64,000 nucleotides of DNA from Geodia barretti (taxonomy: Eukaryota). A program made the position numbers and the translations under genes. The notes under the pieces are model-generated. The model was not told the origin of the DNA, did no database searches, and saw nothing but the letters and a program-made list of their open reading frames with translations. Shown in pieces: positions 1 to 64,000 of this stretch (positions are counted from its first letter, which is position 1; the number at the start of each line of letters is the position of its first letter). The DNA lies in assembly GCA_030341885.1 (NCBI GenBank), contig CASHTH010000349.1:1-64000 (forward strand). Direction: 5' to 3'.

Positions 1-1930
1 TGGGAATGGAGGCAAAAGTGCTCACGATGAAATTCAGGCCGCCTGACCTCAAGGTCAGTCTCTACCCCTACATTTCACCGTCATCGATTTCTGTTTAGTG
101 TGTAGAAGTTGGAAGTCGTTGGGCATGGTATAGTAATTGTACATTTAGTTCTGGCTGACTGAGTACTTAGGGCAAACATCGTAGTGTGGAAGGGAAGCCC
201 ATAATTAGCACATATTAATGGCTCTCACTTTCACTGAACTATATTTTCTGTTCTAGAGTCACAGATGCTGGGGAGTCCAAGGCCCAAGCAGGAGGCTCCG
301 GGGGAGACGCAAGCACAGTGGCACTGAGAGTGGATGTGGGGACTGTGCTGGCGGGAGAGCTACCCTGATGTCTGACCGTGCGGAGGGCCACCTAGTCAAG
401 AGCCACCCTCACACACAACCGGTTGGGGGGTGGTGGGCACGTTAGGCAGAAAAACCAAACACCTGTGGTTTCCTAGATCTTTGTGAGCTTGTTCCTCTAT
501 GGATCCCCCTCTGTTTCCCATGTTAGGGTGTAGTTGTGTGCCCTGCAACCTAACCTCGTGAAGACCTGTCTTGCTTCTGGGCCCCTGCTAGGCAGTACTC
601 CGTGTTCTACACATAGTGATTCTTCGGTTGTCCTCCCCAAGATCAAAGGTGAATCTCCTCTCTTCCATCCCGAGGACTCAGTAGCAGCCACCTGAAGCTG
701 CGCCAGCTGCCGAGAAAATAGACCGTCGCGATGAATGATGCTTTAGTGTGCTCGAATTTGGGATTCCACGCTCGTCATCATCATTGATTATAGAAAACTC
801 TCATCCTGTTCTAATCTGTTAACTTTAATCCCCTTTCTCTGGTTCATTATTTTAGCCTTCCCAGTTTTATTCACAATATAATAGATATTTTGGTGATGAC
901 AGCAAGTGAAATTAGAATCGATAGAGTATGCTGTGATGGGTACTACTATAGTGAGGTGGTGGATAAATGATGAGGTGAACAAGAACTATGATAGGGTCTC
1001 CAGTTTTCCTCTGAGAATGGAGCTAGTGGTGTGGAGGGAGGACACTGCCTGGCCACTGTCTGCGACGAGACTGTGCTCATGCAGCATGTAGCGAAGTCTG
1101 GTTCACCGGGGAATGTGCACGACCTCTGTACAACAGATCAGTAGTCAATACGGTCATGTAAAACAGTACATTAACTCTTGGTTCTCACGCACCACGTGTG
1201 CACACGTTACATAGATTCGCTACAGAAGGGAGTGTTGAATAAAATCAAAGTAAGCTAGTTTGCTTCTGGTAGATTTGTAAGCAACGTTTGTCCACAGTGG
1301 GCGACCTCATCCGTGTGTATACATGACTTGGGTCTACTGTGATTTGAAATAATTTGTGTTTCACATGAAGCTTGAACCACACATGTTCGTGTTGTGTTGT
1401 AGTACACATGATGTTTCCAAAAGATGGATTGCACAATGGGCGTTCTGAAATCCCAGAACTGAAATTAGTAGTGAAGTGATAAACACGAATGTGATCAAGC
1501 AGCTGTGTACCTCAAAGCAGATGTGCTACCATGAATGAATCTTGAAGGTTTTTGTGCAAGTGTCCACTGTTTCTTTCTCGTTTTTTTGTCTGCAGTTGCT
1601 CAATGGCATGTATGCCACAGCACACCTGCTGCCTTGTAGAGTAAAGAAGTCACTGCCATTTCCCCATGCCCATGACTCTGACGAAACACTTCTTACAGTC
1701 AATCGTTCCCACTCATCCACCCACGCCAGTTCACCGAAAAACCTTTGTGAAGGTCACTCACTCATGGAATGGGGCAACTCATAGTTGGATGGTGAAAGTT
1801 GTATATACATGTGCAAATACATACCATACCTTACAACACAGCCAGAAAAGCATCGGGGCGTGTAGAGATTCACCACCCAACTGTGTCATTTCCCAGTGCT
1901 TACGGCGCCTGACCCTGAAAAACCTGAAGC
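1..1930. repeat. Left arm of large imperfect palindrome; inverted duplicate of ~3360-5230 (HMGCR 3' exons + 3'UTR); continues beyond window start
   Basis: Direct comparison: revcomp of 5141-5230 matches 1-95 (tctacccctacatttcaccgtcatcgatttctg); revcomp of 3703-3735 matches 1528-1560 (aagcagatgtgctaccatgaatgaatcttg); 1781-1900 matches revcomp of 3360-3500. About 85-90% identity in outer 1.5 kb. Confidence 0.85.
244..700 (+). pseudogene. Degenerate inverted copy of HMGCR terminal coding exons (pseudo-exons ~265-400 and ~640-690) with premature stops
   Basis: 265-: ATGCTGGGGAGTCCAAGGCCCAAGCAGGAGGCTCCGGGGGAG... parallels native exon [15 protein letters not shown] but hits TGA after ...AQWH; 641-: GATCAAAGGTGAATCTCCTC parallels native last exon ([10 protein letters not shown]) with early TAG. 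Confidence 0.7.
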
Positions 1931-3360
1931 TATTGTCCACTCACTGCCCATTGATAGTTGTATATACAACTGGGAGTCAGGGCATTTGCCGGCCAGAGCT
2001 AGTGTCAATACATTCACTTATTCATAGTCTGCACGCTATTAAAACCCAGCACCGCAAACCCAGTCTTTCACTTCCAATTTTTCTCCCTCCCCCAGATCAC
2101 CAGTTTCTTTTTTCATTTCCTCTTTTTGTCCACATGTGCCCCCCTTTCCTCTTCACTTTCCTCCACTTTTCTTTTTTTCCCCTGTTTCTCTTTCCTTCAC
2201 CCAGCTTTTTTTCCCTTTTCAGTGGTATCTATTTTCCGACATTTTTTTACTCGTCTTTTAATTCTTTGCTGCCATGAGCCCTTTTCTCCCCCCCCATCCC
2301 CCCATTCTCCTATCCCCCCGGTTCCTCCCCTTTCTCTCACTTACCTCTCATCTACCCCATCCCCCTGACTTCAAGGGTTCTACCAACCCCCCCCAAAGGA
2401 CCTCGCCCCTCCCCCTTGCTCCTTCCAATTGTTTTCTGTTGCACTTTCCCACCTTCCCAAGGGGTCCCCAACCCATCTTACACCCCAACGCTGTGCAGCC
2501 AAAGGAACCCCCTCCCAAGTACCCCCTCAGCGGCCTTTGAGCTCCCCCTAAACTCGCCGGATTTAATAATACAACCTGCTACTTTCAGACAGCCGTCCTC
2601 CAAGGCCGGAAAAAACTCACAATAAAGCCAACAACTCACCATGCTTATAGACCAGCGGGGTATCCCATGATCGCTCATCACTACCACCTAGATAGCCCAC
2701 ATCCACATCCCAAATAAGTGCTCAAAATGGGCCCATACATACGTATATCAAGTTGCCCTTACATTCCTTTCATCCCCCGAAAAATAGAATAGTTCCTTAA
2801 TGGACAACTTAATGAAATGAAAGGAAAAAGGCTAATGACCCCACTAAAGGGAAAAGATTACAGGATGATAATCAAGGGCGTCACTAAGGGTTAAGTAATC
2901 TCATAAAATAAAACAACTTGACCGTAATATAAACAGCAAAACATAACACAGCAACCAAAGCGACGGTAAATTCAAAGGTAAGTTAATAAAGGGGCGTAAG
3001 CGGCTTCACTCCCCCTAAAGCGTAAATACATAACGGCGTTCTATTACGGAACACTTTACCCTTCCCCCCAACTTTAATACAAAATCTCCCTAATTCAAAA
3101 GCGAATTAAATTTAAAAAAAATAGCACAAAAATCTAGTATGTACTACAGTATCAGGCGATAAGGAAAGCAAAGGACCAAAAGGAAAGGAAACGAAACCAA
3201 AGGGAACAAAGGTAAGAGAACAATCAAAACCTCACTCAAAACTAAGGCTCCAAAAAAAGGACACACCACCAAGGCCAATACACCAAAGGTAAAAGCCTCC
3301 ACAAACCAAAAAGGGAAAAACTTACAGAACAGGGGGGCAAAAAACAGCCAAAAGGTCAAC
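1930..3360. repeat. Palindrome centre: strand-asymmetric low-complexity, CT-rich on + strand in left half (~2040-2560), AG/A-rich in right half (~2600-3400); weak residual complementarity
   Basis: Pyrimidine tracts 2040-2560 (ctttcctcttcactttcctcc...), purine tracts 3150-3360 (aaggaaaggaaacgaaaccaaaggg...); partial matches e.g. ccaactgtgt...tgcttacggcgcctgacc vs revcomp ccaactgtgttgcttggctggttgacc. Confidence 0.6.
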
Positions 3361-5230
3361 CAGCCAAGCAACACAGTTGGCCCCCACAGTGGGTACCCAG
3401 TTGGTGGTGAATCTCTACACTCCCCGATGCTTTCTGGCTGTGTGTGTATGTATGTATGTATGCATATATGTATATACAACTTTCACCATCCAACTATGGA
3501 TATTGCCCAGATTCCAATTAGTGAGTGCTTACCAAAGGTTTTCGTGACTGGCTGGGTGGATGGAGTGGGAAAGAGTGACTGTAGTAGGGTTTTCAGAGTC
3601 AGGGCTGTGGGAAATGGCAGTGATTCTTTACTCTACAATGCAGCAGGTGTGCTGTGGCATACATGCACATGTGAGCAAACTGCACAGTGTACAACTTGCA
3701 CAAAAACCTGCAAGATTCATTCATGGTAGCACATCTGCTTGAGGTAGCACATCTGCTTGATTCACTTCGTGTTTATCAGCTTCCACTACTAAGTTCAGTT
3801 CTGGTATTTCGAGACGCCCAATTGTGCAATCCATCTTTTGTAAACATCATGTGAACTACAACACACACTGAACATGTGTGGTGCAAGCATCAAGGAAACA
3901 CAAATTATTTCACACAGTAGACACCAGTCAGTGTATACACACTATGGGTCTCCCACTGTGGACAAACTTGCTTACAAATCTACCAGAGGACTTCTTACTT
4001 TGATGTTTCACTCCCTTCTGTAGCGAATTACGTAGTGTGCACACGTGGTGCGTGAGACCAAGAGTTAATGTACTGTTGTTACATGACCGTATTACTAATG
4101 ATCTGTTGTACAGAGGCGTCAGCAGGCCCAGGTGACCAGACTTCGCAGACAGCTGCAGGAGGCACAGTCTCGGCGCAGACAGTGGGCCAGGCAGGTGTCC
4201 TCACTCCACACCACTATCTCCATGCTCAGAGGAAAACTGGAGGACCTATCATAGGTCTTGTTCACCTCTCATTTATCCACCACCTACTAGTATAGTATGT
4301 ACACCATCACAGCATACTTATCGACTTATAATTTCACTTGCTTTCATCACCAAAATATATATTATAGTTGAATAAAACTGGAAAGGCTAAAATATGACCA
4401 GAGGAAAGGGGATTAAAGTTACAGAATAGAAAGGATGAGAGTTTTCTATAATCAAGTGATGATGATGACGTGGATCCCAAATAGAGCACACTGAGCAAGT
4501 CATTCATCTCGACGGTCTATTTCTCGGCAGCTGGAGCAGCTTCAGGTGGCGGAGACTGAGTCTCGGGGATGGAAGAGAGGAGATTCACCTTTGATCTGGA
4601 GGAAGGAAAACGAAGAAATCACTATGTAGAACACGGAGTACTCTAGCAAGGGCCCAGGAAGCAAAGACAGGTCTTCACGAGGTAGGGGTGCAGGGCAGCT
4701 ACACCTACACCCTAACATGGGAACAGAGGGGATTCCATAAAGGAACAGCTCACAAAGAGAGAGGAAACCACAGGTGTTTGGTTTCTGCCTAACGTGCCCA
4801 CCACATCACCAACCGGTTGTGTGTGAGGTGGCTCTTGACTAGGTGGCCCGCAGCAAGGGCAGACATCAGGGAGAGCTCTCCAGCCAGCACAGCTCCACAC
4901 ACCACTCTCGCCAGCTGTGCTGCGTTCTCCCCCGGAGCCTCCTTGTTGGGTCCTTGGACGCCCAGCATCTGTGAATCAGACAGGAAAATAGAGTTTCAGT
5001 GAAAGTGAGATGCAATTAAATGTGCTAATTATTTGCTTCCCTTCCACGAACTACGATTTGCCCTGAAAGACTCAGTCAACAGAACAAATGTACAATTACT
5101 ATACCAGAGCCAAACAGACCTGGCCAACTTCTACACAATAAACAGAAATCGATGACGGTGAATGTAGGGGTAGAGACTGACCTTGAGGCAGGCGGCCTGA
5201 GCAGGGAGCACGGTGCCTCCACCCACCGTC
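3360..5230. repeat. Right arm of palindrome = native HMGCR 3' region (last coding exons and 3'UTR)
   Basis: See left-arm evidence; contains intact HMGCR exons 4814-4968 and 4517-4595 on minus strand. Confidence 0.85.
3437..3472. repeat. Microsatellite (TGTA/TGTATG)n
   Basis: gtgtgtgtatgtatgtatgtatgcatatatgtatata. Confidence 0.8.
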
Positions 5231-8200
5231 CCCAGCTCCAGGGAGGGCATGGTGACAGAGATGTGCAGATCCTCTCCAGACGAACCTCCTTTCTCTGTGA
5301 GAGTGATGCAGTTGGAGCTGCCCACCGTCTGAGCTGGATCCTGCACAAATCAACAACCAGCTTAAACACAAACCACGTTCCGTCATGCTCGCAACTGACA
5401 GTACACTTCTAAATGCATATACACAAGAAACTGTGCAACAATGCAAGCTACAAGTAGATGTCTTAAAATAGGTTCGATGTCAGGTAGACTTAACCCATCT
5501 GCCAGGGAGCTCACCTGTCCAGTGGCAATAAAGATGGCGCACACAACATTGGCTGCGTGGGTATTGAAGCCTCCCACTGACCCAGCCATGGCTGACCCCA
5601 CCAGATTCTTGCACACATTCAGGTCCACCAGTGCCTCCACGGTGGTCTTCAATACCTGCACATGTGGGACACATGCACCTCACACAAGGTTTCGACGCAT
5701 ACAGATCACCCCTATACCTCCACCCACCACAGTGAGGTGGGTCTATTGAGTGAGGCCCTGATCTCGCTCACCTGTCTGACTGTCACTGCTGGTACAGTGG
5801 CTTCACACACAACCGACTTCCCCACGCCCCTCAATCCAATTCATGGCCGATGGCTTCTTGTCCGTGCAATAGTTTCCGCTCAGACTAATTACCTCCATCG
5901 TGGGGAAGAGCCTTGAAATTACTCCTAACGATTTCTCCGTCCCCTGTGGACGCATGCAGCAGTAAACAATCAAACACAGGGATCTTGTAGCGATTACAAC
6001 AACTACAGTAATCAGATAAGATTTACAATAGATTCACACCTTGGAGAGCATGTTCATGCCCATGGCGTCTCCGGTCGTGGCCTTGAACCTGATGAACAGG
6101 AGTCTCCCCGCCACAGCGGCATGTATCCCCACTAGTTTGGCGAACCCACTGGTGCTGTTGAACGCCTCGGCCACAGTGGGGAAGTTGGCTCTCTTGTCCA
6201 GCCACAACTTGGCTCGACTCGCCTCTGCAGCCGACGGGAATCGCACAACTGGTCCCCGCGTCATTCCGTCACCGAGGAGATGAGATTTGACTCCCCCGCT
6301 GAGAGCCAACGCCCGGCAACCGCGATTCGTGCTCGCCACCAACGCCCCCTCTGTCGTTGCCATAGGAACGTGGAAGTACTCCCCGTTGAGTAGGAGTGGT
6401 CCGGCGACGCCCACAGGGACGGGCATGTACCCAACAACGTTCTCGCAGCAGGCTCCCATCACCTTTGAGAAGTCGTAGTGGAGATATGGGAGGTTGGAGA
6501 GACAGGAGGCAGAGTCTGGGGCCAGCTGTTGTGTGATGAGTTTCCTCCGAATGGCCACGCCCCTCTCAGGGTCTCCGAGAGCAGACTCAAGTTTGTAGGC
6601 TGGGATGTGTTTCCCCTCCACCAGCTGTAAGATCTCCACGTCAGACAGAGACACTGGGCCAGCCTGCAATACACACACAACGTAATTCAGGACTGAAATA
6701 TTCCACAAATTGCCTATACATATGCAACAAACTGCTGGGGAGTTAAATTCACAAAAACACATGCAGTGATTCGTGGAAACTTTTCTACTGAGCAAAGGCC
6801 TGGAAAGAGGAAGGACTTACATCAGATTGGAAGATGGAAAGGCACTCTGCGACAGGTCTCGGAGGCCTCTCTTCTCCTCTCTTCCTCCCATCCTCCTCCT
6901 CCTCCTCTCCCGTCGTCACCTCGTCACCAGAGGCACCCACTCCACTGGTGTCACTGCCGCTGAGACTGTTCTGACGCAGCGCAACAAACACCCCACCCTC
7001 CTCGGCCACCGTCTGCACTGCCACAGAGGAGAACATTATCTCTTGCCTCCCATCTGGACCAGCACCGAGGGCCGGCAGACTCTCTCTCTCCACAGAAACA
7101 GCCACATTCACACCACAGCCGGAAATGCCCGGAGAGCCATTGAGTAGTGTTAGTGGAGACTGAAGGGTGGGGAGGACTCCATTAGATGCTGTGGACGATG
7201 ATATTGAGGTTTGATTGAGGGGCTCAGTGAGATGGGGACATTCCTCAGAGTAAGTGGTGGAACTGCCAGAGTTGGTTGTGTGTCTCTGTCGAACTGCGGG
7301 TCCATCGCTCATCTTGATCGGGCAGGCAGGGACAGGGGCGGAGTCAATAGGCGGGGCCGATGACGATGGAGCGGGAGGGACGCTCGTTGCGAAGGTGGTG
7401 GACTTGTCGAGAAATATGTACTTCACAAAGAGAACAGCAGACAGAGCCAGTGTCACAATCTAGAGCAACACACACACAAAAAAGGTGAAGATCAATTAAC
7501 TCCAGCACATTCGGGGTACGAAAGTAGTAGGTTTAAAGACACGCTGAAGACGACAACAGTGAGGTAAGGCACACACACATTGAACATGATCCAGAGGGAA
7601 CAAAAGTTCAATGAAGACACATGGTATTAGAGAAGAAAGGGGGTAAGATGTTCACGTACTTGGTCTCCCGAGAGGTTGAAGGCTTTCCACAGGAGGTACT
7701 CCTGGAGGGGGACTTTAACCATCTCGTCACTGGGAAGCCGCTGCGTCAGTTGAGAGGTCGTCCCCAGTTGTGTGGGGAGCCAGGCCGAAGGAGAGTCCAG
7801 TGATCCCGGAGAGGAACCAGCCATGGAGGTGGACGAAAGTGAGTCCCAGAGCCATGATGATCTTGACTCTCTGGACCACTGGGTTGGGCTTCTTCTGCGC
7901 CTCTTCCTCCTGCATGTCCCTCGCCAGTTCGTCCAGCTGCCACGTGGTACTGTTTGGATCGTAAGGTGACACCTGGGGGAGAGAGAAGGAGCCCAGATAA
8001 CATGCAGATGCTCTGATTTCTTTCAATAGTTTCTTTCTTCATGCCTTCATTGTAAATTGAAAACATCAAAATGCTTCAAAATATGTGTTTGTATATATTA
8101 GCATCTATATATACCTCCATGACGAGAGATAGAGAGGCCGGGAAGAAAGTCATGAACACCACGAAGTTGGCAAAGATGGACATGGCGCCAAACCAGCAGA

Positions 8201-9668
8201 CAATCTCCAGTCTCTGAGAGCCCGATATTGTCCCTATCCCTATTAGGAGCCCCTCCACCAGGGTGTCCAGCGTCATGTTGGGTCCGAGAACCGAGAGACC
8301 GCGACCTATGTTCTTGAGCACCTCATCCTAGTCAAGAGACAGGGACAACCATGATATAGAGTATATAGAGTATAAAGACCAGCAACATACTTGTCGCATG
8401 CTGCATAAGACAAAAGACTCTGTACATACATACATACATACATACATACATACATACAGTACAATGTATGGGTATGATGGGCCAGCGCAAATAAATTGCC
8501 AATTGCATGCGTTCAATGGATCATCATACAAGTAGCATGAGACGTGTATGTTGGCCATAAGAGAGTATGGGGAGACTGACTTTGTTTCTTGATCTGAAGG
8601 CAAAGCTGGCCAGAGCCCGTGCCTTGGACAGGTCAATGAGGAGCAGGAAAAACGGCAGAGCCTCGCTGGATAAACAAAGAGAGAGAAACACAGTCGCTGG
8701 TTATTGTAGAACACACCACATTCCTTTACGGTAACCCTGGAAACCAAATGTCACCCCAGATGGGACCACGTACGCATGTATTCATGTCGGTCCATCCCAT
8801 CACATCACCTGAATATGCTAGAACGTACATACATCCTGCACGTGCAACCCATCGCCCAACACAGTGTATCACGGGTGGCATGAGGTGACTTGTTCACGAG
8901 AATCATGGGGACAGACTCCCGGGTGTTCCCACGGATGGTATGAGTGTATGTGAGATCACTGGAGGAGTCTCACCTGATGCCAGATGCCCTCTTGTCCACT
9001 ATCAGGTTCACCACTCCGCTGCCAAACACAAAACTGGCAAAGATCGTGAACAGCCCAGCGATACCTACACACACCAACACACAAATAAAGAGGGTCCCCC
9101 CACATAATATCACGTATATTATTTATAATTGTGCAATGTGAACCCAGGACATCCTTGAAAGGAGGACTCCAACATGAGCATTTTAACAAGGAACCCCACT
9201 AACAAAGTCTGCACAGGTAATTAGAGGGATTCCACTGTCTAAAAAGGTGGGTGTGTAGGAAAAGACTAACTGAGGAGGTATTTGGACCCTGCCTTCCTGA
9301 GACTGCTGAACTGATTGTAGACATAGATGACTGCCAGGCTGTTGATCATCGCCAGGAGAACCACATCCGACGTCTGTTTCAGAAACGAAAGTACATGTAA
9401 AGGGGATATCAGCGTCTCTATTGGGACGCTCAATCCTTACCTCTTCCTCTTCCTCTTCCTCGCACTGCTTATTGAGGCCACAGAACGTTCCAACCTTCCC
9501 TCCGCTCAGGACGCCGATAGACAGCATGCACACGGTGAGTGTCACGACGCTTACTATCACCTCCCACGGATGGCGGGCACAAAACTGGCCGTGGGCCCTG
9601 AAGTACCGGGCCAGCTTCGCCTTCAGGGGGTTCGAGGAGCGCGTCGTCGATGTCTCGGCCATCTTCAC
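4517..9668 (-). CDS. HMGCR: 3-hydroxy-3-methylglutaryl-CoA reductase, multi-exon (sterol-sensing membrane domain, linker, catalytic domain)
   Basis: N-term [47 protein letters not shown] (exon 9668-9441, donor GAG|GTAAGG); SSD exons ([22 protein letters not shown]; [13 protein letters not shown]; [23 protein letters not shown]; [52 protein letters not shown]; [26 protein letters not shown]); catalytic exons 6034-6795 ([46 protein letters not shown]...[13 protein letters not shown]), ~5690-5870 ([27 protein letters not shown]), 5520-5661 ([31 protein letters not shown]), 5182-5340 ([53 protein letters not shown]), 4814-4968 ([52 protein letters not shown]), 4517-4595 ([25 protein letters not shown]-stop). 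Matches remembered human HMGCR throughout. Confidence 0.9.
8433..8462. repeat. Microsatellite (TACA)n inside an HMGCR intron
   Basis: tacatacatacatacatacatacatacatacag. Confidence 0.85.
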
Positions 9669-10145
9669 ACAGTGGAGTGTCTTCCTGGCTCTCCTAGTCC
9701 GAGTATAAAAGCCAAAAAGCTAGCCCATCGTACCACCTTCCTCTCCCGATATCGTGGATGATAAACATGTGCACGTCACGCGATGAATCTATTTTTGGAT
9801 ATGGGCTTGCGTGCGTTACTAAAAATAGAACACCAGCAAGTGATGCATTATTCATCAAAATTGCTAAGCAACCAGTCAATATTTTTTTGCAGCAGACATA
9901 GAATTTAATCTCCTATTCTCCCTATAGAAATCCCTAGTTAGCAGGCTCCCCACGTCAGCCTCTGGACATGATCAGTCTTTCGCTGTGTGGGCTTCACAAA
10001 GCCCAGCAGCTGTAGCTCTGACACAGCCTGAATGAATCGAGCTCTGGGGGGAGGGGGGGGGGTCAAGAAAATATACATACACATGAAAAGCTGCAAGTGA
10101 GGAATGGGTTAAAGATTCTGTAGAGTTGGATCAGTGAGAAATGGG
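9669..10145 (-). promoter_or_regulatory. Putative HMGCR 5' flank/promoter; candidate composite CRE-like (TGACGTGG) plus SRE-like (GTGGGGAG) at ~9940-9962 (minus-strand reading); G-tract 10040-10058
   Basis: Lies immediately 5' of HMGCR ATG (9668); minus-strand ccagaggctgacgtggggagcctgc; ggggggagggggggggggtc. Motif assignment is speculative. Confidence 0.25.
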
Positions 10146-10190
10146 TTAAAGATACTGTAGAGTTGGATCGATGTCCTCTTTCCGGCCCTT
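10100..10190. repeat. Direct tandem repeat (~40 nt x2): gaatgggttaaagatwctgtagagttggatc
   Basis: 10103-10140 and 10141-10180 near-identical. Confidence 0.8.
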
Positions 10191-11762
10191 GCCCCTCTCC
10201 AGATTGGTCAATTTCTCTGCGGCGGCAGGGTCGACAACGGACACAAATGAGCAAAGCCAGTCAAACAGGTTTATAAGTCGGCCACACTCCAAATGTAACT
10301 GGTAGACAATGCAGACGTCGGGCATGTTTGGAGATAACCTACTGTGCTCTGACACACTGGTCGCAGACTGCAGAGGGTTAATTAAAGAGGGTTAAAGATG
10401 GAGGAAGAAAGAGGTTAAACTCACTGGGAGGTAGAAGGTAGGTTTAGTTAGAGCAACATGTAGAGAGGCTCTAGGAGCTGGGGAGAGATGCTGAGTGCGG
10501 GAGAATTGAAGTTACTGCTGATTTTCAACCCACACCTTTCTCAAAGAAGAGGAGTTGTTGAAGTAGCAAACTTCATGAAATGGTAACATTTGAGGCGGGA
10601 TCAAGCCTTCCCTGGGGACCGGGTCATGTGATGCTTGTACTGAGTCACATGATTGTCACATGACTCACTGGAAGCAAGGTAGCAACCCCTCAAGGAGAGT
10701 TGTTCTGGCTTTTTCGAAAGCAGACGGTTCCCTCTTCCGACTTGCCATCTGCCTCAGACGCTGAAGCAAAGAGGAGAAAAAATGGAGCCGGAGAAGAACG
10801 GAGGTTGAGACATTTTACCTCATGAAACATCATTTTCCTTTCGCTGGTGGTGAGGGGTTCACGTGGTATTGACTCTACCTCCTCTTCCCTTTCTCCTGGA
10901 TAATTACACCAGCAAGAGAGTTGGTAGATGAGCCGTGACTTGAATGAAACACTCACCGGCTGCCTGCTGAGCCTCTTTGTCAATTCTCTCCAACTCGGCT
11001 AAGAAACGTCTCAGTACTTGTAGAGTTTGCAATACAAGAGAGTCTTGTGATGCGTTCAGTGACGTATTGAGAATTGTAATAGATTTTTCTACAGCTGCAG
11101 TCAATGCTTCTCTTCCCATCATTCTGTTTAGACCATCCATAATGTAGAGATCACCTCAACTTTATACTTCTTACTTGACTAAACTCCATGCCGTGTCGAA
11201 CTTGCTGTGCTCCACGATATGCCTTTCCATGCACATGAGAAGTACATCATGTAGCTACAGAGAGAGAGGGCGTGTCAGAACGATACACAGTTAGTTACGG
11301 AAAGGACTAATGACATCACCTTCCTCCCGAGAGGGGCAGTAGGCAAGCTCTCAGTGAGAATGTGAAGAGAAAGCAGCAGAGGAGGAAAAGTCTGCCGGTG
11401 TTCCCTGAGCCTCTGTAGCTGTTCCATAGCCACCTCCTATGCCAGAAGCAGAGATGCAAAATTTTACTGCATGCGGTAATTTTTTTAATTTACTCAACCT
11501 TGAGGGGCTTATCTTCTGTTAGAAGTCGTATTTGCTCAGCCGGGTCAGTCAAACCTTCTACATACCTTTCAGAATAAGACACATACAGTGTATACAAGAC
11601 ATGAAAGAACATTAATTTTTCTGACTTTCTAAACGAGGGTGTGGCTCTGATCATTTCACACTGATTGTTATTCAGGGTACCGACGACTGAATCCAGGTCG
11701 TCCCATTTCCCGATCAGGAAACTGAGAGGCTGCCAGTGGAAATGCTCCAGCATGGACATCTG
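10146..11762 (-). CDS. Unassigned multi-exon gene (coiled-coil-like); exons include ~10146-10290 ([57 protein letters not shown]-stop), ~10904-11140 ([51 protein letters not shown]), ~11585-11762 (acceptor ttcttgttcag|ATGTCCATGCTGGAGCATTTCCACTGGCAG)
   Basis: Protein-like ORFs with canonical splice sites on minus strand; family not recognised; exon boundaries uncertain. Confidence 0.35.
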
Positions 11763-12231
11763 AACAAGAACCAAACGACGTTTCTGGTGGTGAATTATGT
11801 TTGGTGTGAGGTCTAACCTGCAGTGTGCGTGAGAACTGATAGACAGAGAGAGAGCAGCAGAGAAACTGGTGCAGCAGGAACTGCAGTGCCTGGTGGCCAA
11901 GATGTAACGGGAGGCCAGGGGAGAGGAGAACCTGGAGGAACAAGGGAGGTATAAAGGTAAGGAAGGAGGGAGCGTGTCCTCTATACTTGCTGTATGAGGT
12001 GGGTTAGTGTGCCAATGGAAGAAGGAGCTGAAAACTGCTCCACACAGAGCAGGGAGGAGGAGGAGCGAGGGAGGGAGCGGATGGCAGCTGCAGAAGTCGC
12101 CACACTCAGGATCAGAACCACTGGCAGCGTCCCCAGATGAGGGCTGCATAATGTAAGATGGCCCGTAGTATTTTTTTGTGTTTTACCGAGACATAAGTAG
12201 GCGTGTTTTTCTGATGAAGTGAGGGCCAAAG

Positions 12232-15200
12232 ATGGCTGGTGTGAGAGTTGAGAGTCAGCGTTCCTTGGAGAATACGCTGCTGTATACCACCAGCGCTTCG
12301 TCTTCAAGCCGCCAGACCAGTTTGAGCTCTGGAACAACCGATCACTTGCGGACACTAACGTCTAATCTGCGATCCTCGGCGCGGGAGGTGCGCGGTACCG
12401 CCCCGACCCGCTCGGTTTTCTCGTCCAACCTCACTCCACACACCTCGTCCTTGCTCCAGGGTAAAGGACGCGGTGGGGCAGGGACGCCCGGCCTCCTCAC
12501 CCAACAGAAACCCCTGTCGACCCTCGGTTCTAGAAGCAGTCTCGCGAGCAGCTCGCTCACACAGCAGAGATCGTCTCTCTCGACCCTCAGAACCACTTCC
12601 ACTGCAGCCTCTTCCAGTCTTCTTAGCTCCACTACTGCTGCAAGAAATCTCACAAAATCGGGCCTTCTATCGTCAAGTCTTTTGACTAGAAGTTCGGTAG
12701 AGAGCAAGCTGACATCAGCATCCCTTCTCACCTCAAAGAAACAGACTTCTCCTGGAGTCGCACGGAAACCAACACCGCCGCAGCTGGTGTCAGGAACAAA
12801 GACTTCTCTTTTCTTTTCAACCACAGCCTCTCCCCAGCTGAGGAAGTCTGGATCGCTTTTGTCTTCCTCGACTGGGAAGGTCTCACCGTCCAAACTCCTC
12901 TTGTCTTCCCAGCTCACCAGAACCTCTCTGTCAAAGAGCACCCTACACTCCAGTTCAGGAGGTCTTCTAAAGAAGGTGCAACCCACTGCTTCAAAACTTT
13001 CATCATCAACGTCAACGTCGAATGAGGAGAAGGAAAAACGTGTCGTAGTCGCAACAGCAGCGAGGCCTGTCACCGAGGAAACAGAGGGGGCCCCTGTGTA
13101 CAAATTCAAATCCGAGGAAGCGCTGGTTCACCAGAGAGAGAAATTCCTGCCCCCTGAAATCGATGCAAACGTTCAGGCCCCACTTGCACCTGTTGGGGAG
13201 ATAGTTCAACTGAAGACGACGGTGATAAATGCCGTGGCAACGTCACTTCTCTGCAGCCCGGACTTCAAGAGTCTGTCCGACCCAACTCGTCAGAACCTCA
13301 CGAAACTCGGCGAACAACTCTCCAATCGTGACCCGGAGTTCATCCTGAAAGTCGCTCTATACACGCGAAACGATCTCAACATTCGAACGACGGCAAATTT
13401 CCTCCTTGCGTTGGCCTCAAACTTACAAACCTGTCGACCTTACCTCCGCAAGTACTACTGCGCCAGCATCCGTCTCCCCTCCGACTGGATTGAGGTGGCT
13501 GAAGTGTACCAGACATTTCATGACAAGTCACTCAACTTTGGCGCACTCCCGACCGCACTTCGCAAGGTAATGGCCTCCAAGTTTGTTGAGTTTGACGTCT
13601 ACCAGTTGGGCAAGTACAACAAGGACAAGTCGAAGAAGAAGGAGAAGAAGGTCGAGAAGAAGAAGAAGGATAAAGGTGAAGAGGGAGGTGAAACGAAAGA
13701 CGATTCTGTCGGCCCTCCACAGAGATCCGATACCAGCACGACCGTTGAGAGCGAGCTGAGTGTAGCCGTTCCCAGCGACACAGAGACGGAGGAAGAAGTG
13801 GAACGACTCAGCTTCACACTGAAGCAGCTAATCCGGAAAATCCACATCTCGGAACCAGTTGAACCGGTCATGTGTCTCCTGGGAAAGAAGTACCCTGAAG
13901 ACCCCGAGACCTTCCGTAGAAGTCGCCTACCTGGGACCTGGGAAGAGGAGCGTGCGGGGAAGAGGATGAAGCTAGCGACCCCAGAAACGTGGGAGACAAC
14001 GGTCTCGCTGCACGGCAACAAGGCCGGTACGTGGGAACAGCTCATCGATCACAACAAGTTGCCGTTCATGGCGATGCTGCGGAATTTACGGAATCTCATA
14101 ATTGCCAATGTCTCACAGAGCCACCATCGGTGGGTGCTGGGAAAACTCAATGACGAGAGAGCCGTTGTCAACAGTCGGCAGTTTCCGTTTCGCTTCTTCT
14201 CCGCGTACGAAGTCATCGCTGAGCTGGAAAAGATTGCAGACGGTGAAATACCTCCGAAATACAAACCAAGAAAAGGGAAAAAAGCACCAAAACCTCCTCC
14301 AAAGGTAGACAGGGAGCTACTTAAGCGCTATCGCTCGGCACTCGACAATGCTCTCAAGATTGCCACCTCGTACAACGTGAAGCCCATCAGTGGATCCACA
14401 CTCATCCTGTGCAACGTTGGAAGCAACATGAACCGATCCTGCACGTCTGCACGAGGCCTCGGAAAACCACGCACGGTCCAAGAAGTGGGAATTCTCCTGG
14501 GGTTGATGTGCAAGTACTCGTGCGAACAGTGCACCATGATTGTGTATGGAGAGAGCAACCACGCTCAGGTGCAGCTGAAGGAAGGAACAATACTCCACAA
14601 CATGGAGCACGTGCAGCAAGTTTCAGTGGAGCAGAAACTCACAGAGAGCGAGGGAGTAATTCCTACAAAGATCCTGTACAACATGCTGGTGAGTCGATCG
14701 CCAGTTGACAACATTGTCTTACTGACGGATGCAATGAAACTGTACGATTCCCAAGGCCGCGAAATGATGGACTTCCTTCAGAAATACCGCCACATGGTGA
14801 ACCCTGACCTCCTGTTTGTGAGTGTCGACCTCAGTGGGAGATCGAGTGGGATATCTGGCACGATTCATCCAGAGCACAAGAATGACGTCTACCTCGCTGG
14901 GTACTCAGATCAGATCCTTCGTTTCATCGCAGAGAGGGGAGACAGTGGACAGTTGACGTACGTGGACAATATCGACAAGGCTTACAACCTAAAGGAGCTA
15001 CCGAGGTCGGCACTGTTGAGCCAAGAAGCCGCCTCCTCACGTACAGCCACCACGTCACTTTCTGCAGAGAAAGCTCTGCTGGCTTCGACGCAGCGACAGA
15101 AATGGAGAACGGTTCGTGTCTTCATCTCTTCCACCTTCAGGGACATGCACGGAGAGAGAGACCTGCTCACGAGGTTTGTGTTTCCCGAACTGCGAGCCCG

Positions 15201-18200
15201 TGCCCACTCCAGGCAAATCCAGTTGTACGAGATTGACCTGCGCTGGGGAGTAACGGAGGAAGACACACGGCATCACCGAGCACTCGAGATCTGCCTCAAC
15301 GAAATCTCTCGCTGCAACTATTTCCTCGGCCTCCTGGGGGAGAGGTACGGGTGGATCCTTAACGACGAAGTCATCGGAAAAGTATCGGATTTCGAGTGGT
15401 TGAAAGACGACTGCGTGGGGCACTCAATTACGGAAGTCGAGATGAAACACGCATGTCTGCGTGACCCTGACACTGCAAACGGGAAAGCATTCTTCTACTT
15501 CCGTGATCCGTCCGTGAGTCTCGCCATCCCCGAGAAACATCGGACTCATTTCGAAAGTGAATCTCAAGAAGCGAGGGAGAAAATCCAGCGGCTGAAGAGC
15601 GAGATACGAACCAGTGGCCTCGAGGTGTACGACGGGTACCACAGCAAGTGGCTGGGGGTCCTGGAGGACAAGCCTATGGTAGGGGGACTGGAGGATTTTG
15701 GACAAAGGGTCCTTCACAACATATGGAATGCCATCAAACGGGATTTTCCAGACGACGAAACCGGTTTGGACCCAGTTGCAGAGGCCACAGCTGCCCACAA
15801 TGCCTTTGCCGAGAATCATGCCGGCAGTTTCGTTGGTCGGAGGAGTCTGCTATCAAAAGCAGAGGAAATGGTGGAGCAAGAAGAGGGAGGGGTTTTGGTA
15901 ATGGAGGGGAAACCAGGATCTGGTAAATCAGCATTCATGGCGGCCCTGGCACAGCAGTGCAGCATCCGCCCATCGTTCGAGGTTCTCACTCACTTCCTCG
16001 GAGCAGCTCCGTCTTCAACCAACATTACTTCCATCCTCACTCGACTGTGCCACGAGATGAAGCGAAGATTCAACCTCGACAGAGACGTTCCTGAAGAATA
16101 CCCAGAGCTCGTGAACACTTGGACGGATTTCTTGGAAGACGGCAGATCTGCCGCTGGCGGTTCGAAACTGTTGCTGTTCATCGACGGACTGGATTTGCTG
16201 GAGGAGAAGCACAACGCGAGAGGGATGGACTGGCTACCGGGGAGACTTCCCACTGGTGTGGTGGTGGTTGTGAGCACAGTGGAGAAAGGAGAGATCTCGA
16301 CCAACTTGAAGAAGAGAAATCCACCTCCCACGTCGCTCACGGTTGGCAGAATGAACGAATGGGACAAGGCCGACATGGTGAGAGAGAAGCTGGCAAGACA
16401 TCGCAAGTCACTGGACGAATCTCCGTTCAACAACCAGATGAAACTCCTCCTCAGCAAGAAGGATGCAGCCAACCCTCTCTTTCTGCACCTGGCCTGCGAG
16501 GAACTCAGAGTGTTTGGCATCTTTGAGGAGGTTTCTTCGTTCCTAAAGTCTCTTCCTCCGACCCTCCCACACCTGCTGCAGGAGGTTCTCGGCAGAATCG
16601 AGGGAGAACTCGGACAAGATTTGGTGAGTCTCCCTCTCTCTCCTCTGTCTCGTCCGCAATGGCCTGAGGGAGTGTGAACTGTCGGGGTTGGCGTCGCTCT
16701 ACTTCATGTCCAAGACAACACAGTCCGAGGCGGATGCTTCCGTGCCAGCCATGACACTATCTCGTCTTCTTCGCTGCCTGCAGGGATTCCTGCAGCCTAC
16801 CAGTGAGAAACCTCTGATCTTCTCTCCCTGGCCCATAAAGACATAGAAACGGCAGTGAAGCTTCGCTACATGAAGGGAAGAGGAGAGAAGGAGAGGGAGT
16901 TTCATCGTCTTCTTGCGACGTATTTCAAGACAGAGTGCGACCCAACTGGTGAACAGACGTATGCCGGGAGCAACGTTCGGGCATTCAATGAACTTCCCCA
17001 TCACCTCATGTGCTCGGGACAATGGAAAGAATTGGAGGAAATCGTGTGTGACGTCAACTTTGTCGTCGCCAAATGTCAGTTGGGTTCAGCCCAGAATCTT
17101 CTGGAGGACTACACACCAAGTTTGGAAGGGGTCCCAGCTGGGAAAGTGAGGGAAATTGCAACGTATGTGAGCCAGCCGCGAGTGGAAATATTCAGATCGT
17201 TTGTCTCCCGAAATTTGCATGTTTTGACAGTCGCCCCGGCACTGGCTCTACAGCAGGCAATCAACGAATCGAGCTCATCTCTGATTGCCACGGAGGCAGA
17301 ACGAGTTCTCCTGGACAACCCCCAACCACTTGTGAGGTGGCTGAATCGCTCACCCGGTGAAAACCGATGTCATCTCACCATCCCGTCCAGCAGTGAAGTA
17401 ACGTGTGTGGCAGTTTCTGGGGACAGCAAGCAGTTTGCAGCTGGGTTCAGAAACTGTAGTGTGAGAGTCTTCAGCACTGCCACCGGCGCCGAGATTCAAT
17501 CTTTCGTCGGACATGCCGCGGAAATCACTTCCCTCTGCTTCGTCGGGTCACATGCTCTCTGCTCGGGGTCACATGACACGAATCTGAGCCTCTGGGACCT
17601 GAAGGGGGGATTCAGGATAGCGAGTCTGACTTCTCACTCTCGCAGTGTGAGGGGATGTGCGGCTGATGCTGCGGGGAAGGTGCTCGTCTCCGTCTCGTGG
17701 GACACAAATATCAGAGTGTGGGACGGGAGAACTGGGAAACAAACGTGTTTCCTCAACCAGAAAGGAGGAAGAAACTGCCCGCTCAACTGCGTCAGTTTCC
17801 ATCCCTCATCGAACCAGCTCATTGCCGTGGGGTCCTGGGACACTACCGTCAAGATATGGGATGTGTTCAGCAGAAAGAGGGTTAAAGTTTTGAAGGGGCA
17901 CCAGACGTCTGTGCAAGCCTGTGCGTACGCTCCAAGTGGTCGCCACATTGTGTCTGCTGCATTGGATGGAGAGGTGAAGGTCTGGTCTACTAAATCAGGG
18001 AGTGCTGTGGGGAGCATTGCTGGACACTTTGACCCAGTGAATGCCATCTCTTACACACCAAACGGACAGTACCTGCTCACCGCCTCAAGTGACCAACTGG
18101 TGAAGGTTTGGTCCGGGAGCCTCGGGCAGCGAGTGGCGAATGTGGGGAAATCGGAATATGGCTATGCCCACTGCGTGGTCCACAGTCGACAGAACCAGAC

Positions 18201-20274
18201 CGTACTGGTAGGCTACCATGACGGTCACGTCAGGAAATTCAACACACAGACTGAGGTTGAAGAATTTGCAGTCAGACTCCACGATAAGGCAGTCGTTGCA
18301 GTTGGAGCTCAGGGAAGATTCAGCATGTCGGCCAGTGCTGACGGAACCATCAAGATATGGGAAGGCCCTTCTTCCCTCCCAAGACACCTACTCCTGGAGG
18401 GACACAAGGCAGGGATAACATGTGCAGCGTGGACCAAATACGGACTCGCATCAGCTGCTGAAGATTTCTCTCTTTTCTTCTGGCCCCATGAACTGACCCA
18501 CTACACCCGAATGTGGAACCAGAACAAATCGTCCACAAAGCTGAGCGTCTACCCCCTAATATCATTGAAAGGGCATACATCCACTATATCTGCTCTCTCG
18601 TTCTCTGGTGATGGACTGAAGATGGCGTCGGCTAGTCGAGACCAGACTGTCATCATGTGGGACCTGATCACAATGAAGGAAGCTCGTACCATGCACGACT
18701 GCCACAAGGATTGGATAACCGCCATCTCATTCCCAGACGCTGGTTCCGATACTCTCATCACCGGTTCCAATGACTTTAACCTGAAGCTCTGGAACGTGAG
18801 CACAGGTGAAGAGAGGATAACTTTCCGCGGACACACGTCGGCCATCAACTCCGTCTCATTCTCACACGGCTACGTTGTGTCAGCTGCATTCGATGGTTCT
18901 GTGAAAGTCTGGACTAGAAAAGGAGTTGAAATAACGACGCTACACTGCCACCAACAGAGGGTGAATGCCTGTGTTTTGGACGTACCTCACACCACAGACA
19001 ACTCATCGTGGGCCGACATTGTGGAACAAGAGGAAGAAGCAAAGGATCAGAAGAGTAAGCTGGAGGATGTGCTCGTCGTAACCGCTAGCGACGATGGAAC
19101 AGTCGGAGTGTGGAAGCCGTTTGTACCGAATGAAGTCACTGCACTTGTTGGCCACTCTGATCGCGTCCTTGCAGTTTCGTCAACCTTCAACAACGAGATA
19201 ATTTCATCCTCTCGCGACAAGACCATCCGAATATGGTCTCCGAAACTCCCCGAGAAAATGGGCGGGGTCTCAGTAACAAGCTCCACCCACGCACACGTGG
19301 GCGAAGTTACATCTGTCACTGCATCTATGCCTTACATAGCCACTGGAGGTAGAGATGGACAAGTCCTTATATGGACTACCACGAGAATTGACGAAAACAA
19401 CAAAAGATGTCTGAATCTGAAGAAGTTGTACTGCATTAAATCGTCAGATGCAGCTGTCACTTCGCTGGCCTGCATCGGCGCAAACAACCGAGTTGTGAAA
19501 CTTGCAGTCGGAAGAGACGATGGGTCGATTGGCAAGTACGAATTCTCCGACACCACGTTTCCCGTGGAGACAGGGGTAATGGGTCCAGCTACTCTAATGG
19601 GTGCCCACCCTGTATCGGACCTGGCTGTAGCTCACGGAGGGAAATGCCTGGTGGCAGGCTCGTGGTCTAAAGTGGTGTCAGCTGTTAGAACGGAGGGAGG
19701 GACGGTGGCTGGTAAAATGGAGGAGCACAGTGGATGGGTGATGGGGGTGACAGTGGTGGAGGAAGGTGGGGAGTATTTTTCTCTCAGTATCGGTCTGAAC
19801 AGGCTCCTGTGCAAGTGGCCTTTGGGTCAAAGTCGCAGGAAGACGCCGTCATCCTCAGCTGTGCGGTATGGAATCCCCAGCGAGGGGAAGAATGATGCAT
19901 GGCTTCTGTGCATATGCCCGGTGAATTCCACGCACGTTGCTATTGGAGACAGCGGGGGGAGGGTGTGGTTTTGGAACCAAGTCACCAGAAAGGTGGACTT
20001 TTCTAAGAAGATCCACAGGTGTGCAATAAATGGAGTGGCAGCAGTTGGGGTTACGCTGGCAACGGGATCTGCTGATGGTTCTATCAAGATTTGGCGGGTC
20101 AGCAGCGGCCGCACTAAAGACATTGTTCAAGTCGGCCATTTCCATGCTCGGTCATCGGTGACGTCATTGAAAGCTTATGCCATGGGCAGAAAGGGGGAGG
20201 GGCAACCGATCATTCTGACTGCTGGCGATCAACTGGGAAACGTGATGCTACTGGAGTACAGTGCCACTGATTAA
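12232..20274 (+). CDS. TEP1: Telomerase-associated protein 1 / vault protein TEP1-like: S/T/L-rich N-terminal repeats, TROVE domain, DUF4062, NACHT P-loop, long WD40 array. Model: exon 12232-16623, intron 16624-16672 (49 nt, GTGAGT..AG), exon 16673-16802, intron 16803-16846 (44 nt, GTGAGA..AG), exon 16847-20274
   Basis: TROVE: DPEFILKVALYTRNDLNIRTTANFLLALAS...; DUF4062: VRVFISSTFRDMHGERDLLTRFVFPELRARAH...IDLRWGVTEED; NACHT Walker A: LVMEGKPGSGKSAFMAAL; WD repeats (SLWDLKGG, IRVWDGRTG, VKIWDV, VKVWS...). The two short introns restore frame 1 to 2 to 1 across stops at 16675 and 16844; spliced total ~2649 aa vs human 2627 aa. Alternative reading of these shifts as assembly indels not excluded. 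Confidence 0.88.
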
Positions 20275-20732
20275 CACTGAACTTGAAACTGAAACGTTAG
20301 CTACTACATAGATAATAGGACACGAGTAGTGAATTGTAGTATAGTATTATACCTGATAGACATGATTAGATCTTGCAGAATGTGAGTAGAAAATCCTTCG
20401 AAATCTTCCACAATTATTACGACTGGCGGACCTGGTGGTGCATCCTGTGAGCAGTGATGACGAGAGATGGAGTAGTAGTAGAAGAATAGGGTGTTTAGAG
20501 AGACCGTACCTGGTGGGTGCTCTGGTACCAGCTCAGGAGGAGGGAGAGAGAAGGGAGGGAGAGCTTTGGTCTGGATGCCCCGCCTCCCCCTTCATCAGTC
20601 TCCTTATCGGACAACTGTAATTGTGATAATGAACAGCATGCACAAAATAATGTACCGTATATATAGCACGTATTTGAGTCACTTTATCAAAATTCATCAT
20701 ACTAATACACAAAAATAAATTAAGGCTACTAA

Positions 20733-22949
20733 TCATTTTCCTACTATAGGTCGGTCCATTTCCTTCAGCTCCACACGATCCACCATGAAATCGAGAGCAT
20801 CTCCCACCAGATACTGCCCGCCTTGTATCTCCTTCAGAGTGATGAACTCCCGTAGACCCCACAGGTAGTTCTTGTCGCCCGTGACAACCCTCCCCGCATG
20901 CTTGTCGCGAGCGATGTGGTCGTAGCTAATCTGCCGCTCGTAGTACTTGTCCTTGTCTCGCTGGTTGATGAGACGGATGAAAATGTCGGCCCGGAGCGGC
21001 CAGGGGATGATGTCATCGTGCTGACCGCGAGTGATGCAACACCAGACGGAGACGTGGGTATCGGTGCCGGCCGCGTCAACCCTCACCACCATCCTGTAGC
21101 CGCGACGACTGGTGTAGAACGGCTCGCTCACAAACGAGTCTTTCTTCTCCCTCCTCTTGGTGAACCGAGAGACAGTGAATGAAAAGGGCGGGGTGGGTGT
21201 GGCTGCCTTCTCCACATATTCAACCTCAGCCATTACTTCCTCCACTCTTTCATTGAGTTCTTGTCTGATTTTCTCCATCTCGTCTTCCACTACCACGGCT
21301 TGCTCACCCACAATCGCATCGACTTTGGTTTTCAACTTTTCCGTGCCCTCAGCTAAACTAACCAACTTTTTCTCTACTTCTGCCTTACTCTCTCTAATCT
21401 CCTTTTCCTGTCTCTCGTGTGCAGTTCTGTGGGCATCATTTGAAACTTCCAGCTTCTCATCCAATTTCTGTTCAATAATAGCTATAAGCTTCTTCTCTTC
21501 CAAAGGATTTCGTTTCGGAATTGCTGCCTCTATCTTGGCTGTCAACTCGTCTTCTGTTTTCTGAACAACAACTGCTACACTGTTTTCCAGTTTTTCAAAG
21601 TCGTCTTTCGGTTGTTTCCGTTCAATCTGCTCCGTCAATGATTTCTCTAGCTCACCGATCGATTTCTCAAATCTTTCCCTCTCCTGCTTCTCCTTTTCCT
21701 CCATTGCCTCCCCCAATCTCTCCATTTCTCCCTTCATTTCCTCCAGACGAGCCACATGCTTTTCCTCAACCCCCGCCAACCTTTCTCCTAGTTCAGTTTT
21801 GATATCTTCAACTCTGCGGCAGCTCTCTGCCAACTCCTTCTCGAGTGATTCGATTCTCTCATCTTTCGCCTTTAGCTCCTCATCCTTTTCCTTTAGCTCC
21901 TCATCCTTTTCCTTTAGATCCTCATTCTTTGCCTTCAATTTCTCATTCTTTGCTGCTAGTTTTTCCTCCAGTTGTTCCTTGAATGCTGCAAATTCGCAGT
22001 GCATTGCCACAAACCGATCATTAGTGTCTTCGACAAAGTTTGTAAACTGAGCCATTCTTTCGCCAGCTTCTTCGCGGAGTCTCTGAATAATTTCATCTCT
22101 CTGCTGGAGTTGTTCCTGCATAGCAACGGTCGTTTTCTCCATCTCTTCCTTGGTGATCAGGGCTTCTTGTTTCGATCGAATTTCGACAATATTTCTTGCC
22201 AGGAGATGGGCGTGGTACAACTGAGTGGTGTTGACATGGTTTTGAAGCTCCTTTCGTGGTCGCTGTTTCGCCGCGCAGCCCAAGTCGAAGAACGGACACA
22301 TCACCGGCTGCAGTTTGCAGTCTCTGTCGCAATGAGACTTCACTTGGGACCGCCGCATCTCCCCCGCGTCGCAGTTATTCGGACAAGAGACGGGGAAATC
22401 CGGACATTCGCCCCAGTGTACGGTTGACAGCTCCCGGTAAGTCGTCTCAACGTCGTTACAGTACTGGCATACGACTATGCGGTGCGGACACTCGTTTTGT
22501 TGATGCCGATCGAGGTCCTGGCGAGGCAGACGGAGGTCGCAGCCCGCGTTCGGGCAGGGAACGAGCTCGAACTGGCAAAGAGGGGTAGGGCCGCGGGGGC
22601 CGGGGGACTCCCCGGCTGCGCCGTTCGGCGGGTGTAAGTGTCGGAGCAAATCACGCAGTTCTCCCTGCCATTCGCAGCCTCTGGCGTTGTTTGGGCAGCG
22701 AACCTTGGCCTGCGAGACAGCTCGCTGACGGCCCTTGTCCAGGAGACCCGTGAACTCCGTTGAGCAGAGGGGGCACAGTTTGTTGGCGAGTCTTTGAACA
22801 CACGACTCGCACAAGTGGTTCCCGCAGCAGCTGAGGAGGAAGGGATCGAGGAGGGTCAGCTTGCACACGGGACACTCCCAATCCTCGGGCGGCCCCACGA
22901 GAAACTCGGCGTCCAAAAGTCGCTCTCGCGAAGCCATTTTCACACACAA
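20733..22949 (-). CDS. TRAF: TNF receptor-associated factor (RING finger, TRAF-type zinc fingers, coiled coil, C-terminal MATH domain), single exon, 738 aa
   Basis: RING: CPVCKLTLLDPFLLSCCGNHLCESCVQRLANKLCPLC; Zn fingers CPNNARGCEWQG..., CPNAGCDLRL..., CQYCN...; MATH: FSFTVSRFTKRREKKDSFVSEPFYTSRRGYRMVVRVDAAGTDTHVSVWCCITRGQHDDIIPWPLRADIFIRLINQ...; uninterrupted ORF. Confidence 0.9.
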   Translation of the reverse strand: MCVKMASRERLLDAEFLVGPPEDWECPVCKLTLLDPFLLSCCGNHLCESCVQRLANKLCPLCSTEFTGLLDKGRQRAVSQAKVRCPNNARGCEWQGELRDLLRHLHPPNGAAGESPGPRGPTPLCQFELVPCPNAGCDLRLPRQDLDRHQQNECPHRIVVCQYCNDVETTYRELSTVHWGECPDFPVSCPNNCDAGEMRRSQVKSHCDRDCKLQPVMCPFFDLGCAAKQRPRKELQNHVNTTQLYHAHLLARNIVEIRSKQEALITKEEMEKTTVAMQEQLQQRDEIIQRLREEAGERMAQFTNFVEDTNDRFVAMHCEFAAFKEQLEEKLAAKNEKLKAKNEDLKEKDEELKEKDEELKAKDERIESLEKELAESCRRVEDIKTELGERLAGVEEKHVARLEEMKGEMERLGEAMEEKEKQERERFEKSIGELEKSLTEQIERKQPKDDFEKLENSVAVVVQKTEDELTAKIEAAIPKRNPLEEKKLIAIIEQKLDEKLEVSNDAHRTAHERQEKEIRESKAEVEKKLVSLAEGTEKLKTKVDAIVGEQAVVVEDEMEKIRQELNERVEEVMAEVEYVEKAATPTPPFSFTVSRFTKRREKKDSFVSEPFYTSRRGYRMVVRVDAAGTDTHVSVWCCITRGQHDDIIPWPLRADIFIRLINQRDKDKYYERQISYDHIARDKHAGRVVTGDKNYLWGLREFITLKEIQGGQYLVGDALDFMVDRVELKEMDRPIVGK
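21840..21965. repeat. In-frame tandem 21-nt repeats inside TRAF coiled coil (encode EELKEKDEELKEKDEELKAKD)
   Basis: ctcctcatccttttcctttag repeated; ctcattctttgc variants. Confidence 0.8.
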
Positions 22950-23060
22950 TAGAGTGGTGTGTTGGGGGCGGAGCTAGTGCAATTTGCGCATGCGCAAACA
23001 AACACGTCTTGACTTGTATATGTACGCATGCGTAGGAAGTTGCATTCTCTCACCTCCGTT
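22950..23060. promoter_or_regulatory. TRAF 5' flank with perfect palindrome TTGCGCATGCGCAA (NRF1/ewg-type site) at 22984-22997
   Basis: agtgcaatttgcgcatgcgcaaacaaacacg located ~35 bp upstream of TRAF ATG (minus strand). Confidence 0.5.
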
Positions 23061-23489
23061 TCCGCTGTTCGAGTTAGTTGCAAGAGTATTTCCTTCCATA
23101 CAGCCTTCATTCCTGCAAAAATTCAGTATTTGCTGCAGTTTCCACGAGTTGATAGCCTCACCTGTGCTGCAAGTCTCCGACTGCAGCTTAGCAACATGTG
23201 GAGTTACCGAGGCAACAATCTTAGATCTCAGTTGTCTAAAAAGCACGTCATGATCCGGCATATTGACACCTGAAACACAAAACAAAACAATAAAGTGACT
23301 TCAATATGGTGTGACCCCAATGAATGAAGCTCAGTGAAGTTCCTTCAAAGCTACATCTGCTCACTAGTTAGTCTACTCCGTATACCTGCTACCATTACTG
23401 CAGTAGGGATCTCAAGTCTTGGAGGAAGAGGAACCCTCTTCCCCTCCCCCTCGCCTCTCTCGTCATCATCTCCTGCAGGGGAGCTGCTC

Positions 23490-24046
23490 TTTGAGTGGAG
23501 CTGAAAGTCGACTCAACCGCTCAGAAGCTTCGCCCACAAACCTCACCAGAGACCTGAACAGCTCCTCGTGTTGGTTTTCAGTGATCTCCTGACAATAGAG
23601 TCAAATAATATCTAACTCGCAAAACTTTTTTCATACCTCAATGATGCGCCTAGTGGATGTCCAATTTTTGCGATAGATGTCTGCTCTTCTTGGAGCATCA
23701 CTATCTTTCTCTCCTGGCAGACTCTGAAATTTTCCTGCAGATGAAATTTATAGGTCAAGGTTCACTATAGCTAGCTAATGTTATTTCAACAAACTGCATC
23801 TCTGTAAGTAGTTGCAGCTGCTATGCCACCTGATAGGATTGAGGTCCGCTTGAATGAGTTAGCATTGAAAAGGAAGCATCCCTGCAGTTACATAGTTCGG
23901 AAGCCAACTATCAATTCAATTATACCGCCCAGCTGAGCTGCAGCTGCTACTACACGCCTACATAGCTACGCGGACTGCAGCCCTAGCTAGCTAGCTACGC
24001 GCGCTGTTCATACTTCTTTGCTACCTACCTGAGTAAGGGAGCTGGT
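23490..24046 (-). CDS. Small unassigned gene, ~3 exons: MEGTSSLTQ | SLPGEKDSDAPRRADIYRKNWTSTRRIIE | EITENQHEELFRSLVRFVGEASERLSRLSAPLKEQLPCRR
   Basis: ATG at ~24046 with donor CTCAG|GTAGGT; acceptor aaaatttcag|AGTCTGCC; donor ATTGAG|GTATGA; acceptor tattgtcag|GAGATCACT; stop TGA ~23490. Family not recognised. Confidence 0.3.
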
Positions 24047-24234
24047 TCCTTCCATGGCTCTAAAAGCGCGCGTCTTTTACACAGCCTCGTGGTGTAGATA
24101 GGAATGCTTGATTATTGCAAGACAGCTTATACATGAGATCAGCAGAGGATGTAAATTCAGTGTAGTTTGTGTGGAGCTGTGGAGATGTCAGAGTGATCAA
24201 ATATTGAACCCTGAAGGTGTTGATAAGGAGTACA

Positions 24235-25190
24235 TCATTGTCTGTATACAGCTCTGAGTGAAATGATTAGTTTGATGACAGGGGTGCAGACCACAGTGAT
24301 GATTGGAAGACTATAGTAGTGAAGGTAGAAGGCCACATCTCTCACAGGTAGAAGGCCCAGGACAGACAGCAGGCCACAGGAGTGAGGATGGAGGTAGCTG
24401 GTCTCCCAGTAGAGGAGAACATCGCGGTATCGAGTGAGATCCAGATCCAAGGACACAAGACCAGCCTACGTACAAAGAGAGAAGAATTCTAGTTTGAGAA
24501 TCGGCAGCGTTTGCGGATTCAGACCAGATGGTCAATCAGAGAAAGAACCGTGGACTCCATTTCAGTCTCCAACTTCTGGGCCGAGAGCAGGAGACCAGCG
24601 GACATGACACTCCACACAGCCACTATACACATCAGACACACCCTGCGGAACAGAAGATTCGGGCAGTCGTTTTCTAACTGGCTATTCACACCAACCAGAT
24701 TTTTATTCTTCTTGGTGTGAGTCTGTTCTTTGAAAATACGTTCTCAGCCAGGAAATAGAGCAAAACGGCCACTCCACTCTATCATGAAGTAAAAGCCAGA
24801 GAGAGGATATCCATAAGACACTTGTTCACGCGAAAAAGTATAACTCACACAATGTATAGGACTGTGGAGAGGGTATAGAAAGAAGATGCATCTGACCAGA
24901 CAACATTGAAATCACTCTGGACTCTGCTCTGGAGCAAAATACGATACTAATATCTACAACCTCTTTCTACTACTGTCCAACAGGACTGCAGAGGGGCAGA
25001 TTTCGAAACAATGAGCTCAGTTTCAAACGTAAGGTTTTTCAGGAGCTCATAGACTGTGAACCTTTCTGGTGAAAATGAACCACATGTTATATGTATTACC
25101 TGAAACGAGAGAAGGCCGTGTGCCACTGTTGAAGGTCCTGATCGAAAACCTCCTGCCCTCTGTCCATGTGGAGAGGATGAGAGGTTGGGA
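24235..25190 (-). CDS. Possible small membrane-protein gene (first exon MDRGQEVFDQDLQQWHTAFSRF with donor TTTCAG|GTAATA at ~25105; hydrophobic terminal exon 24235-24456)
   Basis: ORFs plus splice signals only; frame joining unresolved. Confidence 0.2.
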
Positions 25191-25291
25191 ACTCACTCAG
25201 CACTGAATGATATCTTTTAAACTGGTCTATGTGAGTTCCTGCAGCCAACCAGACAAACCTCAATCTTATTTAATACTATATACCAGATTGA

Positions 25292-25759
25292 TTAACCGTG
25301 GAGCAGGAGAAACATTACTGCAGTGGAGAGTGTGAGAAAGAGACAGAGGAACGCCAGGGTAACGGCGTCCCCCATCGAGAGTCGCATGTCGTCCATTGCA
25401 GGCCACAGACTCACTCCGCCGCCCACTCCCCCGACACCCTCCAGTCGTGATTTCGCCTCGTGGTGGAGTCTCTCCAGCTCCCGCTGCCGGGCCAGCACAG
25501 AGCTCTTTCCCGGCCTCTCTTTCTTGGCCGAGGCCTCGCTCTCCCTCTGCAGCTGGACGAGGGTCGGACTCTTTGCGAGCTCCGTCCCCGTCCGCGCTTT
25601 CTTCCCGACCCAGCGGTCCCTCATGGCCGCAATCTTTTCGCTCACAGCGGTCTTCTGCAAGCTTCTCTGAGCGTCTACAGCCTCTTGAGAGAAGGGAGAC
25701 GAAGGAGGAACGTTCTCCTTGGACGGGATCAGCATACTAAGACGTCTTCTCTCTACCAT
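25292..25759 (-). CDS. Small (155 aa) coiled-coil protein with single C-terminal TM helix (tail-anchored), single exon; family not recognised
   Basis: MVERRRLSMLIPSKENVPPSSPFSQEAVDAQRSLQKTAVSEKIAAMRDRWVGKKARTGTELAKSPTLVQLQRESEASAKKERPGKSSVLARQRELERLHHEAKSRL...VTLAFLCLFLTLSTAVMFLLLHG-stop; preceded by CCAAT and GCGCATGCGC. Confidence 0.5.
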   Translation of the reverse strand: MVERRRLSMLIPSKENVPPSSPFSQEAVDAQRSLQKTAVSEKIAAMRDRWVGKKARTGTELAKSPTLVQLQRESEASAKKERPGKSSVLARQRELERLHHEAKSRLEGVGGVGGGVSLWPAMDDMRLSMGDAVTLAFLCLFLTLSTAVMFLLLHG

Positions 25760-25952
25760 CGCTGCAAAACCGACCTCTGCGTTTTCGAAATAGAGCGCTC
25801 TGCAGGGCGGGCGCCGCCGATTGGTGCGGCCCAACTTTTGCGCATGCGCTCGGGAACCACTCAAAGATAATGCATTAATGGGCGTTATATAGTATAGTGC
25901 GCGCGATGAGTGAACGAATTTGTCGATCGCAGCACTTTCCTGTAGGAGGATA
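25760..25952. promoter_or_regulatory. Bidirectional promoter (tail-anchored gene on - strand / MTMR9-like on + strand) with CCAAT (ccgattggtg ~25817) and TGCGCATGCGC at 25850-25860
   Basis: Head-to-head ATGs at 25759 (-) and 25953 (+). Confidence 0.5.
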
Positions 25953-28900
25953 ATGGCTGCAAACTCTATTGCGAAGCTGCCAGGTGAGCTGCTCTTGCAG
26001 TAGTCTGTCTCCACCGCCAACCCTCTCTCTACGGCAGGGGAGTTGGTGGTAGCCGAGGCTCACAGGACCCAGTGTCTCATCCAGTACACGGAGAACCAGG
26101 AGTCCGGGGGAAAGGGAGGAGGAGGGACGGCCGTGTCCGGCACCCTCTCCTGCACCAACTACTGCTTCCACTTCGAGCCTGACGCAGCCCAGGGACTCGC
26201 GGTATGCGTTAGAACAATCCCTTATCCGAGAAACAGTTATGTATCTATTCCTATTTGCTAATCCTGGGAACTGACACACCCACTCTATCTCTTATACACA
26301 GAGACTGGGGCAGTATATCTCCTCGCAACTAGCTGGCAGCAGACGTGTCCCACTCGGCTGTGTCAGGGAAATCTACATGAGTAAGCTCCTGCAATTAGCC
26401 TATCTGGTGGTGTGTGAGTGGTTTGTATGTTCACTGCAGTTGTTGGTGGACGGAAGAAGATTCTAGAAGGACACGCCACTCTACCAAGGAAAATCTCAGA
26501 AATTGAAATCATATGTGTGGTATGTAAAATTCAGCAATTATTTCGAGCATGATTTTTTTGTGAATTAACAGATGGTCGCTTCTTCTACAATACTAAAGTG
26601 TTGTTTTTTTGTGAAAATTGAACTGCAAAAACGGTGCAAATTGTGCACCTCGGAAACTTGGCATAGTACAGTATATACCCCAGTGCATTAGCCACACCCT
26701 TTCTCAATTAAGTGGGTGTGGTTTACCTGACCCCAGGACCTGAGGCGACTGGTGTTCTCAGTGAAGCAGTGTCCAAAGAACGAGGCATCCTCAGTGAGTC
26801 TGCCCACCTGTCTGTCTGTTTCTCACAAGAGGGGATCTGTTGTTTGTTGCTCCCACAGATCCTGAATGCTCTGGTCAGACACACAAACCCCTCGTCCCTC
26901 TCTCTGCTGTTTGCCTTCGACTTTGCCAGAGCCACGAGGCAGCGAAGACCATCTCAGACTAACGGTATATATATACCCAATGGAAGCTATTGAGACATTG
27001 GCTCATTTGTACATTATTCAGGTGTCCTTTATTAGGGTGGTCTGTAATGCACTCACGTGTCCTAATATAATGTATTGTAGAATGAGAATGTCTGGAGTTG
27101 TCACAGTATATACTCCTTCCCTCCCACTCACTCTATCTCCGTCCCCACGACCTCCCAGATTCGGCCCCCCTGTTCCTGGGTGTGCGGGACTGGCAGCGGG
27201 AGCTAACGAGACTGGGTGTGGCCGGAGACCAGTGGAGAATCTCGGACTCTAACAAGGAGTTTCTCATCTGTGACAGGTGGGGGGTCAGAGGTCATCTTTG
27301 CCACAAATCCATGATATTGTAATCCGAGGGTTTTGCACTGCACTCTCCTGCTATAGTCAAAGTATTCAGAAAGATTAGTTGGCCTGTCCTTCACCTCACT
27401 TTAGTGCTGAAATACGAGAAAGCTACATAGGCCCCTGTTTCACAGCATTCCTGATCTACAACGGCATGATAGAGAGAAGGGGATTATGGATTCTTATGAG
27501 TAAAGTCCATCTCCTACTCTCCCCCAGTCTCTGTCCGTTCCTGGTGGTTCCTGCCAACTCTAGAGACAACACCCTCGACTACGTGGCTTCCCTTCACCAT
27601 GGCAACCGTCTCCCGGTGTGGTGTTGGTCCCATCCGAACACGGGAGTGTCGCTAACGAGAGGGGGAGCCCCTTCAATTGACGACCCTTCAGAGGCACCTG
27701 ATCCAAGGTACAGTAACTGTTTGCTATGTATCACTGGTGCCCTGGGCCAGTTACTGGGAAAAAACGCAGCGGATTATAGAACAAAACCTTTTTGCGTGCA
27801 CACACAGGCAGGTCTGGAAGCATTATGCCAATTCAAAGGCACGAAATTGCAATTTGTAGCTCTCAAAAGGCATAATTCTCTCTGTGTCTGTGTCTGTGTG
27901 TCTAGCTATATGTATGCAGTCTCCATGGCAAGGAACATTGGTCACCAGATCGAGAACAAGGGAACAGCAACCCTCGACATCACTAGAACCTGTGGCACAG
28001 TCTGGGACCTCCGATCTGCCTTCAGCAACATGAGGGATCTCTCCATGCCCGGTAGACCACACCCACCACACTCATCGGAAGTACAATATTGTCACCGTTT
28101 CACAAAAAAATTTTCATGGAAACTTAAAAATTATGGTTGTCCACACTTACATATTGTAGAGCAGAATACTTACTATTTCGTTGAACATATCTGGTTCAGG
28201 TTCACCCCAGGAGCTAGCTGGGCTGGACAGGAAGTGGCTGACGGGAATGGAGTCGGCTGGCTGGCTCCCGATGGTTCGGAACTGCCTGCGCCTGGCAAAG
28301 ACAGTGTCTCAAAACCTCTGCATCGACCACAGACCAGTGTTCCTTCAAGGTAGCTAATACGCTCCTTCAACTTCTCAATCTCCTCCAGTCTCTCTCGTTT
28401 GATCTGATCTGCAAACCTTGCACGATACCCGAAACTCAGCCATTATTGTGACATATACAGTAGACACCCCTGTGGCTTGTACTGTACGTTCAGTATCCAG
28501 AGAATTTGTGAGCATATCTAGCTAGACGTGGAGCAAAAAAACAAAGGTGGCGATGATCCAAACATGGATTGAACCCTCTCTCTCTCTCACACACTCGCAG
28601 AGGAGGGAGGTAGAGACCTGTCTTGTGTGGTATCGTCTCTGGCCCAGCTGATGATGGACCCTCACTACCGCTCAATCTCGGGGTTCCAGGCTCTGGTCCA
28701 GAAAGACTGGGTTGCCATGGGACACCCCTTCTCCACTCGCCATCATCTCATCACCAAACCCCCAAGTCTCTCTCCGGACTCTGTAACCGACGAACCCTCA
28801 GTCGAGGTTAATTCACAACATGAAACATAACATAAAACTATCCGTGCTCTGCCTCTCTCTTACACACTCGTGAAACTGATACATTACTTAATGACCTAAT

Positions 28901-30286
28901 AGACTTGTTCAAAGGTGCACCAGAGCGATATGTGTAATCCAGTTTGTCCAAGGTCTTGTACTATACATCTGTTCACAAAGACGTTACAACTAAATAAAGT
29001 CTAACTTTACACAGATAATAAAGTAGTTCTCTCTCTTTTGCTAGGCTCCGACATTCCTGCTCTTCCTGGACTGCGTGTGGCAACTGTCTCTTCAGTTTCC
29101 GTCCGCGTTCGAGTTCTCAGAGTTCTATCTTCTCCAGCTGCACAGCCTCACCTACGCCAGTCTCTACGGCACGTTTGTCTTCAACTCTCCCAAAATCTGT
29201 CTCCAGGTGGCCATGTTATCCCGACACAGTCAGTTCTTTGGGTCCGATGAGGGTGTGCCCGATTCGAATGAGACGTGTTACGAAGGCCTCCTCCGCCCGG
29301 CGTGGGGACACTGGCGTGACAACCTCACTCGAGAGGACCGCGAATACTGCCACAACCCACTCTACTATATCTTTGGAAACAGCGAAGCTCGCTACGACTT
29401 CAACACCAGTGACCCGCTGCCGATGTACGACCAATTTAGTTCAATTTTCGACGATACTGCCCCGAATCTCGTTGTGGGGGGTAGTTATGGACTCTATAAC
29501 AGGGACAGCCCCATGAAAGACCTCCATGTGGCGGGGAGGGGAAAGACGAGTCACCATTACCAGCAGGGGCTCCTTCTGCCAGAGACATCTGGGTGTTCTG
29601 TCAAACCATGGCTTGGGTTCTTTGCCCGGCACATCCCAGATTTTCAGGAGCACTTTGCCGAGCAGAGGAGAGTGAGGGAGAGAGAGGTACGCCTCGTAAA
29701 GGATGTTCGGAGGTTAAAGGACACTCTGAACGAACTGGAATTGAGTGTGGGTGCTATTACCAGCGACCTCACTAGTTTTGTTGGTGCTATTCTCGCCGCA
29801 CGAGAGAGGGAGAGACGAAACCGCATGTCGAGTCTCTCTCCGGACCACGCCCACCGGCCACGCCTATCTGCCATGTTAGTTCCCTCGGACGACGTGGAGG
29901 TCAGGGGTTCAGAGGTCAACTCGTCGTCCAAGACCCTCCCAACCAAGGTCCAATCACTGGCCGAGTTCACTGAGACCTTATACATGTTCTCTGACGACAG
30001 GGGTACACCCTCTGGTCTTAGAAAATCGGCCGATGGGGCAGTGGGTGGAGCTTCGCCGGGTCCCGGGAACGCCCTCTCTCCCGGCAGTGGGCGGAGTCCA
30101 ATTACCAAGACGAGGTTACGAGTGACGCGGACTGAGTCCATAGAAAGTTCCAGTCTTCATTCCAGGACCCCTGGACCCGCGTCGGGACATATACCACTCC
30201 TGGCCAACAAGATACTGATCAGAGAGCAGAACGTTGGGCCTGAAGAGGAGGAAAGAGGAGGAGAAACAGCCGGCAAAAGAATCTAG
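25953..30286 (+). CDS. MTMR9: Myotubularin-related pseudophosphatase (MTMR9-like; catalytic Cys replaced), ~13 exons; first intron 54 nt (25983-26036)
   Basis: Exon 1 MAANSIAKLPG; GRAM/PH-like GTLSCTNYCFHFEP; LVVPANSRDNTLDYVASLHHGNRLPVWCWSHPNTGVSLTRGGAP; phosphatase-loop region reads IDHRPVFLQGGRDLSCVVSSLAQLMMDPHYRSISGFQALVQKDWVAMGHPFSTRH (active enzymes have VHCSDGWDRTAQ); last exon 29075-30286 FEFSEFYLLQLHSLTYASLYGTFVFNS + coiled coil RRVREREVRLVKDVRRLKDTLNELE. Confidence 0.85.
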
Positions 30287-30505
30287 TCCAGTAGATGTAG
30301 AATGTACAGATCTATGAAAAATGATTATTATGTTTCCCACTTCACTGCATTATGAACCGACATTATATCTCTTGATGTGCAAAAAAATTCTTGTTGTTGC
30401 TCGTGTAGCGCTGTGTGTATACGCGAAGCACATTCCACCAACGCGCCCCTAGTGCGCGCCCTAGTGCGCGCATGGTTGAAAGGTGTAGCTGCACTCCCCG
30501 TGGCA

Positions 30506-31166
30506 ATGTCGTCTCTCAGGTTCGTCATCTTCCTCGGCACCGTCCGTGACGGCAACTTCGGCCAGAGAGCCGCCAAGTTATGGTGAAGAAGCTGGAGGCG
30601 CGCGGCCACCAGACTACGTTGCTTGGTAAGGCTCAGTGGGCAGCCCCTCCTGCTATATACATAATACCTCTCTTCATACTTTCCCCTCTCTCCTCAGATC
30701 CTGATGTTCTGGATCTGCCTCTGCTCAAGAAGCCACTCCACTTCTACAAGGACCGGAGCCAGGCACCCAAGGTCCTCCAGGAGACCAACCAAGCAATCGT
30801 GGATGCCGATGCCTTTGTCATAATCTCAGCAGAGTACAATCACTGCATGCCACCGGCTCTCACAAACATGATGGATCATTTCCCAATAGCCTCCTACAAG
30901 TACCGGCCCTCGGGGATTGTCTGCTATTCCATGGGGTCATTCGGAGGTGTTCGTGCCGCCATGCAGTGTCGCATGTTGCTCGGAGAGCTAGCAACGCCGA
31001 GTGTGGGCCCACTTTTGCAATTCCCCAGATCAACAAGGCTCTCTCGGAGACTGGGGAGCCTCTGAATGACCACATGGACTCGGGGGCTGATAGGCTGATC
31101 AACGAGCTGGAGTGGTACGGGCTGGCTCTCAAGAACCATAGGGATACGGCTGGTCTGCCCAAGTAA
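30506..31166 (+). CDS. NAD(P)H-dependent FMN reductase-like (flavodoxin-like fold) gene, 2 exons (intron ~30627-30697, 71 nt, GTAAGG..CAG); reading frame broken twice by apparent 1-nt deletions (~30580 and ~31000), so either a pseudogene or assembly indels
   Basis: MSSLRFVIFLGTVRDGNFGQRAAKL / VKKLEARGHQTTLL | DPDVLDLPLLKKPLHFYKDRSQAPKVLQETNQAIVDADAFVIISAEYNHCMPPALTNMMDHFPIASYKYRPSGIVCYSMGSFGGVRAAMQCRMLLGELATPSV / GPTFAIPQINKALSETGEPLNDHMDSGADRLINELEWYGLALKNHRDTAGLPK-stop; resembles SsuE/Lot6/ChrR-type FMN reductases. Confidence 0.55.
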
Positions 31167-31576
31167 CTGGGTATATACCCTTTGGGGCCACCAGGATGCT
31201 GCTATCAGACTTACAAGTAGTGTAGGCAACTTTTTAGACAGTCTGGTAATTTTTAATTACTAGCTGTCTTACCAAATTCTGAAGCAAAACTGCTAAAATT
31301 TCAAACCTCCTTGTTTCTGTATAATTATACCTACAATTTTGATGACCAGTGACTGTAGTTATAAAATATAAAACGATGTTCATTGTGGTGGTGGTTTTTG
31401 ACGAGAGACAGAGGTGTTGTATTGTTGTCAGGTGTTCCCCTATTGCTCTCCCTGTCTGGAGACCACACCCTCTTGCAAGCTGACTCCACCCCCTTCGCTG
31501 TTGACAGTAGTACTTCTCCCTGCATAATGAATGGCAGATGCTTGTCTTGGTGGCTCTTAATATTTCACACTGACTG

Positions 31577-34500
31577 TTACCTCTGATGGGGAGTGAGGTA
31601 GTCCCTGGTCGTTAGGTGAGTCAGCGGCCTGCTGATGATGTAATCAGTGAGTGTCTGTCGGTCTCCCTCCAGCACTCCATCTCTGATGGCCCTGCAGGTC
31701 CCCAGTCTCTTCACCTCAGTGGCGATGAAACTAGACATCGGGTCCTCTCTTTCCGCACTCCCTCCCAGCCTCCTCAGAGCACCCACCAGCTCCTCTGTCA
31801 CCATGGCACTCTCCTCTACCACCAGTCTGTCTCTCAGGGTGGAGACAACTCGAGACTCTGTCCCATCTTCTTTGCCTCCCCTCTCCCTCTCTTCCCTGTT
31901 CCCTCCTTTCCCCTCTGCCAGAGGTGGGAGAGGGTGTGGCAGGCCTCGGCTCTCACTGCCGGCACCTGCACACAATGTCACAATCCTCACATCTCTCACT
32001 CTCCACACGGAGCACACCACAATACACCTTGTCACAGCGAACACTCCACAGCAGTTGCTCCATTACATCTCCATCGCTACAACCAATGCTTCTGAGGGCT
32101 GCAGAGATTGTAACAGTCTTCATCAAGCCACTAAGCATTCAAGGTAGAAGCCACAGCAAGTAAAAGATATATGCCTGTCCATGGCTTATAGGTAATGCAA
32201 TATGCACATGTTTCATAGTATGGGACATGTGATGGTTATGGCATGCACAACAAAGACTTACCTCTGAGAGTGTGTGCCCTGATGCTCCATATCGGATCTC
32301 CCAGCAAATGAATGAGACACTGTAGCACTGCCTCGTCCCTTATAGCCAGCTGCCCACATATCTACAGAGATTGAAAATGCAGAGGGAGGAACTACAGTAA
32401 ATTAGCAATAGGGTCAGTGTATGGAGGGTAAGACCCTGTAATCTTACAGCGATGGCCTCAAGTCTGATGGAGGCATGTTGGTCAGAGAGACAGGGGAGGA
32501 AGACTGAGAGGAGCTGGGGAGTCATCAGCCTCAGGGAACTCATCTTCTTGAGAGCATCCAACTTCTCCACTTCAGCTCCTTCACTCAGTCTCCTTGCCAG
32601 CTCGTCGTGCAGCAGCTGAGAGGAGATGAGGTTAATATGTATACTAGCTATAGATGACTATGTTGAGAAGATAAGATGGTGCATAATGGCTGCGTCAAGG
32701 TGGATAAGGTTCCATTTGTACAAGGTGCGCTATAAAGTGCTCAGGGCTCTAGGGGCCTAAGGTAGCTACCATTACAGCTGTCTTTGAGTTTACTTTTCCA
32801 TGTCCAGTTTTTCCGAGAGCTTGAGAGGCGGCATCTCTGACTGCAGGGCTCCAGTCTTCCCAGCTCATGACCACCAGATGATGACACACGTCCTGTGGCA
32901 GAGAACGAGACAGATTTAGTCCCTCTTTCTCCCTGACGTTGTGTGTGTGAGACTCACGGTGGAGAGAGGGCAGAGGAGAGAGGGGAGAACTCGACAGGCC
33001 AGCAGCCTCTCCTGCCATCCTCTGCTTGTCAACTGCTCAGCCAACAAGGCGTGCACCAGAGGCTGCAAACAAGAGACGAAAGTTGATTTTCATCAAAGTA
33101 TGCATCGTTAAAAATCCAGTGTAGAAAGCTATACATGAAAAGGATAGATATCTATTACCAGAGTGAACTGACCATTCTGTCGCTAAGTCTTGCCAACATG
33201 TTCCCGGCACTCTGTCTGATGGAGGAGTCAGAGCTGTTGAGTAGGAACCACTGACACCTCTCCACCACACACTCCTCACACACCCCACCCTCCACCAGGC
33301 ACCGGAGCCCCGCCCACTCGTCAACATTGTCGATCCCTCTCCTCCCCAGGGCCTCCAGCAGGGAATCCACTGCTGCTAGGCTCCATCTCCCCAGACAGTG
33401 GAGGGCTATGGCGGCGGGTACATGGACCCCAGTCGATGCCTTGTCCTCCACGATCCTCTCCAGCACCCTCACCACCTCCCCACTCTCACAGAGTTCACGT
33501 CCTGATTTCTCCCGAGCAAGACCGCCACAGGCCACCATTCCCTTTGCTCTGGTACTGTCGTTGAGACTGAGAATATTGCTGAGAACTGCAGCTTCAGTCG
33601 AGTCTTCTGGCTGTATGTGGATGCACTTTCTCTTGCTCCAGTCCTTCACTGGGGAACAAATTGTCGTCTTATTTCTCTCCTCTTACAACACAAATAGCTC
33701 CCGGGCCTTCTAGAATCATTACAAGGCTACACACACTACTTACAGATGAGGCAGTACTGATGTTGAGACGAGAGCCTGTTCCCACTGAGTACAGGTGAAG
33801 ACTTCCCATCTCCAGTGAGCTCTCTGCCATCTCCTGCCTCGGTCTGGGATCTGTCTCCACATACCCACTGGAGGTGTTCCGCTATCTGTGTTTTGCTACC
33901 AGAGCATTATGTGAACCACGCCATGTCCATTTCCTATCTTGTCTCCCTTACCGTCCCTATAATTTCAAAATACGTGGATTTTTACTAGAACTCACAGGTG
34001 CCGGGTGAGGCAGAGCAGTCCATCTCCTAGTTCCCTTCACCACTGACTTGTCCTCCTCTTCTTCCTCCTCTGTCTCACACCACTCACTGTGTGGCTGAGG
34101 ATACCTTCTCTCTAGAACCTAGTGCAGAAAACAATGCATTGATACAAACACTGACGTACTGCAAAACCTTGATGATGTGCATATATACCTTGGTGAAAGT
34201 GTTGTTGTTGTCGAGCAGTATGAAATCTCCCTTTCCTCTCCTCCAAATAGGCTTGGCACCTTTCCCAAGACAAACTGTGTAGTTATCTTCTCTCCTCTCC
34301 TCATCTTCCTCTTCCACCTCAGCCCCATTCGCCTCTTCTTCTTCCTCCTTTTCCTCCTCTTTCTCTCTCCTACCCCCACCTAATCGGACAGCTGTGGAGC
34401 TGGTAACACCCCCCAACAATCTCTCCTCCCACTGAACAGACTTGGCCACTGGCACAGTTCTCAACTTGCGATACAGCATGCCACTGGGGTGAGAAGCAAC

Positions 34501-34640
34501 ATGGTGTGCTGAGCTAGACACAGATTTCAGCAGGGCCAGTTCTGAGGAACGGCAGCGTTCATTATTGGTGGGTCTATCGTGAGATTGGACGCTCGGAGGG
34601 CCGTGTAGGTAGCACAAGTGCCGCTTGGTATCCACCACTA
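31577..34640 (-). CDS. HEAT-repeat protein gene, multi-exon; 5' end unresolved
   Basis: Exons with HEAT-like repeats: 33155-33649 (LERIVEDKASTGVHVPAAIALHCLGRW...SSIRQSAGNMLARLSDRM, donor AATG|GTCAGT), 32749-32900 (EDWSPAVRDAASQALGKTGHGK), 32340-32570 (DQHASIRLEAIAV), 31577-31870 (RDRLVVEESAMVTEELVGALRRLGGSAER...RDGVLEGDRQTLTDYIISRPLTHLTTRDY); donor ACCAAG|GTATAT ~34190. Confidence 0.45.
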
Positions 34641-35228
34641 CTCGCCTGTTGCGATGACGCCTCTCTCTCTCATAGTGGCGTCTGGAGGTAATGTTGGTAA
34701 GAAAACATCCCCTAGATTTCTCAGAGCCTGTCTGTAGCCGACGGAGTGGGGGCTGCGAGAACTGACCACGTCCTCCGTGAACGTCAGGGAACGGCGGAGC
34801 TGGCTCACTTGAACCCGGAGAAGGCTACCGTCTCTTCCAGCTACGACAGTGCGCCTTCTCCTCGGCGGTTCACTCCTGCTACTGGCTGCCACGTGACGAG
34901 TCGAGCGACGATTTCCATCTTCGTTGACTCTTATGCTGGGAACGTGTACTCCTGCTCCACAGGCATACAAATCCTTCACCGGTAGCCGACCCGACATCTC
35001 CCCGGCGGCCGAGAGAGCTCAATAACGTCGCCATTGACAACGCTAGACCACACCCCCTTTGCCTCCCCCGGTACAAAACTTGTCGAAAAAGAAAATTTTT
35101 TACACACAACAGTTAGACCTATATAAGTCTCTGATACAGTAAACAAGTGCAGAAAATTAATGATGACTGACACTAGACTAAAAGGTAAAACTTCCCAACC
35201 AGGGTGGGTCAGGTGACAGTCACGTGAC

Positions 35229-36996
35229 TCAGACTATGATGTAATGAATAAATTAGTCCGAGTCCCCCTCTTCCCCATATTCCTCCCCTCCCACATCTGT
35301 CGGGGGAGAAACATGAAGGAAAACAAGAAACTGAAAACGATTTTTCTCAGCTGGTACTCACCACTGTGGTGCATTAGGAGTCGGCCCACCTCAGGGTTCT
35401 TCGCTGACAGATCGTACGGCAGCTGCTTCTCGTTGTTACGAATATCCTTCCGAGCTCCTGTGAGAGCAGATAGAGGAGGAGGAGGGGGGATCAAAAGTGT
35501 CCAAGGGATCATGTATAGTGTTGTAAAGTTCACCTTTCTCCAGAAGCATTGCAACTATTGCAGCGTGGCCTTTCCATGCTGCGTTGTGGAGCGGCGTATC
35601 TCCCAACTTGTTCTGCGTCGACATTAGACAGGTAGACAGACAGGAGAGTAAAGTGTGAGTAACAATGAAGAATCAATAGACAATGATGCGTAAGATGGTG
35701 TGTAATACCCGAGCATTTAGCTCCAGTCCTGGTATCCTGAGCAGTGCCTGGGCACAATCTGATATACACAGTACAGAAGATGGTAAATAGCTAGACATGA
35801 GAGAGGTGGAAGGCTTACCATCATGACCACCGCTCGCTGCCCAGTGGAGAGCTGTTGAACCTGACTTGTCCAGACCATTAGGAGAAACCTAAAGTAAAAC
35901 CACACACTCCATGGAAACTGTCGCCATACAAAACCACACACTCCATGGAAACTGTCGCCATACAAAACCACAATGATGACGGGGACACAAAACACACACG
36001 TATCTAGTGTTACTGCTTACCCTGTTAGTAAGACATTCCTGCAAGAATGGCAGATTCCCTGCATCGGAAAGAGAACCATTTCAAACACACCCAAACATTT
36101 TAGTCAAGAGCTGTATACAGCAGGCTTACCTCTCTTAGCTGCCTCATGCAGAGGGTTATCAATTGACTCTGTACTGCTCTCAACTATAATATGAGAGAGA
36201 TAGTGAAATGCTTTGCAGCAACTGTCATACTAACTGTAATTGCAAGGAATAAGCCCCTCTTTCTTCCCGCAGCGAGCTTTCCACCACCCATCATCTTGCT
36301 GGAGGGACATTCAACACACACACATACATCTGTACTCCACTTCAGTACTCCACTTCTAGGCCTGTACTCCACTTCACTTCACCATATGTAGGCCTAATGT
36401 GTATCTGTGCTGACCTTCTCGATGATGTAGAGAGTGTCTCCCTCTTCAAAGGAAAGTTCGTCAAACTGTGAGGTGTAAACAGAGGCACACACTATGCTTA
36501 CTCCAAGGTAAGTATATACCCTGCTATATAACAGTTGTAGCCTCCTGGCTATAAACTAAGGGTTGAGCTTATGGGAAAGAGGGGGAGAGAGGAGAGGGAG
36601 AGAGAGGTTAGGTAAGAAAATGTCAACAATGAGTGAGCCCTAAACAGGCAATGCCTCCAAAAAAGGAAGTGGAAGAGATATCTTTTGAACACAAACTGCC
36701 ACCCACACTCTCTATACATTAATATGTAGCTGACCAACAATCATTGGATAATGGCCATCAAAGCTGGCATTATGAGCAAGCTTATGAGAGAACGAGAGAT
36801 ACTTACGTTCTGTGCTGCGTAGGGGTATACGGCCTTCACAACCTGAACGTGCCCTGCAGAACGAGGGTAGAGAGAGGTACATGTAGCTAGCTAGACTCGA
36901 TTCGAGAGATAGCTAACATCTTCCATTTTGACAGCAGACGAGAGTTTACTCACCCGGTTTCCTGGGCACCGGCTTGGGAGGAGGTCTCTTCGACAT
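35229..36996 (-). CDS. OSTF1: Osteoclast-stimulating factor 1 (SH3 domain + ankyrin repeats), ~6 exons incl. a 51-nt intron (GTTAGT..TATAG)
   Basis: [15 protein letters not shown] | [15 protein letters not shown] | [17 protein letters not shown] | [21 protein letters not shown] | [19 protein letters not shown] | ...[27 protein letters not shown]...[32 protein letters not shown]-stop; collinear with human OSTF1 ([37 protein letters not shown]...[15 protein letters not shown]...[27 protein letters not shown]). Confidence 0.85.
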
Positions 36997-37550
36997 GCTG
37001 GCGGCTCTCTCTTTCTCTGCTATATACCGGTTTACTGGCCTGTTACAAACTAAAGTCGAAAAAAGAAGAAGTGACCGTCAGCGCACGTGATTTAACTCGC
37101 ACACTCGCGAGGAGAACGAGGGCACCCTCGTTGACCGTGCACCGGGGAAAATGGCGACTTGAAAACTCGTCCTTTCTCTCCCAGACAGCTATATTCCCAG
37201 CTCCACAGCGTCCCCTGAGACTGGAAAGGTGAGCGCAATCAGTCGGAGCCCGAGCGTACACTTCTGTAGCCGTCCGCAAGAATGTGTTGTTGCTAATTTG
37301 CAACCTAACGAGGCCCTAATTAGCAGCGGCCGTTTGTAACCCACCCTTTGGCGTTCTGGAAACTCCAGAGAACTTCTCTCTCGCTCTCCCGGCGTTTTGC
37401 AGGTAGCGTGGCACCTGGAAGGAGGCGCGCAGGCATAGCAGTCAACTACTGGTATCTCTGCGACACTGTGAGTGTAGTTTTCAGCGAGGAAGAAGGAGGG
37501 CGGTGTTGGCTCGCTCACTCGCCGGGCAGCAGAGACTGAGAGCAGGAAAT
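36997..37550. promoter_or_regulatory. Bidirectional promoter region OSTF1 (-) / LRRK (+); E-box CACGTG at 37084-37089
   Basis: Head-to-head ATGs 36996 (-) and 37551 (+). Confidence 0.4.
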
Positions 37551-40500
37551 ATGGACAGAATGGAGTCAGGGGATGACGGTGAGCCGCGGAACACACTCTA
37601 TTCTAGCCCTCGCATTCTGTACACCTGCAGCTCTACATTGTAGCCTAGCTGATACCCTAGTCTTCTCAGGTGTATCCATGGGCTTCTTGCTGACACTCCC
37701 ATTCCCTCCATTCTCCCCCTCTCTTGTCCTCTTCCGTGTGTAGACGTGGCCAGCAGTGTGTTCTCCATGTGTACAAGTGGAGATGCGAAGTCCCTGAAAG
37801 CCCTCTACCTCCGGGAGCCCTACGTCACATCAATCATACAACAGACCCATAAAGGCGAGCCCAGCTCCAAGAGGATCGCGGAGAAGACTCTGTATGCCTC
37901 GGCTCTGCGGGGCCACTACGAGACAACTCAGTTTCTTCTGGAGAAAGGAGCTAATCCTAATGCCTCCACGGCGCTCGGCACGCCCATTTACGCAGCTGTC
38001 AAAAGCGGTAGCCTGGAGATGGTCAAACTCCTGATAAAGTACGACGCAAACTACAGAATAAAGGGAGGTTTCAGTCCCGTCTACATTGCCTGCATCGAAG
38101 GAAAACTCCCGATCCTCAAATACCTCGTCAACATTGGAGCGGATCTGTTCTCGTTTGACAACCCCCCGCTAGTCTTCACGGCGTGCTCCGCAGGGAAACT
38201 GGACGTTCTCAATTACCTCATGGATGAGATGGATTACGACATCCACCGCACCATGCACGGCGAAGACGCTCTACGAACGGACGGAAGGGACACTCTGCTC
38301 TACACGGCTTGTCAGAGAGGGAAAACGGACGTGGCACAGTACCTGATGTCCCAAGGAGCCTACATCACGCAAACCATCACCAACACATTCCCTCAGATCA
38401 TAAAGGCTCTACTGAGGGACAAGTTCCGAGCGGTTGGTAAACCGGACCCGATCCAGTTGTACCAGGCGAGGCTGAAGGAGATGGGGCTGGCGGAGATTCC
38501 GTGGGGTGTGCTGGCCGACTACACCCCCTGCCTCACTCGCCTCGAGTTGAGGTCAAACTACCTGACCTCTCTCCCCGACAAGATATTCCAGCTCCCGGCT
38601 CTGAAGAACCTGGATATCTCTCACAACAGACTGCCGGAGGTGTGTCAGGAGGACGTGCTGTGGGAGTGCCGCAGGTACAGTGGCTGACTCTCTCTCTTCT
38701 CTTCCTCTTCTGTTCTTCCTCACTTCCTCTCCCTCTCTTCTCACACACACCAGTGGGGAAAACACCACACTATCATTGCTTGGTACTACACTTAACATAA
38801 CAAATCAAGATTATGATAATAATATAGAGGTGGAACTGTTGTTGGCATTTTCACCATCTCCAAGACTGTTTGCTCATTCCACCCCCCTCTACTCTCTCTC
38901 TCTCTCTCTCTCTCCCCACAGTCTGACAGATTTCGATGCCTCTCACAACCAAATCACCTACGTACCCAGCGGGCTGTTCCAAGTGCCTCAACTGACAAAC
39001 GTACAACTCTCGTACAACCTTCTCTCCCATCTCCCTGGTGACCCTGATGACCCCAGCGCTCAAACCAGCACCGGTACATATTATACTGCCCCACATCTTT
39101 CCGTTTAATATCAACACCCTTCATTTTTATTACCCTGGAAGATTGGACAAAGGGGTGAATTTTGCCACACCTCAATTACTACTATATACCCCTGTTGGAA
39201 TTAACGGAATTTAATTGTATGTATACCCTTTGCCCCTCCTGTTCTTTTGGACTTGTCTTTTCTCAGTTCTACTCAGTTACACTCAAACATGTATCGATCT
39301 TCCCCCCGCTGGCTATATCTCCCCCTCCCAGGTCTCCCAGCAGACATCAAGTGGGTATGTGAGAAGATGAAACGACTGGACCTCTCCCACAATCGTCTCC
39401 ACAGCCTACCTGACACATTCACCGACCTCCGGAGACTCAATGTCCTCATGCTCTCCCACAACTCCCTCAAAGAACTCCCTCCCTCCTGCTCCTGGGGGTG
39501 TATCAACCTGGTGAGTCTGTCACATGACTACCACGTGACCATCACGTGATTAATGATATTCATATAGCCTCTCTGCATTGCTTATTGTGAGTGTGTGAAT
39601 TCGCCACTCCAGGTCCAGTTGGACTGCACAATGAACCAGCTGACAGATCTACCAATAGGGTGTGCCAATAGCTGGATGCATTCTCTGGAGAGACTGCACC
39701 TGGCTCACAACCGGTTTAGCCAGATCAGCAGGAATATCACGGAGCTGATGCACCTGACTGTCCTCGATCTCTCGCACAACCAGATCTCCTCTCTACCTCC
39801 CGTGAGAACCGTTCTTACTTGAAGCTCCTCTTCTCTCTATTCTCTCTCTGTAGTGCATTACTTACATATGCCAACTTGCAAAACTGAACGAATGAAAAGC
39901 ACTAAAATGCAAACCCTCGGCACACTCTAGAGAAATGTGGAACCCATACACAAGTGTGGCACCACCACAATTGATGGTCTTGACCATGCATCAAAAAGAA
40001 CAGCATGTTATGCACCATTTCCATGGATTAATACCAATAGGTTGAAAAAAAATGGGTAGCCCTATATCTGTTTGAGGGCAAAAAAATATATAAGGTTGAA
40101 AAATTGCCAACCTTCATCTCTCTATTAAATTTCGTATTACCCGTGGATTGTTTAGTGCAACCAAAAAATGTAAAAAAAACCCAAGGTTGAAAAAAAATTG
40201 TACAAAAAAAACAAACGCCCAGCCCTTCATCTCTCCAGACAGACGTCTACGGACGCAGTGCTATGCCGAACTGTACGCTGCCCTTTGAGAAACGTGGGTC
40301 AGTGGTAGATTTGTGGGTAAGGGGAGGAACCAGAGCTGTTCCCAGCCAATGCTCTGGACCACCTGACATTTTAGTGCAGGATCGAGGATTCGAACCGGGC
40401 ACCTATGGTGTCAGTCCCCACGACTCTAACCACCTAGCCACTCAGCCACTCTGGCTGGCCTTGAGAGGTGATGAAAAAACGTTCCACTTATACCAACAGC

Positions 40501-43500
40501 GAACACTCCTATATATTACATCATTGTAAAAAAGGCGCACACCCCCGGGATCGAACCAGGGACCTCACGATCAAGAGAGGGGGTGCTTATCCATCAGACC
40601 CCACCCATTACTTGATCGAATGGGGGAACAGAAAAGAAGTGAAGTGCAAACCCTTGGCGCACTGTGACGCGCGCGCGTAAGTAAACGCATGCGCCGTACC
40701 ACTAATTGGTGGGCTGGATTTAGTTTTTAGCTGTTACTCGTGGTCTCTTGCCAGCTCGCGCAGAGTCTGACGCGGGCTAACTACACTACTAGATAGCACG
40801 CGAGAGGCGATACACGCCCTGCGTTGCATCTTCTGGTGCCTCCGAGGTACGCAGAGCACGCGGATCGATCATGCCGTAGAAAGCCGTTGTGTATTTGCAT
40901 ATTGGCTTTTTCCTGCTCTAGCTTAGCAACGGAGCGTTTTCAGAGAAAACCGCCTTTATTTTCTGACCTTCGTCGCCCGTTGGGTAGATGGTATCGTTTC
41001 TGGGACGAACAGACGTTCCAGGACAGACAAACAAACAAACAGACAGACAGACCCAACTACTGTACCCTCGCTGCGCATGCGCGCCGAGGGTAAAAACTAA
41101 ACAGCACACACGCAGAACCAGCCTGTTAACACCTATATTTCCACTTGTCCTCTTCCTCCCTCCCTGCCTCCTCCAGACGTCCTGGTGGTCTGTCAGTCGA
41201 CTGATGAAACTCCAGCTGAGCCACAATAGACTGGAGGTGCTGAGTCACAAGAACGACCAGGAGAAGGAGAGGGCAGCTTCTGATAATGACCGCAGATCCA
41301 CTGCATTTAGGTGTCTCTCCTAGTATATATGTACTCAGAATCTATTGATATTTCGTACTGTAGAACTAAAACTTTTGTGGAATGTGTATCATTTCGTAAT
41401 TCACTTCGTGTGTATTAAACGATGCCCCAAATCTAATCTCTAACTTTCTCTCTCTCCCCTCTCTCTCTCTCTCTGCCCTCACCATCTCTCCTCACTGCAG
41501 AGTGTTTGATGCCTTCAGAGGACGGCCCCAGCACCAGGCGGCCTCTCCGGAGCCCGCCTCCAGCGAGGCAGCCGACACTCAGCCTCGCGAGCTCCCCGCA
41601 GAGCTCTGGTCCTCCTCGCTGCAGAGCCTCTATCTCCATAGCAACAGACTCAAGTGGTTGCCAGGCTACCTGGGGAAGCTGGGAGCTCTTACCAGACTGG
41701 ATATCAGCAGGTATATACTCTACACTGGGGCATACCTCTCTCTCCTCTCCCCTAAAACTGACAACTATAGAATTTCTGATTTTTTTCAATCGTGAAGGTA
41801 TTTTCCTTGAAAACTTTGGTCTTACTACGCTTGCCGGCTGACTGCATTCGCAAAACTTTTTCGTGAAAAATATTACGTGATTTTCAAAACGTGTGTTAGT
41901 GCTCACCCCTCTCTCTCCCCATTCCTGCAGTAACCCAGAGCTGAAGACTCTTCCTCTCAGTCTCGGTCGACTGCACAACTGCTGGGAGCTGACTCTCCAC
42001 GGCCTCACGCTCACAAACGTCCCCCACCACCTCCTCCCGGGGGTCAGAGGTGGCTCCGCCAAACGACTCCTTGCGTACCTCCGCGCACAGCTGCGTCACT
42101 GTGAACCGTACAACAGGATGAAGCTGATGGTGGTCGGTCTCCAGGGGAGAGGGAAGACGACTCTGCTCTCTGTGTTGCGAAATCCGACGGCTCCGTTGCC
42201 AGACAACGTGTCGACGGTGGGTGTGGAGGTCGTGGAGTGGTCTCTGTCTCCTCCGGCACACGTTCTCCGAGGAGTCAGGAAGAACCAGCCGCTGCAGAGG
42301 GTACGGTGAACGAGAGGGAGGGCAGGAGTCGTTTTTCCATACGTGCGATATGTAGTATACACTGTTTATTGCCTAAACAGGCTGTCACCATTGGTGCATC
42401 TATCCACAAAATTTTTTGCGAATTTAGTGATTTGAACCACGAAACCGCCCACTTTTCCAGTTGTAGTGCAGTTGTCTATCTATTATTATTCCCCCAGCAT
42501 CAGATGGACATAGTGTTCTCGACGTGGGACCTTGCAGGTCAGGAGGTGTACTATGCCACCCACCAGTGCTTTCTCTCTCGTAACACTCTCTATCTGGTGG
42601 TGTGGAGCATGGAGGAGGGGGAGAAAGGGATTGAGTACCTGCGACCGTGGCTCCTCAACATTCAGGTACATATGCAGGATGGACACGGAGCATTGAAGGC
42701 ACGCTGTGGTATGCACATGAATCGTTTGCTTTGCCGTTGCCTCGCTACCTCGTAGTCAACACATACGTACACATTCAACACTATTGGAAAAACTGCACTT
42801 GGAACTAAACTGTAAGTATAGATCAATAGAACTGTGTCTTTTTACGTTTGAGAAAATCGGAGTCCAACTGACACATTGGACTCTACATACAACATAGAAC
42901 TGAAATGTAAGACTTATGTAGTCATTTCTTGTAACGTACCCCTACAGGCTAGGGCGCCCCATTCTCCAGTCCTGATAGTTGGCACCCACCTCGACAAGCT
43001 CCACTTCAACAGAGCCCAGGACCTGAAACAGAAGTACAAGGAGAAGATCAAGAGTCTCTACGGAAAGGCCGGCTTCCCAAGCCTCTCTGCGTGAGTCTAG
43101 TGGGTGTGGTCTCGTTTCCTGACGATCTCTCTCTCTCTCTCTGCCTCTCTATAAAGGATAATGTTTGTGGCGTCCACAACCCAGGAGGGTATGAAGGAGT
43201 TGCAGGAGAGGATCCACCATGCCGCCATATCTGCCATTGATCACGACACCAGAGACCCCATCATCGGCATGCAGGTCCATTACATACATACTCTATACTC
43301 TATACATACAGGTTCATACTAGTACATACACAACACAAAAAAAGAGATGGAAAAGATCTCAGCTATACATCATTTGATCCCTCCCCCCCAGGTCCCCGCC
43401 AGCTACATCAACCTCCAGAGACTCATCTCGGAGGAGGTGAGGAGCTGTCATGAAAAGGGGATTCCCCCTGTCCTCAGTCAGAAGGAGTTTGCAGCTCTGG

Positions 43501-46500
43501 CGGACCGCATGCCTGACTCCGACATATCTGACCCCGAGGAACTCTCTCTTGGTGAGAAGACCTGCCCCCCTTTTCTTTCCTCTCTCTCCTCTGTTTTCAA
43601 CATTTCTCTACTCTTGGCTCTAATGTTCTCTTGATACATTTCATTTACTGTATTCTCCCCCCTCCCCTCCCCCTAGCTGCCCAGTTTCTCCATGACAATG
43701 GTGTTCTCCTCCACTACAACGATCATCTCCGAGGTCTGAACAACCTCTACTTCATCGACCCGGTCTGGCTCGCCGACCTCCTCGCAGAGGTCGTCACCGT
43801 ACCCCAGCGACAGAACTTTGTCCACAACGGAATCCTGAAGGAGTCAAACGTTGCCTTCATCTTCCACGACAGCCGTCGGTTCCCCAGCAAGTATTTCGCA
43901 CAGTACCTCCAGCTTTTGGAGAGGTTTGAAATTGCTCTGTCTCTTGGCAACAACCAGCGACTCATTCCCAGCATGCTCCCGATGGAACGCCCGGCTATAA
44001 ACTTCACTGACCCCCCGACTCCCGAACCCCCAGCCGTCGATGCTGAAGCCGTTAAAGTAACGCAGCGCAGCGCAATACGAGCGACGCTCACCGGTAGCAA
44101 GCCGCCAGAGGACAACCTGCGAGTGATGTCAGATCCTGTGAACTGTATCCGTCGACGCTACAAGATGGCGTACACCCCCAGTGGGTTCTGGAGCCGGCTC
44201 ATTTCTCGTCTCATCATAAACCTGAGGAGGTCGGGTTTGATGGAGGAGCAGGCTACGGTGACACAGAGCAGCAGCGCGCCAATCATCTACTGGAGGAGAG
44301 GGATAGTGGTGATCCACTCTGGAGGAAGGTTCATTGTGGAGTCTATTCAGACCGCTGGACATCGTGAGTACCCAACACTAGTGGTTTCTTAAAACACTGG
44401 GTGAATACTATTATCAGAAACTATGTTCATACTTAGACAGAGAGTAGTAAGAGCTACACACAATTTACTAGTCTTAGTGTAAGAGCTACACACAATTTAC
44501 TAGTCTTAGTGTAAGAGCTACACACAATTTACTAGTCTTAGTGTAAGAGCTACACGCAATTTACTAGTCTTAGTGTAAGAGCTACACACAATTTACTAGT
44601 CTTAGTGTAAGAGCTGTACACGCAATTTACTAGTCTCAAATTTTCAGCTCTTGATTGACTTTACAGTAATATTATGTGCTATTTTTAGCTCTCGCATTGC
44701 GTTTCTGCTGCAATTTTACAATTGTTTTTTCTAATACACCAGCCCTATGTGAACCACTGACTGTGATTGCCTAGACGAGGGTCTGGTATTTGAGATGATG
44801 TAATGTGAATTGTCCTCTATATATAGCAGCAGTGATGGGTACGCAGGACATGGAGGCCAGTGCCAAGTTCGTGGGGGAGGGGGTGGACCTGAACATCGGT
44901 CTCCAGGGTGTCGACATCACCGTGTGGTCGTTCAACGGAGATTTCTCCGCCATGGGTTACGTGGTCGACCATCTTGACTCTCTCATCGACGAGTGGTTCC
45001 CTGGTGAGGTCTGGGGGCTAGAAATACGCTGCATGTTCGCATGTCTTCTCATAATAGTATCCTTTGAGATTTGGGAGCGTTTAGTGACTTGTGGCTAATT
45101 CTGGTGGGCTGTATTTGTCACTCTCAAACTGAATTTGCCACATGTACAGTAAAGCCAGAGACAGGAAGGCTTCAGTTTGCATTGGATTTGTCAGTTACTT
45201 GTTCAAGTTCTTAGTGACTGGGTGTGGTGTGTGTTGTGTGTGCAGGTCTGAATGACCTTGACGTGGAGGGAGAGTGGCTGGTGCAGAGACAGGTGCTGTG
45301 GAAGGTCCCTGGTGAGCTGCTGCAGAGCAGGCTGGCCACAAGAGCAGGTCTCGCAGGGAGCAATGGAGTCTGTTTCCTGACGGGGAACAGGAGGAGGTGA
45401 GGGACAGACAGACAGACTCTCCCTCTTTCTCTATCTCACTCGAGTGCTGTCCAGTGTAGTATGTGGCACTGCGAGATACAGTGAAAGAAGACACTTTGGG
45501 GACATCAATAAATGTAGGGGAGTCCTGAGTATTGAGCAGAACCAAGTAGACCTTTATTGGGAGGGTCCTTTTTCAAATGCGTCACTGTCTCCCTCCTCCC
45601 CCCGCATCTCCTCAGTTGGTGACGTTCCAGGTTGACACCTGTGCAGCAGAGGCTCTAATTGGAGATACCATCATCTGTCGAGAGTACAACGTTCGTGTTC
45701 CTCTCCGCCATCTCGTGCCGGACCTCCTCCTCACTGACCTGCCAGCCGACCTCCAGATCGATCAGTCACAGCTGGAGTACAACCCCAGGGACCCCGCCAC
45801 TCGTCTCGGCCGTGGGGGAGCAGGTGGGCGGGGCTTAGAGTGAGACCACTCCCACCACTACATGTATTATTCTCCCAAAACAGGGGCGGTGTACAAGGGA
45901 AAATACCGAAGACAGATAGTAGCAGTGAAGGAGTTCCTCACTGCAGAGCAGGTGGGTGTGGCCAAACTTTGACCCCTGTGCAATCGTAAGCCCCGCCCTC
46001 CTCACAGGCGGAGCACACGGGAGAGACTGATATGGTGCAGAGGTCGCTGGTCACTGAGGAAGACGTGATCACGTCAGGGGAGGCCCTCTTCATGTTCCGC
46101 GACCTTAGGCAAGAGGTCACGGTTCTTGCTCAGCTGGATCATCCCTACATCGTGGCCCTACTCGGTCAGTCACTCTCACACTTTAAAAAAGCTGTGGGAT
46201 TACATTAGATCTGAGAAAAAGTTTTTCCACAAAAATTTTACCTCATTTTTAATGTGGCATTTGTTTAGTGTGGCCTGAGCTTGCACCACATCTATGTGCG
46301 TTTTTCCTTGAAAAGCTCTCGGCTATAATCAATGCATTTTTCAGAGGGTAAAGTTCAGCTGATAGTGACGAGTGTCTATATTTGCAGGAGTGTCCATCCA
46401 CCCAATGTGTATGGTGATAGAGCTGGCACCCATGGGGAGCCTGTTTGGAATACTGGACAAACAGGTTGAGCAGTTCCGGGCGGCCCAGGAGGACAGAGCG

Positions 46501-47903
46501 TCTGCACTTCTGAGGATGCCGGGCGGAGTCCTTGGACATGAGATTTCCACGAGAACCGCTCTCCAAGTGAGTCCTCTTCCTGTCTCCCATTGCTTGTGGT
46601 ACACATGACCTTCATTCTTGGAATGAGGTCCAGTAGTAAAGATGTGACAATCAGGGGCCCAATTTTGAAATATTCTAGAATAGCTTACGAGCAAGATGAG
46701 AAACATTTTCGCAGTCAGTAGCTACAATTTGTGTTCTAGACGAGTTACGTAAGACTCCATTACGTGACAGGTTGCGCTTGGCTCTGCGCTATCTCCATGG
46801 TCACGGGGTGGTGTACCGAGATCTTAAGTCAGACAACGTTCTGGTCTGGTCTCTGGACCCCAATGATGTCATCAACGTGAAGCTTGCCGACTACGGGATC
46901 TCCCGGTTTGCCAACCCCGGCGGAGTAAAGGGGGAGGAGGGTACTCCGGGGTACCTCGCCCCCGAGGCCATCCGTCGCCGTGGGGAGGACCAGGCATTCG
47001 ACGAGAAGGTGTGCATCATTTAGAACAAACCTGAAACAATCAACAGTGTGTAATTCTCTCACAGGTTGACATATTCTCCTACTGCCATGCTCCTGTTTGA
47101 GCTGCTGACTGGCCAGAGACCGTTCGAATCACTCACCACTACTCAGGAACTCAACAAAGCTGTCTCCCAGGGCGACCGCCCGCTGGTTGCCGAGGGCAAC
47201 CTAGACCCGGCGTTCCCTGGAATGCTGGACCTGATGTATGACTGTTGGAAACAGTCTGCGATGGAGAGACCCAGCGCCTCCGAGGTAAGCCTGCTGCGTC
47301 TGAGACCACACCCACTAATCCCTTGACCACACCCACCTATCCCAGGTGGTTCTGAGAGTGTGTGAGCCGGGCTTCGTGTGTCGTAAGCACACCATCACCA
47401 AAAGTAAGGACCACCCTCTCCAGAAGATTGATACCATATACGCCAGACCCATCTTTGCCGACGATTTGAAAAAGAGCTACCAGGTCTGGACCTGGGCTCG
47501 TCAGGACACTGAGAGGTGAGGTCGACTTTTTCTATTTTAGATGTGTTACTATTTTTAGTGATGATGTCATTGTAGGAATTTCAGCATCATTGACGCGAGG
47601 AAGGGAGTGTACAATCTTCCGGAGAAGAGTGCTCCAGGTGGGCGGGTGTACGCCATGACGGCCACTGGAGAGGTCGAGAAGAGGATTTGGATCGGGACTT
47701 CGGTCAGTAGTTGGAGGGAGGGGAGGGAGGGGAGGGAGGAGAATTGTGTGTTTATGGCGAGAGACGTGTAGTTTACTGCCTGAAACTGTGTTTTGAGAAA
47801 GTGGTCACGTCACTCATAGTACATACATGTAATTGTAAACCACTAAGATCAAGTCAAGTCAACAATGACGAAACTCACCCCATTGTCATGTCACATTACG
47901 GTG

Positions 47904-47940
<37 letters not shown>

Positions 47941-49474
47941 GCGTTGTAGGACTGTGAGATACAAGTGTACGGATATCGCAATGTGGGAGACCCTCAGTGC
48001 CTCTGGACGTTCCTCATGAAGGACTCTGTTCTCTCACTCAGTACTCAGCTGGAAGGAGGCAGGGTACGTCGTTTCCTGCGTTCATTGCACACTTTTAGAG
48101 GAACTTGCAATTAAAATAATTGATCCTTTTGTACAAACACAAATCAAGGTCACAATTTTGAATGGTTTAAAGCTCTTGAAAAAATTTTCAATCTACAAAA
48201 TGTAATGTAGTACTGCCATGTCTATCTGTTGTTGGCAGGTGAAGAGGGTGTTTGCATCTCTGGCCAACGGTACCCTGTGTGTGTTCTCACGAACCAGCAC
48301 CAGTCTAGACCCCGCCGCGGCAACCGTTCCCGTCGGCGACGCCAAACTCATCCCCGAGGCCTGCACCATCAAATGCGAAGACGAGAAGTACAAACAGGAG
48401 GCAGAGGATTGGGCTGACCCTCTCGTTTTGAAGCTTGACGAGCGAAACAAGTCGGCCAAGTGCATGGTGTTTGTTGGTCGCGACAAGCTGTGGTGTGGCT
48501 GTGGAAACACCATTACCGTCGTCGACATCGTAAACATGATGGTAGATCATAACATCCCAGTGTTCGTAAAGAGGATGGCCCTGGTGAACGAGCTCGTTTC
48601 GAACGGAATCAAGGTGTGGGGGGTCGGGCGGCAGCTGTCGTGTGTGATGGAGTGGGACGTTGCCTCGTACAAGTTACTCCACGTTTTCAACTGCAGTGAG
48701 ATTGACCAAACTGGGACCAACGTACGGGCTGACCCCTCCCTGATTGAAGACCTTATTGACCCCACTCGCTCCACTGATAAACCAACCGCTAACCCCTCCG
48801 CCTCTGTCGTGCCCGAAGTAAAAATTGAGGAAACAGTGGAGGAATCTTTCAACGTTCATAATGACCCTACCCCCACGTCGAGCCACGCCCCCTTTTCCAC
48901 AATGAGGACTCGACAGACGCTGCGAGTGGTGAAGTCTCGGCCTCGGAGAGCGGCGATGACGAGCCAGCAGCCGTCTGCGTCGCCCAAAGCAGCAAGTCGC
49001 TCGCGTCTCCTCACAGCCAGGAACAGGGTCCTCCGTAAACAGCAGGGGTCGACTCGCACCACCTCTCTGGTTGTGGTTGATAAGACACTGTGGGTGGGAA
49101 GAGGGATGGGCGACGTTCTAGTCATCGATATCACTGAGAACGAAGCGTCTCACGGTACGGTTCTGGCCAGGTTGACAGTTGAAGACAGCGAGAAATACGG
49201 AAATCGATCTCATCACAAGCTGCAGTGCGTTGCTGGAGAGTATGTGGTGTCTTCGCAGTGGCTTGAACCAATCGACTTGCGCCGCGGTAGCAACGCGCCA
49301 CCTGCAGGAGAAGGAGGAGGGTTGCTAGGGCAACTGTCAGACACGCCCCTCGTAACACACCAGGCCATCACCATCTGGGAGGCGTGGAACCAGGATGACA
49401 TCAGGCAGGTGACCAGGCGACGCGATTCCATTCTGGCCCAGGAAATGAGGGAAGAGGAATCAGACGGTGTGTGA
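37551..49474 (+). CDS. LRRK: Leucine-rich repeat kinase (ROCO family; ANK - LRR - Roc GTPase - COR - Ser/Thr kinase - WD40), ~25 exons. Approx. exons: 37551-37578, 37744-38674, 38922-39073, 39332-39510, 39613-39801, 41178-41311, 41501-41710, 41931-42300, 42498-42665, 42948-43090, 43157-43274, 43392-43551, 43677-44363, 44827-45006, ~45245-45398, ~45606-45832, ~45882-45950, ~46005-46168, ~46385-46568, ~46771-47013, ~47061-47288, ~47346-47517, ~47586-47703, ~47949-48064, ~48238-49474
   Basis: ANK: [24 protein letters not shown]...; LRR: [33 protein letters not shown]; Roc: [24 protein letters not shown]...[10 protein letters not shown]...[12 protein letters not shown]; COR: [36 protein letters not shown]...[17 protein letters not shown]; kinase: [18 protein letters not shown]...[14 protein letters not shown]...[16 protein letters not shown]...[11 protein letters not shown] (DYG as in LRRK2)...GTPGYLAPE...VDIFSY; WD40-like C-term to stop TGA 49472-49474. 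All junctions GT-AG. Confidence 0.9.
40260..41110 (-). mobile_element. Repetitive insert in LRRK intron 5 with two degenerate tRNA-derived (SINE-like) modules on the minus strand (~40378-40462 and ~40536-40625; T-arm signatures GGTTCGAATCC / GGTTCGATCCC), a partial tandem duplication, (ACAGACAAAC)n microsatellite 41027-41057 and flanking CGCATGCGC motifs (40685, 41072)
   Basis: Forward gattcgaaccgggcacc and gggatcgaaccagggacc are reverse complements of tRNA T-arms; cloverleaf does not close (acceptor and T stems mismatched), so not called as functional tRNA genes. Confidence 0.4.
44440..44640. repeat. Minisatellite, ~34-nt unit x5 (agagctacacacaatttactagtcttagtgtaag) in LRRK intron 13
   Basis: Five consecutive near-identical units. 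Confidence 0.9.
47890..47945. repeat. (CT)n microsatellite in LRRK intron
   Basis: ctctctctctctctctctctctctgtctct. Confidence 0.8.
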
Positions 49475-49607
49475 AAAACTTTTTACCGTAGAACTGTTTA
49501 GCGTGATATGCCCGACTAAAAATTTTAGATTTTTGTAAAATTTTTTTATTACGCAGTACTTGTACGCATGCGCGTATCGTAACCGCACGCGGTGTGTGTG
49601 TACGAAG
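49475..49607 (+). promoter_or_regulatory. Very short LRRK 3' flank / amnionless promoter with ACGCATGCGCG at 49564-49574
   Basis: Only 133 nt separate LRRK stop from amnionless ATG. Confidence 0.4.
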
Positions 49608-51311
49608 ATGGAGTACTTTGTTCTTGCTGCGGCTGTCTTTTGCCTGCGTCTGGCGGGCTCTGAGGATCTCTACTGGAGACCCAACACTGACTGGAACAAT
49701 CGTAACAACTGGAAACTTGGGCGCGTGCCGTGCGAGGGAGATGTAGCTGACTTCAGCTCCGTACGTGCTCTCTCGCGTGCGTAGCTGGAAGTGTAACGAA
49801 CAGAGACGTTTGTATGCAGGTTCCTCGTGGGTCTGTGATACGGCTGGACGGCCGTGCCACCATACGCAGCGTGGTTCTGCCCGTAGGTAGCACCATAGAG
49901 CTGGGCAAGTCACTCACACTTCAGTTCTCTAACACCACTTCTTGCAAGAGTGAGACGTTTGCCCAACCGCTAGACTTTATTCAGCTATCCTTATCCTCTT
50001 ACAGTTGAAACTGCCAATGGACCAATGGTTGCTCCAGTTGAGGTAAGACAGAGAGGGGGACACTGTGTGCATGACAACTGAAACCTGATTTTGTATCCTG
50101 TTTGACCTGATTCCACTACTCCGCTGACAGGAAAACAACCTGTTTGTTGGCGCTGGGCCCAAATACTGGGAACACTCCAAGAACTGGGAGACTGGCGATG
50201 GGAAATCTGCCACGTCCCCTCCTTGTGGGAAAGACAGAGCTCTCTTCAGGGAGGTGAGGCTCTTTCTCCCTCCACAAACACCCGCTACCCTCTCTCGTCT
50301 CCTTCCCAGGGTCACTACTACTGGACTGTGGAGTCCAACATGTCTAACGTGTCAGTGCAGCATCTGAAAGTGAGAGGAGAACTGGTCACAACTGAACTCA
50401 TCCCAAGTAGGCACATACTCCGCCAAATCCGTCATCTTGTCGCTTTCTCTCTTTGTTTCCTCTCTCAGAAGTGGCTCCAGAGTTTAAACTAAATCTGGTG
50501 GTCGACCCGCGATGTGGCGAAGACCCTTCCCTCTGTCCCTGTCTGTTAGAGACCCAACCTCAGCCCTCGCCCGCAGCCGGAGGGAGGAAACGAGAGGGGA
50601 ATAATTCTGGTCGAACGGCAGCCATTGTCGTTGTCGTACTGATCCTAATCCTGCTGTTGGTCGGACTGACTGTACTACTATTAGTCCTCTGGTGAGCTCT
50701 CCTGTTGAGCACCTCTAATCCAGACACTAATGAGACAGAAGAAAGTGTCAATTTTAGTTTGGTGTCCGTATTGCAGGGGTTCAATTCCATGCAAGAACTC
50801 TAAATAAAAGGTGACCTTATTAGCTGTTAGAGGGTGTTTCTCTCCTACAGGCTGAGGTGGAGACGTGGACAGTTCTACAAGAAGGACAGTCCTCTTGGAG
50901 AACCTGAGGATAGTCTCAACAGCCCTACTGCCCGGTAGCTGCACCACACCGTTCTTCAGTCCAGCAACAATTCACTCCTCCCTCCCTCCCTCCCTCGTCT
51001 TTCTTCACAGTGCGGTGTCTGCCGGAGATGGTGTATTGTTGTTTGACAACCCAATATACGAAACGGAAGGAGTTGCAAGGAAGAAAGGGGTTAAAGGCTC
51101 GCCCGACAAAGCAGATACTAGAGCCCACGAAATGGAAAATATCGCAATTTTGAGGTGAAACTTAACGTTCTCACTGTCTCACATCTCCTTTTCTCTCTCT
51201 GCTCAGGCCATCAGCGAGCCACTATGAACCTGTCGATTTTTCCGAGGACACTAGCTCAGCCTCCAGGCCAGAGAAGAAGACTCCGATTCTTGATGAATAC
51301 GAGCGCTTGTA
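49608..51311 (+). CDS. AMN: Amnionless-like type I membrane protein, ~10 exons with several ~55-nt introns
   Basis: Signal peptide MEYFVLAAAVFCLRLAGS; EDLYWRPNTDWNNRNNWKLGRVPCEGDVADFSS (cf. human [32 protein letters not shown]); TM AAIVVVVLILILLLVGLTVLLLVLW followed by RLRWRR; cytoplasmic LLFDNPIYETEG (FxNPxF/Y endocytic motif); exons approx 49608-49760, 49820-49963, 49997-50042, 50130-50256, 50311-50408, 50468-50692, 50851-50938, 51008-51158, 51212-51311. Confidence 0.75.
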
Positions 51312-51469
51312 GCTCACTTTCTCTCGGAAAGTGAACATTTTGAACACAAGAACTGAAAAACTTTGCTTTACCGTAAAACATGTATGAGAATAGCATGTAT
51401 GAGATATAGTAGCACACGGTATATATTATTTGTATGATACAAAAATTGAGAAGCTAAAAATTTCCTGGT

Positions 51470-54400
51470 TCATTTGGTGAGTGGTGTTGGTGAGGTGGGC
51501 GAGGTGTTGGTGAAGGTAGTAGGGCTGGAAGGGAGGGTGGTGGTGGTGTACGTGTGGATCTCAACACTTCCCTCATCGAGGAGCGGCTCTCTGAATGACG
51601 TGTGGCCAACAACACGAGGCCTGTTCTCCTGAATACCTCGGTTTGTCCTGTCCACACCTGTCGGTATGCCATCAACATACGTTGCATCGTCAGGAATGCT
51701 CTGCGGAACGTGGAGCACAATTCTTTTCATCTTCTTTGCGCAGTACTTTGTGTAGCATTTCAGCAGGCAGCTCGTCAGTTTTGGGAACCGCACAAACATT
51801 CGGTAGAAGAACACTCCAAACATCACGATGTAAGCCAGCACCACGAGTACAGAGGTGTACTCCGTGGCACTTCTCATGGTTGTGACCTGTTGATCGTGGC
51901 CGTCGTCGAGTTTGGCATTGAAGAAGAGAGAACCGAGGAACAGCATAATCAGGTTCAAGAGGAATAGACTGTCAAGGGAATTGACCCATTTGGACTGGAA
52001 CGGTTGAAGCTCCAGCTGCAGGAACAGTAGGACTGTCAGGAAGAAGACAGTTACAAAGGTGCTGGTTGGCGGAGCCGTAAACGAGGCCATTATGATGGGA
52101 ACCCACCTGAAGATTAGTCTCAGACCCAACCAGAACCGAAATCTCGGTTTGAACGGGTTCCAGAACGTGTCGTAGAACGGTTTGTATTTCTTGAGGAACT
52201 TGTTACTGTAGAGAACTGTTGGGAAGAGGAAGATGATGGGTATGGGTATGATGTAGAACAGGATCAGGAGAATGGCAGCGAAGGCGAGTAGCCCGTGGAA
52301 TCGAGTGAAATAGACCAAAGTGGGGTCTAGCATCCAGCGTACTAACTTGTGGTTGTCTTCAGTGTAAATCACAGCCGTGCTGAGAAGGTCAAATGAAAAC
52401 TGTAGGATACTCACATAGGACATAATCAGAAGTGTCGCAAATGCCTCGATTGTTGCAAATGCAGTCTTGGCTCGGACCTTGCAGCATTTGGACTTGAACA
52501 CGGAGCGGAGTACGGCCATCAGAAGAGAGAGGTAGAGAGGGAAACTCAGCTCCCACCAACTTCGCTCCAATGCCGACATGTTGCTGTGGAAGCAAGTCTC
52601 AATACCCCAAGTTCAGAGTGAGCCAGTTGGCCAGGACAGCCACTCTGGGTCCGCCATCACTTGGAGACAGGATCCTCTCATACAGACTGACTATATTGGC
52701 CCAGAACAGAATTCCGTTCAGGTAGCCACTGGAGAGGTTGACAGGGAATATCACGAGTAGCGCTATCAGGAGAGCTCCTAGAAGCAGAAACAGGAGAATA
52801 ATGACGGCATAGTTGTTGGAGCACTTCAGGCATCGGGGACTGCCAAAGACATTGGTGTACCCATCCAGACATGATCCGCAGAGCACACCTCCCCTGTTGA
52901 GACTGGGTCGACACTGGAGGTCAAAATTGACAGAGTTGTTCCTCACAGAGATGTTGGCATCGCCTGGCTCACAGAGACCTCGAATGCAGTTCCCCACTGC
53001 AAATGTAGATCTGTCCACCGGTCCAACCCACAGCTGTGTCGGGACTCGCAGGACAAGGTTTGTAGAGTCACACTCAACCTCTCTTTCCAACAGCTCCTGG
53101 CTGCACTCACAACGCAGTGTGGTCTCCCTGTACTCAAACCCCACGGGACAGTCCAGCAAGTTGACACGAATATCCACCTGGGCTGGTCGATAGCCAACGT
53201 CTAGACTATATACTACAATGTTGGTTGTGATATTGGTAGCTCCCAGCACTGCGAGAGAAGTGGAGAGATTGCTGTTGGCAGTATACCCAGTGATTATATT
53301 GGGACCCAGGGCAGGTATGATCGTCTGAGACAAACCCTGGGAGAGTTCTACGAAGGAGCCCAATATGGTTGAAATGCTCTGGTCCAGACTGTCCACCGGT
53401 CGAATGGGGACTTGTGCTACCTCCCCCGGAGCAAGACTGTACTCTGTGATCCCATTCTCAATGTACACTCTGCTGACTGGAGTGCGAACGTTTCGGATTC
53501 CAGTTGGATCCGGGGTAAACTGGAACAGATGGCTGAAATGGGTGTCGAGTATCTGCAAGACGTTGATGGTGTTGTAGGTGAGAATGAGAGGTTGAGACCA
53601 GGGGCAGTTGAGCAGAGCCGAGCCAAAGATTGTCCCTGCCAGCAGGGCAGAGTTGTTGGTGAAGCTGACACTGAAGCTGCTAGTGTTGAAGCTGCAGTCG
53701 TCACAGAAGGAGAACTGGTCGTAGTTGAAGTACATGAAACAATCAAACAGTGTCGGGATCGGGGAACTGGTGATCTGGTTCACGTAGAGACCTCCACCGT
53801 ACACCCTCGCCACGTTGTTCGACACATCCAGAGAGGATCTCGGCAGAATTACGAGAAATGCTATCTGGAGAATTATCCCTGCTCCGTAGAACCCTATGTT
53901 TCTGGCGATGGATACGTTTCCAGCTATGCCAATGATGCTGCTAGTTCCCTGCAGCGCGGAGCCAATGTTATCCTCAAACACGCAGTCGCCAGCCAGCGTG
54001 ACGTTGATGGCATTCACGTCGAATACGGCGGTGCTGTCTGAGCTGGAGATGGAGGTAATATCTCCCAGTGTCTCCAGTTTGTTAGCTGTGATTTTGATGT
54101 TCCAGGCCAACACCTGGATCCCTAGTACTCTGGCATGGAGTTTCAGCTCCTGAATATAGACTGCAGCACCTCGCGTCGCTCTGTTCCCGGTGAACACACA
54201 GTCCTCGATGAAGAAATGTGCACTGTCTGTCAGATCGGCAACGGCTGTGGTAACGAGGGAGAGAATCTCAATTGCCCCTCCGTTTATTGCACCGTTGTCT
54301 GTAAAATTTGAGTCCCTGGCTACAAACCCAATCCTCCTCTCGTGAATGAAGACTTGTACTTCAGGAAAAGGTGACACTAGGTCGTTGTACACGCCAATCG

Positions 54401-55445
54401 CTCCTCCACTTGTGAGAAAGTCGAGGTCAAATTCACTCGACAAGAAGCCGTTTCTGGTAAACAAACAGTTGTCAAACACGGCATATGAGTGAGACGCTCC
54501 CTGGAAGATCCCCACGTGAGCTGCACTGCCGTAAGTGGCCGAGTTCTCTTCAAAGACCGTGGAGACAGTGGTAACATTCATAGCAAAGCAGGATTGTCCA
54601 AATATGGCGGTGATCCCTCCACTTCCACCGATAGGGTACCCAGCTTCCCGAACCTCGAGGGAGTCGCGATAATTAAACTCCACTGCTGCCAGGTCAGAGC
54701 ACTCGGTGTTACCAACAAAACTGCTGTTTGTGATTGTCAGGGAATAGAAATCGAGATTTTCGCAGGTTGAGATGTTGGAGTCAACGAAATCCTGAAAGAG
54801 AAAGAATGCCCCTCCGCCAATTCTCTCTCCAGTGTTCCTGATGTAGTTTGTGTTGTTGACAAAGGAGCACGTCTTTTGCGCCTGTCTGTTGTTGGAGAAA
54901 CGGCAGTTTGTGATGCTGGAATCTCCAACTACATTGATCCCAGCCAGCCCTAGACCTGTGGTGTTGGTGATAGCCACATCTTCCATTTCCAGACCAGACA
55001 CGCTGGCCAGGTAGACTGCCACTCGAGTTCCGGTGGGAACTTTGAAAAACAGCTGCAGTAGCTCCTGAGTGAGACTCACTGCCTGTGTCAAGGTCTCTCC
55101 TGTCACTCCACACTCCATGATCTGTAAGTTCCTCAGTGTAAGACCCGATATATTGAGGAACATCAGTCCGACTCCATCAGAGCAAGTGATGACAACATCA
55201 GTTTGGTCCAGCCCAACTATGGTGATATTGTCAACTCCACTCACCAGTACTGCCTCACTCAGGCAGTGAACACCACTCTCTAGGGAGACAACAGAATTTG
55301 AAGAGATGTTCTGAAGAGCCTTGTGTAGTGTTCCATCTGAGGTGCAAGGTCCACTTGGCTCCAGCCTTTGCCCCCTGCCAACCTCTAGCAGAAGGCAGAC
55401 TGCCACAATGATGCCAAGCAAACCACACTTTCCCATTTCCCTCAC
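51470..55445 (-). CDS. Beta-helix/multi-TM paralog A: signal peptide, Pmp-like right-handed beta-helix repeat ectodomain, EGF-like Cys-rich modules, multi-pass TM C-terminus; reading frame interrupted at ~52580-52601 (in-frame TGA plus +1 shift), so a possible pseudogene, assembly error, or (unlikely) a 22-nt intron
   Basis: ORFs 52599-55445 (948 aa, MREMGKCGLLGIIVAVCLLLEVGRG...) and 51470-52579 (369 aa TM block) are collinear with paralog B; repeats such as SNFTDNGAINGGAIEILS, FTNNSALLAGTIFGSALLNC; upstream TATA-like (cctttatagg) and CCAAT at 55514-55529. Confidence 0.6.
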
Positions 55446-55624
55446 TGTACACCAGCTCTAGCTTCTACAACTGTCTTTCTGGATCAGCCCTAAAACTGCA
55501 CAATAGCCTCTCCCCTATAAAGGATTGGCACATGAATCTCATAATCACAGTAATCAATCAAAGTTTATCATGTGACATAGAGTAGTGACAATATGAATTT
55601 GTATAATTTCACACGCTTATGGAA

Positions 55625-58600
55625 TCATTGAATATGATTGGTATTGTTGATTGGCACAAGGTCAGCTAGTCCTTCCTCCAGTAGCGGTTCTCGGAGTACG
55701 GAGTAATTTACCACAGGGGGCGGGGCTTTCTCTTTGTCCTGGGGTACCCTGGTCTTTGTGGGAGAGCCCGGGGTGGGCTGGTCTCCCTCTCCCTCGCTCA
55801 CTGTCGAGTTTTCCCTCATTTCCTCTCCATCTTGGCTCCCACCTGACACACTATCACCGTCCGTGTGTGGCTGTGTTAGTGGAGTTGTTTCTCTGATGAA
55901 TATTTCAGCTCTTTTCCTGCGAGTAAGACGGGAGTAGAGAGAGGCAAATGGCCTGCGAATGACGGGGAACCGGTGCTGTACATGCCACAGCACCACTAGC
56001 AGAATGGCCACGTAGGCCAGAGTGACAAAGAACGTAAAGTACTTAAACTGAGCCCTGTGGTAGGGGATGTAGCCTTTGTTATCTTCATTTGCAGTGATGG
56101 AGATCTGAAAGTACAGGGCCCCCATGGCCAGCATTATTATGTTACTCATGAAGAATGTGTCGAGAGTGTTTCTGAAAAATCCGTCAAACGGTTGTATGGT
56201 TACCTGGAGGAACAGTGTACAGACGGCAAATATACCTAGAAATAGGATGTTCATTGGTTGAGGAACGACATAGGCAGTGGTGTAAGGGATCACTCGTAGG
56301 AGAAGACGTAATCCAACAAAGAATCTGAATTTGGTCTTGAACGGTGCCCAGAATGCGTCGAGCACTGGTTTTATCTTTACTCCGAGTCTTGTGGTGAATG
56401 CGATGCCAGGGAACGCTAGGATGAGGGGAGGAGGCAACACGACAGTCAGCAGCAGAAAGCAAGCCAGAATGACCAGGAACTTGTGGAGACCATGGAAATA
56501 CTCCTGGTTTGGGTCACTTCTCCAGCTGAGGTAAGAGGCTCCGTCAACAGAACGGAGCAAGAGAGGGCTCAGTAGCTCTATACACACCTCCAACATGGTG
56601 GCATAGGACATGAGGAGGATCGTGGCAAACAACTTAGCAGCGGAGAACTTTGCACGGCTGAAGAACCGGGAGAGACGGCGGGATTTCTTTGAGAGAAGGG
56701 TGACAATGATCATGAGGAGGAGGAGGTAGAAAGGGAAGACCAGTCTTAGAGCCACTTTGTCCAAGGTTGTCATCCCATCGAAGAAACAATGCCCGATTCC
56801 AAAGTCCAGATTGAACCAGGCGACCACAACAAATATGGCAATGTTTCTACTACTGGTGTTGAGAATTGGAACGTATATGGAGAGGACGTTTGTGTAGAAA
56901 AGAATCGAATTCAGGTAGCCTTCGGACACCGTAATGTGGAGAAAGAGGATCCCGAATGTAATGACTACGCCGCCAAAAGCGAAGAGAATGATGAGTGAGA
57001 GACCATAGTTGTCTTGACACTGAGTGCATCGGTGGGAACCCAACTGGATGCTGTAACCCTCGGCACACTGCCCACAGAGGATGCCCGAACGGTGGTACCG
57101 CGAATGACACAACAGATCAAACCCCGGCGGTTTCACCTGTCTCTCTCCGGGGCTGCAAAAGTCAGATCTGCAGTCCGCGACGATGAAAGAGTTGTCCGGT
57201 CCCGGCCCCACCCACTTATTATTGGGGACGGTGAAGTTCATCGAAGTGGAGTTGCACTGAATGTCGTTGTGGTTCATGAGCCCCGGCTCACACTCACACC
57301 TTCCATTTTGGTACTGAAACCCGACTCTGCACTCAGTGAGGTTAATCTTGAACCCTGTGTGTGAGTAAGAGTCCGTGGCGTAGAGGTAAATGGTGACATC
57401 ATTCACATTCTTAGCTCCGGTCACAATCATAGGTACAAGGTCGCCATATTGGAGCTCATTAGCAATCTGCAGGAAGCTGAAACTCGAGAATCCGAGCAGC
57501 GACGAAACGTTTGGGTGTCCAGGGCTGGGTTTGGAGGAGATGAGGACAGGCAGGCTCTGGTTAAGATGGTCGTAGCCACTCACGTTGAGATAGAACAGCT
57601 CACCAGGTGAGTAGCTCAGTTGAAGAGAGCTGTGGATAGTTAGTTTGTTTGTGGGAGTGGTGACTGCACCGACAGTGGTCGGATCACTGCTGAATCTGAA
57701 CGAATCGTTCAAGTCAAGGTAGAGTATGTCTAGAACGTGAGGTCGGTTGTACTTTTCCCTCAGCTGCATGCTCCAGGGACACGTGTCGAGAGTTGAGCCG
57801 AAAATCAGACTCCCGAGAGGTGCCAAGTTGTTGTTCAGCTCCAGAGTAAAGTTGAGAGCCTCAATATCGGGACAGAGGTCCTCTTCAAAACAGATGGTGT
57901 CCACATTTTCGAAGAAGAGGAAGCAATCGTGGTGGTTAATGTCGGGGGAAAACGCAATGTGATTGACATACACCGCCCCACCTTCTACTACGGCTGAGTT
58001 GTTTTCCAAAACCAGATGAGAATTGTTCACTAGAACAATGTAAGAGTTTGCGATAAGGCTAATAGCACCGCCAAACGAGCCAGTATTGTTGCAAATTACC
58101 GTCCGGTCGTGGAAATTTATGACTGACGACACCGAGCGAATGGCAGCTGCAAAGTTATCGGCGATCAGATTATTCTCTCCCTCGAATGTCACGTTGACTC
58201 CCTGGAACTCCACAGTAGCCGAAGTGTCTAACTTTGAAGAGGGTATGTTACCAGGGGCATCTTCTGAATAATATATCTTATTATTGGTGAGGACTGTGTT
58301 ACGAAGGACAGCTTTCATCCCTGGCTGAAGACCGCTCTGTTTCAGCTCTTCGATGTGCATGGCTGCTCCCACAAGAGCTACGTTGCCACTCAGTCTACAG
58401 CTGTCCAGAGTAACAGTGTCTCCTCCCCTCGTCTTGTACTTGGAAAAGATGTTGATTGCCGCCGAGTATGACCCTCTATTCTCAGTCAGTGTACATCCCT
58501 GTAGGGTGACATTATTGCTCTGTAATAGCGTAGTACCAGCTCCCTGATTGCTGGGGTGAGCGACATCTCTGACCATATAGAATCCAGAGCCATGCGTTAG

Positions 58601-59653
58601 TAATTGCCTGTCGTCCAGATCTCCAGTAAGGCCGTTCCTGTGGAAACGGCAATCTCTGAAGGAGATGTTGTTTCCAGCAGCTCCTTCAAACAGGGCCAGG
58701 TAAGACCCTCCACCCAAAAGACTGGTGTTGTTTTGGAAGAGAGCAGAGGTAACGGTCACGTCTGCAGCGTAGAGAGACTGTGCCAGGATCAGTGACAGAC
58801 CTCCGCCTGCCCCCAGCGAGTAGCCGAACCTCTCCGTCAACTTTTTATAGTTCGTGTCGCTCACTTCTATGTAAGCAGAGAGGCCGCAGTAGGAATTGTT
58901 GACGAACTCCGTGTTGAGGATCTGTAGCGAAGTGAAGACGTTTTCCGATGTTTGGTTGTAGTCGGCGAAGATGAAAAAGGTCCCTCCGCCAACCTGGTTG
59001 TTTTCCGTAGCGTTGACGTTCGTGAGGTTATCCAACGGCAGTCTGTAGCAGAAGGGAGGGCGGTTGAGGGAGAAGGTGGAGTTTTCCACGACAGCCGAGC
59101 CTCGCGGGTTGACTACCAGCATCCCCAGTCCTTCTGTGCCGGTCACTTCCACCGCGCGAACTGTAAAATCAGACACCATCCCTGCAGCAACGGCGATCTT
59201 GTCCGTGGGGTGAATGTCGTAAAAAAACCTTGTCCTGTTCTTCAGCTCCTCCTGGAGGTGATCCAGCTTCCCCGAGCCCGTAGCTCCGCAGCTAACGACC
59301 GTCAAACCTTCCAGAGTCAGCGTGCTGACGTCGAGAAAGGCGAGCCCAACTCCTACTGTGCAGATGACTACGACACTCTCCCGGTGGCTGACGTTCCCCG
59401 AGAACGTCACGTTGTGTAGATGCTGAACGTAGCCGAACTCAGTGAGACAGTGAGTGCCGAGGAGAAGGCGGTAGAAAGTGTCCGACCTGACATCTCCCTG
59501 GGAAATAAGGGAGTCGAGAGTCGTGGCTCCGTCAGCTCTTTTCTCAGTGCAGTTCTGCGGGAAGACGTCTACAGTTGCTGCTCCAGCGTACGTTAATAAG
59601 CATGCAGCAGAGACTATGGAAAGACACGTTAGGAGGGAGAGGGCAGCGGCCAT
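55625..59653 (-). CDS. Beta-helix/multi-TM paralog B, intact 1342-aa single-exon ORF: signal peptide, >30 N-glycosylation sequons, Pmp-like beta-helix repeats, two EGF-like Cys modules, ~9 predicted TM helices, cytoplasmic tail
   Basis: MAAALSLLTCLSIVSAACLLTYAGA; repeats TENRGSYSAAINIFS, NNSAVVEGGAVYVNH, NNNLAPLGSLIFGSTLDTCPW; EGF-like CRVGFQYQNGRCECEPG and CGQCAEGYSIQLGSHRCTQC; TM helices LSLIILFAFGGVVITFGILFL, IAIFVVVAWFNLDFGIG, LVFPFYLLLLMIIVTLL, LFATILLMSYATMLEVCIELL, FLVILACFLLLTVVLPPPLILAF, FFVGLRLLLRVIPYTTAYVV, ILFLGIFAVCTLFLQVTI, FMSNIIMLAMGALYFQISI, FTFFVTLAYVAILLVVLW; TATAAAG at ~59670-59677 (minus), GC box 59735-59743. Confidence 0.8.
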   Translation of the reverse strand: MAAALSLLTCLSIVSAACLLTYAGAATVDVFPQNCTEKRADGATTLDSLISQGDVRSDTFYRLLLGTHCLTEFGYVQHLHNVTFSGNVSHRESVVVICTVGVGLAFLDVSTLTLEGLTVVSCGATGSGKLDHLQEELKNRTRFFYDIHPTDKIAVAAGMVSDFTVRAVEVTGTEGLGMLVVNPRGSAVVENSTFSLNRPPFCYRLPLDNLTNVNATENNQVGGGTFFIFADYNQTSENVFTSLQILNTEFVNNSYCGLSAYIEVSDTNYKKLTERFGYSLGAGGGLSLILAQSLYAADVTVTSALFQNNTSLLGGGSYLALFEGAAGNNISFRDCRFHRNGLTGDLDDRQLLTHGSGFYMVRDVAHPSNQGAGTTLLQSNNVTLQGCTLTENRGSYSAAINIFSKYKTRGGDTVTLDSCRLSGNVALVGAAMHIEELKQSGLQPGMKAVLRNTVLTNNKIYYSEDAPGNIPSSKLDTSATVEFQGVNVTFEGENNLIADNFAAAIRSVSSVINFHDRTVICNNTGSFGGAISLIANSYIVLVNNSHLVLENNSAVVEGGAVYVNHIAFSPDINHHDCFLFFENVDTICFEEDLCPDIEALNFTLELNNNLAPLGSLIFGSTLDTCPWSMQLREKYNRPHVLDILYLDLNDSFRFSSDPTTVGAVTTPTNKLTIHSSLQLSYSPGELFYLNVSGYDHLNQSLPVLISSKPSPGHPNVSSLLGFSSFSFLQIANELQYGDLVPMIVTGAKNVNDVTIYLYATDSYSHTGFKINLTECRVGFQYQNGRCECEPGLMNHNDIQCNSTSMNFTVPNNKWVGPGPDNSFIVADCRSDFCSPGERQVKPPGFDLLCHSRYHRSGILCGQCAEGYSIQLGSHRCTQCQDNYGLSLIILFAFGGVVITFGILFLHITVSEGYLNSILFYTNVLSIYVPILNTSSRNIAIFVVVAWFNLDFGIGHCFFDGMTTLDKVALRLVFPFYLLLLMIIVTLLSKKSRRLSRFFSRAKFSAAKLFATILLMSYATMLEVCIELLSPLLLRSVDGASYLSWRSDPNQEYFHGLHKFLVILACFLLLTVVLPPPLILAFPGIAFTTRLGVKIKPVLDAFWAPFKTKFRFFVGLRLLLRVIPYTTAYVVPQPMNILFLGIFAVCTLFLQVTIQPFDGFFRNTLDTFFMSNIIMLAMGALYFQISITANEDNKGYIPYHRAQFKYFTFFVTLAYVAILLVVLWHVQHRFPVIRRPFASLYSRLTRRKRAEIFIRETTPLTQPHTDGDSVSGGSQDGEEMRENSTVSEGEGDQPTPGSPTKTRVPQDKEKAPPPVVNYSVLREPLLEEGLADLVPINNTNHIQ

Positions 59654-59934
59654 GGCGGCAACCGTGGATCTTTATAGTCAACACAGGAAGTGACACTGTT
59701 TTGTTGGTATAAGTGAGCGTGGCATAATAAAAGAGGGCGGGGCTCGCTTCGACAGCTGTTTTCACACGTCATTGCAAAAATCGCGACAATATGCACTGAC
59801 TACTTAGTTACGAGTGCAAGGCAATGCCTGCCGTTTGCACTGTCTTTCCTATCTTGTCCATTGCCTCCAGCTTTGAAATGAATGCCTGCAAAAACCGCAG
59901 AGAGGTTGAAAACTTACACACATGCAGGAGAATG

Positions 59935-61715
59935 GCTCACAGTAGGTCCAGACTCATTGTGGGTCTGAGCAGAAGAGCAGTAGGCAATACACATACTCTC
60001 AGTCGTGTGTCCCCAGGAAAACTCCACTCCACCTTAGGCCCACAGGAAAATGATGGCAGAGTTCTTGATAATAATTCTCTGGACTGGGTATGAAGGCTAA
60101 TACCTTGGTGGTCTAGAGAGACAGCAATAACACCAGCCAACCTTTCCTCTACCCCTGTCAATAGTCTGGACTCTGCATATAGTAAGAAGCCATCATATCA
60201 TAACTATAAGATGGTGGTCCACAATCTATACCGAGGAACTTTTCTCTCATAGCTACATGAAGCTGGCCCTCGGCTGCAGCTCTATGGAAAACGAGTATTA
60301 GTTGATAATTGAGTAGAACGATGATGTCATCATTACAGGGCAGCTTCTCTGGCCAGCATAGTCTTTATGATGTACTCCCCCGTTCCTACACACGATTGTG
60401 AAAAATTAGAGCCATAAAAAAAATGTAAAGAATGTTCACCAGATGTGCTGCTAGCCACAGCTCTACTGTGAGGACCAGCATCTCTCTCTGCCCAGCATCC
60501 ACACCCATACACCGCAGCCTGCGAGACAAGAGAGGGATGGAGAGAAGGGGGTTGGAGGGCTTACCTGCCCAATTCTGCCTGGGAATTTTAACGATATTCC
60601 ACCACTAGACACGCCTCCTGCCACTCCCCCTCGTTTGTCAACACATACCGCACCAACCGTATCCAACGGAGCCTCTGAAACACTCTGCAAAGAAATTTCT
60701 ATAATTATGGTTTTTTTGCCAATGATAATTCTTGCATTATGAATGGGAGGCATCTTTCTTTTCTTGACAGGCGGATGAGCAGTGATTTCATCCAGTCTTG
60801 ATTTGTGGTCAACGTACACACTCCGAGCTCTGTCTGAGGAGAGAGAGGATAGAGAGGAGAGAGTACTTGAGGGTGAGGCCCAAGAGAGCGGAGAGAGAAA
60901 GAACCAGTAATGAGGTCATCTGGAAGACAGAGATTCAAGCCTTCTTGTCTCGCCCAGGCCCCAGCTCCTTCTGCCACTAACACTCTGTATAATGTATACC
61001 ACCAGACAGTACACTATAGTCATATCACAGGAGTCCTAACATTGGGGAGACTCTTCCTAAAGGTAGGCAGCCTTCAGAGCTTTTCTGTAGCAGTCTCAAC
61101 GCCAGGGATATTGGGTTTGGCACACCTGAGACGGAAACAGTTGAGAAATAGGAAGAATGGAGTAAGGAGTGATGGTTATATCCAACCAGAGGCAGCTCCA
61201 ACAGCTCCAAACCCTCCTCCGCTATCCATGATACTGGCATCGCACTCAACCGTACCAGTCAGAGTCAGATTAGAGCCACGACCGGCATTTGTCAGGGGAC
61301 TGTTCTGTGTGTGAGAGAGAGGAAAGATAGTCTCAGGTTAGAAAAACGATTTAGTACCTCTAGAACTGAAATGGCTCTGGAGATTGCATCACTGCTCGTA
61401 TGCCCAGCCTCCAAAAGAACCATGGCCTGTAAGAGAAGAAATAAGCTGCCATGTGGTAGACTCTCTCCTCTTACCTCCTTGCAGGCAGTTCTACACACAG
61501 CTTTTAGCTCGGAACTATTGGAATTACTGTGGTATCCTGCTCCTGTATAATTATGGAATAAGGAAAAGAGTTATAGATTTTTTCGTGGAAATCTCCGTTC
61601 CCTGCTAATGCTGGATATGCCATGCATTGCCAGGTGGAAGAGGCTCGCGGGAGAACTCGCAATCGGCGCTGAGCGGTCTCTTGCCTGCATGGACGGCCAC
61701 GAACGGAACAGCCAT
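59935..61715 (-). CDS. TASP1: Threonine aspartase 1 (taspase-1, Ntn-hydrolase), multi-exon
   Basis: MAVPFVAVHAG | (G)AGYHSNSNSSELKAVCRTACKE | QAMVLLEAGHTSSDAISRAISVLE | GVPNPISLALRLLQKSSEGCLPLGRVSPM | LVAEGAGAWARQEGL | DTVGAVCVDKRGGVAGGVSSGGISLKFPGRIGQ (human DTVGAVVVDHEGNVAAAVSSGGLALKHPGRVGQ) | AGVIAVSLDHQGISL... Confidence 0.8.
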
Positions 61716-61853
61716 TCCCCCTCGCCCCCTCCGCTCGAGCATGCGCAGTTCAGATACAGTCGTGCGGGGAATTCCCCTTACGCCACCACGGGGGTGGAGC
61801 TAGCGCACCGTCCAGCAACCGAAGAAACACACGAAAAAACTTTATGTTCACTG

Positions 61854-62385
61854 CTATCTATTTTCTTCCTCTTCTTCAAGTCTCTCTTTTTCGTCCAGCT
61901 CTGCCTGAAGCGAAGCCTGGGTTTTAGTGTAGGCCTCGGGATACTGCATAGCAACTCGAGACTTCAACAACCTGCCAGATAGAGACATTTCACACAGCTC
62001 TGCCTCAGTCAGGTGATAGTCACCTGATTCTTCTAAAGACTGAATCAAGCTCTCTCTTCATGCTGGTGAGGGTCTGGGTGTAGGTACGGAACTCTGCCAC
62101 GTGGAGATCAAAGCATTTCTCAGAAAGAGCATTGAGGTGAGAGAGCTTCTCGTTGGCCACCTCCAACGTCTCCAACCTGCTCAGAGAGAGACTGGTAGTG
62201 TCTAAACTCAAATCGTAATACGAGTCACTATCTAGGTAATGTTAGAAGTTGGCCACTTACATGCCATCCTGTTCTGAGAGTATCAGGTGGACGTTCTCCT
62301 TGTTTATCAAACCCGACAACCTGTCAAGGAATCCATCGCAGAGGTGTCCTTCACGCTCTTTGCTGACCTCCGCGCTTGCTGCCAT
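61854..62385 (-). CDS. KXD1: KxDL motif-containing protein 1 (BORC subunit) ortholog, 3 exons, introns ~54 and ~52 nt
   Basis: MAASAEVSKEREGHLCDGFLDRLSGLINKENVHLILSEQDG | ILDTTSLSLSRLETLEVANEKLSHLNALSEKCFDLHVAEFRTYTQTLTSMKRELDSVFRRIR | RLLKSRVAMQYPEAYTKTQASLQAELDEKERLEEEEENR-stop; cf. human KXD1 ...[30 protein letters not shown]. Confidence 0.8.
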
Positions 62386-62435
62386 TGTTATGGCGCGCAA
62401 TAATTAGAGTGATGTGTGGGGCATCAATTAGAAAC
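62386..62435. promoter_or_regulatory. Extremely tight head-to-head intergenic region (50 bp between ATGs of KXD1 and the C9orf85 homolog): shared bidirectional promoter/overlapping 5'UTRs
   Basis: ATG 62385 (-) and ATG 62436 (+). Confidence 0.5.
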
Positions 62436-62891
62436 ATGAGCACGACGAGAAAGGGTGACGGCGTCAAGAAAGGCCAGCGATACCAGAACTCGTGGACCTA
62501 CAAGCCAAGACTCCACGAGACAAAGAAATCAGATCCCTCGACAGTTCAGCTGGCGGGTCTGTGTCCGCGTTGCAGGGAGATTATTGAGTGGAAGATCAAA
62601 TACGACAAGTACAAGGCGCTCTCTGCCCCTAGAAAGTGGTACGCTTGTTTTCCATGTCTCTCAGCCTGTCTATTGACCCTATTCTGTTCTTCCAGTACAC
62701 TGTGCGGCGGCAGAAAGGTTCGGCTGGCCTACCACCACGTGTGTCGGAAGTGTAGCGGCGAGAAGGAGTTGTGCGGAAAGTGCGGGAAGCCTGCCAGAGG
62801 GACGGAGGCAACCCAGAGGACTCTCACCGAGCACTCTGATCACCAGCAACAATCTTTAGAAGAAGAAACCGTTACAAACGACTGTATATAG
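62436..62891 (+). CDS. C9orf85 homolog (small Cys-rich zinc-ribbon-like protein), 2 exons, intron ~62640-62696 (57 nt)
   Basis: MSTTRKGDGVKKGQRYQNSWTYKPRLHETKKSDPSTVQLAGLCPRCREIIEWKIKYDKYKALSAPRK | CTLCGGRKVRLAYHHVCRKCSGEKELCGKCGKPARG... cf. human C9orf85 LHDGVCQRCKEVLEWRVKYSKYKPLSKPKKCVKCLQKTVKDSYHIMCRPCACELEVCAKCGKKE. Confidence 0.75.
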   Translation: MSTTRKGDGVKKGQRYQNSWTYKPRLHETKKSDPSTVQLAGLCPRCREIIEWKIKYDKYKALSAPRKWYACFPCLSACLLTLFCSSSTLCGGRKVRLAYHHVCRKCSGEKELCGKCGKPARGTEATQRTLTEHSDHQQQSLEEETVTNDCI

Positions 62892-63017
62892 ATAATATTT
62901 TTATGACGTCATGTGTGCTTATCAGTTCAATCTAATAAGGGGGGCGTAGCTGGATTTTCGCGTCAATTTAGAATCTCGCAAAAACTGCCGTTTTCGTCGA
63001 GGTATCTTGTTTTCGCC

Positions 63018-64000
63018 ATGCCTCGCACCAAGATAGTGGTGAGTCCAGCAGCTCTGGGCGGGCAGGAAGAAACCGTTCCACGTGAACGTGTCAGCGAGCA
63101 CCACCAGCTACCAAGTGGTGGCCAAGGTTTTGGAGAAATTGCAGTCTCGGGATCCGCCGCTACGTTACCAGCTCTGGGCCACCAATTCCGAGCGAGGTGA
63201 GCACGCCAAGCGCAATATCACTGCAGTGTACCGGACAGCTAGAGGCGTTCTGCTCAATGCAGCTTTCATGCATGTTGTTTGGCCACACGCAAACACATGC
63301 ATGTTACTCTACGGGAGACGTTTCTCCTGGAGGTATGCGTGGGAGGCGAGTGGCTGTATACACACCACCTGGCAGCGTTAAAGAACGGTTCTAGAGCAGC
63401 AGCATGTCTGATACAGCAGGCTGCGTGGCCATTAGCTCGAGCAGTTTGTGACCACTCATTGTTAGAGTGTGTGAAAGGCATGTCCACATGTGTAGAGGGA
63501 GGCTCTAGCAACATTGTGGCTGCAATAGCACACACACACACTGTTCAGTTCTCGAGGGACATAGCATTCACTTGAGAAACATTTCTGTTTTGCAACACTA
63601 GTAATGGCGTCTCTGAAAATTTCAAGAAGTTGTTTACATGCGGCTATCTGGCCCTGCTGCAGAGCAATCATTGAGAGATGATGAGTCCCCCGCAGCCGTC
63701 AGGGAGAAGTGGGCGGGGCAGGGGGCGGAGCCTCAGTTCCAGCTGCGACTAAGAGCAAGTGGATTGTTCGTGTTCAACACAGACTCTCCGGAGACCAAGA
63801 GGTAATCGCACCTTCAGACAAGTGTTGAAGAGTTAGATATTCTTATCTCTTGTTTGCGGCAGACGTTCCTGAGTCTGATAGTGACCCCTCACATGACGTC
63901 ATGTGACGTGCTCCAAGTAGCTCTGGCCAAGATCTCACCTCAGGACCTGCCAACCAACTACCTTCTCATAGAGAAGACCCCTCATGGAGGTGATCATTTA
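63018..64000 (+). CDS. Partial gene with Ras-association (RA)/ubiquitin-like domain exons (MPRTKIV...; ...SYQVVAKVLEKLQSRDPPLRYQLWATNSER; WIVRVQHRLSGDQE | TFLSLIVTPHMTSCDVLQVALAKISPQDLPTNYLLIEKTPHGGDHL), continues past window end
   Basis: ATG 63018 with donor ATAGTG|GTGAGT; donors GAGCGAG|GTGAGC (~63199), CCAAGAG|GTAATC (~63800); acceptor gtttgcggcag|ACG (~63853); RA-like beta1/alpha1 pattern. Exon phasing not fully resolved. Confidence 0.35.

Follow-up and report, generated by a model that had tools for sequence, protein, structure and literature searches.

The locus at positions 30506 to 31166 (plus strand) of the Geodia barretti stretch analysed here is very probably an intact, vertically inherited orthologue of an animal-wide NAD(P)H-dependent FMN reductase (ChrR/YieF/YhdA class), and the two frame breaks which interrupt it are very probably assembly errors. 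The whole stretch, 64,000 nucleotides from the start of contig CASHTH010000349.1 (GenBank assembly GCA_030341885.1), is referred to below as the window. The biological news is slight: this is an ordinary, conserved and already annotated sponge gene with a real and ancient intron. A flavin reductase of bacterial appearance turns out to have been resident in animals since before the sponge-bilaterian split, and its intron is conserved. The practical value lies in the correction of the public G. barretti protein model CAI7998423.1 and in a caution concerning the neighbouring gene. Clustered 1-nt frame breaks in this CLR-based draft are not to be taken as pseudogenisation.

The coding sequence (PF03358, FMN_red) consists of two exons separated by a GT-AG intron (Table 1). 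The FMN-phosphate loop LGTVRDGNFG is located in exon 1, and the intron contains a pyrimidine tract. An earlier note made from the DNA letters of this stretch had described a spliceosomal GT-AG intron of 71 nt; the intron is real and its position is conserved, although its length is 72 nt. It is at least 73 nt long in other assemblies of the species, where the GG at 30630-31 reads GGG. Because the intron is free of stop codons and its length is a multiple of three, the open reading frame 30580..31065 runs straight through it. A search of the window with tblastn revealed no second copy of the reductase gene.

Table 1. Features of the reductase locus and its surroundings (window coordinates; L002 is a contig of a related sponge, L001 and L003 to L006 are other assemblies of G. 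barretti)
Feature	Position	Strand	Remarks
Long ORFs	12232-16677 and 16855-20274	+	1481 and 1139 aa
TRAF-like single-exon gene	20733-22949	-	738 aa, intact in the window; the orthologues of L002 and L003 carry zf-TRAF and MATH domains
Myotubularin-related phosphatase, last large exon (PF06602)	29075..30286	+	stop 220 nt before the FMN_red ATG
5' flank and UTR	30340..30505	+	166 nt; at least 7 window-private small indels, 0 substitutions
Exon 1	30506..30625	+	ATG 30506-30508; encodes MSSLRFVIFLGTVRDGNFGQRAAK[F]MVKKLEARGHQTTLL and base 1 of an Asp codon; aligns with full-length orthologues
Frame break 1	30578..30579	+	TT in the window; L002 and all five further assemblies of G. barretti read TTT (Phe codon); one T missing
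Truncated public CDS	30580..31065	+	internal ATG 30580; intron spliced 30625/30698; out-of-frame stop after frame break 2
Spliceosomal GT-AG intron	30626..30697	+	72 nt; phase 1, Asp codon split G/AT; public annotation (P0126) splices exactly there
Exon 2	30698..31166	+	DPDVLDL...HRDTAGLPK; TAA stop 31164-31166; carries the SAEYNHCMPPALTNMMDHF motif
Frame break 2	31013..31016	+	TTTT in the window; TTTTT in L003, L004, L005; TCTTT in L001, L006
Multi-exon neighbour gene (part)	31577..34997	-	window-private 1-nt deletions at ~31909 and ~34673
Long ORFs	52599-55445 and 55625-59653	-	948 and 1342 aa

Some variation in intron length was observed. Three of the other G. barretti assemblies (L004, L005 and L006) carry a 12-nt insertion (CCCTCCTGCAGG) at intron positions 30642-30644, a within-species length polymorphism which is also visible as 'AAPPAGPPAIY' in a read-through ORF (P0127). 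The related sponge has an orthologous intron of about 150 nt (L002 10133-10284) which starts with GC and not GT and may be of the GC-AG type; as it keeps the frame and contains no stops, a prokaryotic gene caller read through it, giving a 250-aa product (P0001).

Both frame breaks, which the earlier note had placed near 30580 and 31000, could be located precisely (Table 1). Translated without repair from the ATG at 30506, the gene yields 26 residues (MSSLRFVIFLGTVRDGNFGQRAAKLW, followed by a stop): MSSLRFVIFLGTVRDGNFGQRAAK extends to the AAG codon (30575-77), after which come TT-ATG and a stop two codons further on. A one-base shift at break 1 recovers MVKKLEARGHQTTLL as far as 30625. The context of this break is AAG TT ATG, for an expected AAG TTT ATG. 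Exon 2 reads DPDVLDLPLLKK...LGELATPSVGP up to the frame change at 31013-16 and FAIPQINKALSE...HRDTAGLPK-TAA beyond it. Here the context is CCAC TTTT GCA, for an expected CCAC T[C/T]TTT GCA, and the missing base occupies the position of a synonymous C/T polymorphism. Restoring one base per break gives a protein of 196 aa, which was used for the Pfam search.

This repaired protein matches PF03358 with an E value of 1.4e-26 and 93.3 bits (cut-off 24), residues 5-152 falling on profile positions 2-150 of 152, that is, the whole domain. The family assignment made in the earlier note stands, with a match far beyond chance. A narrower candidate, the MsuE FMN reductase equivalog of NCBIfam, was rejected as sub-threshold (19.5 bits for a cut-off of 212.5). 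Across 16 sequences from animals and bacteria, residues G11, R14, E86, Y87, N88, P92, P93 and N97 do not vary.

The nature of the frame breaks was approached by comparison with five independent short-read assemblies of G. barretti (L001 and L003 to L006, from five ENA analyses), all of which cover the reductase gene and are 97-99% identical to the window. Every one of the five reads TTT at site 1 and GGG in the intron, and has five bases at site 2. The three 1-nt losses (break 1, intron, break 2) are unique to the window among the six G. barretti sequences. Variants were then polarised over about 12.7 kb, according to the assembly to which they are private. The window accounts for 24 private 1-nt indels, compared to 7 in all other assemblies together, and for 51 private substitutions, compared to 83. 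The excess of indels relative to substitutions in the window corresponds to an odds ratio of 5.6 (Fisher p 1e-4, or 1e-3 with a conservative count). Since this excess is specific to indels, it matches the signature of long-read consensus error.

Two neighbouring regions point in the same direction. The first is the patch immediately upstream of the gene, which looks like unpolished long-read consensus. Its indels include +AT, -G, -A, +T/-G, a 12-nt tandem duplication of CCCTAGTGCGCG and a 4-nt loss (GGTA), and were called against four other assemblies which are identical to one another across 30340-30505. The second is the multi-exon gene downstream, where the two window-private deletions split conserved exons over two frames. 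In L001 these exons form unbroken ORFs of 126 aa and 304 aa (the 304-aa ORF being called in L004 too), and the orthologous ORFs of L002 extend across both junctions. The public models of this minus-strand neighbour are probably wrong as well.

The published G. barretti genome was obtained from PacBio RSII/Sequel reads (coverage 19x mean, 14x median), assembled with Flye --meta and subjected to one Pilon round with Illumina reads, with a BUSCO completeness of 71.5% (PMC10542158). All three 1-nt losses, that in the intron included, would be residual consensus errors of this low-coverage PacBio CLR/Flye/one-Pilon draft, and the reads of the reference individual presumably carry the intact sequence. 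At site 2, the lost base is the very one that varies between C and T, and a long-read consensus built from mixed haplotypes would be error-prone there. Uninterrupted ORFs of 738-1481 aa occur elsewhere in the window and the errors must therefore cluster locally, in roughly the 28-35 kb region. Besides these long ORFs, two considerations count against an assembly artefact. The reported 340x Illumina polishing ought to have cleared simple 1-nt errors. Moreover, the other assemblies represent other individuals or samples, so that "window-private" could in principle mean individual-private.

It may accordingly be asked whether the frameshifts are genuine, in which case the sequenced individual would carry an allele (null or pseudogene) that lost its function recently, the gene being intact in other individuals. 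The breaks do exist in the deposited sequence, the very long ORFs of the window imply that the assembly is not generally ridden with indels, and those distinguishing the window from L001 lie mostly between conserved coding blocks. This explanation is nevertheless unlikely. Neither break is seen in any of the five other assemblies, a neighbouring conserved gene is broken by two further window-private 1-nt deletions, and a patch of indels without a single substitution fits consensus error rather than natural divergence. The 5.6-fold higher ratio of private indels to substitutions and the use of an assembly method prone to such errors weigh in the same sense. Finally, the reductase coding sequence differs from that of L001 at three sites, all synonymous, and its dN/dS relative to the syntenic orthologue of the related sponge is 0.056, a value which shows the gene to be under purifying selection. 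The null allele had initially been favoured, on the strength of ORFs of up to 1481 aa and of indels falling between conserved blocks; it was dropped once the variants had been polarised with four more assemblies, and the deletions in the neighbouring exons and the upstream indel-only patch also argued against it. The earlier note had left a choice between decay into a pseudogene and local assembly indels: the breaks absent from all five assemblies, the low dN/dS and the deletions of the same type in the adjacent gene speak against decay, and the intact assemblies together with the excess of window-private indels favour the second possibility.

These errors have propagated into the databases. 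The public protein CAI7998423.1 ('FMN-dependent NADPH-azoreductase [Geodia barretti]', 137 aa) is an exact string match to the broken window reading. The top database match (P0002, 99% identity) belongs to a 90% cluster which includes it. Since the frame breaks are read as consensus errors, the 137-aa model is an artefact which owes its truncation to two assembly indels. It is devoid of the first 25 residues and hence of the FMN-phosphate loop, both of which are present in the repaired protein, and it ends in 18 out-of-frame residues (LLQFPRSTRLSRRLGSL), where the other assemblies support the true 196-aa protein. The gene family is already known, the locus is already annotated in its truncated form and annotated orthologues span invertebrate phyla.

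The genomic context is that of a eukaryotic host. The window is colinear from 20.1 to 39.8 kb with a 294-kb contig of the related sponge (L002), in which the reductase orthologue is intact and the order myotubularin-related gene, FMN_red, multi-exon gene is retained. Further upstream, the long ORFs 12232-16677 and 16855-20274 both match a single 2477-aa gene of TROVE/NWD1/WD40 type in L002; they are in the same frame, 178 nt apart, and the interval could be an intron or contain an in-frame stop.

G. barretti is a high-microbial-abundance sponge, the sponge metagenome is rich in bacteria, and the reductase family is predominantly bacterial. A gene derived from a bacterial symbiont or contaminant, or a recent bacterial insertion, might thus be suspected. 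The probability of such a bacterial origin of the locus is nevertheless close to nil: the position of the spliceosomal intron is common to three other animal phyla, the best homologues are animal proteins, the gene lies 220 nt downstream of a myotubularin-related gene and is followed by a multi-exon gene in an order shared with a related sponge, and it was recovered in five other assemblies. The shared intron, animal homologues, flanking genes and five assemblies refute this origin. The eukaryotic flanks and the gene order kept in L002 bear out the earlier note, which had argued for a host gene and not contamination.

Homology searches (the best 120 matches listed for each, about a quarter of matches being named) place the protein among animal sequences. 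About the top 110 of the 120 matches listed are sponge-like or named animal proteins. Animal orthologues, 47-70% identical, are annotated in at least 10 phyla. Identity is 62% for Amphimedon, 50-56% for Lottia, Littorina, Dreissena, Mya, Owenia, Branchiostoma, Lingula, Aplysia and Trichoplax, and 49% for Bugula. A search with the amphioxus protein adds the hemichordates Saccoglossus, Ptychodera and Glandiceps, the echinoderms Anneissia, Antedon and Diadema, the tunicate Styela, the millipede Chamberlinius and the homoscleromorph sponge Oscarella. The groups in which orthologues occur are therefore sponges, placozoans, molluscs, annelids, brachiopods, bryozoans, echinoderms, hemichordates, amphioxus, a tunicate and a millipede. 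Vertebrates, insects and nematodes are not represented among the named matches listed. Methylorubrum and Methylobacterium, at about 51% identity, are the first named bacteria among the matches listed. The closest matches among those listed are thus not bacterial and orthologues exist in other animals, which is not the pattern of a recent horizontal transfer. The statement of the earlier note that the family is "not a standard metazoan component" was overstated, and the closest homologues are ordinary metazoan genes, an outcome which the note itself had named as refuting its reading.

The intron provides a further argument. Its phase-1 position, within the Asp codon (G/AT) of a conserved 'DP', is the same in Geodia, Trichoplax, Lottia and Branchiostoma, that is, in Porifera, Placozoa, Mollusca and Chordata. 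Identity of position and phase in four phyla implies that the gene and its intron are older than the divergence of these phyla, and a gene which predates the animal radiation rules out recent transfer. The earlier note had proposed an ancient acquisition or a lineage-retained gene: the animal clade and the shared intron favour lineage retention, and an acquisition of recent date is not sustained.

In trees constructed by neighbour joining on Kimura distances (small samples, and not maximum likelihood), 14 animal sequences form a single clade against 22 sequences of the nearest bacteria in each of 100 bootstraps, and the sponges cluster together. Animal monophyly and the shared intron together imply that any bacterial acquisition preceded the split between sponges, placozoans and bilaterians. 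A protein from the amoebozoan transcriptome of Copromyxa protea (P0233, EukProt EP01127) is about 46% identical to animal and bacterial sequences alike. With 20 animal sequences and Copromyxa, the split which groups it with animals against bacteria is recovered in 200 of 200 NJ bootstraps, a placement which could reflect an older eukaryotic origin, contamination or long-branch attraction.

A more remote bacterial contribution concerns the origin of the animal clade only, and is compatible with an intact, vertically inherited gene in G. barretti. It has been considered that a single ancient transfer introduced a bacterial FMN reductase into the animal stem or earlier, followed by intron gain, vertical descent and patchy loss. 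The nearest non-animal relatives found are indeed bacterial, 46-52% identical, full-length and almost gapless in alignment, and come from many phyla (for example Methylobacterium, Isosphaeraceae, Acidobacteriota and Myxococcota); a scan with one bacterial genome per species returned 565 relatives, the best of them in this same range of identity and again from many phyla. This level nearly equals that between the sponge and non-sponge animals (53%), and no fungal or choanoflagellate orthologue occurs among the named matches listed. The inference with regard to other eukaryotes is, however, limited by the named share of about a quarter of matches and by the listing of the best 120 per search, and the NJ trees are drawn from a small sample. 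The Copromyxa sequence hints at an older eukaryotic clade, with the possibility of long-branch attraction or contamination already mentioned, and weighs mildly against acquisition in the animal stem. On balance an ancient transfer seems possible though rather unlikely. The same doubtful standing applies to its more detailed version, according to which the intron was gained before the sponge/placozoan/bilaterian split and the gene survived chiefly in marine invertebrates while disappearing from familiar model lineages. The near-bacterial identity of about 48-52% is compatible with this version.

Structures of ChrR and YhdA have an N-terminal FMN-phosphate loop, G-[ST]-x-R-x-x-[SN], and an E-Y-N segment which packs on the flavin. 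Both elements are found in the sponge protein, as the LGTVRDGNFG loop and as SAEYNHCMPPALTNMMD (SAEYNH segment). By analogy with the family, these two elements (G-T-x-R at the N-terminus and E-Y-N) would bind FMN non-covalently, and two electrons would pass from NAD(P)H to the flavin and on to quinones or similar electrophiles. The sponge enzyme may thus be a small cytosolic detoxifying quinone reductase with a flavodoxin fold. Its activity and substrates are predicted from family membership. A literature search on FMN reductase or PF03358 in Metazoa yielded no paper on the biochemical characterisation of an animal member, and one on FMN reductase with horizontal transfer and sponges yielded nothing relevant.

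The animal orthologues (Amphimedon LOC100635930, Trichoplax 'chromate reductase', Lottia LOTGIDRAFT_161461, Branchiostoma Hypp8111, and those of Saccoglossus, Anneissia and Styela) are about 200 aa long, align over their full length with 49-65% identity and share the motifs of the Geodia protein. Their annotations vary between quinone reductase-like, NADPH-dependent FMN reductase and FMN-dependent NADPH-azoreductase. The Branchiostoma and Lottia genes carry extra introns, unlike that of Geodia, and the Amphimedon gene differs in being intronless. In Amphimedon queenslandica (GL345140.1, L007 3001-3616), a 1-nt frame change at residues 33/34 is the reason for which NCBI labels the sequence 'LOW QUALITY PROTEIN'; this is a probable further case of an assembly indel in the same gene family.

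Members of the YhdA/YieF/chromate-reductase family have a flavodoxin-like fold, use FMN as cofactor and carry out two-electron reduction of quinones, azo dyes or chromate. The solved structures matched by the sponge protein are the B. subtilis YhdA azoreductase (1nni, 3gfq), E. coli YieF/ChrR (3svl), the Gluconacetobacter chromate reductase (4h6p) and P. aeruginosa PA1204 (1rtt), with phmmer E values from 9e-10 to 1.6e-4 and, for YieF, an alignment over query residues 3-177. These proteins belong to the same Pfam family, but their sequence similarity to the sponge protein is distant. Other counterparts are the bacterial SAEYNHSIPPALSN subgroup reductases (Methylobacterium/Methylorubrum, Isosphaeraceae, Acidobacteriota and others), of about 192 aa and 46-52% identity. 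They are colinear with the sponge protein from the N-terminus to the C-terminal G-x-P, and differ in having no intron and in forming a clade apart from the animal proteins.

Follow-up and report, generated by a model that had tools for sequence, protein, structure and literature searches.

Tandem genes of the sponge Geodia barretti encoding a predicted beta-helix ectodomain on a polytopic membrane domain, from a large family

The gene pair and its locus

The window analysed here comprises 64,000 nucleotides, positions 1 to 64,000 of contig CASHTH010000349.1 in the published Geodia barretti assembly (GCA_030341885.1), and carries two adjacent large genes, A and B, whose features are collected in Table 1. 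Gene A is 99% identical to P0001, a sequence present on two independent contigs, and has orthologues of the same length with identities from 82% down to 32%. A first-pass annotation of the window had described two giant single ORFs; this holds for A, but B is split in the window by a T at 52604 into ORFs of 948 amino acids (52599-55445, with the real ATG at 55436) and 369 amino acids (51470-52579). Neither L001 nor L002 has the extra base; these are independent contigs from the same species, and in both of them gene B is an intact 1321-aa ORF. In L001, the copy that was aligned base by base (99.3% identical to window positions 45607-61788), gene B differs from the window, the indel aside, by 8 synonymous and 5 non-synonymous changes. 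A compensating pair of frameshifts is found in the TEP1 gene of the same assembly, so the extra T more probably stems from an assembly error. Single-base indels thus break or distort long ORFs in the published assembly (gene B, TEP1), and gene annotations of this kind should therefore be checked against independent assemblies.

Table 1. Features of the A/B locus, in window coordinates
Feature	Position	Strand	Description
LRRK/ROCO-like gene, last large exon (beta-propeller)	48218..49474	+	Conserved neighbour; Beta-prop_LRRK2 E 1e-07, a weak match with no single stretch significant alone
Gene B	51470..55436	-	Paralogue of A; 1321 aa when intact; window copy broken by one inserted base
Extra T	52604	-	GGGG-T-ATTGAG on the coding strand; shifts the gene B frame; from alignment of the window to L001
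A-B spacer	55437..55624	-	188 bp from gene A stop codon to gene B ATG; read from the sequence
Gene A	55625..59653	-	Intact single-exon CDS, 1342 aa + stop; from the ORF list
Gene A cytoplasmic tail	55628..55948	-	Residues 1236-1342
Conserved tail motif REPLLEEG, gene A	55670..55693	-	Residues 1321-1328
Gene A polytopic membrane domain	55949..57007	-	Residues 883-1235; ~9 predicted TM helices, one short half-helix, extracellular beta-hairpin
Gene A juxtamembrane Cys-rich module	57008..57343	-	Residues 771-882; 11 family-invariant cysteines
Gene A middle domain	57344..57763	-	~Residues 631-770; two helices, then beta-sandwich (AlphaFold2 secondary structure)
Gene A ectodomain	57764..59578	-	~Residues 26-630; predicted right-handed parallel beta-helix, PMP / pectin-lyase-like, putatively heavily N-glycosylated
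Gene A signal peptide	59579..59653	-	Residues 1-25, MAAALSLLTCLSIVSAACLLTYAGA; hydrophobic N-terminal stretch; putative cleavage site

In related contigs the spacer between the genes is likewise short, at 91 nt (L006), 139 nt (L007) and 324 nt (L005), and the LRRK/ROCO-like neighbour also adjoins family genes in L001, L003 and L006. The surroundings had been described as otherwise intron-containing, which is partly true, but two other genes of the window, TRAF (one ORF of 738 aa) and TEP1 (~2400-2600 aa), are essentially single-exon too. With two further giant single ORFs nearby and a G+C content at the A/B locus (0.49-0.51) equal to that of the rest of the window, the earlier view that the lack of introns hints at a foreign source is not supported. 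The genome-wide G+C of G. barretti, 49.3% (PMC10542158), agrees with that of the window. The G. barretti protein CAI7998411.1 matches window positions 12232-16623 at 100% and 16846-20271 at 99.9%. We also set aside the TATA boxes that had been assigned to both genes: TATAAAG at 59670-59676 lies only 17 nt 5' of the gene A ATG, too near to put a start site ahead of it, and upstream of gene B there is only a TATAGG-like string, ~80 nt before the ATG.

Architecture of the encoded proteins

The proteins follow the order that had been proposed, with a beta-sandwich now placed within it: signal peptide, PMP-type beta-helix of ~600 residues, beta-sandwich, juxtamembrane Cys-rich module (an 11-Cys knot), a domain of ~9 TM helices, and a cytoplasmic tail with LREPLL[DE]. 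The claimed signal peptides are seen as hydrophobic, signal-like N-termini in both A and B, and a comparable stretch is found in 120 of the 148 full-length family representatives. The abundance of NxS/T sequons noted at first pass is likewise real, the ectodomains holding 25 in A (11.4 ± 2.8 in shuffles) and 17 in B (10.5 ± 2.7), an enrichment in each case. As had been reported, the motifs FxxN and GG[AGS]x occur. The PMP/POMP repeat signal for A and B themselves is only marginal: A lies barely over the cutoffs of Pfam Chlam_PMP (22.7 bits vs 20.6) and TIGR01376 POMP_repeat (16.4 vs 15), and B has no Pfam PMP match and scores 13.4 against the TIGR01376 cutoff of 15. Other family members are far over the PMP repeat cutoff (131, 67 and 63 bits, the first two with Chlam_PMP), and a strong Beta_helix score (99.7 bits) is also seen among them.

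AlphaFold2 models, built from only 13-16 sequences, predict a right-handed parallel beta-helix for the ectodomain, the fold that the first-pass annotation had expected. For artificial repeats AlphaFold2 reportedly over-predicts beta-solenoids (bioRxiv 10.1101/2024.10.30.621056); the A and B sequences, unlike those, are natural and divergent. In the middle domain of gene A the predicted helices occupy model residues 601-621 and the strands 627-747, where the protein residue number is the model number + 25.

Directly ahead of the membrane domain lies the Cys-rich module, with gene A cysteines at positions 775, 786, 788, 800, 828, 833, 849, 860, 863, 876 and 879, each conserved at 99-100% in 182 family sequences. 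A module of this kind was correctly placed by the first-pass annotation, but its description as two EGF-like units is not borne out, since no EGF model matched and the only matches, to DUF7630 and DZR_2, were sub-threshold and covered the final Cys pairs. For the membrane domain the expected topology is supported, with ~9 predicted TM helices and a K+R distribution that fits an N-terminus outside and a C-terminus inside the cell. No Pfam family and no PDB sequence matched this domain, nor did any solved fold over the whole of its length, the family itself was not found in Pfam or PDB, and the literature searched gave no published description of it; the label of unrecognised family is retained.

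Conserved polar residues are located on both the outer face (W1044, D1047, Y1052, H1057) and the inner face (D1099, P1104, R1110, R1120) of the membrane domain. Because of these residues, the invariance of Cys956 in an outer loop and the odd number of knot cysteines (11), we take the membrane domain to be more than an anchor. A conserved basic inner loop reads KPxLDAFWxPFKxxxRFWxGLRLLxR. Just past the membrane the gene A tail is basic (8 K+R among its first 30 residues), and the tail is overall the least conserved region. REPLLEEG within it is near-invariant (at least 90%) in a 14-sequence alignment (A1); the gene B version is FREPLLDEG, and 69 of the 148 full-length representatives have an [RKQ][ED][PSA]LL match within their final 120 residues. 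Both A and B have the 11 knot cysteines, loop C956, KPxLDAFxxPFK...RFWxGLRLLxR and the LREPLL tail motif.

Size, conservation and age of the family

A profile of the C-terminal domain retrieves 16,203 cluster representatives (clustered at 50% identity) at E <= 1e-3 and 5,220 at E <= 1e-30, and the family is therefore very large. Among the best 150 of the 16,203, which span profile positions 1 to ~475, most are 1200-1650 aa long and every one has the domain at its C-terminal end. Genes A and B can be aligned over their whole length with 20 homologues. They are not a small oddity: both are conserved and belong to a family whose cluster representatives number over 16,000. One member cluster contains Ephydatia muelleri KAL5515445.1, and the taxonomic spread seen so far covers Geodia-like sponges and Ephydatia.

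Retroposition or recent duplication had been put forward for the pair. Given that A and B are only 30-31% identical, that the A-then-B tandem recurs with both genes intact in three related contigs (L005, L006 and L007; orthologues 50-82% identical) and that dN/dS is ~0.11 (0.117 for gene A against the 82% orthologue, 0.110 for gene B), we conclude instead that the duplication is ancient. The same ratios indicate purifying selection on both genes, and in gene A the TM domain has a dN/dS of 0.061 and the highest identity of all regions. A dN/dS of ~0.1 argues against genes A and B coding for a fast-evolving recognition receptor.

Comparison with known systems and a proposed role

Chlamydial Pmps and related PMP/POMP-repeat adhesins (PF02415, TIGR01376) have the same FxxN...GG[A/G][I/L/V] repeats and a surface right-handed parallel beta-helix, a likeness that suggests, by analogy, a rigid adhesin-like or binding rod. 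Pmps, however, are bacterial type-V autotransporters with a C-terminal beta-barrel anchor, whereas the A/B proteins are eukaryotic, probably N-glycosylated and held by an alpha-helical ~9-TM anchor; no autotransporter model matched them and their C-terminal domain is predicted to be alpha-helical, and assignment to the Pmp autotransporters was rejected. Adhesion GPCRs and polycystin-1 share the overall plan, in which a very large glycosylated ectodomain and a juxtamembrane Cys-rich region precede a conserved polytopic domain with its cytoplasmic tail. Membership of either group was also rejected, the GAIN domain with GPS motif and the secretin-type 7-TM domain of the former not being found and Pfam scans of the full proteins giving no REJ, PLAT or PKD_channel match, as was membership of the pentameric ligand-gated ion channels, whose combination of a Cys-loop beta-sandwich ectodomain with a four-helix pore domain A and B do not have. 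A resemblance to TMEM8/PGAP6 (EGF-like module plus DUF3522 7-TM) had been raised earlier, and these proteins do have the same placement of a Cys-rich module just before a polytopic domain; it was abandoned, as no DUF3522 or EGF match was obtained in any of 16 members even at E <= 10 and the ectodomain is unrelated. Fibrocystin/PKHD1, PKHD1L1, CEMIP and TMEM2 are animal surface proteins with a pectin-lyase-like parallel beta-helix ectodomain (PbH1), single-pass or secreted and carrying G8, IPT or GG domains. In contrast, no G8, IPT or GG domain was detected in A/B, and their anchor is polytopic.

The closest structural neighbours of the ectodomain are carbohydrate-active enzymes, which speaks against the receptor reading given below. 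A rival reading is a membrane-tethered enzyme: its beta-helix would act on polysaccharide outside the cell, of the sponge matrix, symbionts or food bacteria, by cutting, epimerising or remodelling it, while the polytopic domain anchors the protein or exports or imports the product. Pectin-lyase-fold enzymes and phage tailspike depolymerases, at 8-17% sequence identity, are soluble or virion-bound rather than polytopic, and no catalytic residue is conserved across the A/B family in an ectodomain alignment of 13 sequences. The beta-helix columns that do not vary there are C, G, F, N and P only, with no invariant D, E, H, K or R; among close orthologues D363, E436 and K438 are invariant. Because of this pattern we read the ectodomain as probably non-enzymatic and regard an enzyme as quite unlikely. 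An ion channel or transporter, in which the 9-helix bundle, possibly oligomeric, would be the functional core and the ectodomain its gate, sensor or scaffold, is in our judgement unlikely. For the membrane domain itself, signalling, transport, channel activity and lipid handling would all fit the observations.

Two further readings concern origin and authenticity. Horizontal acquisition, suggested at first pass, would mean that a bacterial PMP-like adhesin gene joined a eukaryotic membrane domain and became domesticated; it is compatible with any proposed function. PMP/POMP repeats are mainly bacterial, almost 200 non-bacterial proteins are reported to match PF02415 (PMC11166332), genes A and B are without introns, and G. 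barretti belongs to the high-microbial-abundance sponges (PMC10542158). Nevertheless, scans of limited sensitivity found no relative in 185,579 bacterial and archaeal species genomes (pattern scan) or in IMG/VR, there was no PHROG match, and the locus has the G+C of the flanking host genes, among which intronless genes also occur. Family members occur in Geodia as well as in Ephydatia, so that a transfer, if there was one, would date far back and not be visible in genes A and B themselves; for the ectodomain it would be older than the split of the two lineages. We think such an origin very unlikely. Almost no weight is given to A and B being pseudogenes, a transposon, a viral envelope gene or an artefact of gene prediction, readings for which the frameshift of gene B in the window and the very high copy number of the family might speak. 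Gene B is intact in two independent same-species assemblies and three related contigs, both genes have dN/dS of ~0.11, synteny with the LRRK-like gene is kept, no viral relatives were found in IMG/VR or PHROG, and frameshift artefacts occur in TEP1 of the same assembly.

Starting from the domain architecture seen here, both predicted folds, the signal for topology, family size, synteny and purifying selection, the best explanation, with about an even chance of being correct, is a conserved receptor-like surface glycoprotein analogous to large-ectodomain polytopic receptors such as adhesion GPCRs and polycystin-1. We infer the following mechanism for such a receptor. The beta-helix would form a rigid rod that binds an extracellular ligand, probably a glycan, the surface of a microbe or the matrix. 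A stiff connection would fix the ectodomain to the membrane bundle, perhaps a disulfide between the unpaired 11th knot cysteine and Cys956; the highly conserved bundle and its conserved basic inner loop would then relay the binding event to the cytoplasm, with the tail motif serving in sorting or docking. More tentatively, and with the odds against it, the family may constitute a new class of animal surface receptor or channel, in which a ~9-helix domain of new fold is covalently tethered through Cys956 to a PMP-type rod and which is encoded by thousands of sponge genes. Its task could be sponge-microbe or cell-matrix recognition, in animals without most bilaterian receptor families.

Sponges filter and house dense microbial communities, and little is known of the surface molecules by which they perceive microbes, food and matrix. 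Members of the present family are easily recognised and without introns, and their most conserved part is a membrane domain outside Pfam and the solved structures. Should this domain prove to signal or conduct, the family would amount to a major set of unexplored receptors in an animal lineage that branched off early, and its membrane domain to a new membrane-protein fold.

The tandem pair and its reading frames

Gene A is a single intact open reading frame (ORF) in the ORF listing, encoding 1342 amino acids, and its paralogue gene B, next downstream on the same strand, is present in the window as two ORFs of 948 and 369 amino acids; direct reading of the sequence places their junction at a change of frame within ...AACTTGGGGTATTGAGAC.... 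These are the only two copies in the window of the family, by which we mean proteins that share the C-terminal cysteine knot and membrane domain of genes A and B. Two independent metagenome contigs from the same species, L001 and L002, are without the T at window position 52604 and carry an intact gene B of 1321 amino acids. L001 is 99.3% identical to window positions 45607-61788, and in L002 gene A is identical and gene B near-identical. The two intronless giant genes proposed in the first-pass annotation are thus seen as such for gene A, whereas gene B is split in the window and whole in L001 and L002. The distance from the gene A stop to the gene B ATG is 188 bp (window 55437-55624) and 91-324 bp in related contigs; the two genes may have regulatory sequence in common or be transcribed together. 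One Logan contig, L004, has the size of a transcript (4269 nt), yet it has no poly-A end, so that it cannot be demonstrated to be an mRNA.

The TEP1-like ORF of the window shows 94% identity to a member of the 90% cluster that includes CAI7998411.1, 'Telomerase protein component 1 [Geodia barretti]', and CAI7998411.1 itself matches window positions 12232-16623 at 100% and 16846-20271 at 99.9%, omitting exactly the ~220 nt in between (16624-16845, plus strand) as if they were an intron. These matches place the window in the published assembly of G. barretti (Demospongiae, Tetractinellida). In frame 0 this stretch has two in-frame stops; in the +1 frame it still encodes conserved protein sequence, and therefore it is no obvious intron and is flanked by two compensating 1-nt indels. 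In related sponges TEP1 is one ORF of about 2400-2600 amino acids. The indel pair is most likely an assembly error, and the G. barretti assembly (49.3% G+C), made from PacBio reads at ~19x and polished once with Pilon (PMC10542158), therefore contains indel errors. The gene B frameshift is probably another of these; alternatively, it may be a genuine null allele of the sequenced animal.

Features of the locus, with coordinates in the window unless a contig is named
Feature	Coordinates	Strand	Remarks
TEP1-like gene	12232-20274	+	TROVE, DUF4062, NACHT, WD40 domains; essentially single-exon
TRAF-like gene	20733-22949	-	RING / zf-TRAF / MATH, 738 aa; essentially single-exon
Myotubularin-like phosphatase domain	27379-30286	+	ORF fragments; exons of a normal intron-containing gene
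LRRK/ROCO-like gene	37746-49474	+	Adjoins family genes; Ank, LRR, beta-propeller detected
Gene B	51470-55436	-	Two ORFs
Gene A	55625-59653	-	One ORF
[ST]x[LF]REPLL[DE] motif near C-terminus	gene A 55670-55693; gene B about 51557-51583	-	Conserved over much of the family
Gene A Cys956	56788-56790	-	Loop after half-helix
Gene A Cys knot	57008-57343	-	11 cysteines
Four family genes in 14 kb	L003:10001-24047		1348, 1298, 1296, 1377 aa; two are recent duplicates (83% identity)

Architecture of the encoded proteins

Both proteins begin with a hydrophobic, signal-like N-terminus, followed by a glycosylated, surface-type beta-helix and a disulfide-rich stalk. Sequons in the ectodomain number 25 against an expected 11.4 ± 2.8 in gene A and 17 against 10.5 ± 2.7 in gene B. 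The Pfam Chlam_PMP model scores 22.7 bits on gene A, barely above its cutoff of 20.6, and TIGR01376 (cutoff 15) gives 16.4 for gene A and 13.4 for gene B; other family members score far more strongly, with 131 and 67 bits for Chlam_PMP and 99.7 bits for Beta_helix. The domain architecture that had been read from the sequence at the outset, a Pmp-like ectodomain joined to a multi-pass membrane domain, is correct. Searches of the literature on PMP or beta-helix proteins of sponges, and on DUF7630, returned nothing relevant.

Each of the 11 cysteines of the Cys-rich module is conserved in 99-100% of 182 family sequences. The EGF-like modules formerly assigned here, and the likeness to TMEM8/DUF3522, found no counterpart in direct Pfam searches with the full proteins and with the C-terminal domains of 16 members, the latter at E <= 10; the sole matches to the module, DUF7630 and DZR_2, were sub-threshold and lay over its last Cys pairs. 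Outside the module, Cys956 of gene A, in the loop after the half-helix, is the sole invariant cysteine with a probable extracellular position. Since the knot cysteines are odd in number and an invariant cysteine lies in this outer loop, their conservation suggests a candidate disulfide from the knot to Cys956 that would lock the ectodomain onto the membrane bundle.

An AlphaFold2 model of residues 765-1250 (16 sequences; pLDDT 81.8, pTM 0.79), together with hydropathy, gives a membrane domain of about nine helices, to which a short half-helix and a beta-hairpin on the outside are added, and lysine and arginine are concentrated in the predicted cytoplasmic loops, as fits an N-out/C-in protein. 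An internal repeat was tested for within the domain and not detected. The Pfam searches described above produced no membrane-domain match, the family profile had 0 matches among PDB sequences, and Foldseek of the modeled domain against the PDB returned a best E of 0.19 with a TM-score below 0.2, which is no match. By these comparisons, covering Pfam and the sequences and structures of the PDB, the membrane domain appears to be without a known relative, and the suggestion that the family is undescribed is borne out within the literature, Pfam and PDB. At the end of the cytoplasmic tail, orthologues and paralogues alike carry an almost unchanging LREPLL motif with acidic residues after it, and of 148 full-length representatives of the family 69 have a motif of this type. 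The REPLL element resembles a dileucine sorting signal, yet falls outside the [DE]xxxL[LI] consensus.

Family, neighborhood and origin

With a profile of the Cys knot and membrane domain as query, and counting representatives of 50% identity clusters, we obtained 16,203 family members at E <= 1e-3, and a threshold of E <= 1e-30 gave 5,220. The majority of the best 150 matches are ~1200-1650 amino acids long, and the domain is C-terminal in every one. In a word-indexed protein search, the C-terminal profile retrieved only 8 proteins. The members assigned to a species other than G. barretti belong to the freshwater sponge Ephydatia muelleri, and the remainder derive from ENA, JGI or Logan assemblies, so that the family is common to two sponge genera, Geodia and Ephydatia.

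Genes A and B share 30-31% identity, and the A-then-B tandem recurs with both genes intact in three further related contigs, where the A and B orthologues are, respectively, 82% and 80% (L006), 58% and 59% (L007) and 56% and 50% (L005) identical to those of the window. Relative to the closest orthologues dN/dS is 0.117 for gene A and 0.110 for gene B, values that argue for a conserved function and against a fast-evolving recognition role; the gene A membrane domain (dN/dS 0.061) shows higher identity than any other region, whatever the evolutionary distance. The family also grows through recent local duplication, as follows from the identity of two of the L003 copies, and the wider family, with its local clusters and recent duplicates, may differ from genes A and B in behavior. 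The LRRK/ROCO-like gene is a conserved neighbor in L001, L003 (COR and kinase domains) and L006 (kinase and propeller), and keeps its position even in a contig whose A orthologue is only 35% identical.

The conserved tandem and the 31% identity between its genes contradict both recent duplication and retroposition, two of the origins that had been entertained. The TATA-box argument does not hold either, the gene A string lying only 17 nt from the ATG, and intronlessness is no marker of foreign origin, as TEP1 and the TRAF gene in the window are also single ORFs. Long genes without introns are a common feature of this stretch of the Geodia genome. The G+C content at the locus is that of the remaining window. 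Pattern scans of bacterial and archaeal genomes and of IMG/VR viral contigs, of limited sensitivity with two conserved peptides per scan, found no relatives, and PHROGs gave no match. The beta-helix portion may still go back to an ancient bacterial source, though nothing in genes A and B shows this. A pseudogene pair and a mobile element were rejected together: gene B is intact in L001, L002 and three related contigs, dN/dS is low in both genes, synteny with the LRRK-like gene is retained, IMG/VR and PHROGs gave no viral relatives, and TEP1 has frameshift artefacts in the same assembly.

Proposed mode of action

For genes A and B we favor a receptor-like mechanism, to which we give even chances. 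The beta-helix would serve as an extracellular binding rod, the disulfide between stalk and Cys956 would lock the ectodomain to the bundle, and the bundle and its basic inner loop would transmit or conduct something. The polytopic domain is under strong constraint, and conserved residues lie on either face of the membrane; this constraint, together with that on the inner loop KPxLDAFWxPFK...RFWxGLRLLxR, suggests that the bundle is more than a mere anchor. A channel or transporter core, in which the bundle itself would be the working part, is an unlikely alternative to the receptor-like scheme. Still more improbable is a tethered carbohydrate-active enzyme: in a comparison of 13 divergent members, the beta-helix positions that never vary hold only G, N, F, C or P and in no case an acidic residue, a basic residue or histidine, and for this reason we infer from the sequences a binding rod and not an enzyme.

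It is possible, if on balance doubtful, that genes A and B represent a genuinely new class of receptor or channel with a new fold. Among their parts, the PMP-type beta-helix and the polytopic surface protein with a large ectodomain are of known kinds; the combination of these parts and the membrane domain itself have no description in the sources searched.
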